A stretch of 64,000 nucleotides of DNA from Heterodontus francisci (Eukaryota): the NCBI RefSeq assembly GCF_036365525.1, contig NC_090402.1, positions 20,653,543-20,717,542 on the forward strand, in the 5' to 3' direction. The notes under the pieces are model-generated. The model saw only the letters and a list, made by a program, of their open reading frames with translations. It was not told where the DNA came from and searched no databases. Each line of letters begins with the position of its first letter. The first letter of the stretch is position 1. Positions 1-64,000 of the stretch are shown here, one piece after another. The position numbers were made by a program, and so were the translations under genes.

Positions 1-131
1 TTTGTTGTTGTTTTTATTAATAGGAAGATAAATTTTAATGCCTTTATCTTTCCAAAATTGTCTCACTGGACCCCTGTGTAAGCCAAAAATTGTAATGTGG
101 CCCCCCCACACGGAAAGGTTGGACAACCCTG
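1..131. mobile_element. Right end of a hAT (Charlie-like) non-autonomous DNA transposon
   Basis: Ends GGTTGGACAACCCTG (reverse complement CAGGGTTGTCCAACC, a hAT-type TIR), followed by CTCTAGAG (132-139), an NTCTAGAN Charlie-type 8-bp target. The other end lies outside the window. Confidence 0.5.
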
Positions 132-373
132 CTCTAGAGTTTAGAAGAATGAGGTCATCTCATTAAAGCATACAAAATTCTTACAGGGCTCGATAGGTTT
201 GATGCAGGAAGGATGCTTCCTTGGTTGGGGGCTTGTGTGGGGGAGGGGGGAGGGGCAGCGGCATCTAGAACCAGTAGGCCATGTAGGACTGAGATGAGGA
301 GGAATTTCTTCACTCAGAGGGTGGTGAATCTGTGGAATTCTCTAGCACAGAGGGATGTGGAGGCTCAGTCATT

Positions 374-1486
374 GGGCTGAATTTTATAACAGACCACATG
401 TCGTGGAGCCAGGGCAATCCTAAGCGCGACGGCTGATTTAAATAGCTTGGAGGGGGCAGGCTGTCTGTCCCTGGCAATGGCGTCAGTTGCCTGTGCGCAG
501 GCGCTGATGCCATTTTTAAAGGTCTGTCAGCCCTATCGGTAAATTTAAATATTTAAAGTTAAATGGAATGAAATTAAATAAATACATCTCTTTTGCCACT
601 CTCCCACTCCCGCAATAACAATTAAATTAATTATTTTCCCTTTCCCACCCCACAACACTTACCTTTGCCATCTGACCTACCCTCCCAAAATTTAACCTCC
701 AACCCTTCCCACCATCCCCTACACCTTGACATTAATTTGACCTAGCTCTCCACAACACTGATAAACTTACCTCCTCCCCCCTCCCCACCAATGTTGTGCC
801 TCGTTTCCCCGGATGGGGATCCGAAGGTGCAGCATTTTTGGCCACCAGGGTGAAGATCACACTGGGACATCAGGAGGCGATGTTAAATTAATTAATTCAG
901 GGGTATTTTAATTTATTGAAATATTTAAATTGCAGTCCCGTTGCCGAGCGGTGGGGTGCGGGGTGGGGGGGCACCACAAGGCCTCGCCGCCGGGGAGGCG
1001 GTGGCGTATTGGCAATGTCACTGGTCTAGTAACCCAGAGACTCAGGCTACTGTTCTGGGGACATGGGTTCGAATCCCACCATGGCATTTGGTGAAATTTG
1101 AATTCAATTAATCTGGGAATTAAAAACAAAGTTAGTCTAATGGTGACCATCAACCATTGCTGATTGTTGTAAAAACCCATCTGGTTGACTAATGTCCTTC
1201 AGGGAAGGAAATCTTCTGTCCTTACCTGGTCTAGCCTACATGTGACTCCAGACCCACAGCAATGTGGTTGACTCTTAAAATGCCCTCTGAAATGGCCTAG
1301 CAAGCCACTCAGTTGAAAAGCAGTTAGGGAAGGGCAATAAATGCTGGCCTAGCCAGTGACGCGCACATCCCACAAATGAATGAAAAAAATATATCGGCCC
1401 AGATCCTGTCGACATTGGGATCCGAGGCCATCTTCAGGCCCACCTGCCACAGATCCTGATGTCGAGGGCTCCATAAAATCTGGCCC
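374..1486. mobile_element. Harbinger-family MITE (contains a SINE at 992-1390)
   Basis: TIRs GGGCTGAATTTTAT / ATAAAATCTGGCCC; 3-bp TSD ATT (371-373, 1487-1489); internal similarity to the MITE at 37338-38172. Confidence 0.8.
992..1390 (+). mobile_element. tRNA-headed SINE sharing both its 5' head and 3' tail with the LINE at 40833-45042
   Basis: A-box-like TGGCGTATTGG, B-box GGTTCGAATCC, tail GGGCAATAAATGCTGGCCTAGCCAG...ATGAATGAAAAAAA. Confidence 0.85.
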
Positions 1487-1736
1487 ATTGAGTATGTTCA
1501 AGACAGAGGTTGATAGATTTCTAGATGTTGAAGATATCAAGGGATATGGGGATAGTCCAGGAAAATGGCGTTGAGATAGAAGATCAGCCATGATCAAGTT
1601 GAATGACAGAGCAGGCTCCAGGGGCCAAATGGCCTTCTCCAGCTCCTATTTCTACGTTCCTATGAGCTGAGCAAGAGCCAAAGGGAGTTGAGCTGGGAGC
1701 CCTAGTTCGGCCCTAAAAGTGTCAAGAATGTTGCCA

Positions 1737-2390
1737 GAATCATAGAATGCTGACAGCATAGAAGGAGGCCATTCGGCCCATTGTGTCCATGCCAGCTCTC
1801 TGCAGGACCAGCTCAGCTAGTCCCACTCCCTTGCCTTTTTCCAAGGTCCCTGCAACTTTTTTCTCTTCAGATAATAATCCATTTCCCTTTCTTGGGCCAC
1901 AATTGAATCTGCCTCTACCACACTATCAAGCAGTGCATTTCAGATGCTAACTACTCGCTGTGCAAAAATGTTTTGCCCCAAGTCGTTGTTGCTTCTTTGG
2001 CCATTTGCCTTAAATTGGCGTCATCTGGTTCTCAACCCTTCCGCCAACGGGAACAGTTTCTCCCTATCTTCTCTGTCTAGACCACCCATGATTTTGAACA
2101 CCTCTATCAAATCTCCTCTCAATCTTCTCTTTTCCAAAGAGAACAGCCCTCTTAATCTTCTCTTTTCCAAAGAGAACAGCTTCTCCAAACTATCCACATA
2201 ACCTTTGTTTCTCATCCCTGGAACCATTCTTGTAAATTTTTCTGCGCTTGGTCTATAGCCTACACATCCTAGCATGTGGTGTCCTGAAATGGAAGCAGCA
2301 CTTGAGGCTGAACCAGAGTTTTATCAAGTTCATCATGACTTCCTTGCTTTTGTACTCTATGCCTCTATTTATAAAGCCCTGTAAGCCTTT
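1737..2390 (-). mobile_element. CR1 LINE 3' fragment with an internal 33-bp tandem duplication
   Basis: ORF 2021-2275 (LFSLEKRRLRGDLIEVFKIM) is the CR1 ORF2 C-terminus; duplicated unit at 2115-2147 / 2148-2180. Confidence 0.85.
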
Positions 2391-2980
2391 TTAGCAGTAA
2401 CCAAAAGCAGCTAATAGGCTTTATAGCAAGAAACAAATTAAAATTTAAACGAGAAAGCTGCATGCTGTCCAAAAATCATCTCATTAACCATTTCCTCCCA
2501 AATCTGCTGCAATAAAACTGTTTCCTTGCTGCCCAGTCTCCCAGTACATGCCAATAATAAGCGTTTCATGCTGACATTTCAGAATTTGCTAACAAAAATC
2601 AGCACTGCCCTTCCCAGTCCCACTCCTCCAGGGCTCATACATAATCTTCCAGACAGATTCTGTTTTCTTATCTCAACGTTAATTGGTGTAAGTGCTGCCT
2701 CAGGATACTTTGGGTAGGAATGTTCCTCTGTAGCACCTTGGGAGATTTTACGACATTAAAGGTGCTAATATAAATGCAACTTGATGTTGTTCAACTGTTG
2801 GAAGAGAATAGTAGCTGTCGTGGATTAGAATCCTAGCCCCTTTTTGGGGCTATCTTGGATCAGGTGTACTTCTCAGATGATCACTCTCAATTTAAGGTTG
2901 AGAAAGACAGATGTTAAAGACACTGAATGGATCTGAAGGACTGATCTAACTCTCCCCAAAGGAAAGGAAACAGCTGAGAA

Positions 2981-5900
2981 TATTACCATCCTCCAGACAG
3001 CCTTTTTAACAAGTTTCAGCCAGATTTTAATAACCCAGATATTATAATTGTCTGGAAACCCCTCCCCAGTAATGTACCTCTGTAAGTGAATTTCTCCGGC
3101 GTAACGAAACACACCTCTTACAAGTTCTGGACAATAGGGATTATATGGACAGATCAGACTTGGACCCACGTTTTTCGGGCTCAACCATATTGTGTTTAAT
3201 AAGATTAACAATAACACTAAAACAGTACAAAACAGTACAACCCTGGCTTGTAAAACAAGCCCTACCGTGCTAAATTACCACGGCCCAATAAAAGAACCTT
3301 CCCGTGAAATAAACTAACACAAGACCACCAGCACTAAACCCCTCTAAGGTTTGGTTGGGACTTACAATCACCACCTCACACAGCTAAGTGGTCTTGTGGA
3401 TGTGTAGGCACAGGCAATATGCTCACCCCGTTGCCTTGCTTGCAGCTTTTTCCAGTACATCTCACTCCTGGTTCCGTACCGCCGACGCAGTATCCAAGTT
3501 CCGGTTTGAGTCGAGGTCCGTTGATGAAGGATGAAGAACAATGCTCAGTTTCTCACAGTGTTCCGTTGAATCGAGCCGAGCCCCACTTGAGAGATTCACT
3601 GTAGATTGATGCCGAGGAGAGAAGAGCCAGCACTGTTGACAAACAGCTCCATATATATCCAAAACCCATCACCTTTTCTCCCACCAATACTGATCGATGT
3701 ATTGACTCAGATGATCTGTCTGGACAACCCCCCCCACCCCCACCCCCACCCCGTGGCCTGGAGTGATTCATAACCTTTGAAATCATTGTGAAAAATGATA
3801 TTTTCCCGCTCCCAGGCCTGGTACTTGGAGAGACAATGAGTGCTGATTACTGGATGTCTGTCATTTCCTGAGTTGGCAACTCCCATTAGCAGGTAATGAG
3901 TTTCAATCTCAAATCGATCTTGATTAACTGGCTTATCTCCTGGAAGACAATGGCTCAGCCATCTCCTGCCTTCTACAAGTTTCGGTTGGGACTGAGTCGT
4001 GACTGTGCTTTATTGAGTTACCTCTCGGGGTATTGTCCCCAGTAATCATGTTAGATGGTGATGACGTCAATCGCCCTGGGTTCCCTTCCACCCAGCCTGT
4101 CAGTGTGAACTGTCCATTTGCATATAAATGCATCTTAGTCATGTTAGCCTGGTTCGATCCTATTTCCCTAAGCCACTCTCACAAGCTTGCCAAACGGTAC
4201 AGTTCTTTATTGGGGTTTTGGATTTAAAATATGATTCATAAAAATGGCCAGAAAGCTGGTGCTACACCTCTCCACCAAAGAGTTTATGGAGACAAGTTCA
4301 CAAGTTAGTGATACAGAAGACTATATGTGAGACAATATACATTCCAACTTATATAAAAGTTTATTAAAGAACCAAACATACAATTCACAGTTGACGAGAG
4401 TCAATCACAATGTTAATAGTTCTAGGAAAAGATAGAAAGTACAATCCTGTTTCTAGACGAGAATCCAAATTTTTAAAGCTAAATATTGCTATAGTAGAAT
4501 ATTTAAGTAGGATATCTACCAATTATTAAAGTAACATTTACCTTAAATTCCCAATTAGAAGATGACAGAGTTAGCGAGATACTCTGTCCCAGTTAAGGGG
4601 AGAATTATCATCGTCTTACTCCAATAGTCATTCCTTTACAGTGAGAGACATTACAGCGAATCCAACGAATCTAAAAATCCAAAGTGTACTTCCAATATTT
4701 ATACTGTTTTTCAAGTTGCGTAACTAATTTCTTATCTATGGGTGTGTTACCTCAACTGTTACTAAGTTTGTCCCCCTTTATTTCCCAAATAAGGCTGTAT
4801 AATTGTTAATTTCTAGGTAAGGTCCGCGCCTCTTTGATTCCCAAGAAAGCCAAGCTGTGAGCTTTGTGATGGTCAATTTCTCATTAGTCGTCTAACTGTG
4901 TTTCAAAATTATAATTCAGGGTTTGGGTTTGGTTGGCTTTGTCAAAACTTCAGTTGACTGTGGTTTATGACTATCAGTATAAAACCATCTTATCATCTAT
5001 TACACCATGGTAGATTTTGTGACAGTTTGCAAAAATACGTTATCAATGTTTTATCGTGTGATGAGGTTTGTGACTTTGGAACGAGCCCCTCTTATCAGAA
5101 GCTGCCTTTTAAGGGTCATGATGAAGTAAGCTTTTTAACACAGAGGCATGTCCATTTAGTATTATGGAGATTAACTTTTTAACCTTTTAGGAAGGTGAAC
5201 ACATTTTTTAATTCTTGAATCCCTCATTCAAAGGAAAATAACTCTTGTAATCTTATAACCCCTCATAATAGCTGGATTCTGTTGGCCAGAAGCTGCAAGA
5301 AATACAGAATCAGTTACAAACTGCTGGATTGTTTGTGACCTGTAGTAACCTGGAGCTCGGACACTGGCCTGTGCTGGTAAAAACCAGTTTGAACTAATTA
5401 CTTTATGAGACAAGACAAAGGATCGATCACAGGAAAAGGGCCTTATTTGGACACGGTGTGATACCGGGGTCTTTGGGCCTGGGCCAATTAACAGAAGATG
5501 TGAACGAGGTGAGCAAGCTTAAGCCAACCGGAAAGAGACAGCTCAGATTTGGAGAGATAAGAAGGAGGATAAGAATAAAGCTTTTTGGGCATAGAGCCAG
5601 CGAAAACTCCGGAGATCAACCATCGTGGAAGCGGAAGACCCTGTGTGAGCAACGTGGCGACGACGTAGAAGAGCGAGAGAGAGAACGGAACACCTGGCCA
5701 GCGTGAACTCTCCCTTTTTTGGGTATTATCCTTATGTTTTCTGACTCGGTCAGGGAAAGGTCAGAGGAACCTAGTGGGTGTGCTTATGAATTCTAGCTAG
5801 TTTTGTTATTAACTGTATAACTCAGTTGGAGTTGCATGCTTTTGTCTAACTAAGTGTATAAGCCTTATTCTTACATTGTACAACAACGTGAATGAAGTAA

Positions 5901-6009
5901 ATTGATAGTTAAAGAAAGGACTGAGTTTCTTCCTCTTTGTACTAAGCCATTAACTGTAGCTGTGGATTAAGCTGGAGGGTGGCTCTCTTGTAACCCGATA
6001 TCCCAAACA
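2981..6009. mobile_element. Cluster of probable solo-LTR / ERV-LTR-like sequences (~2981-4266 minus, ~4280-5226 minus, ~5246-6009 plus)
   Basis: TG-starting termini (TGTAGCACC, TGAGGGATT, TGTAATC); TATA followed by polyA-like signals in the two minus units; PBS-like TGGTGGAGA at 4269-4277 (minus). No clean TSDs found. Confidence 0.4.
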
Positions 6010-6334
6010 CCCAGCCTGAGCCTGAATTAAGAGGACTTCAGTCCCATGTGATGGCCAGGATCAAGTGGGTGCAGGGAATAAAGGGGACAAGGGGGAGTTG
6101 ACTCTGCGCCACGGTTTACAATTCCTTCACAATTTGCTTCAGAAAAAGGAAAGGGAGTATGAGCTGCAATATCTGTGTTATCTGAGTCTGGCAAGATAGA
6201 GTTCCTTTGTAAACTAAGGTGGTAGGGTATCAATGGGGAGCAGTGACTGCTGAATTAACATGGCTAAGTGATGGTCTAGTTGTCTGGTTTAAAATTTAAA
6301 CACTAATTTAATTTTCTGCATTTTGGTAGTGGAT

Positions 6335-6555
6335 GCTGACCAGGGCACAAGGAGAATTGCTCTTTTTCACATACTGCATTGGGATCTTTAATGTCCACCT
6401 GAATCAGACAATGGGGACCTCAGTTTAATATTTCATCAAAAAAGCAGCCTTCTCTCAGTACTGTACTGGAATTTCAGTTTGGACTGTGCACTCCGTTCCC
6501 AAAGCTGGGCTTGACTGTGGCTCAGAAGTGCAAACCACTGAATCTAGCTGACAGT
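6335..6555 (-). mobile_element. Degraded Deu-domain SINE (SacSINE1/AmnSINE1-like)
   Basis: GGGATCTTTAATGTCCACCTGA...GGGGACCTCAGTTTAATATTTCATC...CTCAGTACTGTACTG resembles the Deu-SINE consensus as recalled. Confidence 0.6.
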
Positions 6556-7049
6556 TACAACTGCAAAAGTTAGACCTCGAACCAGACCTGTAAGTACTGA
6601 GTTAAGAAGTCCACTTGACAGTTGCCAAGATCCAGTAATTCATTCATGCAAAAGGGAGCAGTGTTCTCCCTTGTCCCACCACACACACCAATTTTTGGGG
6701 AGGTGATTTTGCTAGTTATTTGCACAATGTTGCAAAGGTCAGACGATTGCATATAGGGGAAAATGTTGTAAATGGCAGCTCGGCTCAAATTTTTTAATAA
6801 CGAGATATAGTTTACTTTTTCCACAACATAATAATGGCTGTCAATCAACATGTGAAACAAGACAAATTGACTTCCTTACACACTTTATTTCAGGTGATTT
6901 ATATAATAAAATTGCTGTACTTTATACATTAAAATAGAAAATTCATGGTCATGGCTGTATTGTGAGGCATAAAAATAGATCATTTAAAACGGTTCCATAT
7001 TCTTTAATTTGTGCTTGTTAGAGATAGTATAGTTAGTACTGCGGCCTGT

Positions 7050-7505
7050 ATCCTTACCTGCACTAAGTCCCATTCACCCCTGTGCTCACTGACCTACATT
7101 GGCTCCCGGTTAAGCAATGCCTCAATTTGAAAATTCTCATCCTTTTTTCAATCTCTCCATGGCCTCATTCTTCCTTATCACTGTAATCTCCTCCAGCCCC
7201 ACAACCCTCAGATATCTGCGCTCCTCTAATTCTGGATTCTTGAGCATCTCTGATTTTAATCGCTCCATCATTGTGGCCATGCCTTCAGCTGCCTAAACCC
7301 TAAGCTCTGGAGTTCCCTCCCTGCACCTCTCTTCCCTCCTTTAAGACACTCCTTAAATCTACCTTTTTGACCAAGCTTTTGGTCATCTGTCCTAATATCT
7401 CTTTATTGTGGCTCGGTGTCATGTTTTGTTTGAAAATGTTCCTGTGAACTGCCTTGGGGACACATGATGTTAAAGGCATTATATCAATACAAGTCCCTGT
7501 TGTTG
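7050..7505 (+). mobile_element. L2-type LINE 3' fragment
   Basis: Encodes TPVLTDLHWLPV (typical L2 ORF2 C-terminus); tail TTAAAGGCATTATATCAATACAAGT...TGTTGTTG. A similar tail is at ~2725-2792. Confidence 0.7.
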
Positions 7506-8057
7506 CAATTCTACCACTAACAATGCAGAAGACACAAATCTATCATTTAAAAGAAATAAGTGACTACCTCCTGATTTATCTAATTTTCTCTTTTACCCTG
7601 TAAAGGAGTGTCATCCATAGGGAAATATCAGTTCTATTGTCTCACCATTTTAAATTCAGGTGAGCTGCTCCGATTCTCTAAGTGGAGCCTGACCCATTTC
7701 ACTGCTACATGGTGTTGTGACAGATACAACTGGGATACAGTTGTGTCTCTTGATCCAGCAGCTCTAGAAACAGAGAGGAAGCCTCCTTAAAATGTAAGAT
7801 TCACTTTCTCTATGTTGTCCACGTTAAAAACAAATCTACTGAATTTAAAGAACTTGCGATTTTTTTATGACTAATCTTCATTTATAGTGTCAAATAGAAA
7901 CTCAGATCAGACCACATGTTGGCCAGAATCTGACTGACATTTTTAACATTATTTGTCTGATTTTTGCAGGTCAGCTTTACGTCAGCTTAAAGACAGACGA
8001 ACTGAGGAACAGATTTCATGTTGTTATGGATGCAGATGAATCTGTAATTTAAAACAT

Positions 8058-8360
8058 ATTTATTCATTTTCAGGATGTGGGTGTCACAGAAAAAGCTGAC
8101 ATTTATTGCTTATCTGTAGTTGCCCTCAGTTCTATACAACTGAGTGAATTTCTAGACCACTTGAGAGGGCGACCACATAAAGGCCAAACTGGGCAAGGAC
8201 AGCAGGTTTCCTTCCCTAATGGGCATTAGTGAAGCACTTGTGTTTATATGACAAACAGACAGCTTCAAAGCCACTTTTACTAATGCCATCATTCTATTTC
8301 CAATTTTTAAAAAAGGTACTGAATTCAAATTCTCAATCTGTCACGGTGGAATTTTTACTC
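8058..8360 (-). mobile_element. Old tRNA-headed SINE copy; its head continues at ~9245-9278 and ~10067-10100
   Basis: Reverse-complement match to the body and tail of 992-1390; split by CR1 and Penelope insertions. Confidence 0.6.
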
Positions 8361-8361
8361 A

Positions 8362-9235
8362 TAGAATATACAGCCCAAACATAGGCCATTTTTGCCAACC
8401 AGTCCATGCCAACATTTATGCTTCACTCGAGCCACCTCCTATCCTTCCTCATCTAACTATCAGCATAACTCTTTATTCCCTTCACCCTCATATGCTTATC
8501 TAGCCTCCCCTTAAATACATAAATACCATTCACCTCAACTAGTCCCTATGGTAGAGTGTTCTGCATTCTCACCGCTCTCTGGGTAAAGAAGTTTCTTCTG
8601 AATTCCCTATTTGATTTATCGGTTACTATGTTATATTGATGACCTCTAGTTTTGCTCTTCCCCACAAGTGGAACACTGTGTCTAATCCATCAAAACCTTT
8701 CAGAATTTTAAAGGCCTCTATTAGGCCACCCCTCAGCCTTCTCTTTTCAAGAGAAAAGAGACCCAGCCTGTCAATCCTTTCCTGGTACCTATAACCTCGC
8801 AGTTCTGGTATCATCCTTATAAATCTTTTTTGCACCCCCTTCAGTGCCTCAATATCCTTTTTATAATATGGTGACCAAAACAGCACACAGTACCAAGATT
8901 CAATACAAGTTTAGCATAACATTTCTACTTTTCAATTCTATCCCTCTAGAAATAAACCCTAGTGCTTGGTTTGCTTTTCTTATGGCCTTATTAACCTGTG
9001 TCACAACTTTGTGATCTGTGTATTTGTACTCCCAGATTCCTTTGCTCCTCTAACTCATTTAGATTCTTATTTTCCAAGGAATATGTGACCTCCTTATTTT
9101 TCTCACCAAAATGTAATCCCTCATGCTTAGCTGTGTTGAAATGCATTTGCCAATTATATGCCCATTCTGCAAGTTTATTAATGTCTGCTTATAATTTGTG
9201 CAGTGCTCCTCAGTATTGACTATCCCCCTGACCCA
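8362..9235 (-). mobile_element. CR1 LINE 3' fragment
   Basis: ORF 8626-8886: FWSPYYKKDIEALKGVQKRFIRMIPELRG...LFSLEKRRLRG. Confidence 0.9.
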
Positions 9236-9278
9236 CCATGCACATTCTCGGGATTAATACTCCAAGCTTCTAGATTAA

Positions 9279-10055
9279 CGTGTACTTCATTCAATGTACT
9301 ATACTGTATTCTCTGCTCACAATGTGGTATCCTCTACATTGGGGAGACCAAATGCAGACTGGGTGACCGTCTTGCGGAACACCTCCGCTCAGTCCGAAAG
9401 CATGACCCCGAGCTTCTGGTTGCTGGCCCTTTCAACACTCCCCCCTGCTCTCATGCTCACATCTCTGTCCTGGGATTGCTGCAGTGTTTCAGTGAACATC
9501 AACGCAAGCTCGAGGAACAGCAACTCATTTACCAATTAGGCACACTACAGCCTGCTGGACTGAACATTGAGTTCAATAATTTCAGAGCATGACGGGCCCC
9601 CCATTTTACTTTAATTTTTAGTTATTTTTTTCTTTTTGTGTTTATTTTATTTTAATTTGTTCAGTTTGTTTCTACTGTGTCTACCCACTGTTTTTTTTTA
9701 ATGTTTGTGCTGCTGGCTGTTCAGTTTTCAGTCCATTAACACCCTACCTGTACTAATGCTTTGTCTTTCAGCACACTATTAACATATTGTTTGCCTTTAC
9801 TCCATGACCTTCTGGTCAGCTATTCTGTGACCTTGTCCTATCAACACCTTCTCTTTTGTTATCTCTTGCCCCACCCCCCGCTTTACTTGCTTAAAATCTT
9901 TTACATTTCTTATAACTGCCAGTTCTGAAGAAGGGTCACTGACCTGAAACGTTAACTCTGCTTCTCTCTCCACAGATGCTGCCAGACCTGCTGAGTATTT
10001 CCAGTGTTTCTTGTTTTTATTTCAGATTTCCAGCATCCGCAGTATTTTGCTTTTA
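9279..10055 (+). mobile_element. Penelope-like element, 5'-truncated: GIY-YIG endonuclease end plus 3' repeat
   Basis: ORF 9203-9592 (NVLYCILCSQCGILYIGETKCRLGDRLAEH...GLNIEF); flanking direct repeat TTCTAGATTAA at 9268-9278 and 10056-10066. Confidence 0.9.
9921..9957 (+). ncRNA. Minimal hammerhead ribozyme motif in the Penelope terminal repeat
   Basis: AGTT-CTGAAGA-AGGGTC act GACCT-GAAAC-GTT-AACT: catalytic core CUGANGA/GAAA, stem II GGTC/GACC, palindromic AACGTT stem III, stem I AGTT/AACT. Confidence 0.7.
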
Positions 10056-10219
10056 TTCTAGATTAATTGTCCAGTAACCTAACCACAACTGTACTGTATT
10101 GAATCCCTCACATTCTGCCGACTACATCTACCCATGCTGTTTCTGTCTGTTCTGAATTGCAACAGATTTTCTAAAATCAAATGAGTCATGAATCCACAAG
10201 CTAGTAGTTTACAAGTTTT

Positions 10220-10410
10220 ATGCAGCATCTGTGGAGAGAGAAACAGAGTTAATGTTTCAGGTCAATGACCTTTCATCAAAACCGACAAAGATTAGAAGTG
10301 TAATAGGTTTTGAGTAAGTGAAAAGGGGGAGGGGTGGATGAACAACAAAAGGAAAGGTTTGGAGAGCAGGAGAGATTAAATGACAAAAGGTTTCATGGTA
10401 CAAAAGCTGA
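10220..10410 (-). mobile_element. Penelope 3' repeat fragment with a degenerate hammerhead
   Basis: Reverse complement TTGATGAAAGGTCATTGACCTGAAACATTAACTCTGTTTCTCTCTCCACAGATGCTGC. Similar short copies at ~12895-12995 (+), ~25410-25545 (-) and ~57960-58070 (+). Confidence 0.7.
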
Positions 10411-11449
10411 GGTGTAGATGGCAGTATAGCAGCCATCTGAACACAAAGTAAAGGAATATTCTTTGATGCAAATGAGAGAATCGCCAAATCAGCACAGTGA
10501 GTGAGCAATTTCTTTTTCATTGGGTGCCCTCCTAGATGTATTCTGAAAACATCTTATGTCATTGCAGGCTATTAAGCAATAACTAAATTCCATTAGACAT
10601 GATCTTAGCTTTTTCTGTAGTTAGTTATCACAATCGTAAATGTCTAATGTAAATGTCCAGGCGCTGCTTCACAAACCACTGACCACCTCCAGGTGCGTAT
10701 CCATTGTCTCTCGAGATAAGGAGGCCCAAAAAGAAAATGTTTAAAGTAAACCTTACATTCAAAAATATCTGCTTCATTTACAGCTGTGTACTCTGGAATT
10801 AGGAGGGGAATCTGTGAAAAAGTGCGTGATACTTTTGTGAAGGAAGTATATTATTTATGGGTTCTTGGTAAAACCAGTCTGATTTCAATTCATAGCTTTG
10901 AGTGTAGGGAAGTTCGTCAGTGTGCAGTGTGAGTGTAGGATGTTCTTAACGAGTCTTGAAAACAAATCATGTATTTGTAGATTGTAATCATTCATGCTGC
11001 TCCAATCAACTCCACTTAAGTAAATAATTGATAATTCAATATTTCCATTGAAGGACGGGCATTCTTTTGAATTCCTACAATTCCATTCATCTGTCTCCTG
11101 GGGTCAGAAATAATGAATGACAAAAAAGCCTATGCTTAGGCACAGTTAGGTTTTAAACAAGGGATTGCAAGGTTAGGTCAGAGGCCTGGAACTGGAAACT
11201 AAAAATGTATGAGGTCAGTTTTTGCAGTGAAGAATAATCTGACAGGATGATCTTGCCATAAACAAATGTCAGCTCATGAAATGAGGAGAAGTGAGATTGA
11301 GCTATGTAAGATTTTGGGATCTATTTTGGCTGTTACTCTGTATGCTCACTTGCTGTCTGTGAAAATAATGCAGCCTAATGATTTGTATCTGGCCTAGCTT
11401 TACCAAGTGTTGGTCAGTCCATCTTGGAAAGATTGGAGAAATGTATTTT

Positions 11450-12890
11450 GCTAGGACTCCTTGATGGCACACTCGGTCAAATGCTGCCTTGATGTCAAGG
11501 GCAATCTTACCTCACCTCTGAAATTCAACTCCTTTGTTCATGTTTGGACCAAGGCTGTAATGCGCTCTGGAGCCAAGTGCCCCTGGTGGAACCCAAACTG
11601 AGCATCAGTGAGCTGAGTAATTGCCACCTGATAGCACTGTCTATGACACCTTCTATCACTTTGCTGATGAATGAGAGTATACTAATGGGGCAGTAATTGG
11701 CTGGTTTGGATTTGGCCTGCTTTTTGAGGACAGGACACACCTGGGCAATTTTCCTCACTGTTGGGTAGATGCCAGTGTTGTAGCTATATTGGAATGGCTT
11801 GGCTAGGAACACAGCTAGTTTTAGAGCACAAGTCTTCAGTACTACAACCCATAGCCTTTGCTGTATCCAGTGCTTTTATCAGTTTCTTGATATCATGTGG
11901 AGTGAAATCAGTTGGCTGAAGACTGGCATCTGTGATGCTGGGGACCTCAGGAGGAGGCTGAGATGGGTCATGCACTCAGCACTTCTGGCTGAAGACTTGT
12001 CTTTTGCACTGACATGCTGGGCTCCCTCATCATCGAATATGGGGATGTTTCTGAAGCCTCCTCCAGTTGGTTGTTTAATTGTACACCCCCATTCGTGACT
12101 GGATGCGGCAGGACTGTAGAGCTTTGATCTGATCCGTTAGTTGTGGGATTGCTCAGCTCTGTCTATTGCAGGCTGCTGCTTCTGCTGCTTAGCATGCATG
12201 AGCACTGTGTTGTAGCTTCACCAGGTTGGCATCTCATTTTTAAGTTTGCTTGGTCCTGTTCCTTCCAGGCTTTCCTGCACTCCTCGTTGAACCAGGGTTG
12301 ATATCTTGGCTTGATGGTAATGGTCGAGTAAGGGATATGCCAGGACATGAAGTTGCAAATTGTGGTTGAATACAATTCTACTGCTGCTGATGGCCCACAG
12401 CGCCTCATGAATTCCCAGTTTTGAGCTGCTAGATCTGTTCTGAATCTATCCTATTTAGCATGGTGGTAGTGCCACACAACACGATGAGGGTATCCTCATT
12501 GTGCAGACAGAATTTTATCTCCACAAGGACATTGTGGTCACTACTACCAATCCTGTCATGGACAGATGCACCTGCAACAGGTAGATCGGTAAGGGCGAGG
12601 TCTGCATGGACTGCAGCGGTTCAAGAAGGCAGCTCACCACCATCTTCTCATGGACAATTAGGGATGGGCAATAAATGCTGGCCTGGCCAGCGATGCCCAC
12701 ATCCATGAAACGAATAAAAAAAAATACTGATTCATCAGCTGACAGATGGTGATAGGTGGTAATCAGCAGGAGGTTTCCTTTCCCACGTTTGACCTGCTGC
12801 CATGGGGTCCAGAGTCAATGTTGATGACTCCCTTCCTCCCTTATGCCATTGTGCCGCCACCTCTGGGGGGGGGGGGGGTTTGTCCTGCCG
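11450..12890 (-). mobile_element. Fragmented copy of the tRNA-headed LINE family (EN-RT region), with a short opposite-strand 3' tail at ~12604-12724
   Basis: KIAQVCPVLKKQAKSKPANYCPISILS (ORF 11525-11812) matches ORF 41747-42268; colinear with ~41970-44450. Confidence 0.85.
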
Positions 12891-14699
12891 AACTGTTTCA
12901 GATGAGGTCATCAACCTGAAACATTAACTCTATTTCGCTCTCCAAGATGCTGCCTGACCTGATGAGTACTTACAGCATTTTCTGTTTCTAGATTTATACA
13001 GTTTACTGACGGGATACAATACAAATTTAGGGTTCACAAGCTATACAGTCAGTCTAAATATGCATCACGTTGGACCCTATGCACTACCCTTTCCATGCAT
13101 GACTTATTGGAACTAGCGATGTTTGGTTATATGACCAAACAGGGATTTTTAGTTTGAGCTATAATGTGTTCCTGATTCAACCAGACTTTTGATTCAGGGT
13201 CAAGATCCTCAAGGATTGATTCTTAAAAGGTCCAGCATCCTTTTGGCCAGTTTGACAGAGGCAGATAGATGCTATCAACATAATGAAGGGGATCGGTATG
13301 CGAATGTTCCAAGGAGTTAATAAGCTAGCCAATGAAACTGCTAGTTACAATAATCTTGTATATTATGGAACCTGTTAATTTTGTTTCAGATTCTATTAGT
13401 AGGCACTCACACATATGATGGTGGTCGGGTTGCAGATTCTGGTTGGAGGCATTCCTGCAGGTTTGATCACGTGATGCTCTGACCACATGATGCCTGACCA
13501 TGCCTGACCACATGACATTTGTTCATGTGTTCTACAAATGTTATTGGATTTACCTTATAAAAGTTGGGTCAGGAAGTAAGAGCGCACTACAGAGGAAAAT
13601 TTAAACTGCTGATCTGTCAGGCTGCTGGAGAGAAGGTTGGAAATCCTAGATGGTGGGATTTTTCATGTTCCTGCATGAACAGCATGGAGCTGTTGGTGGG
13701 AATCCTCCCTTGGAAGGGTGGTAAGTTGTTTAATTGACAGCTGTACGAACCAATTACAGACGAGGAAGGGGTCAGGGGACAAACTTCATGCTCCAAGGGA
13801 CACAAAACATCCACATGTATTTTTAAGCTACACCTATCATAACGAAACATTACATTTACATGAAAATGTTTTAAAACAGTTTTATAAGTGTTAATTGATA
13901 AATGGATTAAAAACTTATTCCAACTTTGATGTGTCTGAAATAAAGCTTTAATCCAGAAACTTCACAAGGATTGAAATATTGAGCAAGGATCACTATCTTA
14001 CTTTAAGTTAATATAGTTCCTGGGTCAAAACATTTGAAAGATCAGCTGATTCTCCCTTACCTTTGGAGATCAACTCATTTAACATCGGATCATCCTTTCT
14101 CATTACCAATTATCCTTTCTTATTATTGATTATATTCTTATCTGAGCACATTAGCACATTGTTAATAGTAAATCAGAAGATAGCTGTTTCAAAAAGACAA
14201 CCAGGTTGTACAATGTAATCCACAAGATATTATAAGTCCTGTTTATCTCACCTGCCCCTTTATGGTCATAAAATCTAACATGGCCAGAACAGAAATCTGA
14301 TCCACTGCTCTCTCTTTGGGTATGTGCTATAATTAGCCACATCCTCAGGTCAATTAGAGGCTAATTCTTGTTGCTCAGCAAAGTTTTATTAAAAACAAAC
14401 TTGTTCATTATTGGTTCAGTGACACTTAGAATTCTCAGACAAGTATTCCTTTTATCAAGAGGCAACTTTTGGACAGCTTTGAACTTTTTATTTCAGGATC
14501 TGGGCAGTTTGCGCACTGAAGCTGTGGACTGGACTCTGCCAGTGCTGGCCACGAACGGGACTGCGGCAAAGACCAGAGAGAAGGGACAGGACAAGAACAG
14601 TGGATCTGGGATAGGCCTGAGCGCCCAATGTGAAACAAGAACAAACGGAAAGAAAAAAACTTAAAAATGCAAAATAATTATATTAAATATATAACATAT

Positions 14700-15129
14700 T
14701 GTAAAAAAAATCTGAATCCGTATTTCGTGCTCTTTCCTCCCCGTTGCCGGAGGCAGTTTGCACATAACACCCTTTTAACTTGGAGATTCTCCATTCCCTA
14801 ACAAAGACACACATTCATTCTATTTTTTCACGTTACACTTCTGGTAGTGTGGACAGTTTTTTCAAAAAACATATTTTGTTAGGCAACATTTCCGTTTTCG
14901 ATCGGTTACGAACCAGTCTGAAAAATCAACGCAATAATTAGTTAAGTTTAAATGCTAATACAGTTTGCAGGTTGAGTTAATGAGAGCTTGACAGGCGGCG
15001 CGCGTTTGTGGCATCCACGTTGTGTTTGTGTTCCTTGCATCGGTTGCCTGGCAACAGTGTAACAACCTTCAGCAGAAGGGCTGAGAGTGAGAGTTGGGCA
15101 GTTTCTTGAGTAAGACAGAGAGGAGCAGA
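14700..15129 (+). promoter_or_regulatory. CpG-enriched promoter of the CFAP144/FAM183A-like gene with an RFX X-box
   Basis: Locally high CpG; perfect palindrome GTTGCC-T-GGCAAC at 15043-15055, 75 bp upstream of the ATG. RFX sites are typical of ciliary genes. Confidence 0.8.
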
Positions 15130-15259
15130 ATGGCAAAACCAGTCGAGAAGGTACCAAAGGACATGGTGCATCAACTGGCAATTGATCGTGAGACAATCAG
15201 GAAAGAACTGCGCGCTCAGAAACTGTACACCAACTTCAATATCAACCCCCGCACGAAAT
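15130..15259 (+). CDS. CFAP144: CFAP144/FAM183A-family ciliary protein, coding exon 1 (MAKPVEKVPKDMVHQLAIDRETIRKELRAQKLYTNFNINPRTK)
   Basis: Matches the FAM183 N-terminal pattern (VHQ..I.RE...KELR.QKLYT....NP); donor T|GTAAGT at 15260; phase 1. Confidence 0.88.
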
Positions 15260-15469
15260 GTAAGTGATCAGTCATCGTTATTACTGTTACTCCGGAATAA
15301 ACTGTGCGCCCAGTGTTAGCAGCCTCTCGGATAGGAGACATTGGTCGGTTATGAATCTGTGAATCAATTAATAGATTCCAGTAGCAACCCATAACTGGAA
15401 TTCAAATGAAAAGCAACAAATACAAAAACATGTTGGAAACCTTAAACTAGAAAATGCTGAAAATATGGT

Positions 15470-15872
15470 AACAAAATGGTAGCATAATAATCTTTAATAA
15501 TCTGGAACAGGAGTTCAAATCCCACAACAAATGGGGAATTTAAATGCAATTAATTAAATACATCTGGAATAAAAAGCTAGTATCAGTAATAGTGACCTTG
15601 TAACTACCGGATTGTTGTAAAAAAACACCCCTCTAATTCACTAATGTCCTTTAAGGAAGGAAAACTGCCAGCTTTAGTTGGTCTGGCCTATATGTGACTC
15701 CAGAATCACAACAATGCGGTTGACTCTTAACTGCCCATTGAAATGGCCTAGCGAGCTGCTCAGTTGAATTCAGGGAGGTTGCGCACCAATACCTTCTCAA
15801 GGGCATTTTGGGATGTGCAATAAATGCTGGTCTTGCCAGCAATGCCCACATCCTGTGAATGAATAAAAAAAT
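15470..15872 (+). mobile_element. tRNA-headed SINE copy in CFAP144 intron 1
   Basis: B-box GAGTTCAAATCC; body and tail match 992-1390. Confidence 0.75.
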
Positions 15873-16024
15873 ACAACAGGGTCAGTCACGATCTGTGGAG
15901 AGAACAGATAAGTCAAGGTTTTGGACCAGGTCCTTATACAGTTTTGGAAAAACCTGTAAAGGAACAGACAGATCTCCAAGCAGAGAGAGGAAGAAAAATC
16001 AGTTGAATAACTCGCAACCTGCTT

Positions 16025-16322
16025 TACATACGAACATACAAATTTGGAGTAGAAGTAGGCCACTCAGCCCCTCGAGCCTGCTCCGCCATTCAATAAGATC
16101 ATGGCTGATCTGAGTGTAACCTAAAATCCAAATTCACACCTATCCGTGATAACCTTTCACCCCCTTGCTTATCATGAATCTATCTACCTCTGCCTAAAAA
16201 ATATTCAAAGACTCTGCTTCCACTGCCTTTTAAGGAAGAGTTCCAAAGACAAACGACCCTGAGAGAAAAAAATTCTCCTCATCTCTGTATTACATGGGAG
16301 ACCCCTTATTTTTAAACAGTGA
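16025..16322 (-). mobile_element. CR1 LINE 3' tail
   Basis: ACATACGAACATAC...GTAGGCCACTCAGCCCCTCGAGCCTGCTCCGCCATTCAATAAGATCATGGCTGATC is an antisense CR1 3' end. Confidence 0.8.
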
Positions 16323-16963
16323 AAAGAGAAACACCTGATTAATGATGCAAAAGATCTTCTCATTCAGATAAGAGAAGCACAAGAAATATTAAAGAAATAA
16401 CACTTTAAAAAAAATGCAAACAGCTGTGACAAAGAGAGTCTCAGCTCACCCAAGCAAAGCAAAGTGAAAGAAATTGACTGCACTGCTGTCTGCATTCCGT
16501 AATCAAATATAGTTTCTGGAGTTCTTCCGTTGTGTGTGTGTATGTGTGGCGGAGCGTGGGGTGTGGGGGGGCGGGGTGTGGAGGTGGAAACAGAACATCC
16601 TGTGGGGATTTCCCAATGTGGAGCTGAACCTAATAGGTGCATATGCATCACCCAAAGAGTAATTTCCCTAAAGATTCAGTTGGTTAATTCAGTGAGGAAC
16701 TAAGCAATACAGACCCAAGTGTAATTTCAGTCTCTGGTTTGTGCTGAGTTATTTGACCTCAGCCAGGGCAGTGGTGAGATTCTTCAGCTGGCGTCAGTGC
16801 CTCTGGGTGATGAAACAAAAAATTGCTTAAGCTTTCCACACCTGTGCATTATTCAGCAAACCCCAGATGGAAGTGCGCTTGTGTGGAGTAGAATTGGATT
16901 CAGCTAAAATGCCACTTGCAATTGATTTGCTTGGCAACCCTTATCATTTAGGTTCACACTAGA

Positions 16964-17240
16964 TGAACATAAGAAATAGGAGCAGTAGTAGGCCATTCCG
17001 CCCTTCAAGCCTGCTCTGTCATTGAATAAGATCATGGCTGATCTTCTACCTGAACTCCAACTTCCCGCACTATCCCCATATCCCTTAGTACCCAAAAATC
17101 TTTGATCTCTGTCTTGAATATGCTCAATGACTGAGCATCCACAGCTCTCTGTGGTAGAAAAATTCCAAAGATCCACAACTCTTTGAGTGAAGAAATTTCT
17201 CATCTCAGTCCTAAATGGCCAACCCCTTATCCTGAGACTG
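16964..17240 (-). mobile_element. CR1 LINE 3' tail
   Basis: ORF MRNFFTQRVVDLWN; antisense tail GAACATAAGAAATAGGAGCAG. Confidence 0.85.
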
Positions 17241-18786
17241 ACTTAGGTTCATTGCTATCAGTGGGCTGACTAACTAAAATCTATTCTTTAACATTGTATC
17301 TTGCAAGATACCAATTGGTCAGCAGGTAACATTTGATTGATAAAACTTAATAACTTCAAATCAATCCATAAACATTAAAATTCAGTGGTTTGGAAAAGGA
17401 TATCACATTGGCCAAGCCAATGTTAAGTATAAACAGCATCTCCAGAGAAACTACTAAAATACAGACTCACCAAAATGCAATAAAATCAATAGAAATGATC
17501 ATCTTAATGGATGTGGAATCTGATGCTGGTTAAAATTTAGCTGCTCTTGGTAATGCCTTTAGAAGTTAGCTACCTGGCCTGGATTAGGATACCCCTACAG
17601 TTTAAATGGTTCCCTCTTTTCCATTCCTTTCGGTTGAGCAACAATGAATCAAAGCAGGGTTGTTAATACTCAGAACCTTACAAAGGACATCTGGGTAGTG
17701 TTGCAACCATGTGAATTTTAGACACTATTTTCATGGCCTAGCTAAAACTAACCAAAACTGAGAGACCGACCATGAACACTTAACTGCATTCATCTTAAGA
17801 TAATAGGCCAAGATACTGGAACTTTAGAACTATGATCCAGTATCAATTGGACTTTACAAGCTCGGTTTTCTTCAGAAACCTCTCAGAAATTTTGGGTCTA
17901 ACCTAAAGCTAAATGATGTAGACACACAGTCAAGGTGATGGGAATTCTTAACGCCTGGCTGCAAAGGGTGAGAGAAAATTCTTCACCAATTTGATTCTCT
18001 TGAGTAATCTTGTCTAACCCTGCAACAATTATTGGCTGGGCACGATAATTACTGTTGTTAGATGTATTTTCACATTGGCTCCATAGAAGACAACTTTGTA
18101 CTGGCCTTGCTCCCAGAGAAAGAGCATGTTTGTGGTGCACAATTTTCCCAATTTTTCTCCAGTGAGAACAAATAACCATGAGATGACGATGAAGCCATGT
18201 GCTATGGCCAATCCCTCTATGTCTGAAAGCTGATTCAAGGAATGCTATCTCCTTTTGAATGTTCTTATTGTGGAAATCATTTCAGCTTTTCCAGAAATCA
18301 TTGGTACAATTTGCAAAGGGTTAAATAAATCAATGGGGCAGATATCATTACCAGGAGCAGTAGTTGCAAAGCAGAATGGCCTATAACACAATGAAAAGTT
18401 TCAAGGCCACAGCTTGCATACACCTATACTTCAGGAAATGTATACTAATAACCTTAAGTTTCAGGTCAAAGTGCCAAAAATATGAAGCAGCAAACAGTTG
18501 AGGGAAAAATATAATCTCGTACAGCATAGTAGTGAAATTAGGGGGAAAAGCAATTGAAAATATCTTTCCATTCATTGCTTCTATAAGGAAGGAATACTTA
18601 AGAATCTCTTAAAAGAACAGAAAATCTGATATTAGTTCTTTTACAAATTATGCTTGGAGTATAAAAGTTTGTTTTGTTGGATAGGGAATATTAAATTACA
18701 TTTAACTCTAAATAACATCAATAAAGCCTACTTTTTGTAGATCATTTACTGACGAAATGTGTGTCCTGCATTTATTTTCTCAACAG

Positions 18787-18846
18787 TTCATTGTATAACA
18801 GGAAAACCTAATGTCCAGGACAGAGACATGGAAGAGGAAGAGGACC
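18787..18846 (+). CDS. CFAP144: CFAP144/FAM183A-family exon 2 (FHCITGKPNVQDRDMEEEED)
   Basis: Acceptor TTTTCTCAACAG|, donor C|GTATGT; frame continues from exon 1; H.IT.KP motif of FAM183. Confidence 0.85.
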
Positions 18847-18936
18847 GTATGTACCTATTATTTATTTTGCATAACAATTAATATTTTCCCATGTTATGCA
18901 AAAGTTAAATCGCAAGATGGTTTCTTTTTTTTTTAG

Positions 18937-19040
18937 AGAATTTAGCAAAAATACTCCAGCGTAATTTTTTGGAACCAAGGATGAAATACACTTTCCCACA
19001 AACAGAAGCTCAGGAGATTGGCTGGATAACCACTCCATTG
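18937..19040 (+). CDS. CFAP144: CFAP144/FAM183A-family exon 3 (QNLAKILQRNFLEPRMKYTFPQTEAQEIGWITTPL)
   Basis: Follows a 90-bp intron; acceptor poly-T AG|, donor TTG|GTAAGG; hallmark P..KY..PQTE.QEIGW motif. Confidence 0.9.
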
Positions 19041-19394
19041 GTAAGGACCTGAAATCCCCTAAAAAAATAAAAAGAAGAAAGTTGAGTGTAAAAATCTATA
19101 TCTGGAGAAAGCAGATTGAGCTGAAAAGTTCTCTGAAATTTATGACCGGGCATTTTCAGACAAGGGCAAAGAAGCAGAGACGTACAAGACCTCTAAATTG
19201 AGTATAATCAAGTTTCATGCAACTGATATGGGAATTTTAAATTGGTCCTTGGCACAATCTGTTATTTTGTACTCCACTACTTTGTAGCTTCTTCAGTTTT
19301 GTGGTCACTGTTTTTGGAAAGTAGAGTTTTAAGATGCACAATGCAAGGCCAGATTGAATATCAGATTACCAGTTAGGGCGGTCAGAAATTGAGT

Positions 19395-19787
19395 GGCACC
19401 CCATTCACCACCTTAAACATTCACTCCATCCACCACTGGCACACTGTGACTGCAGAATGTACCACCTACAAGATGCACTGCAGCAACTTGACAAGGCTTC
19501 TCAGACCACACCTGCCAAACCCGTGATCTCTACCACCTAGAAGAACAAGGATAGCAGGTGCATGGGAACACCATCAACTGCAAGTTCTCTCCAAGTCACA
19601 CATCATTCAGACTTGGATGTATATTGCTGTTCCTTTGTCATCACTGGATCAAAATCGTGGAACTCCGCCCCTAACAGCACTGTGGGACTGCCTTCACCAC
19701 ATGGATTGCGGCAGTTCAAGAAGGCGGTTCACCACCTCCTTCTCAAGGGCCAGTGGGGATGGGCAATAAATGCTGGTCTTGCCAATA
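19395..19787 (+). mobile_element. 3' fragment of the tRNA-headed LINE family
   Basis: TACAAGATGCACTGCAGCAAC...GGGATGGGCAATAAATGCTGG, matching the reverse complement of 40860-41270. Confidence 0.85.
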
Positions 19788-20499
19788 TATACACACATAT
19801 AGAAAAGCCTTTTATAGCTCATCTCTGCAATGTTCCTACAGGGAAATGCGAGGGTAGGTAAAATACATCAAAGGAAATAAATTGGTAGATACAAAAAACA
19901 AATAGAAGCATGAGTATGAGAAGAAAGTACTGATAAAACCTACTAGTTAGCCTAATATAGTCATTTAAAATCATCTTCATAAATTGCTGAAATTAAAATA
20001 AATCTAAATATTCACAAATTAATAACCTCATTGCAAACATTCATCAACATCTGTTACAAAAACTACTAACACCGGGTATCGTTCTTGTGACCCGGCAGAA
20101 GATCGTAGCCATGATTGTTTGCATTTCTGAAATCCACATCAGGTCAAAAATGCCATATTGGTCATGCATCAGGTGTTCTGTTCTGAGCAAGATGTTAAAG
20201 GTATAATTCAAGAAAATAATTTATTGAAACATCTTTTTTCTGTAAACATTAATTTCACTTAAAGACAGCTTCACACATCAGAAGACAATCCTATTTTAAA
20301 CTTGGCAAACATAATTTATGTTAACATTTATTGCATTTTCCCTCTCTAGTCACCTGTCTCCATACTAATGACAGGCAAATTGCTCCTAAACACTTGCTAA
20401 TTATACCCTGTGGTGTCTGCTAAGGAGACTGGTTTGGCTTTATCCTGTGGGAAGCTGCTCAGTATAGCCCCAGTAGCACAGCTGAGATTGATTTGGTCT

Positions 20500-20695
20500 T
20501 TTAGGGAAGGAAATCTGCTGTCCTTACCTGGTCTGGCCTACATGTGACTCCAGACCCACAGCAATGTAGATGACTCTTAAAATGCCCTCTGAAATGGCCT
20601 AGCATGCTACTCAGTTGTCAATGGCAATTAGGGATGGGCAACAAATGCAGGCCTAGTCAGCGACGCTGATATCCCATGAAAGAATAAAAAACAAA
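20500..20695 (+). mobile_element. 5'-truncated tRNA-headed SINE
   Basis: Body AGGGAAGGAAATCTGCTGTCCTTACCTGGTCTGGCC joined to the LINE-type tail. Confidence 0.8.
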
Positions 20696-23290
20696 TCTAG
20701 CAGCTCAAAACTGGGTATTCATGACTTGATGTGGGCCTTCAACAGCACCAGGGTTGTATTCCACCACAACCCTGTAAACTCATGGCCTGGCATATCCCTC
20801 ACTCTGCCATGACCATCAAACTGGATGACCAACCTTGGCTTAATGAGGAGTGTAGGAGCGCATGCTAAAAGCAGTACCAAGTGTACCTAAAAATGAAGTG
20901 CTAATCTGCGGAAGCTACAACGCAGGACTACATGCATGCTAAACAACATAAGCAGCATGCTATAGACAGAGTTAAGCAATGCCACAACCAATGTACCATA
21001 TCGAAGCTTTGCAATCTTTCCACATCCAGCTGCGAATGGTGAACAATTAAACAATTAATGGGAGTCGGAGGCTCCATGAGCATCCCTATCCGTGACGATA
21101 TCGGAGCCCAGCCTGCCAGTACAAAAGGAAAGGCTGAAGATTTCATCACAGTCTTCAGCCAGAAGTCCCGACTGGATGATTCCTTAGATTCCCACCATGA
21201 CAGATGCCAGACTTCAGAATCCCTGACAATCAACATCAGGGTTGGTCATCTAGCTTGAAGGTCATGGTAGAGTGAGGGATATGCCAGGCCATGAGGTTAC
21301 AGGTTGTGGTAGAATGCAATCCTGATGCTGTTGATGGCTCACAGCAGCTCATGGATGCCCATGAATTCAATTCACGCCACGTGATATCATGAAATGGCTA
21401 GGAGCATTGGACACAGCAAAAGCTAGGGCCCCATCATCATCTGAGCTATAGCGTTGATGATCATTGCTCCAGAAATAGCTGCACCTCTAGCCAACGTGTT
21501 CCAGTACAGCTAAAACACTGGCATCTAACCAACAAAGTGGAAATTGCCCAACTATGTTCCGTCCACAAAAAACAGGAAGCATGCAATCCAGCCAATTCGT
21601 GCCCCATCAGGCAACTCGCAATCATCAGCAAAGAAAGGAAGATGTTAACAGTGTTATCAAATGGCATGTATTTTTTTTTTATTCATTCATGGGATGTTGG
21701 CATCACTGGCCAGGCCAGCATTTATTGCCCATCCTTAATTGCCCTTGAGAAGGTGGTGGTGAACTGAGTGGCTTGCTAGGCCATTTCAGAGGGCATGTAA
21801 GAGTCAACCACATTTGCTGTGGGTCTGGAGTCACATGTAGGCCAGACCAGGTAAGGACAGCAGATTTCCTTCCCTAAAGGACATGAGTGAACCAGATAGG
21901 TTTTTACAACAATCGACAATGGTTTCATGGCCATCATTAGACTAGATTTTTAGTTCCAGATGTATTAATTGAATTCAAATTCCACCTTCTGCTGTGGTGG
22001 GATTCGAACCCATGTCCCCAGAGCAATACCTTGGGTCTCTGGGTTACTAGTCTAGTGACAATACCACTATGCCACCGCCTCCCTGTCTTCACCAATAACC
22101 TGCTCACCGATGCGCAGTTTGGGTTCTGCCGGGACCACGTGGCTCCAGACCATGTTATAGCCTTGGTTCAAACATGGACAAAAGAACTGAATGAAGTGAG
22201 AGTGACTGTCCTTGATATCAAGGCAGCATTTGACTGAATGTGGCATCAAGAAACCGTGGTAAAATTGAAGTCAATGTGGATCGGAGGAAACTCTCCACTG
22301 ACTGGAGTCTTAACTAGCACAAAGGAAAATGGTTGTGGTTGTTGGAGGCCAATCATCTCAGCCCCAGGACATTGCTGCAAGAGTTCCTCAGGATAGTGTT
22401 CTAGGCTCAATCATCTTCAGCTGCTTCATGAATGAATTTCCCTTCATAAGGTCAAATGTGGGGATGTTAACTGATGATTCCACCGTGTTGAGCTCCATTT
22501 GCAATTCCTCAGGTATTGAAGCAACCTGTGCCTGCATGCAACAAGACAACATTCAGCCTTGGGCTGATAAATTGCAAGCAATGTTCATGCCTCACAAGGG
22601 CAACAAGAGATGGTCTAAGCACCTCCCCTTGATATTCACTGGCATTACCATCATCGAAACACCGACAATCAACATCCTGGCAGGGGTGGGGGATGGGGGT
22701 ACCAATGACCAGAATCTTGACTTAAATATTGCAGCAACAAGAGCAGGTCAGCTGCTGAGTATTCTGCAGCGAGTGACTCACTTCCTGACTCCCCAAAGCC
22801 TTTCCACCAACTACAAGGCACAAGTCAGGATGGTGATGGAATATTCTCCAACTGCTTGGATGAATATGGCTCCAACAGCACTCAAGAACCTCGACACTAT
22901 TCAGGACCAAGCTGCCTCTTTGATCGGCACTCTATCCACCACTCGTGCAGCGTGGCTGCAGTGTGTACCATCTACAAGATGCACTGCAGCAACTTGTCAA
23001 GGTTTCTTCAACAGCACTTCCAAACCTGTGAACTCTATCACCAGGAAAGACAAAGCCAAGAGGCATGTGGCAAATCCCCCTCCAAGTTACACACTATCCT
23101 GACTGACTTGGACCTATATTGTGATTGCTTCATCATCACTGGGGCAAATTCCTGCAACTAACTATCCAACACTGCTGTGGGAATATCTTCACCACACAGA
23201 CTGCAGCAGTTCAAGAAGGTGGTTCACCACTACCTTCTCAAGGGCAATTAGACATGAGCAGTAAATGCTGGCTTTGGATGCACTCAACAG
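20696..23290 (+). mobile_element. 5'-truncated copy of the tRNA-headed LINE (RT region), interrupted by an inverted segment and an antisense SINE
   Basis: DAQFGF, VLDIKAAFD, VPQDSVLG, LTDDST (degenerate RT motifs) in ORFs 22031-22237 and 22329-23102. Confidence 0.85.
21670..22083 (-). mobile_element. Well-preserved tRNA-headed SINE copy
   Basis: Reverse complement begins GGGAGGCGGTGGCATAGTGG (A-box), contains GGTTCGAATCC (B-box), and ends in the LINE tail plus polyA. Confidence 0.9.
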
Positions 23291-23808
23291 CCACATAAAG
23301 GAGCCCGAGCACCAAGGTTGGGGTTCGGTGGAAATACTGGTGGAACTTATTTTTAAAAAATCCTTGACAGAAAGCAGCTGAGAGATCTTAGAGGTATACA
23401 AGATAGTATAAAAAGGGAAATCCAGAACATTACTTTAAACTAAACCTGTACAGTAGGACAAGCAGAAACAGGTTCAAACTAGTAAAAGGCACAGATAAGT
23501 AGGTAAGGTCCTGAAAGCACAAGCTTTGGGATAATTTAATATTTGGATACTGTGATACAGGACAGAGGGCTGTAGGGTATTTCTGGATAGTATTCCTCAT
23601 TTGTATTTCTTTTGTGGAGTCATTAGTATATTATGTTTTTCAGTCAATAATAAGACGCAGTACGCATTTTAATACTAAAATGGGGCTCCAAATGTACATT
23701 TAGTAGTTTAGTTTTGGAACATTGTTGCCTATAATTGGGCAACCTTTATAAGATGCAAGTTATTTAGCTATCCAGTATAATCAGTTAAAATGTCAATTTC
23801 TCCTATAG

Positions 23809-23916
23809 ATAGATACAGATCTGAAGGATCGGAGACTGAATTTTCATCGCCGTAGCAATGAAATTACGACATTTATGGCACAGTACTTTCGTCTAAAAGA
23901 AAATCAGAGGCAATGA
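23809..23916 (+). CDS. CFAP144: CFAP144/FAM183A-family last coding exon (IDTDLKDRRLNFHRRSNEITTFMAQYFRLKENQRQ*)
   Basis: Acceptor TTTCTCCTATAG|; DRRLN and (E/D)IT motifs; stop TGA 23914-23916. Spliced CDS 130+60+104+108 = 402 nt = 133 aa plus stop. Confidence 0.88.
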   Translation: MDTDLKDRRLNFHRRSNEITTFMAQYFRLKENQRQ

Positions 23917-24048
23917 TATTAGGTTTGTGCCAATGTAGCTGTTTGTTCTTTTCCCTTACATACTAATTCATTGGTGATTACAGGAGAAGGGAAGCCATGC
24001 ACATGAAAATGAGGTGCAAGATAAATGCAAACTTACATGTGAATGAGG

Positions 24049-24054
24049 AATAAA
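24049..24054 (+). terminator. Probable polyadenylation signal of the CFAP144-like gene
   Basis: First AATAAA after the stop codon (~130 nt downstream), followed by T-rich sequence. Confidence 0.6.
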
Positions 24055-24469
24055 GTGTACATCGTGCTTAACAATTGGGAAAAAGTTAGTTTTATTGACA
24101 TTGTTGCCTTGGCTACGCCTGAGTGAATGTAACGCTTGGTGGAATGTGGTAGTTCAGTTTGTATGAAACTAATATAGCATTTAGTTTTATGGTAATGTTC
24201 CTCAATATAATACAAACGCGGAAAACAATTTGTCTTACCATGAAGACATTGGGTTTTGGGATACTTATTAAAGCTCCTCAAACACTTAACTTTCTAATTT
24301 TAATGCTTTTAAAAGCTGCAATAAGAACCATCTGGGCGGGGGCTTTTGAAACTGGGGGCAACTCATTTAATTGTTTAGCCTCAGCTCCCATCCTGTAATT
24401 ACAACTGCCTGTGTGGTGTTGCAGTGCTATCCCAGACAGGAAAGTCTAATTACAATGGGGCAAATTTAC

Positions 24470-24817
24470 TTAGATTAGATTAGAGATACAGCACTGAAAC
24501 AGGCCCTTCGGCCCACCGAGTCTGTGCCGCACATCAACCACCCATTTATACTAATCTTACACTAATCCCATATTCCTACCAAACATCCCCACCTGTCCCT
24601 ATATTTCCCTACCACCTACCTATACTAGTGACAATTTATAATGGCCAATTTACCTATCAACCTGCAAGTCTTTTGGCTTGTGGGAGGAAACTGGAGCACC
24701 TGGAGAAAACCCACGCAGACACAGGGAGAACTTGCAAACTTCACACAGACAGTACCCGGAATCGAACCCGGGTCCCTGGAGCTGTGAGGCTGCGGTGCTA
24801 ACCACTGCACCGCACTG
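24470..24817 (-). mobile_element. V-SINE (HE1-like)
   Basis: tRNA head GTGCAGTGGTTAGCACC/GGTTCGATTCC; V-domain AGTTTGCAAGTTCTCCCTGTGTCTGCGTGGGTTT...GTTTCCTCCCACA; CR1-like tail GGGCCGAAGGGCCTGTTTC. Confidence 0.9.
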
Positions 24818-26994
24818 TTTACTTAGAAATGTAAAAACTATAGAATGTAGGAATTTAAAGTGGTGACTGAAATATGCCTGTGTATTAACTCCTAGCCTCA
24901 AATGCTGCTTCACCTCAAGATTACACTTGGTCTGTATCCTCCACATGCAACACTGGGGGAGATCGACCTAGTAATATATTTAAAATCGGAAATGTATTTG
25001 GTGCACTCGATTTGAGGATAAGTATTTAATGTTTTTTTTTGCATTTACACCTCACACTTCTAGGTGTCTCCTTGACACGGTTTCCCATTACAAAATGAGC
25101 AGCTGTGATCAGTCATAGGTCCCTGTCACCCAAAAAAGTTCAGGTGGATCAGTGAAGCTTCCGCAATGCCCAGCACAGCTGCTTCTGCCTCATTCAAGTG
25201 TTGAAAAACAATTATTTTTCCTTGTTTAGAGTTATTCAGTCTGACTTCAAGTAAGCGGGCAGGTAATTGGGTAAAGAAAATTCAAAAACAAAATCTGAAT
25301 TATTATTTTTAACCGCTTCATACTCTCCCTCCAGGAACAACCTACCCCCACCCCCGACACACACACACACCGCAGGCTGTCACTGCTCTCACTGGGCTTT
25401 CCACTAAGTACAAGCAAAATACTGCGGATGCTGGAAATCTGAAATAAAAACAAGAAATGCTGGAACCACTCAGCAGGTCTGGCAGCATCTGTGAAAAGAG
25501 AAGCAGAGTTAACGTTTCGGGTCAGTGGCCCTTCTTCGGAAGTACCCTTGGTGCCCCAGCGCCTGGCCCAATTCATACTCTGACCTTGCTACCAAATGGT
25601 GGCAAGGCACTGTATTACTCTTCACATCCCAGTCGAGGATCAACTCCACCCCCAGTCCGTCCGCCTAGAAATATTCAGAGCCACCCTATTAGCCCTCCTA
25701 TCCACAGCTTCTTGTGGGCTGCCTCTGTGGTTTGCTGTAGCCTGCACTCGAGTGACTTTAGTGGGAGCTTCACTCCAGCTTAGGCCTCTGTGTCTTACAG
25801 ATCCAATACACTACTTTAAAAGTTACTGATCTTCAGAGATTAGGACTGGAGAGCACTCATCACATCCACCGAGGGGGATACCGAGTTCCAGAATCAACTA
25901 CGAACATTTAACAAGACAAAAAACAAGTTGGTATAAATAATTAAAAGAAAACATTTCTTTGCAGCTCACTCGTTGAAAATAATTCCCACTTTATATGTCA
26001 GTTATTTTTGATCTGACCCACTCTTGTCAGAAAACTTCATCCGTGGCAGTACGCACATAATGGCAGTTATATACTCTCACATTTAGGACAAAGATTTACA
26101 GTATGGTCTTCGGATTACAGCTGCACACCAAATTTAAGCAGATAACGTTTCCATGACTCTTAATAGGAGTTACAATTACATTTATTGAACTATAAACACT
26201 GGCTACACTTGATCGGACTGTTTCTACATGTGATTGGTAGCAGTATTCATCCTAATATCTAGTGTCCAATGGACAGCTTGAGTTTATGACCTTTATTGAC
26301 AACGTCATAAAGAATACATTGGATTGAAGACTAAATCTTCAATTGAGACCGCCATGGTTTTACACTACCGTATTGGCAGGATATCCATTTCCATATCCAT
26401 CTCTTCTACACCCCATCTCAACTATTAAAATTATTTATTGGAATCAGTGCTTAAAACTTGACTCCCTAACTGAGCAATTTTGTGATTTATAGAGCCTTTC
26501 AATAAATGAATACTTCCATCCTATTGTTAGTTGAGAAATTACACAGATGAAAACCTGTTCTATGTAGAAATCACAAAAAATAATCACATTGAAAACTTTT
26601 ACTCTTCTATATAAAAAATACTGAGGCTATAATTGTTTCAAGCACCCGTATTTTGTTAACGTACACAGTTACTGGCAACTTCATTATACTTAAAACAGTG
26701 TAAGAAGTTTGGTCTTTTGTATACAAGAACTCCATCAGTACAAAATATCTGAAGGAACAAACTAGGAAAATGTTAAATATTAAACCTGGCCTCCATTTAT
26801 ATCCAGCTATTAGTGTGGAATTCTCTTGTTAGAACAGATACATGTTACAGCAGTATTTCTCAAACTTTTTTGATTTAAGGACACCTTTTCAAATGGATTA
26901 GTAAACATGAACCTCCCACCCCAATCTAAATTATAACACTATATACTTATAATATGAAAATGCTGCATGTAAAGTGTTTTAATAACACTTTTAA

Positions 26995-27450
26995 GACACC
27001 ATCCAGGACAAAGCAGCCCGCTTGATTGGCACCCCATCCTCAAACATTCACTCCCTCCACCACCGACACACAGTGGCAGAGTGTGTACCATCTACAAAAT
27101 GCACTGCAGCAATGCACCAAGGCTCCTTAGACAGCACCTTCCAAACCTGCGACCTCTACCAACTATAAGGACAAGGGCAGCAAATGCATGGGAACACCAC
27201 CATCTGCAAGTTCCCCTCCAAGTCGCACACCATCCTGACTTGGAACTATATCGCTGTTCCTTCACTGTCGCGGGGTCAAAATCCTGGAACTCCCTTCCTA
27301 ACAGCACTGGGGGTGTGCCTACCCCACATGGACTGCAGTGGTTCCAGAAGGCAGCTCACCACCACCTTCTCCAGGGCAATTAGGGACGGGCAATAAATGC
27401 TGGCCTGGTCAGCGACGCCCACATCCCATGAATGAATACAAAAAAAAAAT
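26995..27450 (+). mobile_element. Young 3' fragment of the tRNA-headed LINE family
   Basis: ORF CTIYKMHCSNAPRLLRQHLP; tail GGGCAATAAATGCTGGCC...ATGAATGAATACAAAAAAAAAA. Confidence 0.9.
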
Positions 27451-27495
27451 CTCAGCAGATTACGATGTGGGAATGTAAATGTTACATTGATGAGG

Positions 27496-27835
27496 AGCAG
27501 CACAGTGGTGCAGTGGTTAGCACCGCAGCCTCACAGCTCCAGCAACCCGGGTTCAGTTCTGGGTACTGCCTGTGCGGAGTTTGCAAATTCTCCCTGTGAA
27601 GGCGTGGGTTTCTGCCGGGTGCTCTGGTTTCCTCCCACAGCCAAAGACTTGCAGGTTGATAGGTAAATTAGCCATTGTAAATTGACCCTAGAATAGGTAG
27701 GTGGTAGGAGAATGGTGGGGATGTGGTAGGGAATATGGGATTAATGTAGGATTAGTATAAATGGGTGGTTGTTAGTTGGCACAGACTTGGTGGGCCGAAG
27801 GGCCTGTTTCAGTGCTGTATCTCTCTATGATTCTA
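27496..27835 (+). mobile_element. V-SINE (HE1-like)
   Basis: Same head, V-domain and tail as 24470-24817. Confidence 0.9.
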
Positions 27836-28684
27836 AAACAGTTATTTACTTCCTTGCCACTGTCAACATCCTCCATGCATGCTCCCCTCCTCGGTGAAAC
27901 AGCCAGCCCACACTGCACTACACATGTGGCAGCCACACTCTGCTCCCATTTCCGGACTGGCACAGTCAGATTATTTCGCAGCCCCTCTGGAAAGTCTCAA
28001 TGGAATCCAGTTTAAGAAAGCACTTTTATTTTTTACAGCATGACATTAAAACAATAAATACGAAATACATTCCTCCAGCGTTTTACGGAAAAAAAGACAA
28101 TGGCTGCCTGTGTTTGCAAAGTTTTATTCTCTAGTAACACCAGATTTTTTTATACATCTAACAAATACACTTATCGCCTTAAAATAGTCCAATTCCACTT
28201 TTCCTTTTTAGGTACAGCCAGGCCAGGTTTAGTAGATGATGGACTCCATTCTTATAAGTGAAAAATAAAATTATATTCCACTGAGAGTTGTGTTGTGGAA
28301 CTCAGTTAAAAAAGGAGAGAAATTCATTATTTTTACTACTTTAGGACATAACTCCATTGCTTAAACTATTAGCACTATACATTGCTGTATTTTTGTAAGA
28401 GTGGAGAATAGAACAAGGTTCTCCATTTATAAAGCATCAATTCCAAGATCATTGTTCAAATAGGAAAGCCTTTTATTGCAGAGCGAATTCAAATAAGGGG
28501 ACCTGCTGCATTTACACTGGGCTTAAGGAAATTAGCCTTCCTTTCTGCAACTTCACAAGAGGACAAGTAGATTTTTATTTCTGGCTCTCTTCATCTTATT
28601 CCTTAGTCACAAAAAAGTGTATGAATTGAAATAACAAGCATCCTTGATATTTGGAACTTACTATTACATATTCAAGCTGTACAT

Positions 28685-29035
28685 CCACTTCTGCCACCAC
28701 TGGGGCTGCAGTGTGCACTTATACAATTGCAGGAACTCACTAAGGCTGCTTCGATAGCACTTCTCAAATCTGGAACCTCCACCACCTATAAGAACAAGGG
28801 GAGCAAGTGGATGGGAACAACACCATCCTGACTTGGACATTAATCACCATTCCTTCATCGTTACTGCATCAAAATCCTGTAATTCCCTACCCAAACAGCG
28901 TTTTGGAAACACCTTCACTACATGAACTGCACCGGTTCAAGGAGGCAGCTCCTTCTCAAGATGAACTAGGGGTGGGAAATAAATGCTGGCCTTGCTAGAG
29001 ATGTCAAGATCCCAAGAATTAATTTTTTTTTTTTA
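28685..29035 (+). mobile_element. Old 3' fragment of the tRNA-headed LINE family
   Basis: Degenerate match to 26995-27450. Confidence 0.7.
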
Positions 29036-32000
29036 AAGTGTCAGTGTTACACTCCTCAAACTGTCTGGAGCAAGGATATATCAATTTGTAGTCAACTGGC
29101 ATGCTTTGGACAGGGTCCAGCACAACCCTACCCAGGTCCCACATAAGTTGCCTTGCAATACAAAATAGCAGATGTAAAATAACTGAGACTTTAATTTGCG
29201 TCATGGATTCCACTTACTTACACTTCACATACAGAACAGTCTGCAGCGTGATAAAAGGGGTTAAGATTGTTATCTCAACTTGGATATTTTACTGCCTTGG
29301 AACACAGGCTACTCTTTAATATATACAAACTTTGCATTAATTGCTATTGTTTATTGTTCTCTATTTTCTTTTCTGCTGAGTGCAACAAGTGGCGCTTCAA
29401 TCAACTTCCCCAATGAACAGAAGTGGTAATGTATCACTTGATTTGGTCAACAGTAATATCAGGATTTATTTTGTTATACACTATAATAGACCTTCACAGC
29501 TTGGACATGGACAGAAACATGTAGCTTATCAATGGGTAACACATTTTAGATGAAAACAATAGTCCAAACCATGAGATGGTCCCAAAATAAAACTTGAGAG
29601 ACATGTTCAATCGCATTGCATCACAGAGTTGCGGGACAGATGTTATACCGTAAGATGGACAGAAAGCATGCAGACTAGTTTCAGATTTGTAATAAAAGTA
29701 ATTATTGCCATCTATGCATTTAACATTTGTGTACTCTCTCACCATACACAAAGAAAATCTACATCCTATGATGGGAAAGGAGTCCTAAAATGGAAAAAAA
29801 CAACAACCAAATTATCTTAGTCAGTTTACATTTATTTTACTATATGTAATTATACAAACAGTCAGAGTTTTCTTCTATGAGAAGAAGTTAATACTCACAG
29901 CATTGGCAACTGAAATAAACAAGCCATATGCTGTTCACTTATTAAAATGGAAAGAAATGTTTAAACCACAAAGAGAAAAAATAGATTCACATAATAGCTG
30001 ACAGTACTGTGATTAGCCTCAGTGTAAATTCACAATGACAACACTTTTTAAATAACATTGGACAAAACATGAACACTTGTGATTTAACAGTTAATAAACA
30101 ACTTTGATACCAATTGTTCAGAAAGATAATGATCATTTATATTCAAAAAACCCCTAACCCACATTGGTTAAACTAACATAGAAAATCATGTGGTGACCCA
30201 CTTGCTTTTTAAACCGGAATAGAACAAAATATCAATTTGATATGTCTTTTTGAATATTTTCTGATGCACCCTGGGACTGGAGAACTGCAATATCCGAAAA
30301 AAAATTGCAATCTCTGTTATACCATTTACTAGGGAGCTCAAATGACAAGATGTCTTTTGTGTCAAAATTTCCTAAATACAAATCTTCTTTACACTTTTTG
30401 CAATTAGCATAAAATTATATAACTGGAAATCTCATTGCTAAACATGCTTTGAATTTTTGGGTTTGCAAAAGGAAGAAGTTCATTAGCTGAGGACTTTGTG
30501 CTACCTGATTTAATTGGCTTTTCAAAGAAAAAATATTAACTTAATCCTTGGCTTCTATAACATGTACCAAATTAGTAGCATCATTATTAATTTATAGAGT
30601 TTGAAGAAAACTACTAAGGAAACAAATTAGTTTGTAGCCCAATTATATAAACATTATTAATTAACAACATGATGCTACAGAAAGCAAAAAAAAACTGATA
30701 TCCTTGTTCATTTGATAAAATATGCAAGATTCACAACCTTGTTACTTGATCTTTAAAGTCAAACCAAAAATGTTATTTATTTAAGTTGAGGCTGTGTGTA
30801 TTTACATTTTGTAACAGCTAATCGAAATAAAGAACCAAGAACTTGAACAAAAGGTGCAATTGTGAAACAAAAGCCTAATTTACCATTTTATATTCAGTCT
30901 CTATTGTTCTGTGATATATCTTCACACATAGCACAGCACCCAGGCAACAAACACACAACAGTATGTTCTGAGCTTATTTCTCTATACAGTACCTTGATTA
31001 GGCATCATGGTTTATTCCCTCATAATGACCCAAGCCCAGCACCAGAAATGTGCGTGGTACTGTTCGTGGATATCTGAACTTATGACATTCAAAGCTTAGC
31101 TGTATTGACACATAAATAACAATACTTTTAACACAATGGAAACCTGACAAACTAGTGATGTGCAATAGAGAGGAACTCAATAAATTCACTGGAATTCCAC
31201 TTGGCATCAAAAAACCTACTGTAAATACCATTTCACACAACCTAAATTTGCTGTAGCTAGCACTTGAAACTTTTACATTTGATATTTGGTAGCATTACAA
31301 TTTAACATATAGTTTTATAGAACAGCCTTTACATAGACAAGATATCTGTTGGAAACTCACTGTATGGAGTTATACTGAACATTTATCACAGAAAAGGTCA
31401 CATTTTTGAAGTTATAATAACACAAGAACGTCTCTCAAAGATGAGCATGAACTATTGCAACAACTACTGTAATTTACTGATTAAATGCTTCAATGTTTTT
31501 ATACATTTCTGCCATATAAATTCTTTTGTTAGTATCCAGTCAATTATACTTCTAAAAACAGCAACTGTTTTAACGCTTCAGTTTTATTTCATATAAAAAG
31601 TCTAAAATCAATTTATATTAATCTATGATATAATAAACTATCGATTTCAAAATCTGATAAACTAAAACTCTGTAATCTAATAAAATAATCAGTGCACATT
31701 TACTTATCACCTTTAACACATTTAATTTTACATTATTTCAAATAACGATGAAAATGGTTAATAATGAGAAACAAAAAAGTAGTTACGGATTTAAAATACT
31801 GATTTTAAGGTTTGTTAAAAAAGTTTTAATTGAAATGTAGTCACTCATATTATTCCATGTCACTTATAGTACTTCCAAAACAGTTTCTTCCAATATTATT
31901 TGTCATATTACAACAGGTATTGCTCCATTAATAGATCCCTTGTGATAAACTCAATGGCATTTGACATAGGTGCAAAGTCAGTATGGAACTGTAAAATACT

Positions 32001-33254
32001 GTGATCACTGACAGCAACAAAAATTGTTTCAGGAATATGGAATACATGGGTGTGTTTCGGAGAGGAGGGGAACTAGTTGGATTCCTACTCTCGTGAAAAA
32101 TTTAAAAATATGGTGGTACAGAGCATAAATCAAATGAGGACTAAATCTTAAATAAGACAATTCAACAAATTTAGATTTGTGTAATCAGGTGCAGGATACC
32201 ATAATGAAGGGCAAGCTGCTCATTTCAAAAAAGACAGTTTAGTTACATGTAATATATGCACACAAAATCACTGAAGTTTCAATACTGAAGCAGACTATTT
32301 GGAGCATAGTATACAGGTTCTAGTTCCCTCAGCCGAAATAACTACTCTCATCCCACTTCCCTGCTCTTGACTGTACTTATTGCTGTTTAGGCTGTGAAGA
32401 CAGCATATTGCAGGATGGGAGGGACTGGGGTCATTTGTCAAATATACAACAGTGAACCCCAAGTAAAGACAATCTGCTTCAATTTTACAGTGAACAATAA
32501 AGTGAATGAGTGATTGTGAAAATAGGTTTGAATTGGTCTATTGGAAACATATTTAAATTAGGGGAAGAGATTTACTCTCATGACTTTAAAAATCACTTAG
32601 CTGTACACCGCTGAAGCCAAACCTCAGCATCTTTTAGGGACCCTATATTTTTTTAAATGACACTTTTTAATCACTACTAGAATCATTTACTGTTTACAAA
32701 TGAATTAAAATAGATAAATCAACTATGTTTTACAAATAAGCAATCAATTTTGTAATGCCATTAACCTGGGTTTTTAAAAAAAAAAGTAGTACAGGAGTAT
32801 AAAATGTTTTGGCCGTTTTGTTCTCGGGGTCCTGTTTTTAAGAGTTAAGTCATGCAGGTCTATGGGATTCTTACACTGGACGATAGTGGATAGGGAGTCA
32901 AATAAGCTCAAATAAAGTTGGCAGGCCTGCTGCTCATTGCTTTATTCCAGAATTAACTAGTTACCAGAAAGGACATACAATGAAAGTTGCAAAGATTAAA
33001 CAACACTTCAGTCTCTCTCTAATTGTCAAGGCACAAACAGATCTTTACTCCCTCACTCCAGTTCCCACCAACTAAATTGTGAGAGACATTTTGATAAATC
33101 CTGCTGGTACTGGAAAGTACATCAATGGCAGACTCAGGTCATTCACATCACTAATCCTTTATTTGATCCCTATGTATGTACTACAGAAATCAACATTTAA
33201 AAGTATCAATATCTTGAGGCCAAAAGGCAGCCCTTAATTTAAACACAACGGAGC

Positions 33255-33445
33255 ACATTTTCAACTTGCTGCCCAGCTGTAAACCTGGCATTGCGGATTG
33301 ACCACCCATTGCAGAAACCACCCGATTTTCATATCCATTCAAAATCAACACAAGTGAAAGTTGGTTGCTTTCTACAATGGACGACCAATCTGCTATGCCA
33401 ATTTTATGCCCAGTTTAAAATCTATGACAAGTTTAAAATCTACAC
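33255..33445. repeat. Palindromic (fold-back) DNA-transposon remnant
   Basis: Imperfect ~54-bp inverted arms at 33278-33331 and 33355-33408. Confidence 0.6.
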
Positions 33446-35616
33446 CATGTATCTACTTCACCTTCAAGTTCACCATTCAGCTTAAGTTATTAAATGAGAT
33501 TCAAAAAGAATGATTTTTAAAAAAAGCAAATCAGCTTAGATTCTTTATAATGGCCAGGAACCCATTAATGGCAATGCATGCTCTTTCCCTCTTAAGGCAC
33601 GATCTACTTAACCAAGCCTGGAGAAACTCAGACTGAAGTTAGAGACCTTCAAATGTGTATTATGATATACCTAAATTTTGATCTGTCTAAAATTATGCAG
33701 TTTATCAGCCGAGGAGACAGGTAAGCTTGCTGCTGCTTGTCCAGCTATGTCACTTTTAACTAGCCCCCACCCAATGACACACCTACCCCTCTCAATCCTA
33801 CCAATGATTCAGTCTGGCTGCCCCATCGTCAACAGCATCCTGAAGTACTCCTGACCTTGCAAGCTCAGGTGTCAGATCATCATCTGGTTTCAAATTCCCT
33901 TTGGCAGGTGCCTCATTTTGGAGCTAAACTGAACCCAGAGACTCTGTTTACAGGAGATGAAATGATATTAACTCAATATACAAGTAGCAGCAGCTTATAG
34001 ATACTACTTGCAAATATTACGACTTTTTGGAAGCAGTGTAAAACTGCCCATGAAAGTAATCTTCATGTGCTACAATTTACATTAATCTTGTCACTTCAGA
34101 GTCATGATGGGTTATAGCTAAACTATTGCTACAATTATTGCAAATCAACAATTTAGCTACTTGCAGCCTATTTTTTAATTTGTTGCCTAAAAATCAAAGG
34201 TATTTCATTCCCAGACTCCCTTTAGTCCTATTGCCTAACTACAGTAATGGAAAACTGGAATGGATGTGTAGTATTCAAGTACTTCACCAGCCATTTTCAA
34301 GAAAACAATTAACTTCAGATAATTTCCTACGCATCATTTGCAAACCATTAAATATCTATTGATAAGACCAACAAGCTGTTCCACTGAGTGCTGCACTTTA
34401 GGCTTTGGAGCTACTGGAAAGGAATCTTCTGTCTTATTAGTTTCTCTCCATCTCTTTTCCTCCCAAATGCACTGTCTTATTATTGTGTCACGGTTTCAAG
34501 GGCATAGGTCTGTTATGAATAATGTTTTATTAAAGGAAATCTTTTACTCATCAGGTTGAATAGCTGATTAATTGATAACTCACTCATTTATTACTTGTCC
34601 TCAACATTTACTGTGCCTAAGATACATTAACTTCAAATATATACAGTATGTAAATAATATAATTTTGAAAAAATGAATCAGTCAACTACCTTTGCTATTC
34701 TCAACTTGCTGCACACTTAGTTATTTAATGCTGGGATCAACTGAAACGAGTGTGTAGTACGCACTGCAAAGCTACCAAGAAGAATTATTAAATGTGTCAA
34801 ATAATCCAATGTTACTAAAATATTTTTCCGAACTTTTGTTCTCATCGTCCAACATCCTAAATAGAAGCTCTGGCTGAAAGATTTCAGAAGTTTGAATGAC
34901 TGTTGTAATTTGTATTTCTGTCTTTTGCAAACTGACCTATGGTGTATTTATACAAAGCACATTCGGAACCTATTAACACCAGGGGTCTGATTTAACTGCT
35001 AATCCTCAAGAGCCAAATATTTTTTTTGAGTATCAGACTCAAGAACACAGCAATTTTAAATGGAATTTCCACTAAAGTGCCCATTTCAGCCTTCGAGTAT
35101 AAAATGATTGTAGACGGTTTTCACTTTTGGTTTTCATGCAAGTGATGAAAAGTAAAGCCACTTTAAACTGTTAACCTCAATCCTCCCTGTAACATAGAAT
35201 TACCTTTGTGAGTTGAACATCATTTCTACAGTCTAAACTCAACAAACAATATTGGTGTGCAAATGGGGCTTGCAATACATTCGCAACATACCATTCTAAG
35301 TCTATTCTTGGTTTTGTTTTTCCTTCTTTCCACTCATTTTAATATATTATGTAAGGCTCAACTCTTCATTTCAGTTCACCGCGTCACATAATTGTGCAAT
35401 ATTTAAGTGTAACACTACTGGAAAATGGTTTTGGTTAAATAAGTGTTGTCATGACACCAACACATTTCTAACAGACTCCGAAGCCGTCTCTACTGAGACC
35501 GTTGATTTTCTACTGTGAATGAGAACGCCACTGAATGGGTCAAAAGCACTTAAAACATCTTCACTACATCAAGTACCATATATAATTTCACTCAGCCAGT
35601 TGGCTGTTAAGTTCTG

Positions 35617-37035
35617 TCAGCGGACATCAGGTACCTGATACAGCTTAGTGCAGGATGTCACATGACGATGGAAACTGTCTCGCCACATAAATTTCTTACC
35701 GCAGATGTGGCACTCGTACGGTTTAATGCCAGTGTGGATCTTCATATGGCCAACAAGATGGTGCTTCATTTTAAATTTCTTACCACAAACACCACAGCCG
35801 TAAGGCCGAAGACCAAGATGCATGCTCATATGCCGATCTCGCTGACTCTTGTGAGTAAAATTTTTGCCACATTGGCAAGGGTAAAGTTTGTAAACAACAG
35901 CTGTGAAGCCAGAGTGAGAGGTCTTTTCACTGACACCCAGTCCTAGCTCAGCTTCAACGCCATACCCTGGCAACCGATTCACCTGCATTTCAGCTGCTGT
36001 TAAAGGGTCCTGATGGTGTCCACTGACATTTATCTCCCCCCGGTCAGCTGAAAATTCATCCAGTGATGAACCATAGTAATCGACCTGTTCATCATAAGAA
36101 CTATGCTCGGGACCTTCTTTAAAGACCTCCTGTGTTTTGGCAGCAATATTAAAGCTGTCATCAATGCTGGAAGATTGTATTACTGGTTCTGCCTGAGTAA
36201 TATTTTCTGATTCAGAGACACGTTGCTCTTCGGTAGTAGAGCGTGTTGTTGCATTATCATAATCCTGTTCAAATTTTTCCTGTTTCACATACACCCACTG
36301 TTTGTGAGGCATTATACTGGGTTGACTATAGATTGGCCTGGTATACGAGTACTCCACACTATCACTTGCTCCTTCCTCACCATCCTGGCTGTTCAATTCT
36401 GCACTTAAATGATCATGCTCCCCGGAAGAATTGCTAGGAAGGTTGTCATTGTCCATTAATTGGGGCGGTGACATGTCATCCTCTTTGGGAGTCTCTTCGC
36501 CATTTTCATCAGCCTTTGAAACGTCATTCACACTTTTATAAAACTCAGGTTGCCCCACAGCTCCAAGTTCTGAAGGTTCTACTGAACCAATAAAATTGCT
36601 GCTGCTGGGTGACTGATGATCATTCAAATGATTAGACTTCTGATAATGAACTGCTGGGCACACCTTTAAAAGTTCTGTACACTTATCTACAACATGCCAC
36701 ATTTGAAGAAAGCTTGCCACTGTTAAGTAACTGACAATGTCAGTGGCTGGCAGTACAAGTTTTCCTGTGTAGCAAAACAACAAAACATTTTCAAATGCCT
36801 TTGGATTCATTACATCTGGTAGAAGGATTCGATTACTATTCTTCAGTAGTACCTGATCACAAAAATAAGGTGAAGTGGCAGCTAGGACAGCCCTATGGGC
36901 CCTGAATAATTGGCCCTGAACTTGAATAGCAATGTCACATAGCTGTCCCTCTTGACGCTGTTGGTTTAACTTCTGTAGTAGAGTATTTGTAAAATTCGGG
37001 AACTCCACACGAAAAAAATTAGTTGTTAGCTCCAT
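35617..37035 (-). CDS. ZBTB43: Zinc finger and BTB domain-containing protein 43 (472 aa from MELTTNF; in-frame ATGs also at 37038 and 37050)
   Basis: BTB domain (FRVEFPNF..LLQKLNQQRQEGQLCD...SPYFCDQVLLKNS...FLQMWHVVDKCTE) and C-terminal fingers YPCQCGKNFTHKSQRDRHMSMH, CGVCGKKFKMKHHLVGHMKIH, FMWRDSFHRHVTSC; linker (SQDGEEGASDS, YDEQVDYYGSS) matches ZBTB43 as recalled. Acceptor TTTTGAACAG| gives exon start 37053. Confidence 0.95.
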   Translation of the reverse strand: MELTTNFFRVEFPNFTNTLLQKLNQQRQEGQLCDIAIQVQGQLFRAHRAVLAATSPYFCDQVLLKNSNRILLPDVMNPKAFENVLLFCYTGKLVLPATDIVSYLTVASFLQMWHVVDKCTELLKVCPAVHYQKSNHLNDHQSPSSSNFIGSVEPSELGAVGQPEFYKSVNDVSKADENGEETPKEDDMSPPQLMDNDNLPSNSSGEHDHLSAELNSQDGEEGASDSVEYSYTRPIYSQPSIMPHKQWVYVKQEKFEQDYDNATTRSTTEEQRVSESENITQAEPVIQSSSIDDSFNIAAKTQEVFKEGPEHSSYDEQVDYYGSSLDEFSADRGEINVSGHHQDPLTAAEMQVNRLPGYGVEAELGLGVSEKTSHSGFTAVVYKLYPCQCGKNFTHKSQRDRHMSMHLGLRPYGCGVCGKKFKMKHHLVGHMKIHTGIKPYECHICGKKFMWRDSFHRHVTSCTKLYQVPDVR

Positions 37036-37337
37036 CATGGATGAAAGCATGTACTGTTCAAAACATAAGACAACAATTATGTTAAACATGATTTTGGAAA
37101 ATGCTAATGTAATGCATCATTGATAATCAAAACGTCATTGTGAAAAATGTATTCCTGTCTAAGCCTCAGAAACTAGTTGTTGAAATATACTATTTGCTGT
37201 CAAGCAAAACGGACATTTTGAAGTTCAGAAATAAAGCCTTACATTGTTACAAGCAAAATCAAATCTTTCTCCTAAGCTTTGAAGTCCATATTTGTCCAAC
37301 TTCCTCCCATTGCAACCATTTTAGTGATAGGAATGAT

Positions 37338-38172
37338 GGGCTGAATTTTATGAGCGCGCCACAAATTGCGGTGGCGCGCTCTGATCTTGGCGGTCTGCCT
37401 GCGCAGATCCGACGTTGCTGAGCCCCTACGATATTTTGCACGGGGGTTCATTTAAATGGAGGGGGCAGAGCCGCTGACCTTGATGAGGGGGCGGCCGCTC
37501 CGGCCTTGGCATCCGGCGCCACCGCACGGGCGCCATTTTAAAGGGCTTCAAGCCCTTCAGGTACATTTAAATTTTTTTAAAGGTGCCGCAGCACTGAAAT
37601 GAGTAATAAAATTTTAGTGACACTTTCAATCCCCTCTCCCACCACCACCCCCACTGAGTTAATAAATAAATTAACCTATCCCCTCGGAAAACCAATTTTA
37701 AAAAATGACGAACTTTCACCCCCCCCCCCAACGTCAGCACCATCGCCCCTCAATCCCTTCCCACTATCCACAGACCCAAAAGGAGCGGTTTTCCCCGCTC
37801 CCCCCCACCACCCTGAAATTTTCACTCCTCCCCCCTCCCCACCAGTGTCACGCCTTGGAACTCCAAATGGAGTTCCGAAAGTGAGAGAGTTCCGGCCAGT
37901 GGCCAGAATATCGGTGTGAGACGGTTGTCGCTACCAGGCAGGTAATTATTCTTGAATTGTAATATCATTTGCATGTTAAAATGAAGGCCCTGCTGCTGAG
38001 TGGTGGGGGGGCTGCACCGAGGCCTCGCCGCCGCCACCGGTAAAATGTGGTGGGGCCTTCCTGGCATCGGGCGTTATGGTGGGCCTCTCCTGGAAGAATT
38101 TTCCTGGACCCACCCACCCCCCCCTCTCACCGCCATGAACCCCGACGTTGGAGTGCTTGTAAAATTCAGCCC
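37338..38172. mobile_element. Harbinger-family MITE
   Basis: Perfect 13-bp TIRs GGGCTGAATTTTA / TAAAATTCAGCCC; TSD GAT (37335-37337, 38173-38175). Confidence 0.88.
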
Positions 38173-38249
38173 GATATGTGAAAGAAAGGACTCAATGAGA
38201 GGGGAAAAAGCAGAAATAAATTATATAACACAGTGATTATACTAAAAAG

Positions 38250-38582
38250 GGCAGCGCAGTGGTTAGCACCGCAGCCTCACAGCTCCAGCGACCTGGGTTG
38301 AATTCTGGGTACTGCCTGTGCCGAGTTTGCAAGTTCTCCCTGTGACTGCATGGGTTTTCGCCGGGTGCTCCGGTTTCCTCCCACAGCCAAAGACTTACAG
38401 GTTGATAGGTAAATTGGCCATTATAAATTGCCCCTAGTATAGGTAGGTGGTAGAAGAATTGTGGGGATGTGGTAGGAATATGGGATTAATGTAGGATTAG
38501 TATAAATGGGTGGTTGATGGTCGGCACAGACTTGGTGGGCCAAAGGGCCTGTTTCAGTGCTGTATCTCTAAATAAAAAAAAA
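38250..38582 (+). mobile_element. V-SINE (HE1-like)
   Basis: Head, V-domain and tail as in the other copies. Confidence 0.9.
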
Positions 38583-39803
38583 AGCATAATTATGATTCAC
38601 TTTTAGAAATAACAACAATACCCATCAATAGGGTTTCTCTTAACAAATGGAAAGTTGTATGATCTATCCGCATACATTTTGCAAAATCATGCATGAGTGT
38701 AAACTGCATTCTCGTCTTACAAAAGCTTCTACTATGATACTGCTATGATATCTACACTAAGCCTTCGGTTAGAGGTAGAAAGTGAGATGAGTACTAAAAC
38801 TATATCAGATGATTGCTGAAACAATCATTTCCATCTGTTTCTGTTATTGGTGCAATTAAGTGTTGTTTTTAGTTTTAAATCAGAGTTGTTCACATTAAAA
38901 AATTGGGGACATTGAATATCACGGAGAATCCCACTGAAAAAAAAAGAACTTTAAACCAGTTATATATATGTCAACAGAAGTCATTTTATCACTCAATGAT
39001 ACCAAACCATATGTCAATGTGGTAACCCAGAGTCAAACACACCTTCTGCTCAACCAATTAATCTTTAAGTAAGGATCTTCACTGTAACTTCTTCCACCCC
39101 ATCCAAAGCTGGATCATACTTATGTAGGAATGCTATATTATGAACACTACTTTCCATTTTCAAAACACTTTCCCCAATTATTTATTTCTAAAATGCAGAT
39201 TTTACTCTCACATTTTGTATGCATTTTTCTTGGACAACATGACAACCCATAGTTCAATGAAAATGCTGGCAGAGATCCAATCCTGCTCAAGTCAAAAAAT
39301 TGTTCAACTGTCATTTTCCTGCAGTTACTTTCCACTCAGGATCATTTCTACAAATTATTCAAAATTCTATGCAAAAATTATACTTGCTCTCCCATGGACT
39401 ATTGGGAAAATATGCCAGTAAAGAATCACTCCCGGTTTGGGGTTGGGGGGGATGGTGCGGAGAGAGGAGGTGGAAATCTGATTGCATTGCTTACCCTGGA
39501 GTTAAACTGTAGGTTTGAATTTTGAGGTGAAATAATATATTTATTTTGAAGATACTTTGCATTTCAATTTTATAGAGTTTTAACTATCCAGATGCTCACA
39601 CACTTGAGAACATGCCGGGAGTTGCAGTTTGGTACAGCTTTAATGCAGGGTTGAAGTTTTTGATTAGTTGGCTGACAGCTTCAATATTATATGTTTCTGT
39701 TTTGGTATTCACAACATTTTTATTTTTCAATTTCAAAATGCTAAAGATGGAAATTCCCATTTATGGGATTGATCCATGTCGAATATTATTAATATGAATT
39801 CAC

Positions 39804-39909
39804 CATTCCTAGTCCTTGATCTTAGTCAGTCAATTATTAATATTGGTTCGATGGCCCACAAAAAGACAACAGTCAGCCAGAAATAGTTTACTCTGTGTCC
39901 TTCGACAAA
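39804..39909 (-). other. ZBTB43: Candidate ZBTB43 5'UTR exon (donor uncertain: ATG|GTGAAT ending 39804 or CAGG|GTAAGC ending 39495)
   Basis: Strong acceptor TTCTTTTGCTTTCAG| in unique, non-repeat intronic sequence; resembles my unverified recollection of the mammalian ZBTB43 non-coding exon 2. Confidence 0.5.
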
Positions 39910-39939
39910 CTGAAAGCAAAAGAATTTAAAATTAAACAC

Positions 39940-40832
39940 ATCTGCCCCTCCCCTTTTGGCTTTCAGAAGAGACTGTTTCCTCCATGACATCCTGGTCCAC
40001 GCTTTCTCACTCCCAACACCTGCTCCCCTTTCCATGCAAGTGCAGGAGTTGCAACACCTGCCCTTTTACCTCCTCCTTTCCCACTGTCCGGGACCCCAAA
40101 CACTCTTTACGGGTGAAAAGTGACTTACTTGTACTTTTTCCAACATATTATACTGTATTCGATGCTTATGATGGAGTCTCCTCGACACTGGGGAGACAAA
40201 ATGCAGATTGGGTGATCACTTTACTGAACATTATCATTCAGTTTGTTTGCCAGACCCAGCGCTTCTGACCACTTGCCACTTTAACTCTCCATCCCACTCC
40301 AGTCTGACGTCTGTTGTTGGCCCCTACACTGTTCGAATGAAGCTGAACGGCATGTCAAGGAACAGCACCTCATCTATCTAAAAAGCACTTTAACAGCCTT
40401 AACATTGCATATAATTTGGACAGCGGGTGCTGGTAAAGGGGAATGGCTGCACCAGAGTCACTGGGAGTGGAGAGTTTGAGCTGGCGCTTGTTGTAAGGAT
40501 CTGCTATCGGTACCTGGCTGATGGAATGGCTCACACTCCTGGTGTATTTATTCTGCCATATTCTTGGGCCAAAGCTACAAAATTTTGCCAAATTTTTAAT
40601 ACTTCCATACCCCTCTGTTAATCAGCTGTGACTATTTAAACCTCCTCTGCACCCATCTTTTGTTTCTCTACTTGTTCCATCATCTCCTCCTTTTGCCTTG
40701 CACTATTATCCCTTTTGCCATTTAATAACTTCTGCCCTCAAACCTATCATAGATCTTCCCCTTTGTTCCTTCCCTATGCCCCCACCCTCACCCCTCATTT
40801 TTCACTGGCTCTGCACTTGAAAGTAACAGACC
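39940..40832 (+). mobile_element. Degenerate Penelope-like element; its 3' repeat resumes at 45043-45120 after the LINE insertion
   Basis: CNTCPFTSS...YCIRC...GETKCRLGDHFTEH GIY-YIG region; terminal repeat split as ...GAAAGTAACAGACC | TGAAACATTAACTCTGTTTCTCTCTC. Confidence 0.75.
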
Positions 40833-43800
40833 TTTTTTTATATATTCGTTCAGGGGATGTGGGTGTCGCTGGCTAGACCAGCATTTATTGCCCATCCCTA
40901 ATTGCCCTCGAGAAGGTGGTAGTGAGCTTCCTTCTTGAACCGCTGCAGTCCTTGGGGTGTTGGTACACCAACTGTGCTGTTAGGAAGGGAGTTCCAGGAT
41001 TTTGACCCAGCGACAGTGAAGGAACAGTGATATAGTTCCAAGTCAGGAATGATGTGTGGCTTGGAGGGGAATTTGTAGGTGATGTTCCCATGCATCTGCT
41101 GCCCTTGTTCGTCTAGGTAGTAGAGGTCACCAGTTTGGAAGGTACTGTCAAACGAGCCTTGGTGAGTTGCTGCAGTGCATCTTATTGATGGTACACATTG
41201 CTGCCACTGTGCGTCAGTGGTGAAGGGAGTGAATGTTGAAGGTGGTGCTTGGGGTGACAATCGAGCAGCTGCTTTGTCTTCAATGGTGTTCAGCTTCCTG
41301 TGTTGTTGGAGCTGCACCCATCCAGGCAAGTGGAGAGTATTACATCACACTCCTGACTTGTGCCTTGCAGATGGTGGACAAGCTTTGGGGAGTCAGGGGG
41401 CGAGTTACTCGCTGCAGAATTCCCAGGCTCTGACCTGCTCTTGAAGCTACAGCATTTATGTGGCTACTCCAGTTCAGTTTCTGGTCAATGGTAACCCCAG
41501 AATGTTGATAGTGGGGGATTCAGCGATGGTAATGCCATTGAACGTCAAGGGAAGATGGTTAGATTCTCTCTTGTTTGAGATGCTCATTGCCTAGCACTTG
41601 TGAGGCGCAAATGTTACTTGCCACTTATCAGCCCAAGCCTGGATATTGTCCAGGTCTTGCTGCATCTGGACACAGGCTGCTTCAGTATCTGAGGAGTTGC
41701 GAATGGTACTGAACACTGTGCAATCATCAGCAAGTGTCCCCACTTCTCATTTTATGATGGAGGGTAGGTCATTGATGAAACAGCTGAAGATGGTTGGGCC
41801 TAGGACACTACCCTGAGGATCTCCTGCAGTGATGTCCTGGTACTGAGATGATTGACCTTCAACAACTACAACCATCTTCCTTTGTGCTAGGCATGACTCC
41901 AACCAGCAGAGAGATTTCCCCCTAATTCCCATTGACTCCATTTTTTCTAGGGCTCTTTGATGCCATACTTGGTCAAATGCTGCCTTGGTGTCAAGGTCAG
42001 TCACTCTCACCTTACCTCTGGAGTTCAGCTCTTTTGTCCATATTTGGACCACGGCCGAAATCAGGTCAGGAGCTAAATGTTCCTGGTGGAACCCAAACTG
42101 AGCATCAGTGAGTAGGTTATTGCTAAGCAAGTGCCACTTGATAGCACTGTTGACGACCTCTTCCATCACTTTGCTGATGATCGGGTGTAGACTGATAGGG
42201 CAGTAAGCGGCCGGGTTGGATTTGTCCTGCTTTTTGTGCACAGGACATACCTGGGCAATTTTCCACATATATGGGTAGATGCCAGTATTGTAGCTGTACC
42301 AGAACAGCTTGGCTAGGGGCGAGGCTAGTTCTGGAGCACGTCTTCAGTGCTATTGCCAGAATGTTGTCGGGGCCCATAGCCTTTGCAGTATCCAATGCCT
42401 TCAGCCATTTCTTGATATCACATGGAGTGAATTGGATTGGCTGAAGACTGGCATCTGTGATGCTGGGGACCTCAGGAGGAGGCCGAGATAGACCATCCAC
42501 TCATCATTTCTGGCTGAAGATGGATGCAAATGTTTCAGTCTTGTCTTTTGCACTGATGTGCTGGACTTCCCCATTGTTGAGGATGAGGATGTTTGTGGAA
42601 CCTCCTCCTCCTCCTGTCAGTTGTTTAATTGCCCACCACTATTCACTACTGGATGTGGCAGGAATGCAGAGCTTAGATCTGATCTGTTGGTTGTGTGATC
42701 GCTTCGCCCTATCACATGCGGCTTTCGTTGTTTGTCAAGCAAGTAGTCCTGTGTTGTAGCTTCATCAGGCTGACGCCTCATTTTGAGGTATGCCTGGTGC
42801 TGCTCCTGGCTCCTGCTCGCCTGCACTCTTCATTGAACCAGGGTTGGGCCCCCCGACTTGATGGTAATGGTAGAGTGGGGGATATGCCAGGCCATAAGGT
42901 TACGGATTGTGGTTGAAAACAGCTTTGCTGCTGCTGACAGCCCACAGCGCCTCATGGATGCCAGTTTTGAGTTGCTAGATCTGTTCAAAATCGCTCCCAT
43001 TTAGCTCTGTAGTAGTGCCACACAACACGATGGTGGGTATCTCAGTGTGAAGATGGGACTTCGTCTCCACAAGGACTGTGCAGTGGTCACTCCTACCAAT
43101 ACTGTCATGGACAGATGCATCTGCAACAGGTAAATTGGTGCTGTACCACCTATCCTTCGTGGGAAAGTTTCTGCGGGAAAACACCTTTGACCACCAATTC
43201 ATCAGGCAGTGGTCTGTATGGAATGTCCTCAAAGCTCTAGGGGAAAAGGAGATGGTGGATCCAGTCGGATGGTTCCCCGAGCAGACTGCCAAAGAATGCC
43301 TCATCACCAGAACTTTCAAACAAGCACCAAGACGTTGCTTGGTTGGTGGTGAAAAGGGCCCTCCCAGTCAGATCCTTCCTGCACGCCCGGAATCTCGCCC
43401 TCTCCACGCACTGCCCTCGAGGTGGTTGCGGTGGGGAAGAGACAGTTGCCCATCTCCTTCTGGAATGTGTCTTTGCAAAGCAGGTGTGGAAAGAGATGCG
43501 GTGGTTTTTGTCGAGGTTCATCCCAACCAGCTCTGTAACACAGGAGTCTGTGCTCTATGGGCTGTTCCCAGGGACGCACACTGAGATAAACATCAACTGC
43601 TGCTGGAGGGCTATCAATTCGGTGAAAGACGCTCTTTGGTCTGCCCAAAACTTGCTGGTCTTCCAGCGCAAAGAGTTGCCCATGACTGAGTGTTGCACAC
43701 TGGCACGTTCCAAGGTCCAGGACTACATGCTGAGGGACACACTAAAGCTGGGGGCAGCTGCTTCAAAGGCTGAATGGGGAAAAACCTCTGTGTAAGGTCC

Positions 43801-45042
43801 CCCCACCAGTGAACTGAGGGGCTGGACCCATGGGAAACCCCTTGGGCTGTATACACCAAATATGGGTTTGCTGTAAAATGTACATGGCATGTAAAATGGA
43901 ATGGAAGGGTTGTGAGGCAACTCACTCCTGTATCGAAGAAAACTGATTTCCTTTGCACTTTTGGAATGTCAACTTGGTGCTGTTTTGAACTGTTTTGTAA
44001 TGCATTTTTACAGATTTTTATGAATAAAGTATATTTTTGGGAAAAAAAAAGTAAATTGGTGTGGACGAGGCCAAGTAGGTTTTTCCCTGTTGTTGGTTCT
44101 GTCACCATGCCACAGACCCAGTCTAGCAGCTATGTCCTTTAGGACTTAGCCAGCTCAGTCAGTCGTGGTTCTACTGAGCCACTCTTGGTGATGGACACTG
44201 AAGTCCCCCATCCAGAGTACGTTTTGTGCCCTTGCTACCCTCAGTGCTTCTTCCAATTGGTGTTCAACATGGAGAAGTACTGATTCATCAGCCGAAGGGG
44301 GGTGGGGGGGACAGTAGGTAGTATTCAGCAGCAGGTTTCCTTGCCCATGTTTGACCTGCTGCCATGAGACTTCATGGGGTCCGGAGTCAATATTGAGGAC
44401 TCCCAGAGCAACTCCATTCTGACTGTAGACCACTGTGCCGCCACCTCTGGTGGGTCCGTCCTGCCGGTGAGTCAGGACATATCCAGGGATGGTGATGGTG
44501 GTGTCTGGGACATTGTCTGCAAGGTATGATTCCGTGAGTATGACTATGTCAGGTTGTTGCTAGACCAATTTTGGCACAAGTTGTTAGTAAGTAGGACATC
44601 GCAGGGAAAACAGGGCTGGGTTTGCCATTGTCGTTTCCAGTGCCTAGGTCAATGCCAGGTGGTTCATCCGGTTCATTCCTTTTCTTGGACGTTGTAGTAG
44701 TTTGATACAACTGAGTGGCTTCCTAGGCCATTTCAGAGGACATTTTAAGAGTCAACTACATTGCTGTGGGTCTGGAGTCACATGTAGGCGAGACCAGGTA
44801 AGGACGGCAGATTTCCTTCCCTAAAGGACACGAGTGAACCAGATGGTTTTTATAACAGTCGACAATGGTTTTATGATCACCTCTAGACTAGCTTTTTTTT
44901 TTTGAATTCCAGATTTATTAAGTGAATTTAAATTCCACCATCTGCCGTGGTGTGATTCGGACCCATGTCCCCAGAGCATTAGCCTGGGGCTCTGGGTTAC
45001 TAGTCTAGTCTAATGACATTAACACTACGCCACCGCCTCCCC
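40833..45042 (-). mobile_element. Apparently full-length, decayed CR1/L2-group LINE with a tRNA-like 5' head and a single EN-RT frame (~3.3 kb excluding the Tx1 insert)
   Basis: Head ~44700-45042; APE motifs QPDIVILTESYL, RQDGPTRGGGTVVY, MGDFSVHH, SDHCTV; RT motifs YCPISL, QFGF, DTKAAFD, PQGSVLGP; polyA end at 40833. Confidence 0.9.
43141..44050 (+). mobile_element. Tx1/L1-clade LINE 3' fragment nested in the LINE
   Basis: C-terminal CCHC CPRGGCGGEETVAHLLLEC; AATAAA plus polyA; 11-bp TSD GTAAATTGGTG (43130-43140, 44051-44061). Confidence 0.9.
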
Positions 45043-46679
45043 TGAAACATTAACTCTGTTTCTCTCTCGAATATGCCGCCTAACTTGCTGAGTGTTTCCA
45101 GCATTTTCTGTGTTTTAATTTAAAATGAACATTTGTCATTCATCTAGCTGCCATTAATTTCATCATCAGACATTAACTGACCCAAAGAAGAATCACTCAT
45201 ATCAGATAATTGCTCACTAGTAATCAATGCTTTAACACTCATGAATGGTCTCTGACCTAACTGAAATTTCAGCAGCTCCTAGTTTTGCGTCATTTGGACA
45301 GCTCAGTCAAGTGTCAGTTCTGGTTCAATTTTCTATGACTGTGATAGATCTTTATCAGCAATCCCATTTAGAATTCAGTTCTAAATGTGTTCATTTTTGT
45401 GTCATTCAAATTCACAGCACTTAACAAGCTCTTGAAATTTCAAAAAATTATGTTTTTCGAAAAAGTTAGTGGAAGAGTACCTTTTTGTAACTCAATCAAT
45501 CTAAAATTCTCCATATCGGAGAATGCTCTAAGTACTCAGTTGCACTTAAGAGTAGAAGAAAAATCCAATTGTCTGACAAGCAATCAATATCTAATGACTA
45601 GCTGCTATCGCTGCCAGGATCTTTTCCATTTCATTAATACTAGGCAGACCAGTGTTCCTCTGAACTTTCCTCTTGTACCTTTTAAGCTCCAAATAAGCTG
45701 TCCTTTCTGCTCACCCTTGGTCCTAAATGCTCATCCTCTACCCTACATCTGCACTGTATTTAATTCAAACTCATTCTTTTCCAGGAACTCAAACTAGAGT
45801 TACCTTTATTAGTGCCTAAACTATGAGCTTTGTCTGTCCATCTTGGTCTCTGAATGATAACAAACCCTTTCCAATAGCTCTAACATAAATGATATAATCT
45901 TCTGATTGTACATCGCCTTTTGTCATTTTAATTTGACCAATTTCCCCATGTCCACCAAAAGACAATCCTTGTGAATTACTATTCCCTACAGATATGGATT
46001 AGAGCACTGTAAACTGCTACATGTCAAAAGTGATAATAATAATGCAAAATAATGTTTCACTGTTGAAAAGAGAAGTGTACTGTCGCATTTAATGGCAAAT
46101 CAATCCAAATAACTTTGTGCTTGAGATGGCACATGGTATCATGGCAAGTTATTCTGTGAAGCTGAGTAATAGTTTTGGTAAAGGAAACTGCATGTAACTC
46201 ATCAAATGTTAAAAATAAATACACAGCCAGCATTGGGCTCTCTATGTTCATCAAGCTGTACTTTGAGTTTTACATTGTGATGAACAGTGAGTACAGTACA
46301 TTTCTACCCTAGTGTATTACAGAAGATTCTAAATACACCTCGATGCCTCATTAGGTACTACACCATCTCCAATCATTCCAGGGCAAGGAGTCAAAGCTCT
46401 GGAAAAATTCTACACAAATGCACTGGAACTCTTTTACATCAGCTCAGAACTGAATGCACAAATGGCTCAACACTATTGGATTTTCAACATTAAAACTGGA
46501 CAATTTCAGCAAACCATATATTACATAGTTAATTTTTCTGAAATTAGCATCCAAGCAATTTGCTTTGATACATAATGGGCAAGAATCTACCAAGTTAAAA
46601 CTGGAGTACAATTCATTGTTCATCATATGAAGACTGTATTGTCTGCTGATCGCAACTATGATCAAATGTTTCCTTACAT

Positions 46680-47541
46680 TGTTACAAGCGAGGCAGGAGG
46701 AGTGCGCAATTTATCCTAGTTCCACTTCTCCACAGGTCACAACATATACTTAAAGTTTTTCCCACTTACCAATACAGTCAATCATAGATTCTATTTTTAT
46801 CCCTGAATAAAACGCACCAATCAGGTTTCTTAAACTAATAATTTTGTTGTTTATTAATTATAAAACAAATCTTAACCAGTAATGAAACAAAGCATAAATA
46901 CACAGATTGAAATATAAAAGGTCCCTTTTTAACCTTAGCCCCTCACACACAGGTTAACTGAAAAAATAAAGAGATTTACTCTTTAGAGATCTAGTACAAA
47001 AAAATGGCCAAAATATTTGCTAATTCTTGAAGAAAAAAAAAATGAAAAGATGTTAGAAGTCCTTTTTGGTTTGGCGTCCCAAATACGTATGGATGACTAT
47101 CACTCGGATCTTCCTAGAACAGTTCTTGTCAGGCAACGTTGAAGATCAGTTTGAGCAGGTTCTCCACAGAAATTGCAATAACAGGGATTTCAAGTAGTTT
47201 CTTACTCTTGCTTCTCAGCTTCTCAAGAGATGGAACACTAGCAGGCTTTTCCAAAGAGATGGAACAGACTGAGCTGGTGTTTTTCTCCCTTGGCAAGTTT
47301 TCTCCAAGTCAAGCCTCCTGACCCCCATAAATCATGACCTGTCACTTCTCTGTAAACATCTTCCTCAAGTCAAAAACAATCCCTGCTTGGTAATTATTTG
47401 AAGACAGGTGCCTTCCAGTAACTGTTTACAGTTCAGACCTCTCAGTGACCCCTGTAAAAAAAAAAAAATCCATGGACTCCTTTTCAGTTTTAAAACACAA
47501 ATCTTCAAAATTTAACAAAAAAAATGGAAGCACTCATAACA
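46680..47541 (-). mobile_element. Solo LTR, Gypsy (Gmr1-like)
   Basis: TGTTA...TAACA termini; homologous to 60086-61000 (shared GGAGGAGTGC, AATAAAA..CACCAA..AGGTTTCTTA, TGTCACTTCTCTGTAAACATCT). Confidence 0.8.
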
Positions 47542-47664
47542 ATGTCAACAATATGGAGGCAAAATAGTGAGGTAACCCTGACACTTTATAAATCATTGGT
47601 GCAACTACATTGAGGGTACTGTGTGCAGTTCTAGTTCCCATAGTACAGAAATATACATAAGAGA

Positions 47665-50410
47665 ATGTTCCAGGCTTTAGAAGCTTCAGGCGGGATAGAG
47701 GGGGATGTAAAAGGGGTGGTGGAGTTGCATTACTGGTTAAGGAGAATATCACAGCTGTACTGCGGGAGGACACCTCAGAGAGGTCATGCAGCGAGGCAAT
47801 ATGGGTGGAGCTCAGGAATAGGAAGGGTGCAGTCACGATGTTGGGGGTTTACTACAGGCCTCCCAACAGCCAGTGGGAGGTAGAGGATCAGATATGTAGA
47901 CAGATTTTGGAAAGATGTAAAGGTAACAGGGTTGCAGTGGTGGGTGATTTTAACTTCCCCAATATTGACTGGGACTCACTTAGTGCTAGGGGCTTGGATG
48001 GGGCAGAATTTGTGAGGAGCATCCAGGAGGGCTTCTTGAAACAGTATGCAGATAGTCCAACTAGGGATGGGGCCATTCTGGACCTGGTATTGGGGAATGA
48101 GCCCGGCCAGGTGGTCGAAGTTTCAGTGGGGGAGCATTTCGGGAGCAGTGACCATAATTCCATAAGTTTTAAGGTACTTGTGGATAAGGATAAGAGTAGT
48201 CCTCGGGTGAAGGTGCTAAATTGGGGGAAGGCTAATTATAACAATATTAGGCAGGAACTGAAGAATTTAGATTGGGGGCGGCTGTTTGAGGGTAAATCAA
48301 CATCTGACATGTGGGAGTCTTTCAAACGTCAGCTGATTAGAATCCAGGACCAGCATGTCCCTGTGAGGAAGAAAGACAAGTTTGGCAAGTTTCGGGAAGC
48401 TTGGATAACACGGGATATTGTGAGCCTAGTCAAAACGAAAAAGGAAGCATTTGTAAGGGCTGGAAGGCTAGGAACAGATGAAGCACTTGAGGAATATAAA
48501 GACAGTAGGAAGGAACTTAAGCAAGGAGTTAGGAGGGCTAAAAGGGGTCATGAAAAGTCATTGGCAAACAGGATTAAGGAAAATCCCAAGGCTTTTTATA
48601 CATATATAAAGAGCAAGAGGGTAACCAGGGAAAGGGTTGGTCCACTCAAGGACAGAGATGGGAATCTGCGTGGAGCCAGAGGAAATGGGTGAGGTGCTAA
48701 ATGAGTACTTTGCATCAGTATTCAGCAAGGAGAAGGACAGTGGATGATGAGCCTAGGGAAGGGAGTGCAGATAGTCTCAGTCATCTCATTATCAAAAAGG
48801 AGGAGATGTTGGGTGTCTTGCAAAGCATTAAGGTAGGTAAGTCCCCAGGGCCTGATGGGATCTACCCTAGAATACTGAGGGAGGCAAGGGAAGAAATTGC
48901 TGGGGCCTTGACAGAAATCTTTGCATCCTCATTGGCTACAGGTGAGGTCCCAGAGGACTGGAGAATAGCCAATGTTGTTCCTTTGTTTAAGAAGGATGGT
49001 AAGGATAATCCAGGAAATTATAGGCCGGTGAGCCTTATGTCAGTGGTAGGGAAACTATTAGAGAGGATTCTTCGGGACAGGATTTACTCCCATTTGGAAA
49101 CAAACGAACTTATTAGCGAGAGACAGCATGGTTTTGTGAAGGGGAAGTTGTGTCTTACTAATTTGATTGAGTTTTTTGAGGAAATGACAAAGATGATTGA
49201 TGAGGGAAGAGCGGTGGATGTTGTCTATATGGACTTTAGTAAAGCCTTTGACAAGGTCCCGCATGACAGAGTGGTGCAAAAGGTGCACACGGGACCAGAG
49301 GTGAGCTGGCAAGATGGATACAGAACTGGCTCAGTCACAGAAGACAGAGGGTAACAGTGGATGGGTGTTTTTCTGAATGGAGGGATGTGACTAGTGGTGT
49401 TCCGCAGGGATCAGTGCTGTGACCTTTGCCGTTTGTAGTATATATAAATGATTTGGAGGAAAATGTAGCTGGTCTGATTAGTAAGTTTGCGGACGACACA
49501 AAGGTTGGTGGAGTTGCGGATAATGATGAGGATTGTCAGAGGATACAGCAGGATATAGATCGGTTGGAGACTTGGGCGGAGAAATGGCAGATGGAGTTTA
49601 ATCCAGACAAATGTGAGGTAATGCATTTTGGAAGGTCTAATGCAGGTGGGAGGTATACAGTAAATGGCAGAACCGTTAGGAGTATTGACAGGCAGAGAGA
49701 TCTGGGCGTACAGGTCCACAGGTCACTGAAAGTGGCAACGCAGGTGGATAAGGTAGTCAAGAAGGCATACGGCATGCTTGCCTTCATTGGTCGGGGCATA
49801 GAGTATAAAAATTGGCAAGTCATGTTGCAGCTGTACAGAACCTTAGTTAGGCCACACTTAGAATATTGCGTGCAATTCTGGTCGCCACACTACCAGAAGG
49901 ACGTGGAGGCTTTGGAGAGGGTACAGAGGAGGTTTACCAGGATGTTGCCTGGCCTGGAGGGCATTAGCTATGAGGAGAAGTTGGAAAAACTCGGATTGTT
50001 TTCACTGGAATGACGGAGGTGGAGGGGCGACATGATAGAGGTTTACAAAGTTATGAGCGACATGGACAGAGTGGATAGTCAGAAGCTTTTTCCCAGAGTG
50101 GAAGAGTCAGTTACTAGGGGACATAGGTTTAAGGTGCGAGGGGCAAAAGTTTAGAGGGGATGTGCGAGGCAAGTTTTTTTTACACAGAGGGTGGTGAGTG
50201 CCTGGAACTTGCTGCCAGGAGAGGTGGTGGAAGCAGATACGATAGCGACATTTAAGAGACATCTTGACAAATATATGAATAGGAAGGGAATAGAGGGATA
50301 TGGGCCCCGGAAGTGCAGAAGGTGTTAGTTTCGGCAGGCATCAAGATCGGCGCAGGCTTGGAGGGCCGAATGGCCTGTTCCTGTGCTGTACTGTTCTTTG
50401 TTGTTCTTTG
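47665..50410 (+). mobile_element. Young 5'-truncated CR1 (HER1-like) LINE ORF2, EN and RT, with frameshifts and stops; inserted in an older CR1
   Basis: GVYYRPP, VGDFNFP, SDHNSI, GNYRPVSL, QHGF, YMDFSKAFDKV, KFADDTK; tail GGGCCGAATGGCCTGTTCCTGTGCTGTACTGTTCT. Confidence 0.95.
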
Positions 50411-51524
50411 AGAACATGCAGAGTGATTGAAGGGCTGGAGGCAGTGGATTATGGGGAGCGATTATATAAATTGTGCATGTTTTCACTGGTAAAAGAGGCA
50501 AAAAATTATACAACTGCTGTTTTTAAGATGCTAAATAAAAAAGGACTCGATAATGTAGACCATGAAAAGCTATTTCACCTTGTCCAGAAAATATAACCAG
50601 AGGACATGGCTTCAATGGGTGGTAAATTCAAAATGCGCGGAAACGATATTTCAATGAGTGGTCAATCAATGGAACAGACTCTGTCGAGAGATGGTGGAAG
50701 TAGCTGGTATGAAATCATTCAAACATAGGTTCAACAGATTTACTTCAGAAAATAACATTTTGGGATACTGCATATGAGTTACTTGACCTGTGGTAAGTGT
50801 AGCAGGCTCGGTAAGAAGGTGACTTTACACCTATGGGGCTGAATTAAGTGAGCTCGCTGCGGTCCTGGCGGCGGACCAGGAAGTGACGACGTTCCCACTA
50901 GGCCTGTGGGCGACTGCCCCACCACGATCACGCAGCGGGCAGCCATTTTACAGAAGAGGTGCGAGCTCCACCCAATCGCGAGGAGGGGGTGGGATACGAG
51001 GTGCCAAATACAGCATCAGATGACTCCGGAGCAGGTATTGGTGTCATATTTAAAGGCCTGCCAGCCCTGCTTGCATTGCTTCCTTGCACTCATTTGCTGC
51101 TAGCTTGTCTAAACTGAGACCCGTGTTCCAGTGACTCTGGGCCCCTCAACAGCATCCCCCTGGGGTGGACCCTGCAGGACAGCAAAGGCAAGACAAAGGG
51201 TGGCCCCATGATTTAGCAATGTCTCCCTCGAGATTCTCCTCCAGGCTACAAGGGAATGGCGGAAGGTCCTCTTGCCCAGCGATGGCAAGAAAAGGTCCTC
51301 GCACCTGACCAAGCAAGCCTGATGGTGATTGCTAAGGCCAGCAGCCACCTCCCCCAGAACTGATTACAGTGGTGCAAGAGGGTCAACAACCTCCTGCATT
51401 CTACCAAGGTGAGTGCTCCACACCTCTCCTTTTTAGTGATTGCAAGTAGCTACGCAGGAGGAAGCAGGACACGGAGAGGGAGGTACTACAACGGCGATGG
51501 TAGAGGGGGTTAGACATCACCTCA

Positions 51525-51870
51525 TCATAGTCATAGAGAGATACAGCACCGAAACAGGCCCTTCGGCCCACCGAGTCCGCGCCATCCATCAACCATCAAT
51601 TTATACTAATCCTACATTAATCCCAATTTTTCCCCTCTCACATCCCCACCTTCCTTCAATTCTCCTACCACCTACCTACACTAGGGGCAATTTTTACACT
51701 GGCCAATTTACCTATCAACCCACAAGTCTTTGGCATGTGGGAGGAAACCGGAGCACCCAGAGGAAACCCATGCGGTCACAGGGAGAACTTGCAAACTCCG
51801 CACAGGCAGTACCCAGAACCGAACCCGGGTCGCTGGAGGTGAGGCTGCGGTGCTAGCTACTGCACCGCCC
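51525..51870 (-). mobile_element. V-SINE (HE1-like) inside the Harbinger element
   Basis: Reverse complement of the V-SINE head, V-domain and tail. Confidence 0.9.
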
Positions 51871-52392
51871 TGACAGATGCATGGTTGCAACTTGGCCACA
51901 AGCCACCTTCTTTCACATACCACCCTCATAACAGCCCTGAAAGCGGATGGGAGCATGAGCTATATAGGGTATGAGGACCTAACACTATGTTGATCTCTCT
52001 GTGAAATATGACTATCTCCCCCTTTCCACTTGCAGGACAAGAGCGCCCATAAGAGGAGGGAGACAGCCCAGACTGATGGAGACGTCCCAGATCTTGGGCC
52101 TCTCTCCACAGCAAACGAAGACACATTAGAATTGACAGGGAGCTAGGGCAGCCGCTCCATATCAGAAATCAGATACTAGAGTTTCCATGCAAGAGAGAGG
52201 ATTGGCTTCCACTGACATACAGTTCACTTCTGGAGACCCACATCATGTAAGGTTGGCATGACGAGATCGTAGCCTAATACACACGTTTGTGTTCCTCATG
52301 TAGGTAGGCGTCTGCAGGAGACTCAACCAGAAGTGGAGCAGTTGTCCACCTCTGAGGAGGAGCAGCACTCAGAGGATGCACCATCTCATGAC

Positions 52393-52600
52393 CGGGTGCT
52401 CCGGTTTCCTCCCACATCCAAAGACTTGCAGGTGATAGGTAAATCGGCCATTGTAAATTGCCCCTAGTGTAGGGAGGTGATAGGGAATATGGGATTACTG
52501 TAGGGTTAGTATAAATGGGTGGTTGTTGGTCGGCACAGACTCGGTGGGCCGAAGGGCCTGTTGCAGTGCTGTATTTCTAAATAAATAAAAAATAAAATAA
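52393..52600 (+). mobile_element. 5'-truncated V-SINE inside the Harbinger element
   Basis: CCGGGTGCTCCGGTTTCCTCCCACA...GGGCCGAAGGGCCTG followed by an A-rich tail. Confidence 0.85.
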
Positions 52601-53689
52601 ATGACTCTCCTGCATCTTCCACTCAGTGAGATTCCTCTCGGCTGCAGAATCAGGGTCACAAGCTGGTGGGAGAACCGCACACTGCTCAAACAGCTAGCTG
52701 AGGCAGGGAGAACTGTGCGTGGCCAGGCCCATGATCAGCCTTTGGTGTCGACAGCACAGGGCATGCTAGAATTGGGGAGAGAGGTGAGGCAACATATGGC
52801 AGAGATGCCAGAGTCAATGCACAGTCATGAACGGACAATGGAAGAGTCCATTCATGACATGAGTGCTGCCATGTCTGAGGCATTGAGCGCATGGCTTCCT
52901 CCATTGAAAGGTTGGCAACCCTCACGGACAGCCAGATCACACAAATGTGTGGAGATCTGCACATCATTGCCTTGGCCATGAGCTCCAAGCAGCAGTGGGA
53001 AGGTGAGAGAAGGACAAGGCGCTTATAGAGTCTTCTCCAGCTCCTCGAACTTCTCTGGTGAGCAGGGAGGTTCAAGTGAGCCTTGAAAGGGAGGAACAGA
53101 GGCTGATCTCTGCAGTTGGGAACTCCCCTCAGGGCGCTCCGAGTGTGAACACTGGCTCCTTGGCACCTCCACCAGTGAGTCCAGCTCCAGCGGCCGCAAA
53201 GCCTGAGGAGAGTCCTGCATCAGTGCAGGAAATCCTCAGGCAGCCAGGGCCCTCCAGGCCTCAGGCAGCCAGAGGACTGCTGCCAAAGTCATCACAGGCC
53301 AAGTTCCTGCCTCCAGCCCAGCTGTTAGTTATGTGTTCACATCTCGCAGAAGCATTTGTAAACATATAAAAAAAGAACACCTAGACAGACATGGGGGGTT
53401 CTCGGATGTTTGAAATTTGTCATGCTGCATCATATAAAGTTCTTTTGTTCAAGACATTACCCTTCATTGTGTACAAGTGAATATTCCATCATCCTTAATT
53501 GTGAGCTGCTGACTTCAGCCTTCTCCCTAAATGGAATGCCAATGTAGGCACAGCCCTCATTTAAATAGGCTCTCCCATGGGCACAAGTGTGTTGTTCAGC
53601 TGGGCGCTAGGCACAGAATGCAAATACAAAGGAAGCGACAGACTGCTTGCATTGAGGTGGGTCTTTATTGGTTTTTCTCTGAATGGCCA

Positions 53690-54800
53690 TCAGGGTGGCT
53701 GGAAATGACCAAATATGAGATTGTCTCTTGCCTCCTTGGCCTGTCGCTCAATCTGACTGGCCTCTGGTGTGAGGGCTTCAACATCCAGTGCTGTTTGCTC
53801 AACTCCCTCTTCCACACCCTCCTTGTCGTTGGAGGAGTATCGCTCAGTTATGTCTTTTTGATGCAAGACCACCCCCTCTGCAGTGCTAGGTTGTGCAGAG
53901 CACAGCAGACCACAACAATATGCGATACACTCGCTGGGTCAGACTGTAGGGCTCCACGTGATCGATCTAGGCAACGGAATCTCATCTTCTGCAGCTCAAT
54001 GGCCTGATCGATGGTCGCCCGGGTGGAGCTGTGGCAGTGTTGTATCTCTCCTCTGCTGCATTATGAGGGTTCCTCATGGTTGTCAGTAGCTAAGTCTTCA
54101 ACGGGTCCCCCCCGCCCCCAAAAATCCATCCCTGAAGGTGAGCAGGAGGCCTGAAAAGCTGTGGCACCTGGGACTGTCAAAGTATGTAGGCGTCATGGCT
54201 GCTTCTTGAGAAGCGGGTACACACCTGCAGGAAACGCTTTCAGTGGTTGCAGACCACTTGAATGTTGATTGAATGGAAGCCCTTCCTGTTGATGAAGGCG
54301 GCTGGCTGGTCCGTTGGAACCTCGAGGGCCACATGCATACAATCTATCAGATCTTGCACCTAGGGAAATACAGTGATGGCCCCGAATCCGATGGTCTGCT
54401 CATCTTCACTGTCTGGTTCGGTCCAGTAATGCACATTGTTGCTGGCCCTCTTTAACAGGGCATTGAGCATATCCTTAACACAGCGGTGGGCTGTGCCCCC
54501 AAACATTCCCAATGAATCCTTGGAATGATCCAGACTCATAAAGGTTTAGTGCCACTGTAATCTTCAGGGCCACTGGCATAGGGTGACCCCCCCCCCAAAT
54601 CCCATGGGTCGCAACGCGTCCTGCTCCAGGGCGCACAAGTCGGTGACGACCTCCCTGGAGCGGCATAGTCTCCACCGACAATGCCACTCGTACATTTGGA
54701 GGTAGCTGATTCACGTCCGGTACACTCTCTGGCAAAGGTGGGCCCTTCTTGGCATGCCTGGCTGCTTCTGCTCTCGTCGTGGATCTTTACGGGCAGGCAC
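53690..54800 (-). pseudogene. Harbinger (HARBI1-like) DDE transposase remnant
   Basis: ALKITVALNLYESGSFQ; IDCMHVAL...FINRKGFHSINIQVVCNH*...SSHDAYIL*; KMRFRCLDRS...IVVVCCALHNLA. Stops and frameshifts present. Confidence 0.88.
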
Positions 54801-57379
54801 ATGTGCCTTTTGGCAGTCCCTCCGTTGAGGCGTTACATCATGTCACAGGGGTCCAAAAATATTGGGTGTATGAGACCCATGCCAGGTTTCCAGCGGGTCA
54901 ACGGACCGCTGCTGATGCAGAGACAACCCTGCCTTGGCCACTGAGCTTTTGCTACTTCTCCCGGCAGACTTCCTGATGGCCCTCGGTGTCCACCCTTGCT
55001 GATAGCTGACCCTCTCATCCAGAACTACGGGCAACCCAATTATCTCACCCAACAGTTTGATCACCCGATACAGTCATCCAAACCCAAGCCTCCACCTTTG
55101 CAGAGCACCTGAGACCTTGACCCCCCCTGCCCCTTGCAGAGCACCCGAGAACCCGACCCCACTTGCAGAGCTCCTGAGAACCTGCACTGCAGGCCAACAA
55201 TGCCCTCTGCACCCCCCACAACAACCCCCTAACCCTATGCAGTGCTGGGCATGCCTGGCTACCCATCACGAAACTGAAGCCTTGCTTTGGCACCTCCAGC
55301 TTTTAACTGTCGGGAATCCAAAGGCATGCCGTCCACTTAATCCCAAGCCCCCCATGAACTGCAATGAATTAGATGCAAATGTATTAAAATTAATTGCTCA
55401 GCAATTTAAAATACATTTGTCACATTGCAGTGGTGATTCCACCTTGGTGCTTTACCACCACTGACTAAATCCAGAACCGGTGTCATGGCCCCGGATTTTC
55501 CGGTAGATACTTCCAAAACGATTCTCCATCCCCCCATACCACCATTCCCGCTGCAAATGGCCCACTAAATTCAGCCCATGGTTCCCAAAGTTTTCCATTG
55601 CTGGGGTTTTTCTTGTGTCATGTCTGGGTCTGTTGTAGATTAATTGGTAGAGATTATGTAGGGGAGACTGGCATAGGGAACCATGGGATACTTGGCTTAA
55701 TTTAGGTCCCTGTAACTTGAGAGAGCTTTCCTGCTAGACACACGAATTATATGAATACCTAATCAGAAGGTTGACAAGGTGAATAATATAACCAAGGGAG
55801 GATCAGATTAGGGAAGACAGTAGGTGGAAGATGAGGTAATTGAAGAAACAGTTTATCAAATAAACCTCCAATAAACTGTATAAAATGACTGCTCAAACAT
55901 TGTTCCAGCAAAACCCCTACAATCATTCGTGAGTAGGACTTCTCCTTGCATGCTCGTAAATAAAGATCGCTCATTTGTACAAGACGTCCAACCCTCAAGG
56001 TGTTGTTGGGTACCAGGGCAAGCCCTCACCCTTACAATTACCATAATTAGTCAACAACTCCATTATTATTGTATCATGTGACTACTAGGATAGTAGAAGG
56101 AGAACTAGGTGGAACTTGGTCTTTTTTCATCTAGTAATTCCTCTGTTCCAATTTTAGCTGCCTTCAGAAGGTGGTGGTGGGCTCTCTTCTGATAATTAAC
56201 ATACACTTTTGGGAACAGGGATTTACCATATTAATTAAGCAGAACGTTAATATGGTTTCAGAATAAAATGTACACAGACTTTACAATTAAGTTGCCCTTC
56301 AATTCAATTCACTTTTCAGGAATTAAATTTCAATTGTCATTATTTAAAAAGATAACTTTATAAACCTCTAACTATAGAGCTAAATGGAGTTTAAACTGAA
56401 AACATCTGGATAAAGCAGAAGACCACAAAAATTGTTAGGCTGCGGTACTTGGAGAATGCAATTAAAGTTCTGAAATTAACACTCTGCATCAGGATTTTAC
56501 AGCACAGTGATAGTCAGTCCTAGCCTTTTACATTACAGTGATCGTCATTCCTAGCCTTGCTCTTGATTCCAAATGATTCAGTATCAACGATCAGAATATA
56601 ACTACACCATAATTTCAACTATATTGTCCTTCACTCTTAATTTATGCAGCTTAATAATGGGCAAAGTTTTTCCTGTGTTCAGTATAGCGTAATTGTAAAT
56701 CTTTTCTTTATAAATGAAAATCTTTCACTGATGTGTTTTAAATCAAATCTACAACTTGCTGAATCTAAAGATTGCTGTTGTATGACTGAAATGTAAAGTG
56801 TTCGGTTAATAACATGGCAAAATGTCATTAAACAATATTGAGACATATTTAATAAGACTTAATATTGATGCAGATGAATGACTAATTGAAAATAAATTTG
56901 TGGAAGTGCGTTCTATATAGAATATACAATATTACTAGATAATTTCTCAAAACACAACACCAACAAAAGATATTTTACAATTAAAATGTATTACATCCTC
57001 ATGAAATATGTAATAGAAAACTCTGAAAGTTAGCTATTTGGGGGATGACTTATCAGGAAACTGTGAACAGGTATTTCATTGCAAAATCTCCGTATTCAAG
57101 ATGAAACTGAATTTGCTAAATATAATACAAGGTGATATTCTTACATTTTGTAATCTAGGCACTGCAAGCTTTTGAAAACAACCTACTTCTAAAATGCAAA
57201 ACTTTAGCTGCAAAAATCAAAATTCAACATTTAGATCTTCCTACCATTTTGAATAATAATTTTAAGTTAGCAGATTTGTGGAACAGAAATTTATTTGTGG
57301 GTTTATGCTTATGATTTGCAGATAAGCAAATTAGATTAGGAATCAAATGACAAATCAATGTCCAAACATTATCGAGTCA

Positions 57380-57705
57380 TTGGTTAGCACCGCAGCCTCA
57401 CAGCTCCAGCGACCCGGGTTGGGTTCTGGGTACTGCCTGTTGGGAGTTTGCAAGTTCTCCCTGTGACTGCGTGGGTTTCTGCCGGGTGCTCCAGTTTCCT
57501 CCCACAGCCAAAGACTTGCAGGTTGATAGGTAAATTGGCCATTGTAAATTGCCCCTAGTGTAGGTAGGTGGTAGGAGAATTGAGGGAAGGTGGGGATGTG
57601 ATAGGGAACATGGGATTAATGTAGGATTAGTATAAATGGGTGGTTGATGGTCGGCACAGACTCGATGGGCCTGTTTCAGTGTTATATCTCTCTATGACTC
57701 TCTAT
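57380..57705 (+). mobile_element. V-SINE (HE1-like), followed by a CR1 tail (-, ~57705-57958)
   Basis: Head, V-domain and tail match the other copies. Confidence 0.85.
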
Positions 57706-58399
57706 TTACAACATAGGAGGAAGCCATTTGGCCCATCGATTCCATGCTGGCTCTCTGCGGAGCAATCCAGTCAGTCCCACTCCCCTGCTCGATTCCCATA
57801 GCCCTGCAAGTTTATTTCCTTCAAGTGGCCATCCAATTTCGTTTTGAAGTCATTGATCGTCTCCGCTTCCAGCACTCTCATGGCAGAGAGTTCCAGATCA
57901 TTACCACTCACTGTGTAAAAAAGTTCTTCCACACATTCCCCCACCATCTCTTTCCCAGATGAAACATTCTGATGAAAGGTCACTAACCTGAACGTTAAGT
58001 CTGTTTCTCTCTCTCTACAGATGCTGCCAGACCTGCTGAGTATTTCCAGCACTTCCTGTTTTTATTTACTACAATTTTTTCTGTCCTTAAGCCAATTTTT
58101 TTAATCCAATTCCCATTCCATGAGACTTAATTTTGTTAACCAGTCTTTTATGTGGTATTTTATCAAACGCTTTCTTAAAATCCCCATAGACAGCATCCAC
58201 TGCATTCCCTTCATCAACCTTCTCTGTTACTTCATCAAAAATTTCAATTGGAAGAGATCAAATTGTTTATTTCTCAAGAAATGCATTTTTAACAATTTAG
58301 AAAAATAAAAAGTGGACCTTGAATAATTTAAACATGACATTTACATTAGGAAGAGGAACATCTATTATTACTTTCCGGCTTGCAACCGTGCAGTTTATT

Positions 58400-58980
58400 C
58401 ACTGGGAAACCAAGGCTGGTATAGGAGAGCCCGCCCATTCCAGTCAGTAGCTGCCCGCCCTGATCGAGAACTGATTCGCCAGTGGCCCGCCAATCAACCT
58501 GGCCCGCCCATTTTCGGACTCTGCGCCAAGCCAGCTTGAGTGAGATACCTGTCAATCATCACGCAACCGACCTATCAAAAGTCGAACGCCCCCCAAGACG
58601 TCAACAACCGTTTTTTCCTCTCTCTTGCGCGAGGCCTTCGCAACCTCACGTCAACCGGTCGAGGCAGGACAGGACAAAGCGGGGCCTGGCAAAGAACGGT
58701 CAAATCAACTAACTTCACCCGTCGGAGGTCACACCGGCAGCGTTATTTATGGAGCGTCCGAATCGAGAGTTATCGGGCGCTGTCCGTCTCCGCCGCCCCC
58801 CTTGCCCACCACCCCGCCCTCGCGTACCTGTGAGCTTCCCCTTCACCTGAGAGCTCGCATCGTCAGGGCCCCGACAGCCGCGCCGACGTCACCTCCTCAC
58901 GTGACGCCAACGGCACGCACTCAATGTAAACAAACGGCCCGGAGCGGCGCGCATGCGCGGCCAGTCCCCACCCACCAGCC
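58400..58980 (-). promoter_or_regulatory. ZBTB43: CpG-island promoter and probable non-coding first exon of ZBTB43
   Basis: CpG-dense unique sequence; NRF1 palindrome CGCGCATGCGCG 58948-58959; forkhead TGTAAACAAA 58925-58934; E-box/CLEAR TCACGTGAC 58897-58905; CRE-like GACGTCA 58885-58891; minus-strand donors CAG|GTACGC (exon end 58828) and CAG|GTGAAG (58847). Assignment to ZBTB43 is by position. Confidence 0.7.
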
Positions 58981-59144
58981 ACTAGTGCATATGTTGTCCT
59001 GGAAATCTGTTAAGTCTAACTGGTCACACACACACAAAGTTATATTCGCCACAAGAAAGATGCATTGACATGCTGCACAACAATGTCAGCTGGCAGATCT
59101 GTCTCTTTTTACATATATTAGTAAAAGAAAGACTTTCATTTATA

Positions 59145-61227
59145 GGAACATAGGAGTTGGCCATTCAGCCTGTTGAACCTGCTCTACCATTTGATTAGAT
59201 CATGGCTGATCATCTACCTCAACGCCACTTCCCACACTATCCCCATATCCCTTGATGTCACTAGTATCCTGATATCTATTGATTTCTGTCTTGAACATGC
59301 TTAATGATTGAGCTTCCACAGCCCTCTAGAGTAGAGAATTCCAAAGATTCACCACCCTCTGAGTGAAGAAATTCCTCCTCAGCTCAGTCTTAAATGGCCT
59401 ACCCCTTATTCTGAGACAATGCCCTCTGGTTCTAGACTCACCAGCCAAGGGAAACATCCTGTCTACATCCACCCTGTCATGCCCTGTAAGTTTCAGTGAG
59501 ATCACCTCTCATTCTTTGAAATGCTAGAGAATACAGGCCCAGTTTCTTCGATCTCGTTTCATAAGACAATCCCGCTATTCCAGGGATTAGTCTGGTGAAC
59601 CTCTGTTGAATTCCGTTTTTGGCAAATATATCCTTCCTTAGATGAGGAGACCAAAACTGTACATAATACTCCAGGTGTGGTCTCACCAAGGCTCTGTACA
59701 CTTGCAGCAAGATTTCTTTACTCTGGTACTCAAAATCCCTTGCGATGAAGGCCAACATACCATTTGCCTTCCTAATTGCTTGCTGCACCTACATGCTATC
59801 TTTTAGTGACTCATGAACAAGGACACCCAGGTCCCTTTGGACAACAACACTTCCCACACTCTCACCATTTAAGAAATACTCTCTCTGTTTTTTTTCTAAC
59901 AAAATGGATAACTTCACATTTATTTACATTATATTCTATCTGCCATGGTCTCGCCCATTCACTTAGCCTGTCCAAGTCCTCTTGAAACCTCCTTGCATTC
60001 TCCTCAAAACTTACATTCTGTAGTTTTGTGTCATCAGCAAATTTGGAAATATTAGATTTGGTCCCTACATCCAAATCATTTATATTGTTACGACCGAGAC
60101 GGGAGGAGTGCACTGTCTTTCTCTAGTTCTACTTCTCACAGGTCACGACATATATTTAAATGTTTACCCAGTTACCGATACGGTCAATCATATACTCTAC
60201 TCTTTATCCCAGAATAAAATACACCAACCAGGTTTCTTATATAAATAACAAAATTATCAGTTTATTATTCAAAAGACTTATCCAGTAAAGATGCAAAGCA
60301 TTAACACAGTTCAAAATATGAATGTAAATAGATATTCCCTTCTAGTTACCCAATACACACACACCGGTTAGATTAAAAAAAAGTTTTCTCTGCAGCGATT
60401 CACTTTACAAAAAGGCAAAAAAAAAAATACTTTGGCCAAATACTTGTTAATTCTTGAAGGAAACAGAGAAGATATGGAAAGATATCAGTTGTCCTTTGGT
60501 ATGGTGTCCAGGTTCAGAGAGACAGGTCACTTGGATCTTTTCAGAAGCAGTTTCTTTTGGAGATGTTGAGAATTAGTCCGGTCGGCTTTCCAGGTGAAAT
60601 GCTGCACCAGGGATTTCAACTATCACACTGAATTTGCAAGGTTGTTTAGGCAGATGGAGAAAGATGAGCTGGGTGTTTCTTTCAGCAGCCTACAAACCCA
60701 ACTGACATTCAAAACAGTCCACACCCCATCCAGAAAGTCAAAATCGCCTGACCACCATAAATCTTGACATGTCACTTCTCTGTAAACATCTCCCCCAAGT
60801 CACCAAGGCTTCTCTTGTTTATTTAACTTAAGGCATATGACATCCGGTAAAGGTTTGTTTTCAAACAAAACCTCAAGCGTCTAACCCTTGTTAAAAAAAA
60901 ACACATCCCTGGAATATTTTCAGTTTCCCAAATGAACTAATGTCCATAATCATTAACATAAGTCCTCAACACATTTTAAGAATGGAGCACCATCATAACA
61001 AGGTGGATGTGAACAGCTGTGGCCCCCAGCACTGATCCTTGCAGTACCCCATTAGTAACAGCCTGCCATCCTGAGAATGTCTTTTTTACTTCTACTCTCT
61101 GTTTTTCTGTCTGTTAACCAATTCTCAATCCATACCTGTACATTACCTCTAATCCCATTTGCTCTAATTTTGTTTACTAACCTCCTGTGTGTGACCTTAT
61201 CAAAAGCCTTCTGAAAATCCAAATACA
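59145..61227 (-). mobile_element. CR1 LINE RT/3' region interrupted by a solo LTR and truncated by the Gypsy element
   Basis: ISKFADDTK, YNVNKCEVIHF, LVRPHLEYYVQFWSP (ORFs 59477-59788 and 59862-60113). Confidence 0.9.
60086..61000 (-). mobile_element. Solo LTR, Gypsy (Gmr1-like)
   Basis: TGTTACG...CATAACA termini; homologous to 46680-47541; splits the CR1 RT. Confidence 0.8.
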
Positions 61228-64000
61228 TGTTACAACCGACTGCTCAAGATAAAGCCCTCAATCAAAATATATGATTCTGATGGTGGTGGGAGAAACACAC
61301 CGTTGATTCAGTTCCACCCCTCCACAGATCGCCTAACATATAATTTTAAACTTTCCAAATGAAAGAAAACCACAGCCAAATTGACCATCTATTAACCATT
61401 CATGCTGGTCCGGCTGTCTGTCTGTGTCTGTTAATAGTGTCTCAAAAGCCAGTTTTTTAGCTAGTTTCAAATGCCAATCGACAGTACTGTATCTTTGTCC
61501 TTGTACTCCGAATAACTGTATCCTACGGCAACGAGAATGCATTCTTTGACTCAATCCCTGGAGCTTGCTGCCTTAAAGCAGTACTGATCCTTTTCCAGCC
61601 TTAAAGGCACACTGTATACTTCCCAGAAAAGAAAAAACAAAATACAGGATCATAACACATTCCACCCCCCCCCCCCCCCCACCACCCCGGCGGAATGAAA
61701 TGCCATTCCTGAAATATGTTTCATTACAATGTGTAAAAAATACAATTTGAAAAAAACCGCTAACACATTTTTTCCCGCATTTACAGATATACAGTCTTGT
61801 AAAATGTTAAGATTACAGCAACAAGTTCCATCAGAACATTTTCAGCTTTAAATTTTCAAATTAACCCATTTCAAATTTCCAAGCATAGTCTTCCAGTTGT
61901 TTTGTGTTTTCCTTCCAAGTGTCCCTATTGTCCATCACCTCAGCCAGGGGAACTGCACAGCTAGGAGCACTGACCACTACTGGGTTCACTATTCTCTGAG
62001 AAATTTCTCGAGTACCCCTTAACCTATGTGGCATCACTTGATATTGGGAAACCCTGTCCGGTGTAACATAAGCTGACTTTTTCTTACCCTGGGGTGTCAA
62101 AGGAATTTGACAGTATCCCTCCAACACATCTGTCTCTTTAAGACACATGGTGTTCCCCACTCTGTCCATACAGTCCTTTAAATGAGAATTTGGGTAGGAG
62201 TCTGCCTTCTTTACTGCACTGACTTTTCTACAGTCTATGCAAGTTTGAGCCGTCCCACCAGGTTTAGACATCAAGACCATCAGCGAATTCCAGCTGTCCT
62301 GACTAGGTTCAACTAAGTTGCCCTTCAGCATGCATTGTACCTCTGCTCCCCCTATACCCACATCATGTGTGGCTAAGGTTGTACATCCTAGCTTATCCCT
62401 ACAAATGTTTTGAAATGTTGTGAAAACCCTGGTTAGGTTTTCATGTTGTTTTGCCTCCAAGTGCAAAAGCTTATTGTTTAATTTTTCTAACCATTCCGTA
62501 TTCGCTAATCTGACAGTTGGAGGTTCAATATGAGAATTTCTTCGGCCTGTTTCTGCCTCATCCTCACTATCCTTTTCTTTCTCAACAGTCCCGATTACCT
62601 GGCATACCTGTACTGGTTTATCCTCCTCCCTGCGGTAATATTGTTTGAGCAAATTAATGTGACACAACCGGTTCTTCTTCCGGCGATCAGGGGTGTCAAT
62701 CAAGTAATCTACCTTACCCACTCTTTTGATCACTCTATATGGGCCACTGAACTCTGCTTTTAATGGTTCTCCCTGTAATGGTAACAACACTAATACTTCA
62801 TCCCCTGATTTTATGGTAGGTTGTGGTTTTCCTACCATTTGACAGGTATGGCATGTCCTACAAAATTGTCTCACATCGTTTACAAGACCTGGCCAGTAAT
62901 AATGTTGGCTTATGTGTGATTAGGTGTTCCGAATTCCCCTATGTCCTGCAAAAGGAATGTGTGCTAACCTTAATAATCCTTGTCGATATTTAGGTGGTAC
63001 CACTATCTGCTCAACAACTGTCCAGTCTTCATTGGCAGGTCTATGAGCCGATCTCCATTTCCTCCTCAAAACACCTTTTGTCATACAATAGCCTTATGGA
63101 ACTCCTTTCGCATCAGCTTCTGACAGAGCTGTCTGTGCTATTTGGTATATCTCTGCAACAGCTTGCTGTGCTGCAATGACAGATGATCTGTTAAACATCT
63201 CATTTGGATTTTCAAAATCCCCAGATAAGGTTTCAGATACTTGGCTATCTATTTGTGGTGCCCCTTTTACCCCCGCCAATGGATCCTGATAAGCCATTGC
63301 TCGGGTAACTACACACGCAGGAAATATTAATTTCACTCGGTTCCTCTGTAACTATAGGAGAAACTGATACTTTTGATCCAGCCAAATCATTTCCTAGGAG
63401 TAAATCAATTCCCTTTACTGGCAAACTGTGGATAACACCTACAGTTATTATCCCAGATATTAAGTTACTCTCTAAGCATACTTTATACAAAGGTATGGGT
63501 ACATTCTCCCCGCCAATTCCATTAACTAAAACTTTAAGTGTTCAAGGTGCTCTCTGGTGGAAACGTTATATCTTTCCCCAGCAAGAGAGTTTGGGTTGCT
63601 TCTGTGTCCCAGAGTATAATGATAGGTTTTCCTGCCTCACTTACAGGATACAAAGTTACTCTCCCCTTTGACAAAAATTCATTATAACTCTCAGGTATTT
63701 TATTCTTAACCTCTGCACTCCTTTCAGTCTTAGTATCTGGTTTCACAGCTGTCGTTAAAGCTATAGCCTGGTCTGCTATACTCTCAGTCAGAGTTTTTTC
63801 CTTTGCACTAACTTTGCGTACCCCAACAAGTCCTATGGGTTTACCTCGCAATTTCCGGCACTCTGAACGAAGATGACCCGTTTTTTTTTCAATGATAACA
63901 CTTCAGCTTGCGAACCTCACTTCTGCACTCAGCAATTTTCTTTATGGCCTGAGGAGGCCTGGGGCATTCCCAAATGTTCCTCCTTGTCCCCAGCTACTTG
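61228..64000 (-). mobile_element. Gmr1-like Ty3/Gypsy LTR retrotransposon (3' LTR 61228-61657, PPT ~61658-61690, decayed gag-PR-IN-RT), continuing beyond the window
   Basis: Gag knuckle remnant (GHLRSECRK ~63850-63900); protease IILWDTEATQTLL; IN HHCC (YYWPGLVNDVRQFCRTCHTCQ); GPY module; then RT motifs (IDCRKV, DSYP, YCQIPL). IN lies before RT. Confidence 0.9.

Follow-up and report, generated by a model that had tools for sequence, protein, structure and literature searches.

A tRNA-headed LINE copy interrupts a repeat

The 64,000-nucleotide stretch of Heterodontus francisci DNA that we analyzed (the window) carries, at 40833..45042 on the minus strand, a decayed full-length copy of a tRNA-headed Zenon LINE that belongs to an older subfamily and consists of 3.3 kb of element plus a nested insertion. 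Its tRNA-derived head, delimited by sequence and by column conservation, occupies 44944..45042 (minus strand); its A box spans 45032-45022, and its B box, which has mutated at this locus, spans 44963-44953. On the same strand, the head is followed by a noncoding body that is common to short derivatives of the element and is not a Deu domain (44708..44943), a spacer and leader upstream of the endonuclease (EN) ORF (44592..44707), a single APE endonuclease-reverse transcriptase (RT) ORF (40898..44591), and a 3' tail common to SINEs (40833..40920), with AATAAA at 40889-40884 and a short A-tail at 40839-40833. The stop codon of the LINE falls within this tail. Pfam places the endonuclease at 44559-44158 and RVT_1 at 42343-41750. 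The ORF is broken by indels, stops, and the nested insertion (an intact natural homolog is L125/P0001), and the copy diverges by ~10% from the family majority. The nested element, at 43141..44050 on the plus strand and thus opposite in strand to its host LINE, is the 910-bp 3' end of a 5'-truncated LINE of another kind (zf-RVT, poly-A), flanked by an 11-bp target duplication at 43130-43140 and 44051-44061. The original prediction had treated 40833..45042 as a single element without noticing this insertion; the single element stands, but its length is 3.3 kb and not 4.2 kb.

The minus-strand start at 45042 and the A/B-box head shared with the elements at 992 and 22083 were both as predicted, with 85-86% identity to those elements over 45042-44708. 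The two relatives are short derivatives made up of head, body, and tail: the one at 992..1393 (plus strand) has an older-subfamily head and its own breakpoint, and in the one at 21669..22083 (minus strand) the head is younger and the breakpoint, which differs, falls at a short microhomology. ARAGORN called a tRNA in the former paralog, at 1015-1088. In the LINE, the EN motif starts at ~44591, 117 nt past the end of the shared segment at 44708 and ~350 nt past the tRNA-like part proper, which bears out the claims that no SINE tail follows the head and that there is no space for ORF1.

The right half of the interrupted host repeat lies at 45043..45122 (plus strand), and the left half ends at 40832. 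The insertion is blunt: no target-site duplication is present, and the flanks, put together, restore a repeat that is intact five times within the window (9923-10055, 10222, 12915, 25409, and 57967), indicating that head and body arrived as one insertion, as had been proposed. The repeat itself is real, but the name Penelope given to it traces solely to a weak GIY-YIG fragment near one of the intact copies (9182-9589; Pfam E 0.003, below the cut-off). The locus is thus one broken copy of a 3.3-kb single-ORF LINE family.

Head, body, ORF, and tail replicate as one unit

The 6.0-Gb genome yielded 8973 first-look junction candidates, of which 40 were scored. Among the 39 other copies in this junction-picked set (three represent one duplicated locus), 30 start no more than 39 nt into the head, whereas nine are shorter. 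Copies were also picked by protein, with 40 taken from 150 endonuclease-protein matches (20 for long frames and 20 spread along the list); 26 of them begin at the first bases, two at positions 42-51, and 12 are shorter or ambiguous. A linker query placed 700 nt further in returned 29 copies, of which 17 attain the start (four of these are split by insertions), one starts at position 65, and 11 are truncated. Most copies picked with an old RT fragment are truncated (16/20); two include the head, and two extend beyond the stretch examined. The upstream flanks of the protein-picked and RT-picked copies have no alternative 5' region in common and resemble each other solely via duplicated loci or other repeats. 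The expectation that full-length copies genome-wide start at the tRNA head therefore held (28 of the 40 protein-picked copies do so, with unrelated flanks), and the genome-wide search gave neither a longer 5' region with ORF1 in other copies nor a junction confined to this locus. This head-LINE junction recurs in over 100 independent copies and in consensuses published for five species.

When the head of a young copy was used alone as the query, all 29 matches ran on into the LINE leader and 26 of them into the ORF. The ranking of these matches favors the query's own subfamily, so the heads carry subfamily marks. Head and ORF distances are correlated (Mantel rho 0.77, P 0.001; 56 copies, 15 head and 118 ORF columns). 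Between two subfamilies represented by 45 and 6 copies, pN is 0.015 and pS is 0.096 (pN/pS 0.16), and we conclude that the ORF experienced purifying selection during amplification. An intact single EN-RT ORF, also anticipated, exists in the natural copy L125, which is full length and whose open frame of 935 codons includes Exo_endo_phos and RVT_1 domains; the 430 nt upstream of the frame consist of head, body, and leader. The A box (positions 11-21 of the element) and the B box (~75-85) are conserved in the majority columns. A deletion at the EN start in all 38 copies of our first alignment proved to be a ranking artefact, as the query itself carries it, and the EN start was intact in the 10 copies examined from an independent query.

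These results show that the head, the body, the single EN-RT ORF, and the tail replicate as one 3.3-kb unit. The original prediction had proposed an autonomous family with a captured promoter; the shared 5' ends, the Mantel correlation, and the pN/pS ratio support the part of it that makes head and EN-RT body one replicating autonomous unit, and the polymerase is considered in the Discussion.

SINE-like families arose from the LINE by internal deletion

Two short families, with 1307 and 1688 first-look candidates, consist of the first 322 nt of the LINE joined to its last 75-90 nt. Their breakpoints differ, as do their heads: young and old head diagnostics stand at 100:42 in 15 copies of the 22083 type and at 18:107 in 15 copies of the 992 type. 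A third short type, found in two copies, joins position 412 to position 3101. The three breakpoints and the lineage-specific head marks identify the short elements as deletion derivatives of the LINE and not as independent donors caught while giving up a head; the first fusion itself may have been the capture of a SINE head by a Zenon LINE. Short SINE-like families thus arose from the LINE repeatedly by internal deletion.

The body of the LINE may resemble MER131. The label Deu domain of SacSINE1 failed for it against the printed Deu alignment, and the Deu core motif, as given in the PMC7245038 supplement, had no match in L125 at three mismatches. The Deu core has one match elsewhere in the window, a Deu-like relic at 6377-6395.

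Some 3' ends have a T+ SINE-like layout

Intact 3' ends were available for 62 copies, 54 of which could be classed by the number of T residues before the A-tail: none in 3 copies, one in 26, two in 3, three in 8, and four to six in 14. AATAAA lies ~45 nt upstream of the A-tail. We found no link between tail T-length and subfamily (best P 0.005 among 3104 columns). According to the sections of PMC8466645 consulted, T-runs at A-tails may lengthen through mutation. The 14 tails with four to six T residues directly before the A-tail have the layout of T+ SINEs.

The coding strand lacks Pol III terminators

Pol III terminates at TTTT and at TVTTT (PMC8466645, excerpt). The majority columns of 38 copies contain no TTTT in 3.3 kb, and TTT occurs in them 6 times, as against 63 for AAA, 63 for CCC, and 54 for GGG. 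TTTT before the tail is also absent from 14 of 19 uninterrupted young natural copies. For the natural ORF, we used a null of 2000 synonymous-codon shuffles in which protein and codon usage were fixed. TTT was observed 5 times against 15.0 expected, with none of the 2000 shuffles as low, and is the most depleted non-CpG trinucleotide in the ORF; TVTTT/TTTVT was observed 0 times against 4.1 expected (P 0.01). The corresponding values for T4 were 0 and 2.0 (P 0.10 under this strictest null, P 0.14 under a dinucleotide null), so that the absence of T4 taken alone is weak. Six further natural frames show the TTT deficit but are not independent of L125. We conclude that the coding strand is free of TTTT and TVTTT terminators.

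Several other causes of the T-tract loss were considered. The LINE is T-poor overall (20.7%). Constraint on splice sites or polyadenylation signals was not supported as a cause, because pyrimidine runs, acceptor- and donor-like splice motifs, and AATAAA are all at expectation, with no depletion relative to the codon shuffles. A mutational cause was not supported either: post-insertion changes to T amount to 15 of 1671 bases at 38 T4-creating sites, the same rate as elsewhere, indicating that the absence of T4 was kept by selection during copying. As LINE controls we used a single CR1 family and a single Zenon-like copy from outside. The CR1, which resides in the same genome, carries 13 T4 runs and shows no TTT deficit (67 against 68.8 expected). 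In the Zenon-like copy, which comes from an invertebrate and lacks the head, three ORF pieces contain 19 T4 runs, near expectation, and one of these pieces has TTT 21 against 26.8 (P 0.03). Host exon and nested LINE controls showed no T4 depletion. As the LINE copies share ancestry, the depletion records the history of one lineage.

A leader without subfamily differences precedes the EN frame

Upstream, the EN frame extends to a stop close to the end of the body, with no in-frame ATG between this stop and the endonuclease. The leader contains a conserved ATG (44676-44674), from which a 46-codon frame runs into the EN frame in another phase; in L125, the leader ATG lies 71 nt ahead of the start of the long frame, and by eye it is present in six of the seven published elasmobranch Zenon consensuses, in the portion of each that we compared. 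Between subfamilies, 0 of 111 columns differ in the leader and overlap, compared with 5 of 24 in the spacer ahead of the ATG and ~4% in the ORF. We infer that the leader and overlap carry a translation signal, which could be a frameshift, reinitiation, or a non-AUG start. The leader folds no better than shuffles (z -0.6), and a long-range pairing between the body end and the EN start, seen in one fold, was discarded because it too was no better than shuffles. A search of Rfam gave only a weak T-arm match, with no ribozyme match in L125.

All 24 sequencing runs listed consisted of contigs. The family is present in runs of several organisms, some contigs span the body-leader junction, and putative RNA assemblies contain many LINE copies, with an excess of 3' parts.

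The family matches the known elasmobranch CR1-Zenon

Among the protein relatives are fragments of 84-86% identity, which come from the gene models of one cow shark and one ray, together with full-length proteins at 33-35% identity, some of them from moths. In an RT tree of 10 rows without named references, the protein could belong with either the CR1-like or the Zenon-like rows. Beyond the source genome, Zenon DNA was found at one weak metagenome locus and one usable locus, and viral sequences gave 0 matches. The examined parts of PMC13343379 describe elasmobranch Zenon elements, none of which has ORF1 and all of which end in a poly-A tail that is unique to Zenon within the CR1 group; copies of the present family have such a tail. 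Compared by eye over their first 400 nt, seven elasmobranch Zenon consensuses from five species (PMC13343379 supplement) share the head, body, and leader, and two hagfish and one coelacanth Zenon consensus have no head and do have T-runs. On this sequence evidence, the family is already known, its consensus having been published as elasmobranch Zenon.

The absence of ORF1, which the original prediction had set against the usual CR1/L2-group elements, is no surprise: all Zenon elements described in the consulted parts of PMC13343379 lack ORF1. The lack of ORF1 is ancestral in Zenon and ordinary. The words "tRNA" and "polymerase" are absent from the main text of PMC13343379, as is "tRNA" from its supplement, and none of these terms was found in a whale shark preprint. 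The tRNA head, the terminator avoidance, and the derivation of SINEs are not remarked on in PMC13343379, and the head apparently has gone unremarked.

Discussion

In textbooks, LINEs encode protein and depend on Pol II, and SINEs are noncoding and depend on Pol III; LINEs are normally Pol II units. The feature described here is real and belongs to the known Zenon family, with a tRNA head that was apparently unremarked and a controlled signature of Pol III terminator avoidance. Judged from its sequence, the family is probably a Pol III-transcribed protein-coding retrotransposon; indirect support for Pol III comes from the avoidance of terminators, the terminator-like tails, and the amplification of derivatives that join head and tail. 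We consider it likely, if with slightly less assurance, that the whole history is of one kind: an autonomous coding family transcribed by Pol III since before the shark-ray split, with a promoter of tRNA origin, an ORF of 2.8 kb from which Pol III terminators were purged, translation independent of cap and AUG, and SINEs born by deletion.

TFIIIC would bind the internal A and B boxes of the head, which are kept at constant spacing in all subfamilies, in sharks and in a ray. Pol III would then initiate at the first G and traverse the 3.3 kb, a passage made possible once selection had removed T4 and TVT3 tracts, and it would stop at the T-run right before the A-tail or at the first flanking T-run. 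By analogy with T+ SINEs, AAUAAA-dependent polyadenylation would accompany termination at the tail T-run. The uncapped RNA would most likely be translated by way of the short conserved frame upstream or from a non-AUG start, which is the weakest step. The protein would bind its own RNA at the 3' tail, inserting it by target-primed reverse transcription, and as this would insert the element's own full-length RNA, each full-length copy would carry its promoter.

Transcription by Pol III is the best reading, and its main rival, which we regard as unlikely, is that the head, a captured SINE, has become an ordinary internal promoter or 5' UTR for Pol II, with the low T content due to composition, RNA surveillance, or Pol II pausing or terminating at T-tracts. 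Pol II is the usual polymerase of LINEs, a capped RNA would be easier to translate, AATAAA stands ~45 nt before the tail, and the T4 test alone gave only P 0.10. A Pol II promoter would also agree with the lepidopteran Zenon, which has no Pol III promoter in the part of PMC6740152 consulted. However, the co-resident CR1 has its 13 T4 runs, splice-like and polyadenylation motifs are not avoided, the A and B boxes keep their spacing across subfamilies, sharks, and a ray, and 410-nt derivatives that combine head and tail amplify.

The roles might instead be divided, with a Pol III template RNA and protein supplied in trans by Pol II read-through of host genes containing copies. Such a division, which we think improbable, would suit the lack of an in-frame AUG, the abundance of copies, skewed toward 3' parts, in putative RNA assemblies, and the mobilization of noncoding derivatives in trans, but purifying selection on an ORF linked to its head fits cis preference, and a leader and overlap without a single difference in 111 columns, against ~4% in the ORF, point to a signal in the element's own RNA. 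We are more doubtful still of co-transcription from a flank promoter with the tRNA-like head as a processing signal, an RNase P-type cut creating the sharp 5' end. The sharp ends themselves speak for it, as does the known flank-dependent transcription of R2 with self-cleavage (PMC4494074 and PMC5786205, in the passages seen); it leaves terminator avoidance unexplained, however, promoter boxes are kept in the head, and L125 has no Rfam ribozyme match. Finally, nested insertions are common among these repeats, and the locus could in principle hold a LINE fragment in a SINE or a one-off template-switch chimera, but as over 100 independent copies and the consensuses of five species all have this junction, we give an accident of this kind almost no credence.

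If Pol III does transcribe this family, it would provide a natural Pol III messenger RNA in a successful vertebrate family, and it would pose the question of how an uncapped 3.3-kb RNA is translated. It would also offer a direct route to SINE origin, by deletion of the middle of a tRNA-headed LINE and not by independent fusion of head and tail. Hagfish, coelacanth, and insects have Zenon relatives without the head, which offer a comparison for a promoter switch.

The closest known systems are other Zenon elements. The CarCar, HypSab, RhiTyp, ScyCan, and SquAca consensuses (PMC13343379, supplement excerpt) are mostly 3.24-3.31 kb long, with a single APE-RT ORF, no ORF1, and poly-A, as here; their first 400 nt are near-identical by eye to our LINE, and we saw no sequence difference. 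Lepidopteran Zenon (~3.3 kb, one ORF, poly-A) gave rise to Persaeus, short elements formed repeatedly at microhomologies, as here, but Persaeus has no tRNA homology or Pol III promoter in the text consulted (PMC6740152), and the derivatives described here keep the tRNA head. Insect Zenon-like relatives have a protein Met ~22 residues before the EN motif, whereas our LINE has no in-frame ATG. The Deu-SINEs SacSINE1 and LmeSINE1 (PMC5499810, in part) are tRNA-headed chondrichthyan SINEs with a LINE-derived tail, like the derivatives here, but their Deu core is absent from the LINE head. The T+ SINEs B2, Dip, and Ves share with the LINE a tRNA head, AATAAA, a variable T-run, and a short A-tail; they are short and noncoding in the account excerpted from PMC8466645, whereas the LINE is 3.3 kb long and has an ORF. 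R2 is likewise a single-ORF LINE whose RNA, according to the part of PMC4494074 consulted, is not a capped Pol II product, as we propose here. Unlike our LINE, R2 is a Pol I co-transcript with a ribozyme, site-specific insertion, and no internal promoter. RTE-1_DAn and related elements belong to the RTE clade, unlike Zenon, and are said to contain tRNA-like sequence, its position and function being left unstated in the passage of PMC5786205 that describes them; by analogy, RTE-1_DAn may be a precedent for a tRNA-headed LINE.

Sequence Context of the Zenon Copy

The window also carries a host gene of the ZBTB type, with a frame of 499 codons that encodes a BTB domain and C2H2 zinc fingers (35620-37116, minus strand). 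The control element was a young, canonical CR1 (47661-50010, plus strand), whose family copies are 94-97% alike; one of these, at locus L107, retains an open frame of 932 codons. LTR retrotransposon frames, Gypsy-like and with integrase zinc-binding and SH3 domains, lie at 61864-63902 (minus strand), and a further abundant repeat family of ~320 bp is represented at 24480, 27510, 38256, 51529, and 57378 by copies that are 84-92% alike. The decayed SINE at 6300-6500 (minus strand) has a Deu-like core motif and differs from the Zenon head. Within the Zenon copy itself lies a nested, 5'-truncated LINE (43141-44050, plus strand) with a poly-A and an 11-bp target duplication, and its zf-RVT domain indicates that it is probably of the L1/Tx1 type.

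Zenon Sequences at Other Loci

A second Zenon family copy (L132, G000:C4:54362000-54368000) is inserted in the host repeat that the window's Zenon copy interrupts, ~7 bp or less from the insertion site of the latter; given the abundance of this repeat, the near-identity of the sites may be due to chance. Another family copy is held by a duplicated segment found on three small contigs (L045, L068, and L069). A broken Zenon-like LINE with a poly-A (L166:3940-6950) lies on an AT-rich contig of 716 kb that is filed as an Endozoicomonas MAG, and this contig is probably animal host DNA within the Endozoicomonas bin. Two gene models predicted for a shark and a ray (P0004 and P0010), one of them for an aldo-keto reductase and the other for an uncharacterised gene, contain fragments of the Zenon ORF, as a result of either exonisation or annotation error.

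ATG at the End of the Body

The endonuclease frame has an ATG at the end of the non-coding body, and two codons on it reads TAG and then CAA (44723-44715, minus strand), a context associated with leaky termination. The in-frame position of this ATG is not shared by all of the published consensuses (PMC13343379).

Follow-up and report, generated by a model that had tools for sequence, protein, structure and literature searches.

A tRNA-headed Zenon LINE in the shark Heterodontus francisci with a coding strand depleted of RNA polymerase III terminators

Zenon elements, their short relatives, and the copy in the window

Retrotransposons are usually divided into LINEs, which are transcribed by polymerase II (Pol II) and coding, and SINEs, which are transcribed by polymerase III (Pol III) and noncoding (Kojima 2018, PMC5786205); what we say of this and the other papers cited holds for the parts of each source that were drawn on. 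The elasmobranch Zenon elements (CarCar, RhiTyp, ScyCan, HypSab, and SquAca; Stuart et al. 2026, PMC13343379) are LINEs of 3.2 to 3.3 kb that lack an ORF1, encode endonuclease and reverse transcriptase, and end in an A tail, and the name "CR1-Zenon like" is found in bioRxiv 10.1101/443036. Among SINEs, the Deu-SINEs SacSINE1 and LmeSINE1 join a tRNA head, a Deu body, and a LINE-type tail (PMC5499810), while in T+ SINEs (B2, Dip, and Ves) an AATAAA precedes the end and T-runs lengthen at the cost of short A tails (PMC8466645). Persaeus, a SIDE derived from a lepidopteran Zenon (PMC6740152), and the bipartite LINE derivatives (PMC5786205) are short elements in which the 5' end of a LINE is joined to its 3' end. 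Three further papers (PMC7245038, PMC11481361, and PMC10572872) were compared in part.

The window analyzed here is a stretch of 64,000 nucleotides from the shark Heterodontus francisci. Judged by its sequence, the minus-strand copy that it holds at positions 40833 to 45042 is a dead copy of an elasmobranch Zenon LINE (Table 1), with the same size, the same two enzymatic domains, and the same lack of an ORF1 as the published elements. Identity to these rests on 400-nt 5' ends compared by eye, over which the published consensuses match the shark family with no sequence difference (PMC13343379). All seven elasmobranch Zenon rows viewed in that source begin with the tRNA-type head and show no T4 in 400 nt by eye, whereas the coelacanth and hagfish rows are without the head and contain T4+ runs over the same length. 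The terms tRNA, promoter, polymerase III, and start codon are all missing from the main text of PMC13343379, so that the head, the avoidance of terminators, and the missing ATG are left undiscussed there. The family is a known one with an undescribed architecture, and the feature is real.

Table 1. Parts of the Zenon copy and of the sequence nested in it (window coordinates)
Feature	Position	Strand	Remarks
Whole Zenon LINE copy, old subfamily	40833..45042	-	Stops, frameshifts, nested insert; 3.3 kb minus insert
tRNA-type head	44951..45042	-	Start point of full-length family copies
A box	45022..45032	-	Final base altered in window copy
B box	44953..44963	-	Two bases altered in window copy
Deu-type body (SacSINE1/Deu type), common to short SINE copies	44705..44950	-	
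Hairpin with 7-nt anticodon-like loop CUAGCAA and downstream GCUA, in ORF frame	44695..44736	-	Putative AUG-free start
Single endonuclease and reverse transcriptase frame, split by insert	40898..44698	-	975 open codons in consensus
Nested 3' piece of a Tx1-type LINE (A tail; 11-bp target duplication)	43141..44050	+	Not part of Zenon element
T4 run, post-insertion	42916..42919	-	
T4 run, post-insertion	42987..42990	-	CpG decay beside TTT
T4 run, post-insertion	44607..44610	-	
3' UTR, common to SINE copies, short A tail	40833..40897	-	AATAAA at 40884-40889

In the window copy, which is old and dead, both boxes are altered, and the hairpin loop and the codon have one change each; the architecture was read from family consensuses. 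A consensus of 58 pieces has one frame that stays open, preceded by about 330 nt alone, and a 945-aa Zenon copy contains the Pfam domains RVT_1 and Exo_endo_phos. What we take to be the A-box and B-box motifs are both matched by all three subfamily consensuses, and the head of a young copy gave a weak Rfam tRNA-clan match, at 17.6 bits and E 1.2. The body is presumably of Deu type, a name that follows PMC5499810. An A run of at least 4 lies near the end in 91 of 97 family 3' ends. The nested Tx1 fragment, which has a zf-RVT match, is missing from other Zenon copies.

Each of the described systems shares part of this design. At the 5' end of the shark element are the A and B boxes of tRNA-derived SINEs (SINE2), which are short and noncoding, whereas the shark element has 3.3 kb and a long selected frame. 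Deu-SINEs have the same order of head, body, and tail in about 400 nt of noncoding sequence, but the shark element holds a selected frame of 2.9 kb between body and tail (PMC5499810). The T+ SINEs (PMC8466645) are noncoding; as in these, the shark element has AATAAA before the end and, at some ends, T-runs grown at the cost of the A tail, but a single T stands where the shark consensus meets its tail. Persaeus is without a Pol III promoter (PMC6740152), whereas in the shark case the parent LINE itself bears the head. The short SINE copies in the window share the first approximately 320 nt and the tail of the Zenon element and join body to tail at differing points, all before the GCUA triplet, and these varied joints fit repeated internal deletion of the LINE. 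SacSINE1-type SINEs thus look like internal deletions of the Zenon element; the available text of Luchetti 2017 links the SacSINE1 tail to L2-2_CM and describes no headed LINE (PMC5499810).

Copies, head, and reading frame

The family is present in high copy number, with 18378 and 42201 first-look candidates for the two halves of the element, 40 of which were scored per half. All 22 full-length alignments (21 distinct copies) begin at consensus position 1 to 6, at the head, and finish in a short A tail. In a sample picked by the endonuclease profile only, 21 of 30 loci belonged to the Zenon family; of these 21, 12 extend to the head, one of them across a deletion; the other nine, two of which are near-identical, end at scattered points between 199 and 622. 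No alternative common 5' end was found among 32 truncated copies.

The 129 pieces collected include three age classes, old, middle, and young (29, 55, and 22 pieces), whose medians lie 7.6, 4.3, and 1.8% from their own consensus, with some intermediate or very diverged pieces left outside the classes. The old and young consensuses differ at 183 sites, and between them the frame has a pN/pS of 0.13 (25 CpG-type codons skipped); the frame is under purifying selection. Across 41 copies, alleles of the head covary with alleles of the frame (rho 0.91), and ten head changes all fall outside the boxes (P 0.055). Because the frame is selected, head and frame covary, and the boxes are unchanged between the consensuses, the headed form is the autonomous lineage.

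Among relatives, most of the close Zenon ones were compared as proteins. In a tree of 103 unnamed homologues, which included no named Zenon protein, the shark element falls in a short single-frame clade, and no relatives were found among viral contigs. As outside controls, 64 of 80 metagenome loci were used, the other 16 being left out for want of a 350-aa open frame; the short single-frame clade is the best match for two of the 64 only. The head had no match in the 80 metagenome loci, nor did the B box in the 64, of which 39 have at least 300 nt upstream.

Scarcity of T-runs on the coding strand

The initial annotation had reported, outside the Tx1 insert, three plus-strand A4 runs (T4 on the coding strand; Table 1), no A5 or longer run, and about 17 T4+ runs, together with no T4 in the copy at 22085-23290 and about 11 T4+ runs in the CR1 at 47665-50410; our recount agrees throughout and gives exactly three, 17, and 11. 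Two of the three runs had been called post-insertion mutations; in fact all three are missing from the family consensus, and the run at 42987 can be derived from it through CpG decay. The sense strands of the old, middle, and young consensuses (3.3 kb) contain no T4 at all, and so none of the conserved T5 runs that the annotation had named as counterevidence, and they hold 6 to 7 TTT against 13 to 16 A4+, 12 to 13 C4+, and 8 to 9 G4+ runs. In same-genome control consensuses, built by majority vote with the same procedure, we counted 12 T4 in 3732 nt of CR1, 10 in 2423 nt of Tx1, and 6 in 2391 nt of a second CR1, and a host ZBTB exon has 12. The 64 metagenome LINE frames carry 1.2 to 15.9 T4 per kb.

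By the initial annotation's own criterion, a T4 frequency inside the null for base composition and amino acid content would refute the proposal, and under the synonymous nulls T4 alone does fall inside it. The count lies below the order-0 null (4.5 expected, P 0.008), but it falls within the order-1 null (1.7, P 0.18), a synonymous shuffle (2.1, P 0.08), and a CpG-aware synonymous shuffle (1.05, P 0.31), so that as proof on its own it was rejected as underpowered and inside the strictest nulls. Since CpG decay makes the plain shuffle overstate TTT (12.8 expected in place of 10.2), the CpG-aware shuffle was used, and against it TTT is scarce in the frame (4 observed, 10.2 expected, P 0.0012). 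At third positions with a T/C choice where T would create TTT, T is used in 1 of 35 cases, whereas isolated sites have it in 82 of 247 (P 5e-5); in the CR1 control the same test gave 40 of 65 and 81 of 146. Windows with T at four of five positions number two in 3288 nt of the shark element, 65 in CR1, 45 in Tx1, 40 in the second CR1, and one in a 345-nt tRNA SINE.

This last result came from a first look, after which we adopted a set of active terminators (T4+, TVT3, T3VT, T2AT2, and T2CT2) from Orioli 2011 (PMC3141230), where strengths were determined for human Pol III in human extracts, not for shark; there, TVT3, T3VT, T2AT2, and T2CT2 partly terminate, and an isolated TTT or a T2GT2 has almost no activity. 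The sense strand of the shark element has none of these active terminators, the antisense strand 29 to 34. Expected numbers are 4.2 under the CpG-aware synonymous shuffle (P 0.0048), 6.6 under a third-base null (P 0.0004), 6.2 under order-1 (P 0.0025), 12.3 under order-0 (0 of 2000), and 3.1 under order-2 (P 0.048). The motifs that remain are two TTGTT and the 6 to 7 isolated TTT, at or above the Markov-null expectation, and no depletion of the A, C, or G analogue motifs was found in the consensus. The metagenome frames have 4.7 to 29 active sites per kb. Active sites also rise with copy age, from 0.31 to 0.70 and 1.71 per kb. TT dinucleotides stand at 0.69 of expectation, which accounts for much of the signal. 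Host mutation is approximately strand symmetric, with post-insertion C>T beside T about as frequent as G>A beside A, and substitutions between the old and young consensuses have no significant T-neighbor bias in gains or losses of T (P 0.41 and 0.58).

The best-matched control is L321, a Zenon-like frame that is 35% identical, has 20% T and 2.2% Phe, and starts at an ATG; its upstream sequence is 39 nt only, and its 3' UTR has a T5 and a T6. Its frame has one T4, and T is used at 8 of 52 TTT-making third positions against 75 of 206 elsewhere (P 0.004), a partial avoidance from which it follows that part of the scarcity of T-runs arises without evidence of Pol III. In a direct comparison at TTT-making third positions, the shark element and L321 differ with a P of 0.078. 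The shark element is the extreme of this scarcity.

Transcription and translation of source elements

The avoidance of terminators on the coding strand is real, T-specific, and strand-specific. It fits the selection for Pol III read-through proposed in the initial annotation, as support and not as proof: the specificity of the avoidance and the sparing of inactive motifs speak for that proposal, while the weakness of T4 taken alone and the partial likeness of L321 speak against it. Our results lead us to think that source elements are probably transcribed end to end by Pol III from the head. Pol III would start at the head or one base before it, where 19 of the 28 copies have an A at -1. Any T-run in the 3.3 kb that halts the polymerase would be lost from source elements through selection, which would explain why active terminators are gone while inactive T motifs persist. 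Termination may take place in a T-run of the flank or in one that has arisen where the A tail begins. At the tail junction, about 45 nt past AATAAA, 17 of 91 ends have T4+ and 45 have one T; T3+ occurs at the junction in none of nine old ends. Junction T-runs as inherited terminators were rejected, as the combined length of T and A stays at about 10 to 11 and fits post-insertion growth, and, this being a known post-insertion process (PMC8466645), such growth was excluded as support.

An unlikely rival is a Pol II transcript, made from the head region, from the CpG-rich stretch after the head, or by host read-through, in which U-runs are avoided for some other Zenon-wide reason at the RNA level (A-tail pairing, decay signals, or cryptic processing) and the head is a captured SINE with another use. 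In favor of this, LINEs are treated as units of Pol II (PMC5786205), an AATAAA precedes the tail by about 45 nt, and L321 partly avoids TT and TTT despite its normal ATG. L321 nevertheless keeps 8 active terminators, at its null level of 9.4, and control L121 has 36 T4, whereas the shark element spares just those motifs reported to be inactive for Pol III; moreover, every subfamily keeps intact A and B boxes, and the truncated copies point to no other common 5' end. More improbable still would be the absence of any selection on terminators, with the scarcity of T-runs a by-product of a T-poor and Phe-poor protein, of CpG and TpG effects, and of a lineage-specific mutation bias of the reverse transcriptase against TT. 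T does make up only 20% of the shark element, Phe at 1.8% is the lowest of 103 proteins, the TT deficit, the T4 count within synonymous nulls, and the order-2 value all lean the same way, yet P is still 0.0025 to 0.005 under nulls that preserve either the amino acids, codon usage, and CpG context together or the TT frequency, and mutation by the host after insertion is approximately symmetric.

It is highly improbable that the form of 3.3 kb with a head is a passenger, transcribed by Pol III in the manner of a long SINE and mobilized by the enzyme of a separate, conventionally translated Pol II master. In favor of this, poor translation would be expected of uncapped RNA, and the form has no in-frame ATG before the endonuclease; the frame, however, is under constraint in the very lineage whose head alleles covary with it, and copies picked by their endonuclease alone reach the head in 12 of 21 cases, with the rest ending at scattered points and not at another 5' end.

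Transcription by Pol III would leave the question of how the frame is translated. No in-frame ATG precedes the endonuclease in the consensus, the first being at consensus position 916 in young copies, and the first 360 nt contain ten ATGs that are out of frame or open short frames only; an in-frame ATG in the old consensus was rejected as an alignment artifact of small deletions. Uncapped RNA would need a cap-free and AUG-free start, for which the hairpin that ends the Deu-type body is a speculative candidate. In the intergenic IRES of dicistroviruses, an AUG-free frame is directly preceded by a codon-like triplet that pairs with an anticodon-like loop, a layout that the shark loop and triplet may resemble. 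By fold and frame in the consensuses, UAGC of the loop is able to pair with the downstream GCUA, over 4 bp only, and the triplet, which 21 of 23 copies have in frame, lies 99 nt before the start of the endonuclease. Its frame is kept by eye in the published consensuses of four of five species, the dogfish rows being the exception (PMC13343379). In contigs from four sequencing runs, the positions of hairpin and triplet vary little beside variable neighbors, except for CpG decay at the G of the triplet and a loop change that reaches 29% in one run. No compensatory change was seen in the pairing of loop and triplet, the fold of the first 361 nt has a z of -2.0, which is not decisive, and, compared with the viral IRES, the shark element shows one small hairpin and its 4-bp pairing, the larger domains not being found. 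We can only speculate that the anticodon-like hairpin may start translation. The wider joint reading, in which SacSINE1-type SINEs would be deletion derivatives and the long-conserved Deu domain the relic of a translation element, is rather doubtful as a whole.

No description of the head or of the avoidance of terminators, no autonomous LINE made by Pol III, and no natural precedent for a translated 3.3-kb Pol III RNA were found in the literature, a search whose scope ran short of subscription journals and Repbase reports. If transcription by Pol III is true, a natural coding retrotransposon of 3.3 kb, cleared of Pol III terminators throughout a long-lived lineage, would violate the rule that separates LINEs from SINEs and would offer an mRNA made by Pol III whose translation could be tested. 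It would also give an origin and a function to the conserved body of Deu-SINEs, a question that PMC5499810, in the part drawn on here, leaves open.

SINEs with Zenon ends, and Zenon fragments

Four short SINEs in the window join the head and body of the Zenon LINE to its tail, and the junction between head/body and tail differs in each copy. The tRNA-Ser that ARAGORN called at 1015-1088 is the head of one of these short SINEs. Some of the five further fragments of the Zenon LINE family are inverted or inserted one inside another.

Features of the window (window coordinates unless marked consensus)
Feature	Position	Strand
Short SINE, Zenon LINE head/body + tail	992-1393	+
Same	15495-15871	+
Same	20496-20695	+
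Same	21669-22083	-
Zenon LINE family fragment	11446-12870	
Same	19391-19784	
Same	20690-23276	
Same	26996-27448	
Same	28728-29023	
Second tRNA-headed SINE	24480-24821	
Same	27502-27834	
Same	38243-38571	
Same	51529-51872	
Same	52392-52592	
Same	57378-57701	
499-codon exon, BTB + C2H2 zinc-finger host gene (ZBTB-type)	35617-37116	-
46-codon ATG frame, out of frame with main ORF	consensus 353-493; about 44540-44676	-
Broken reading frames	about 53300-54500	-
LTR retrotransposon frame, integrase zinc-binding + SH3 domains	61861-62919	-

Other elements and a short overlapping frame

The second tRNA-headed SINE family has a unit of ~340 nt, and its consensus, as in the Zenon LINE, contains no T4 runs. 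The broken reading frames putatively resemble a PIF/Harbinger transposase. The 46-codon frame overlaps the beginning of the Zenon main frame, and its ATG occurs also in the published Zenon consensuses where these are visible (PMC13343379).

Zenon family 3' ends and the control contig

The Zenon-like control L321 (1-3099), a eukaryotic LINE contig, lies within a bacterial metagenome-assembled genome, where host contamination likely explains its presence. Zenon family 3' ends, such as those of copies L236, L237, and L259, take the form T(n)A(m) with n+m of ~10-11, and T length peaks at T5 (10 of 91 ends), as if T were taking the place of A and the tails were heading toward a palindrome.
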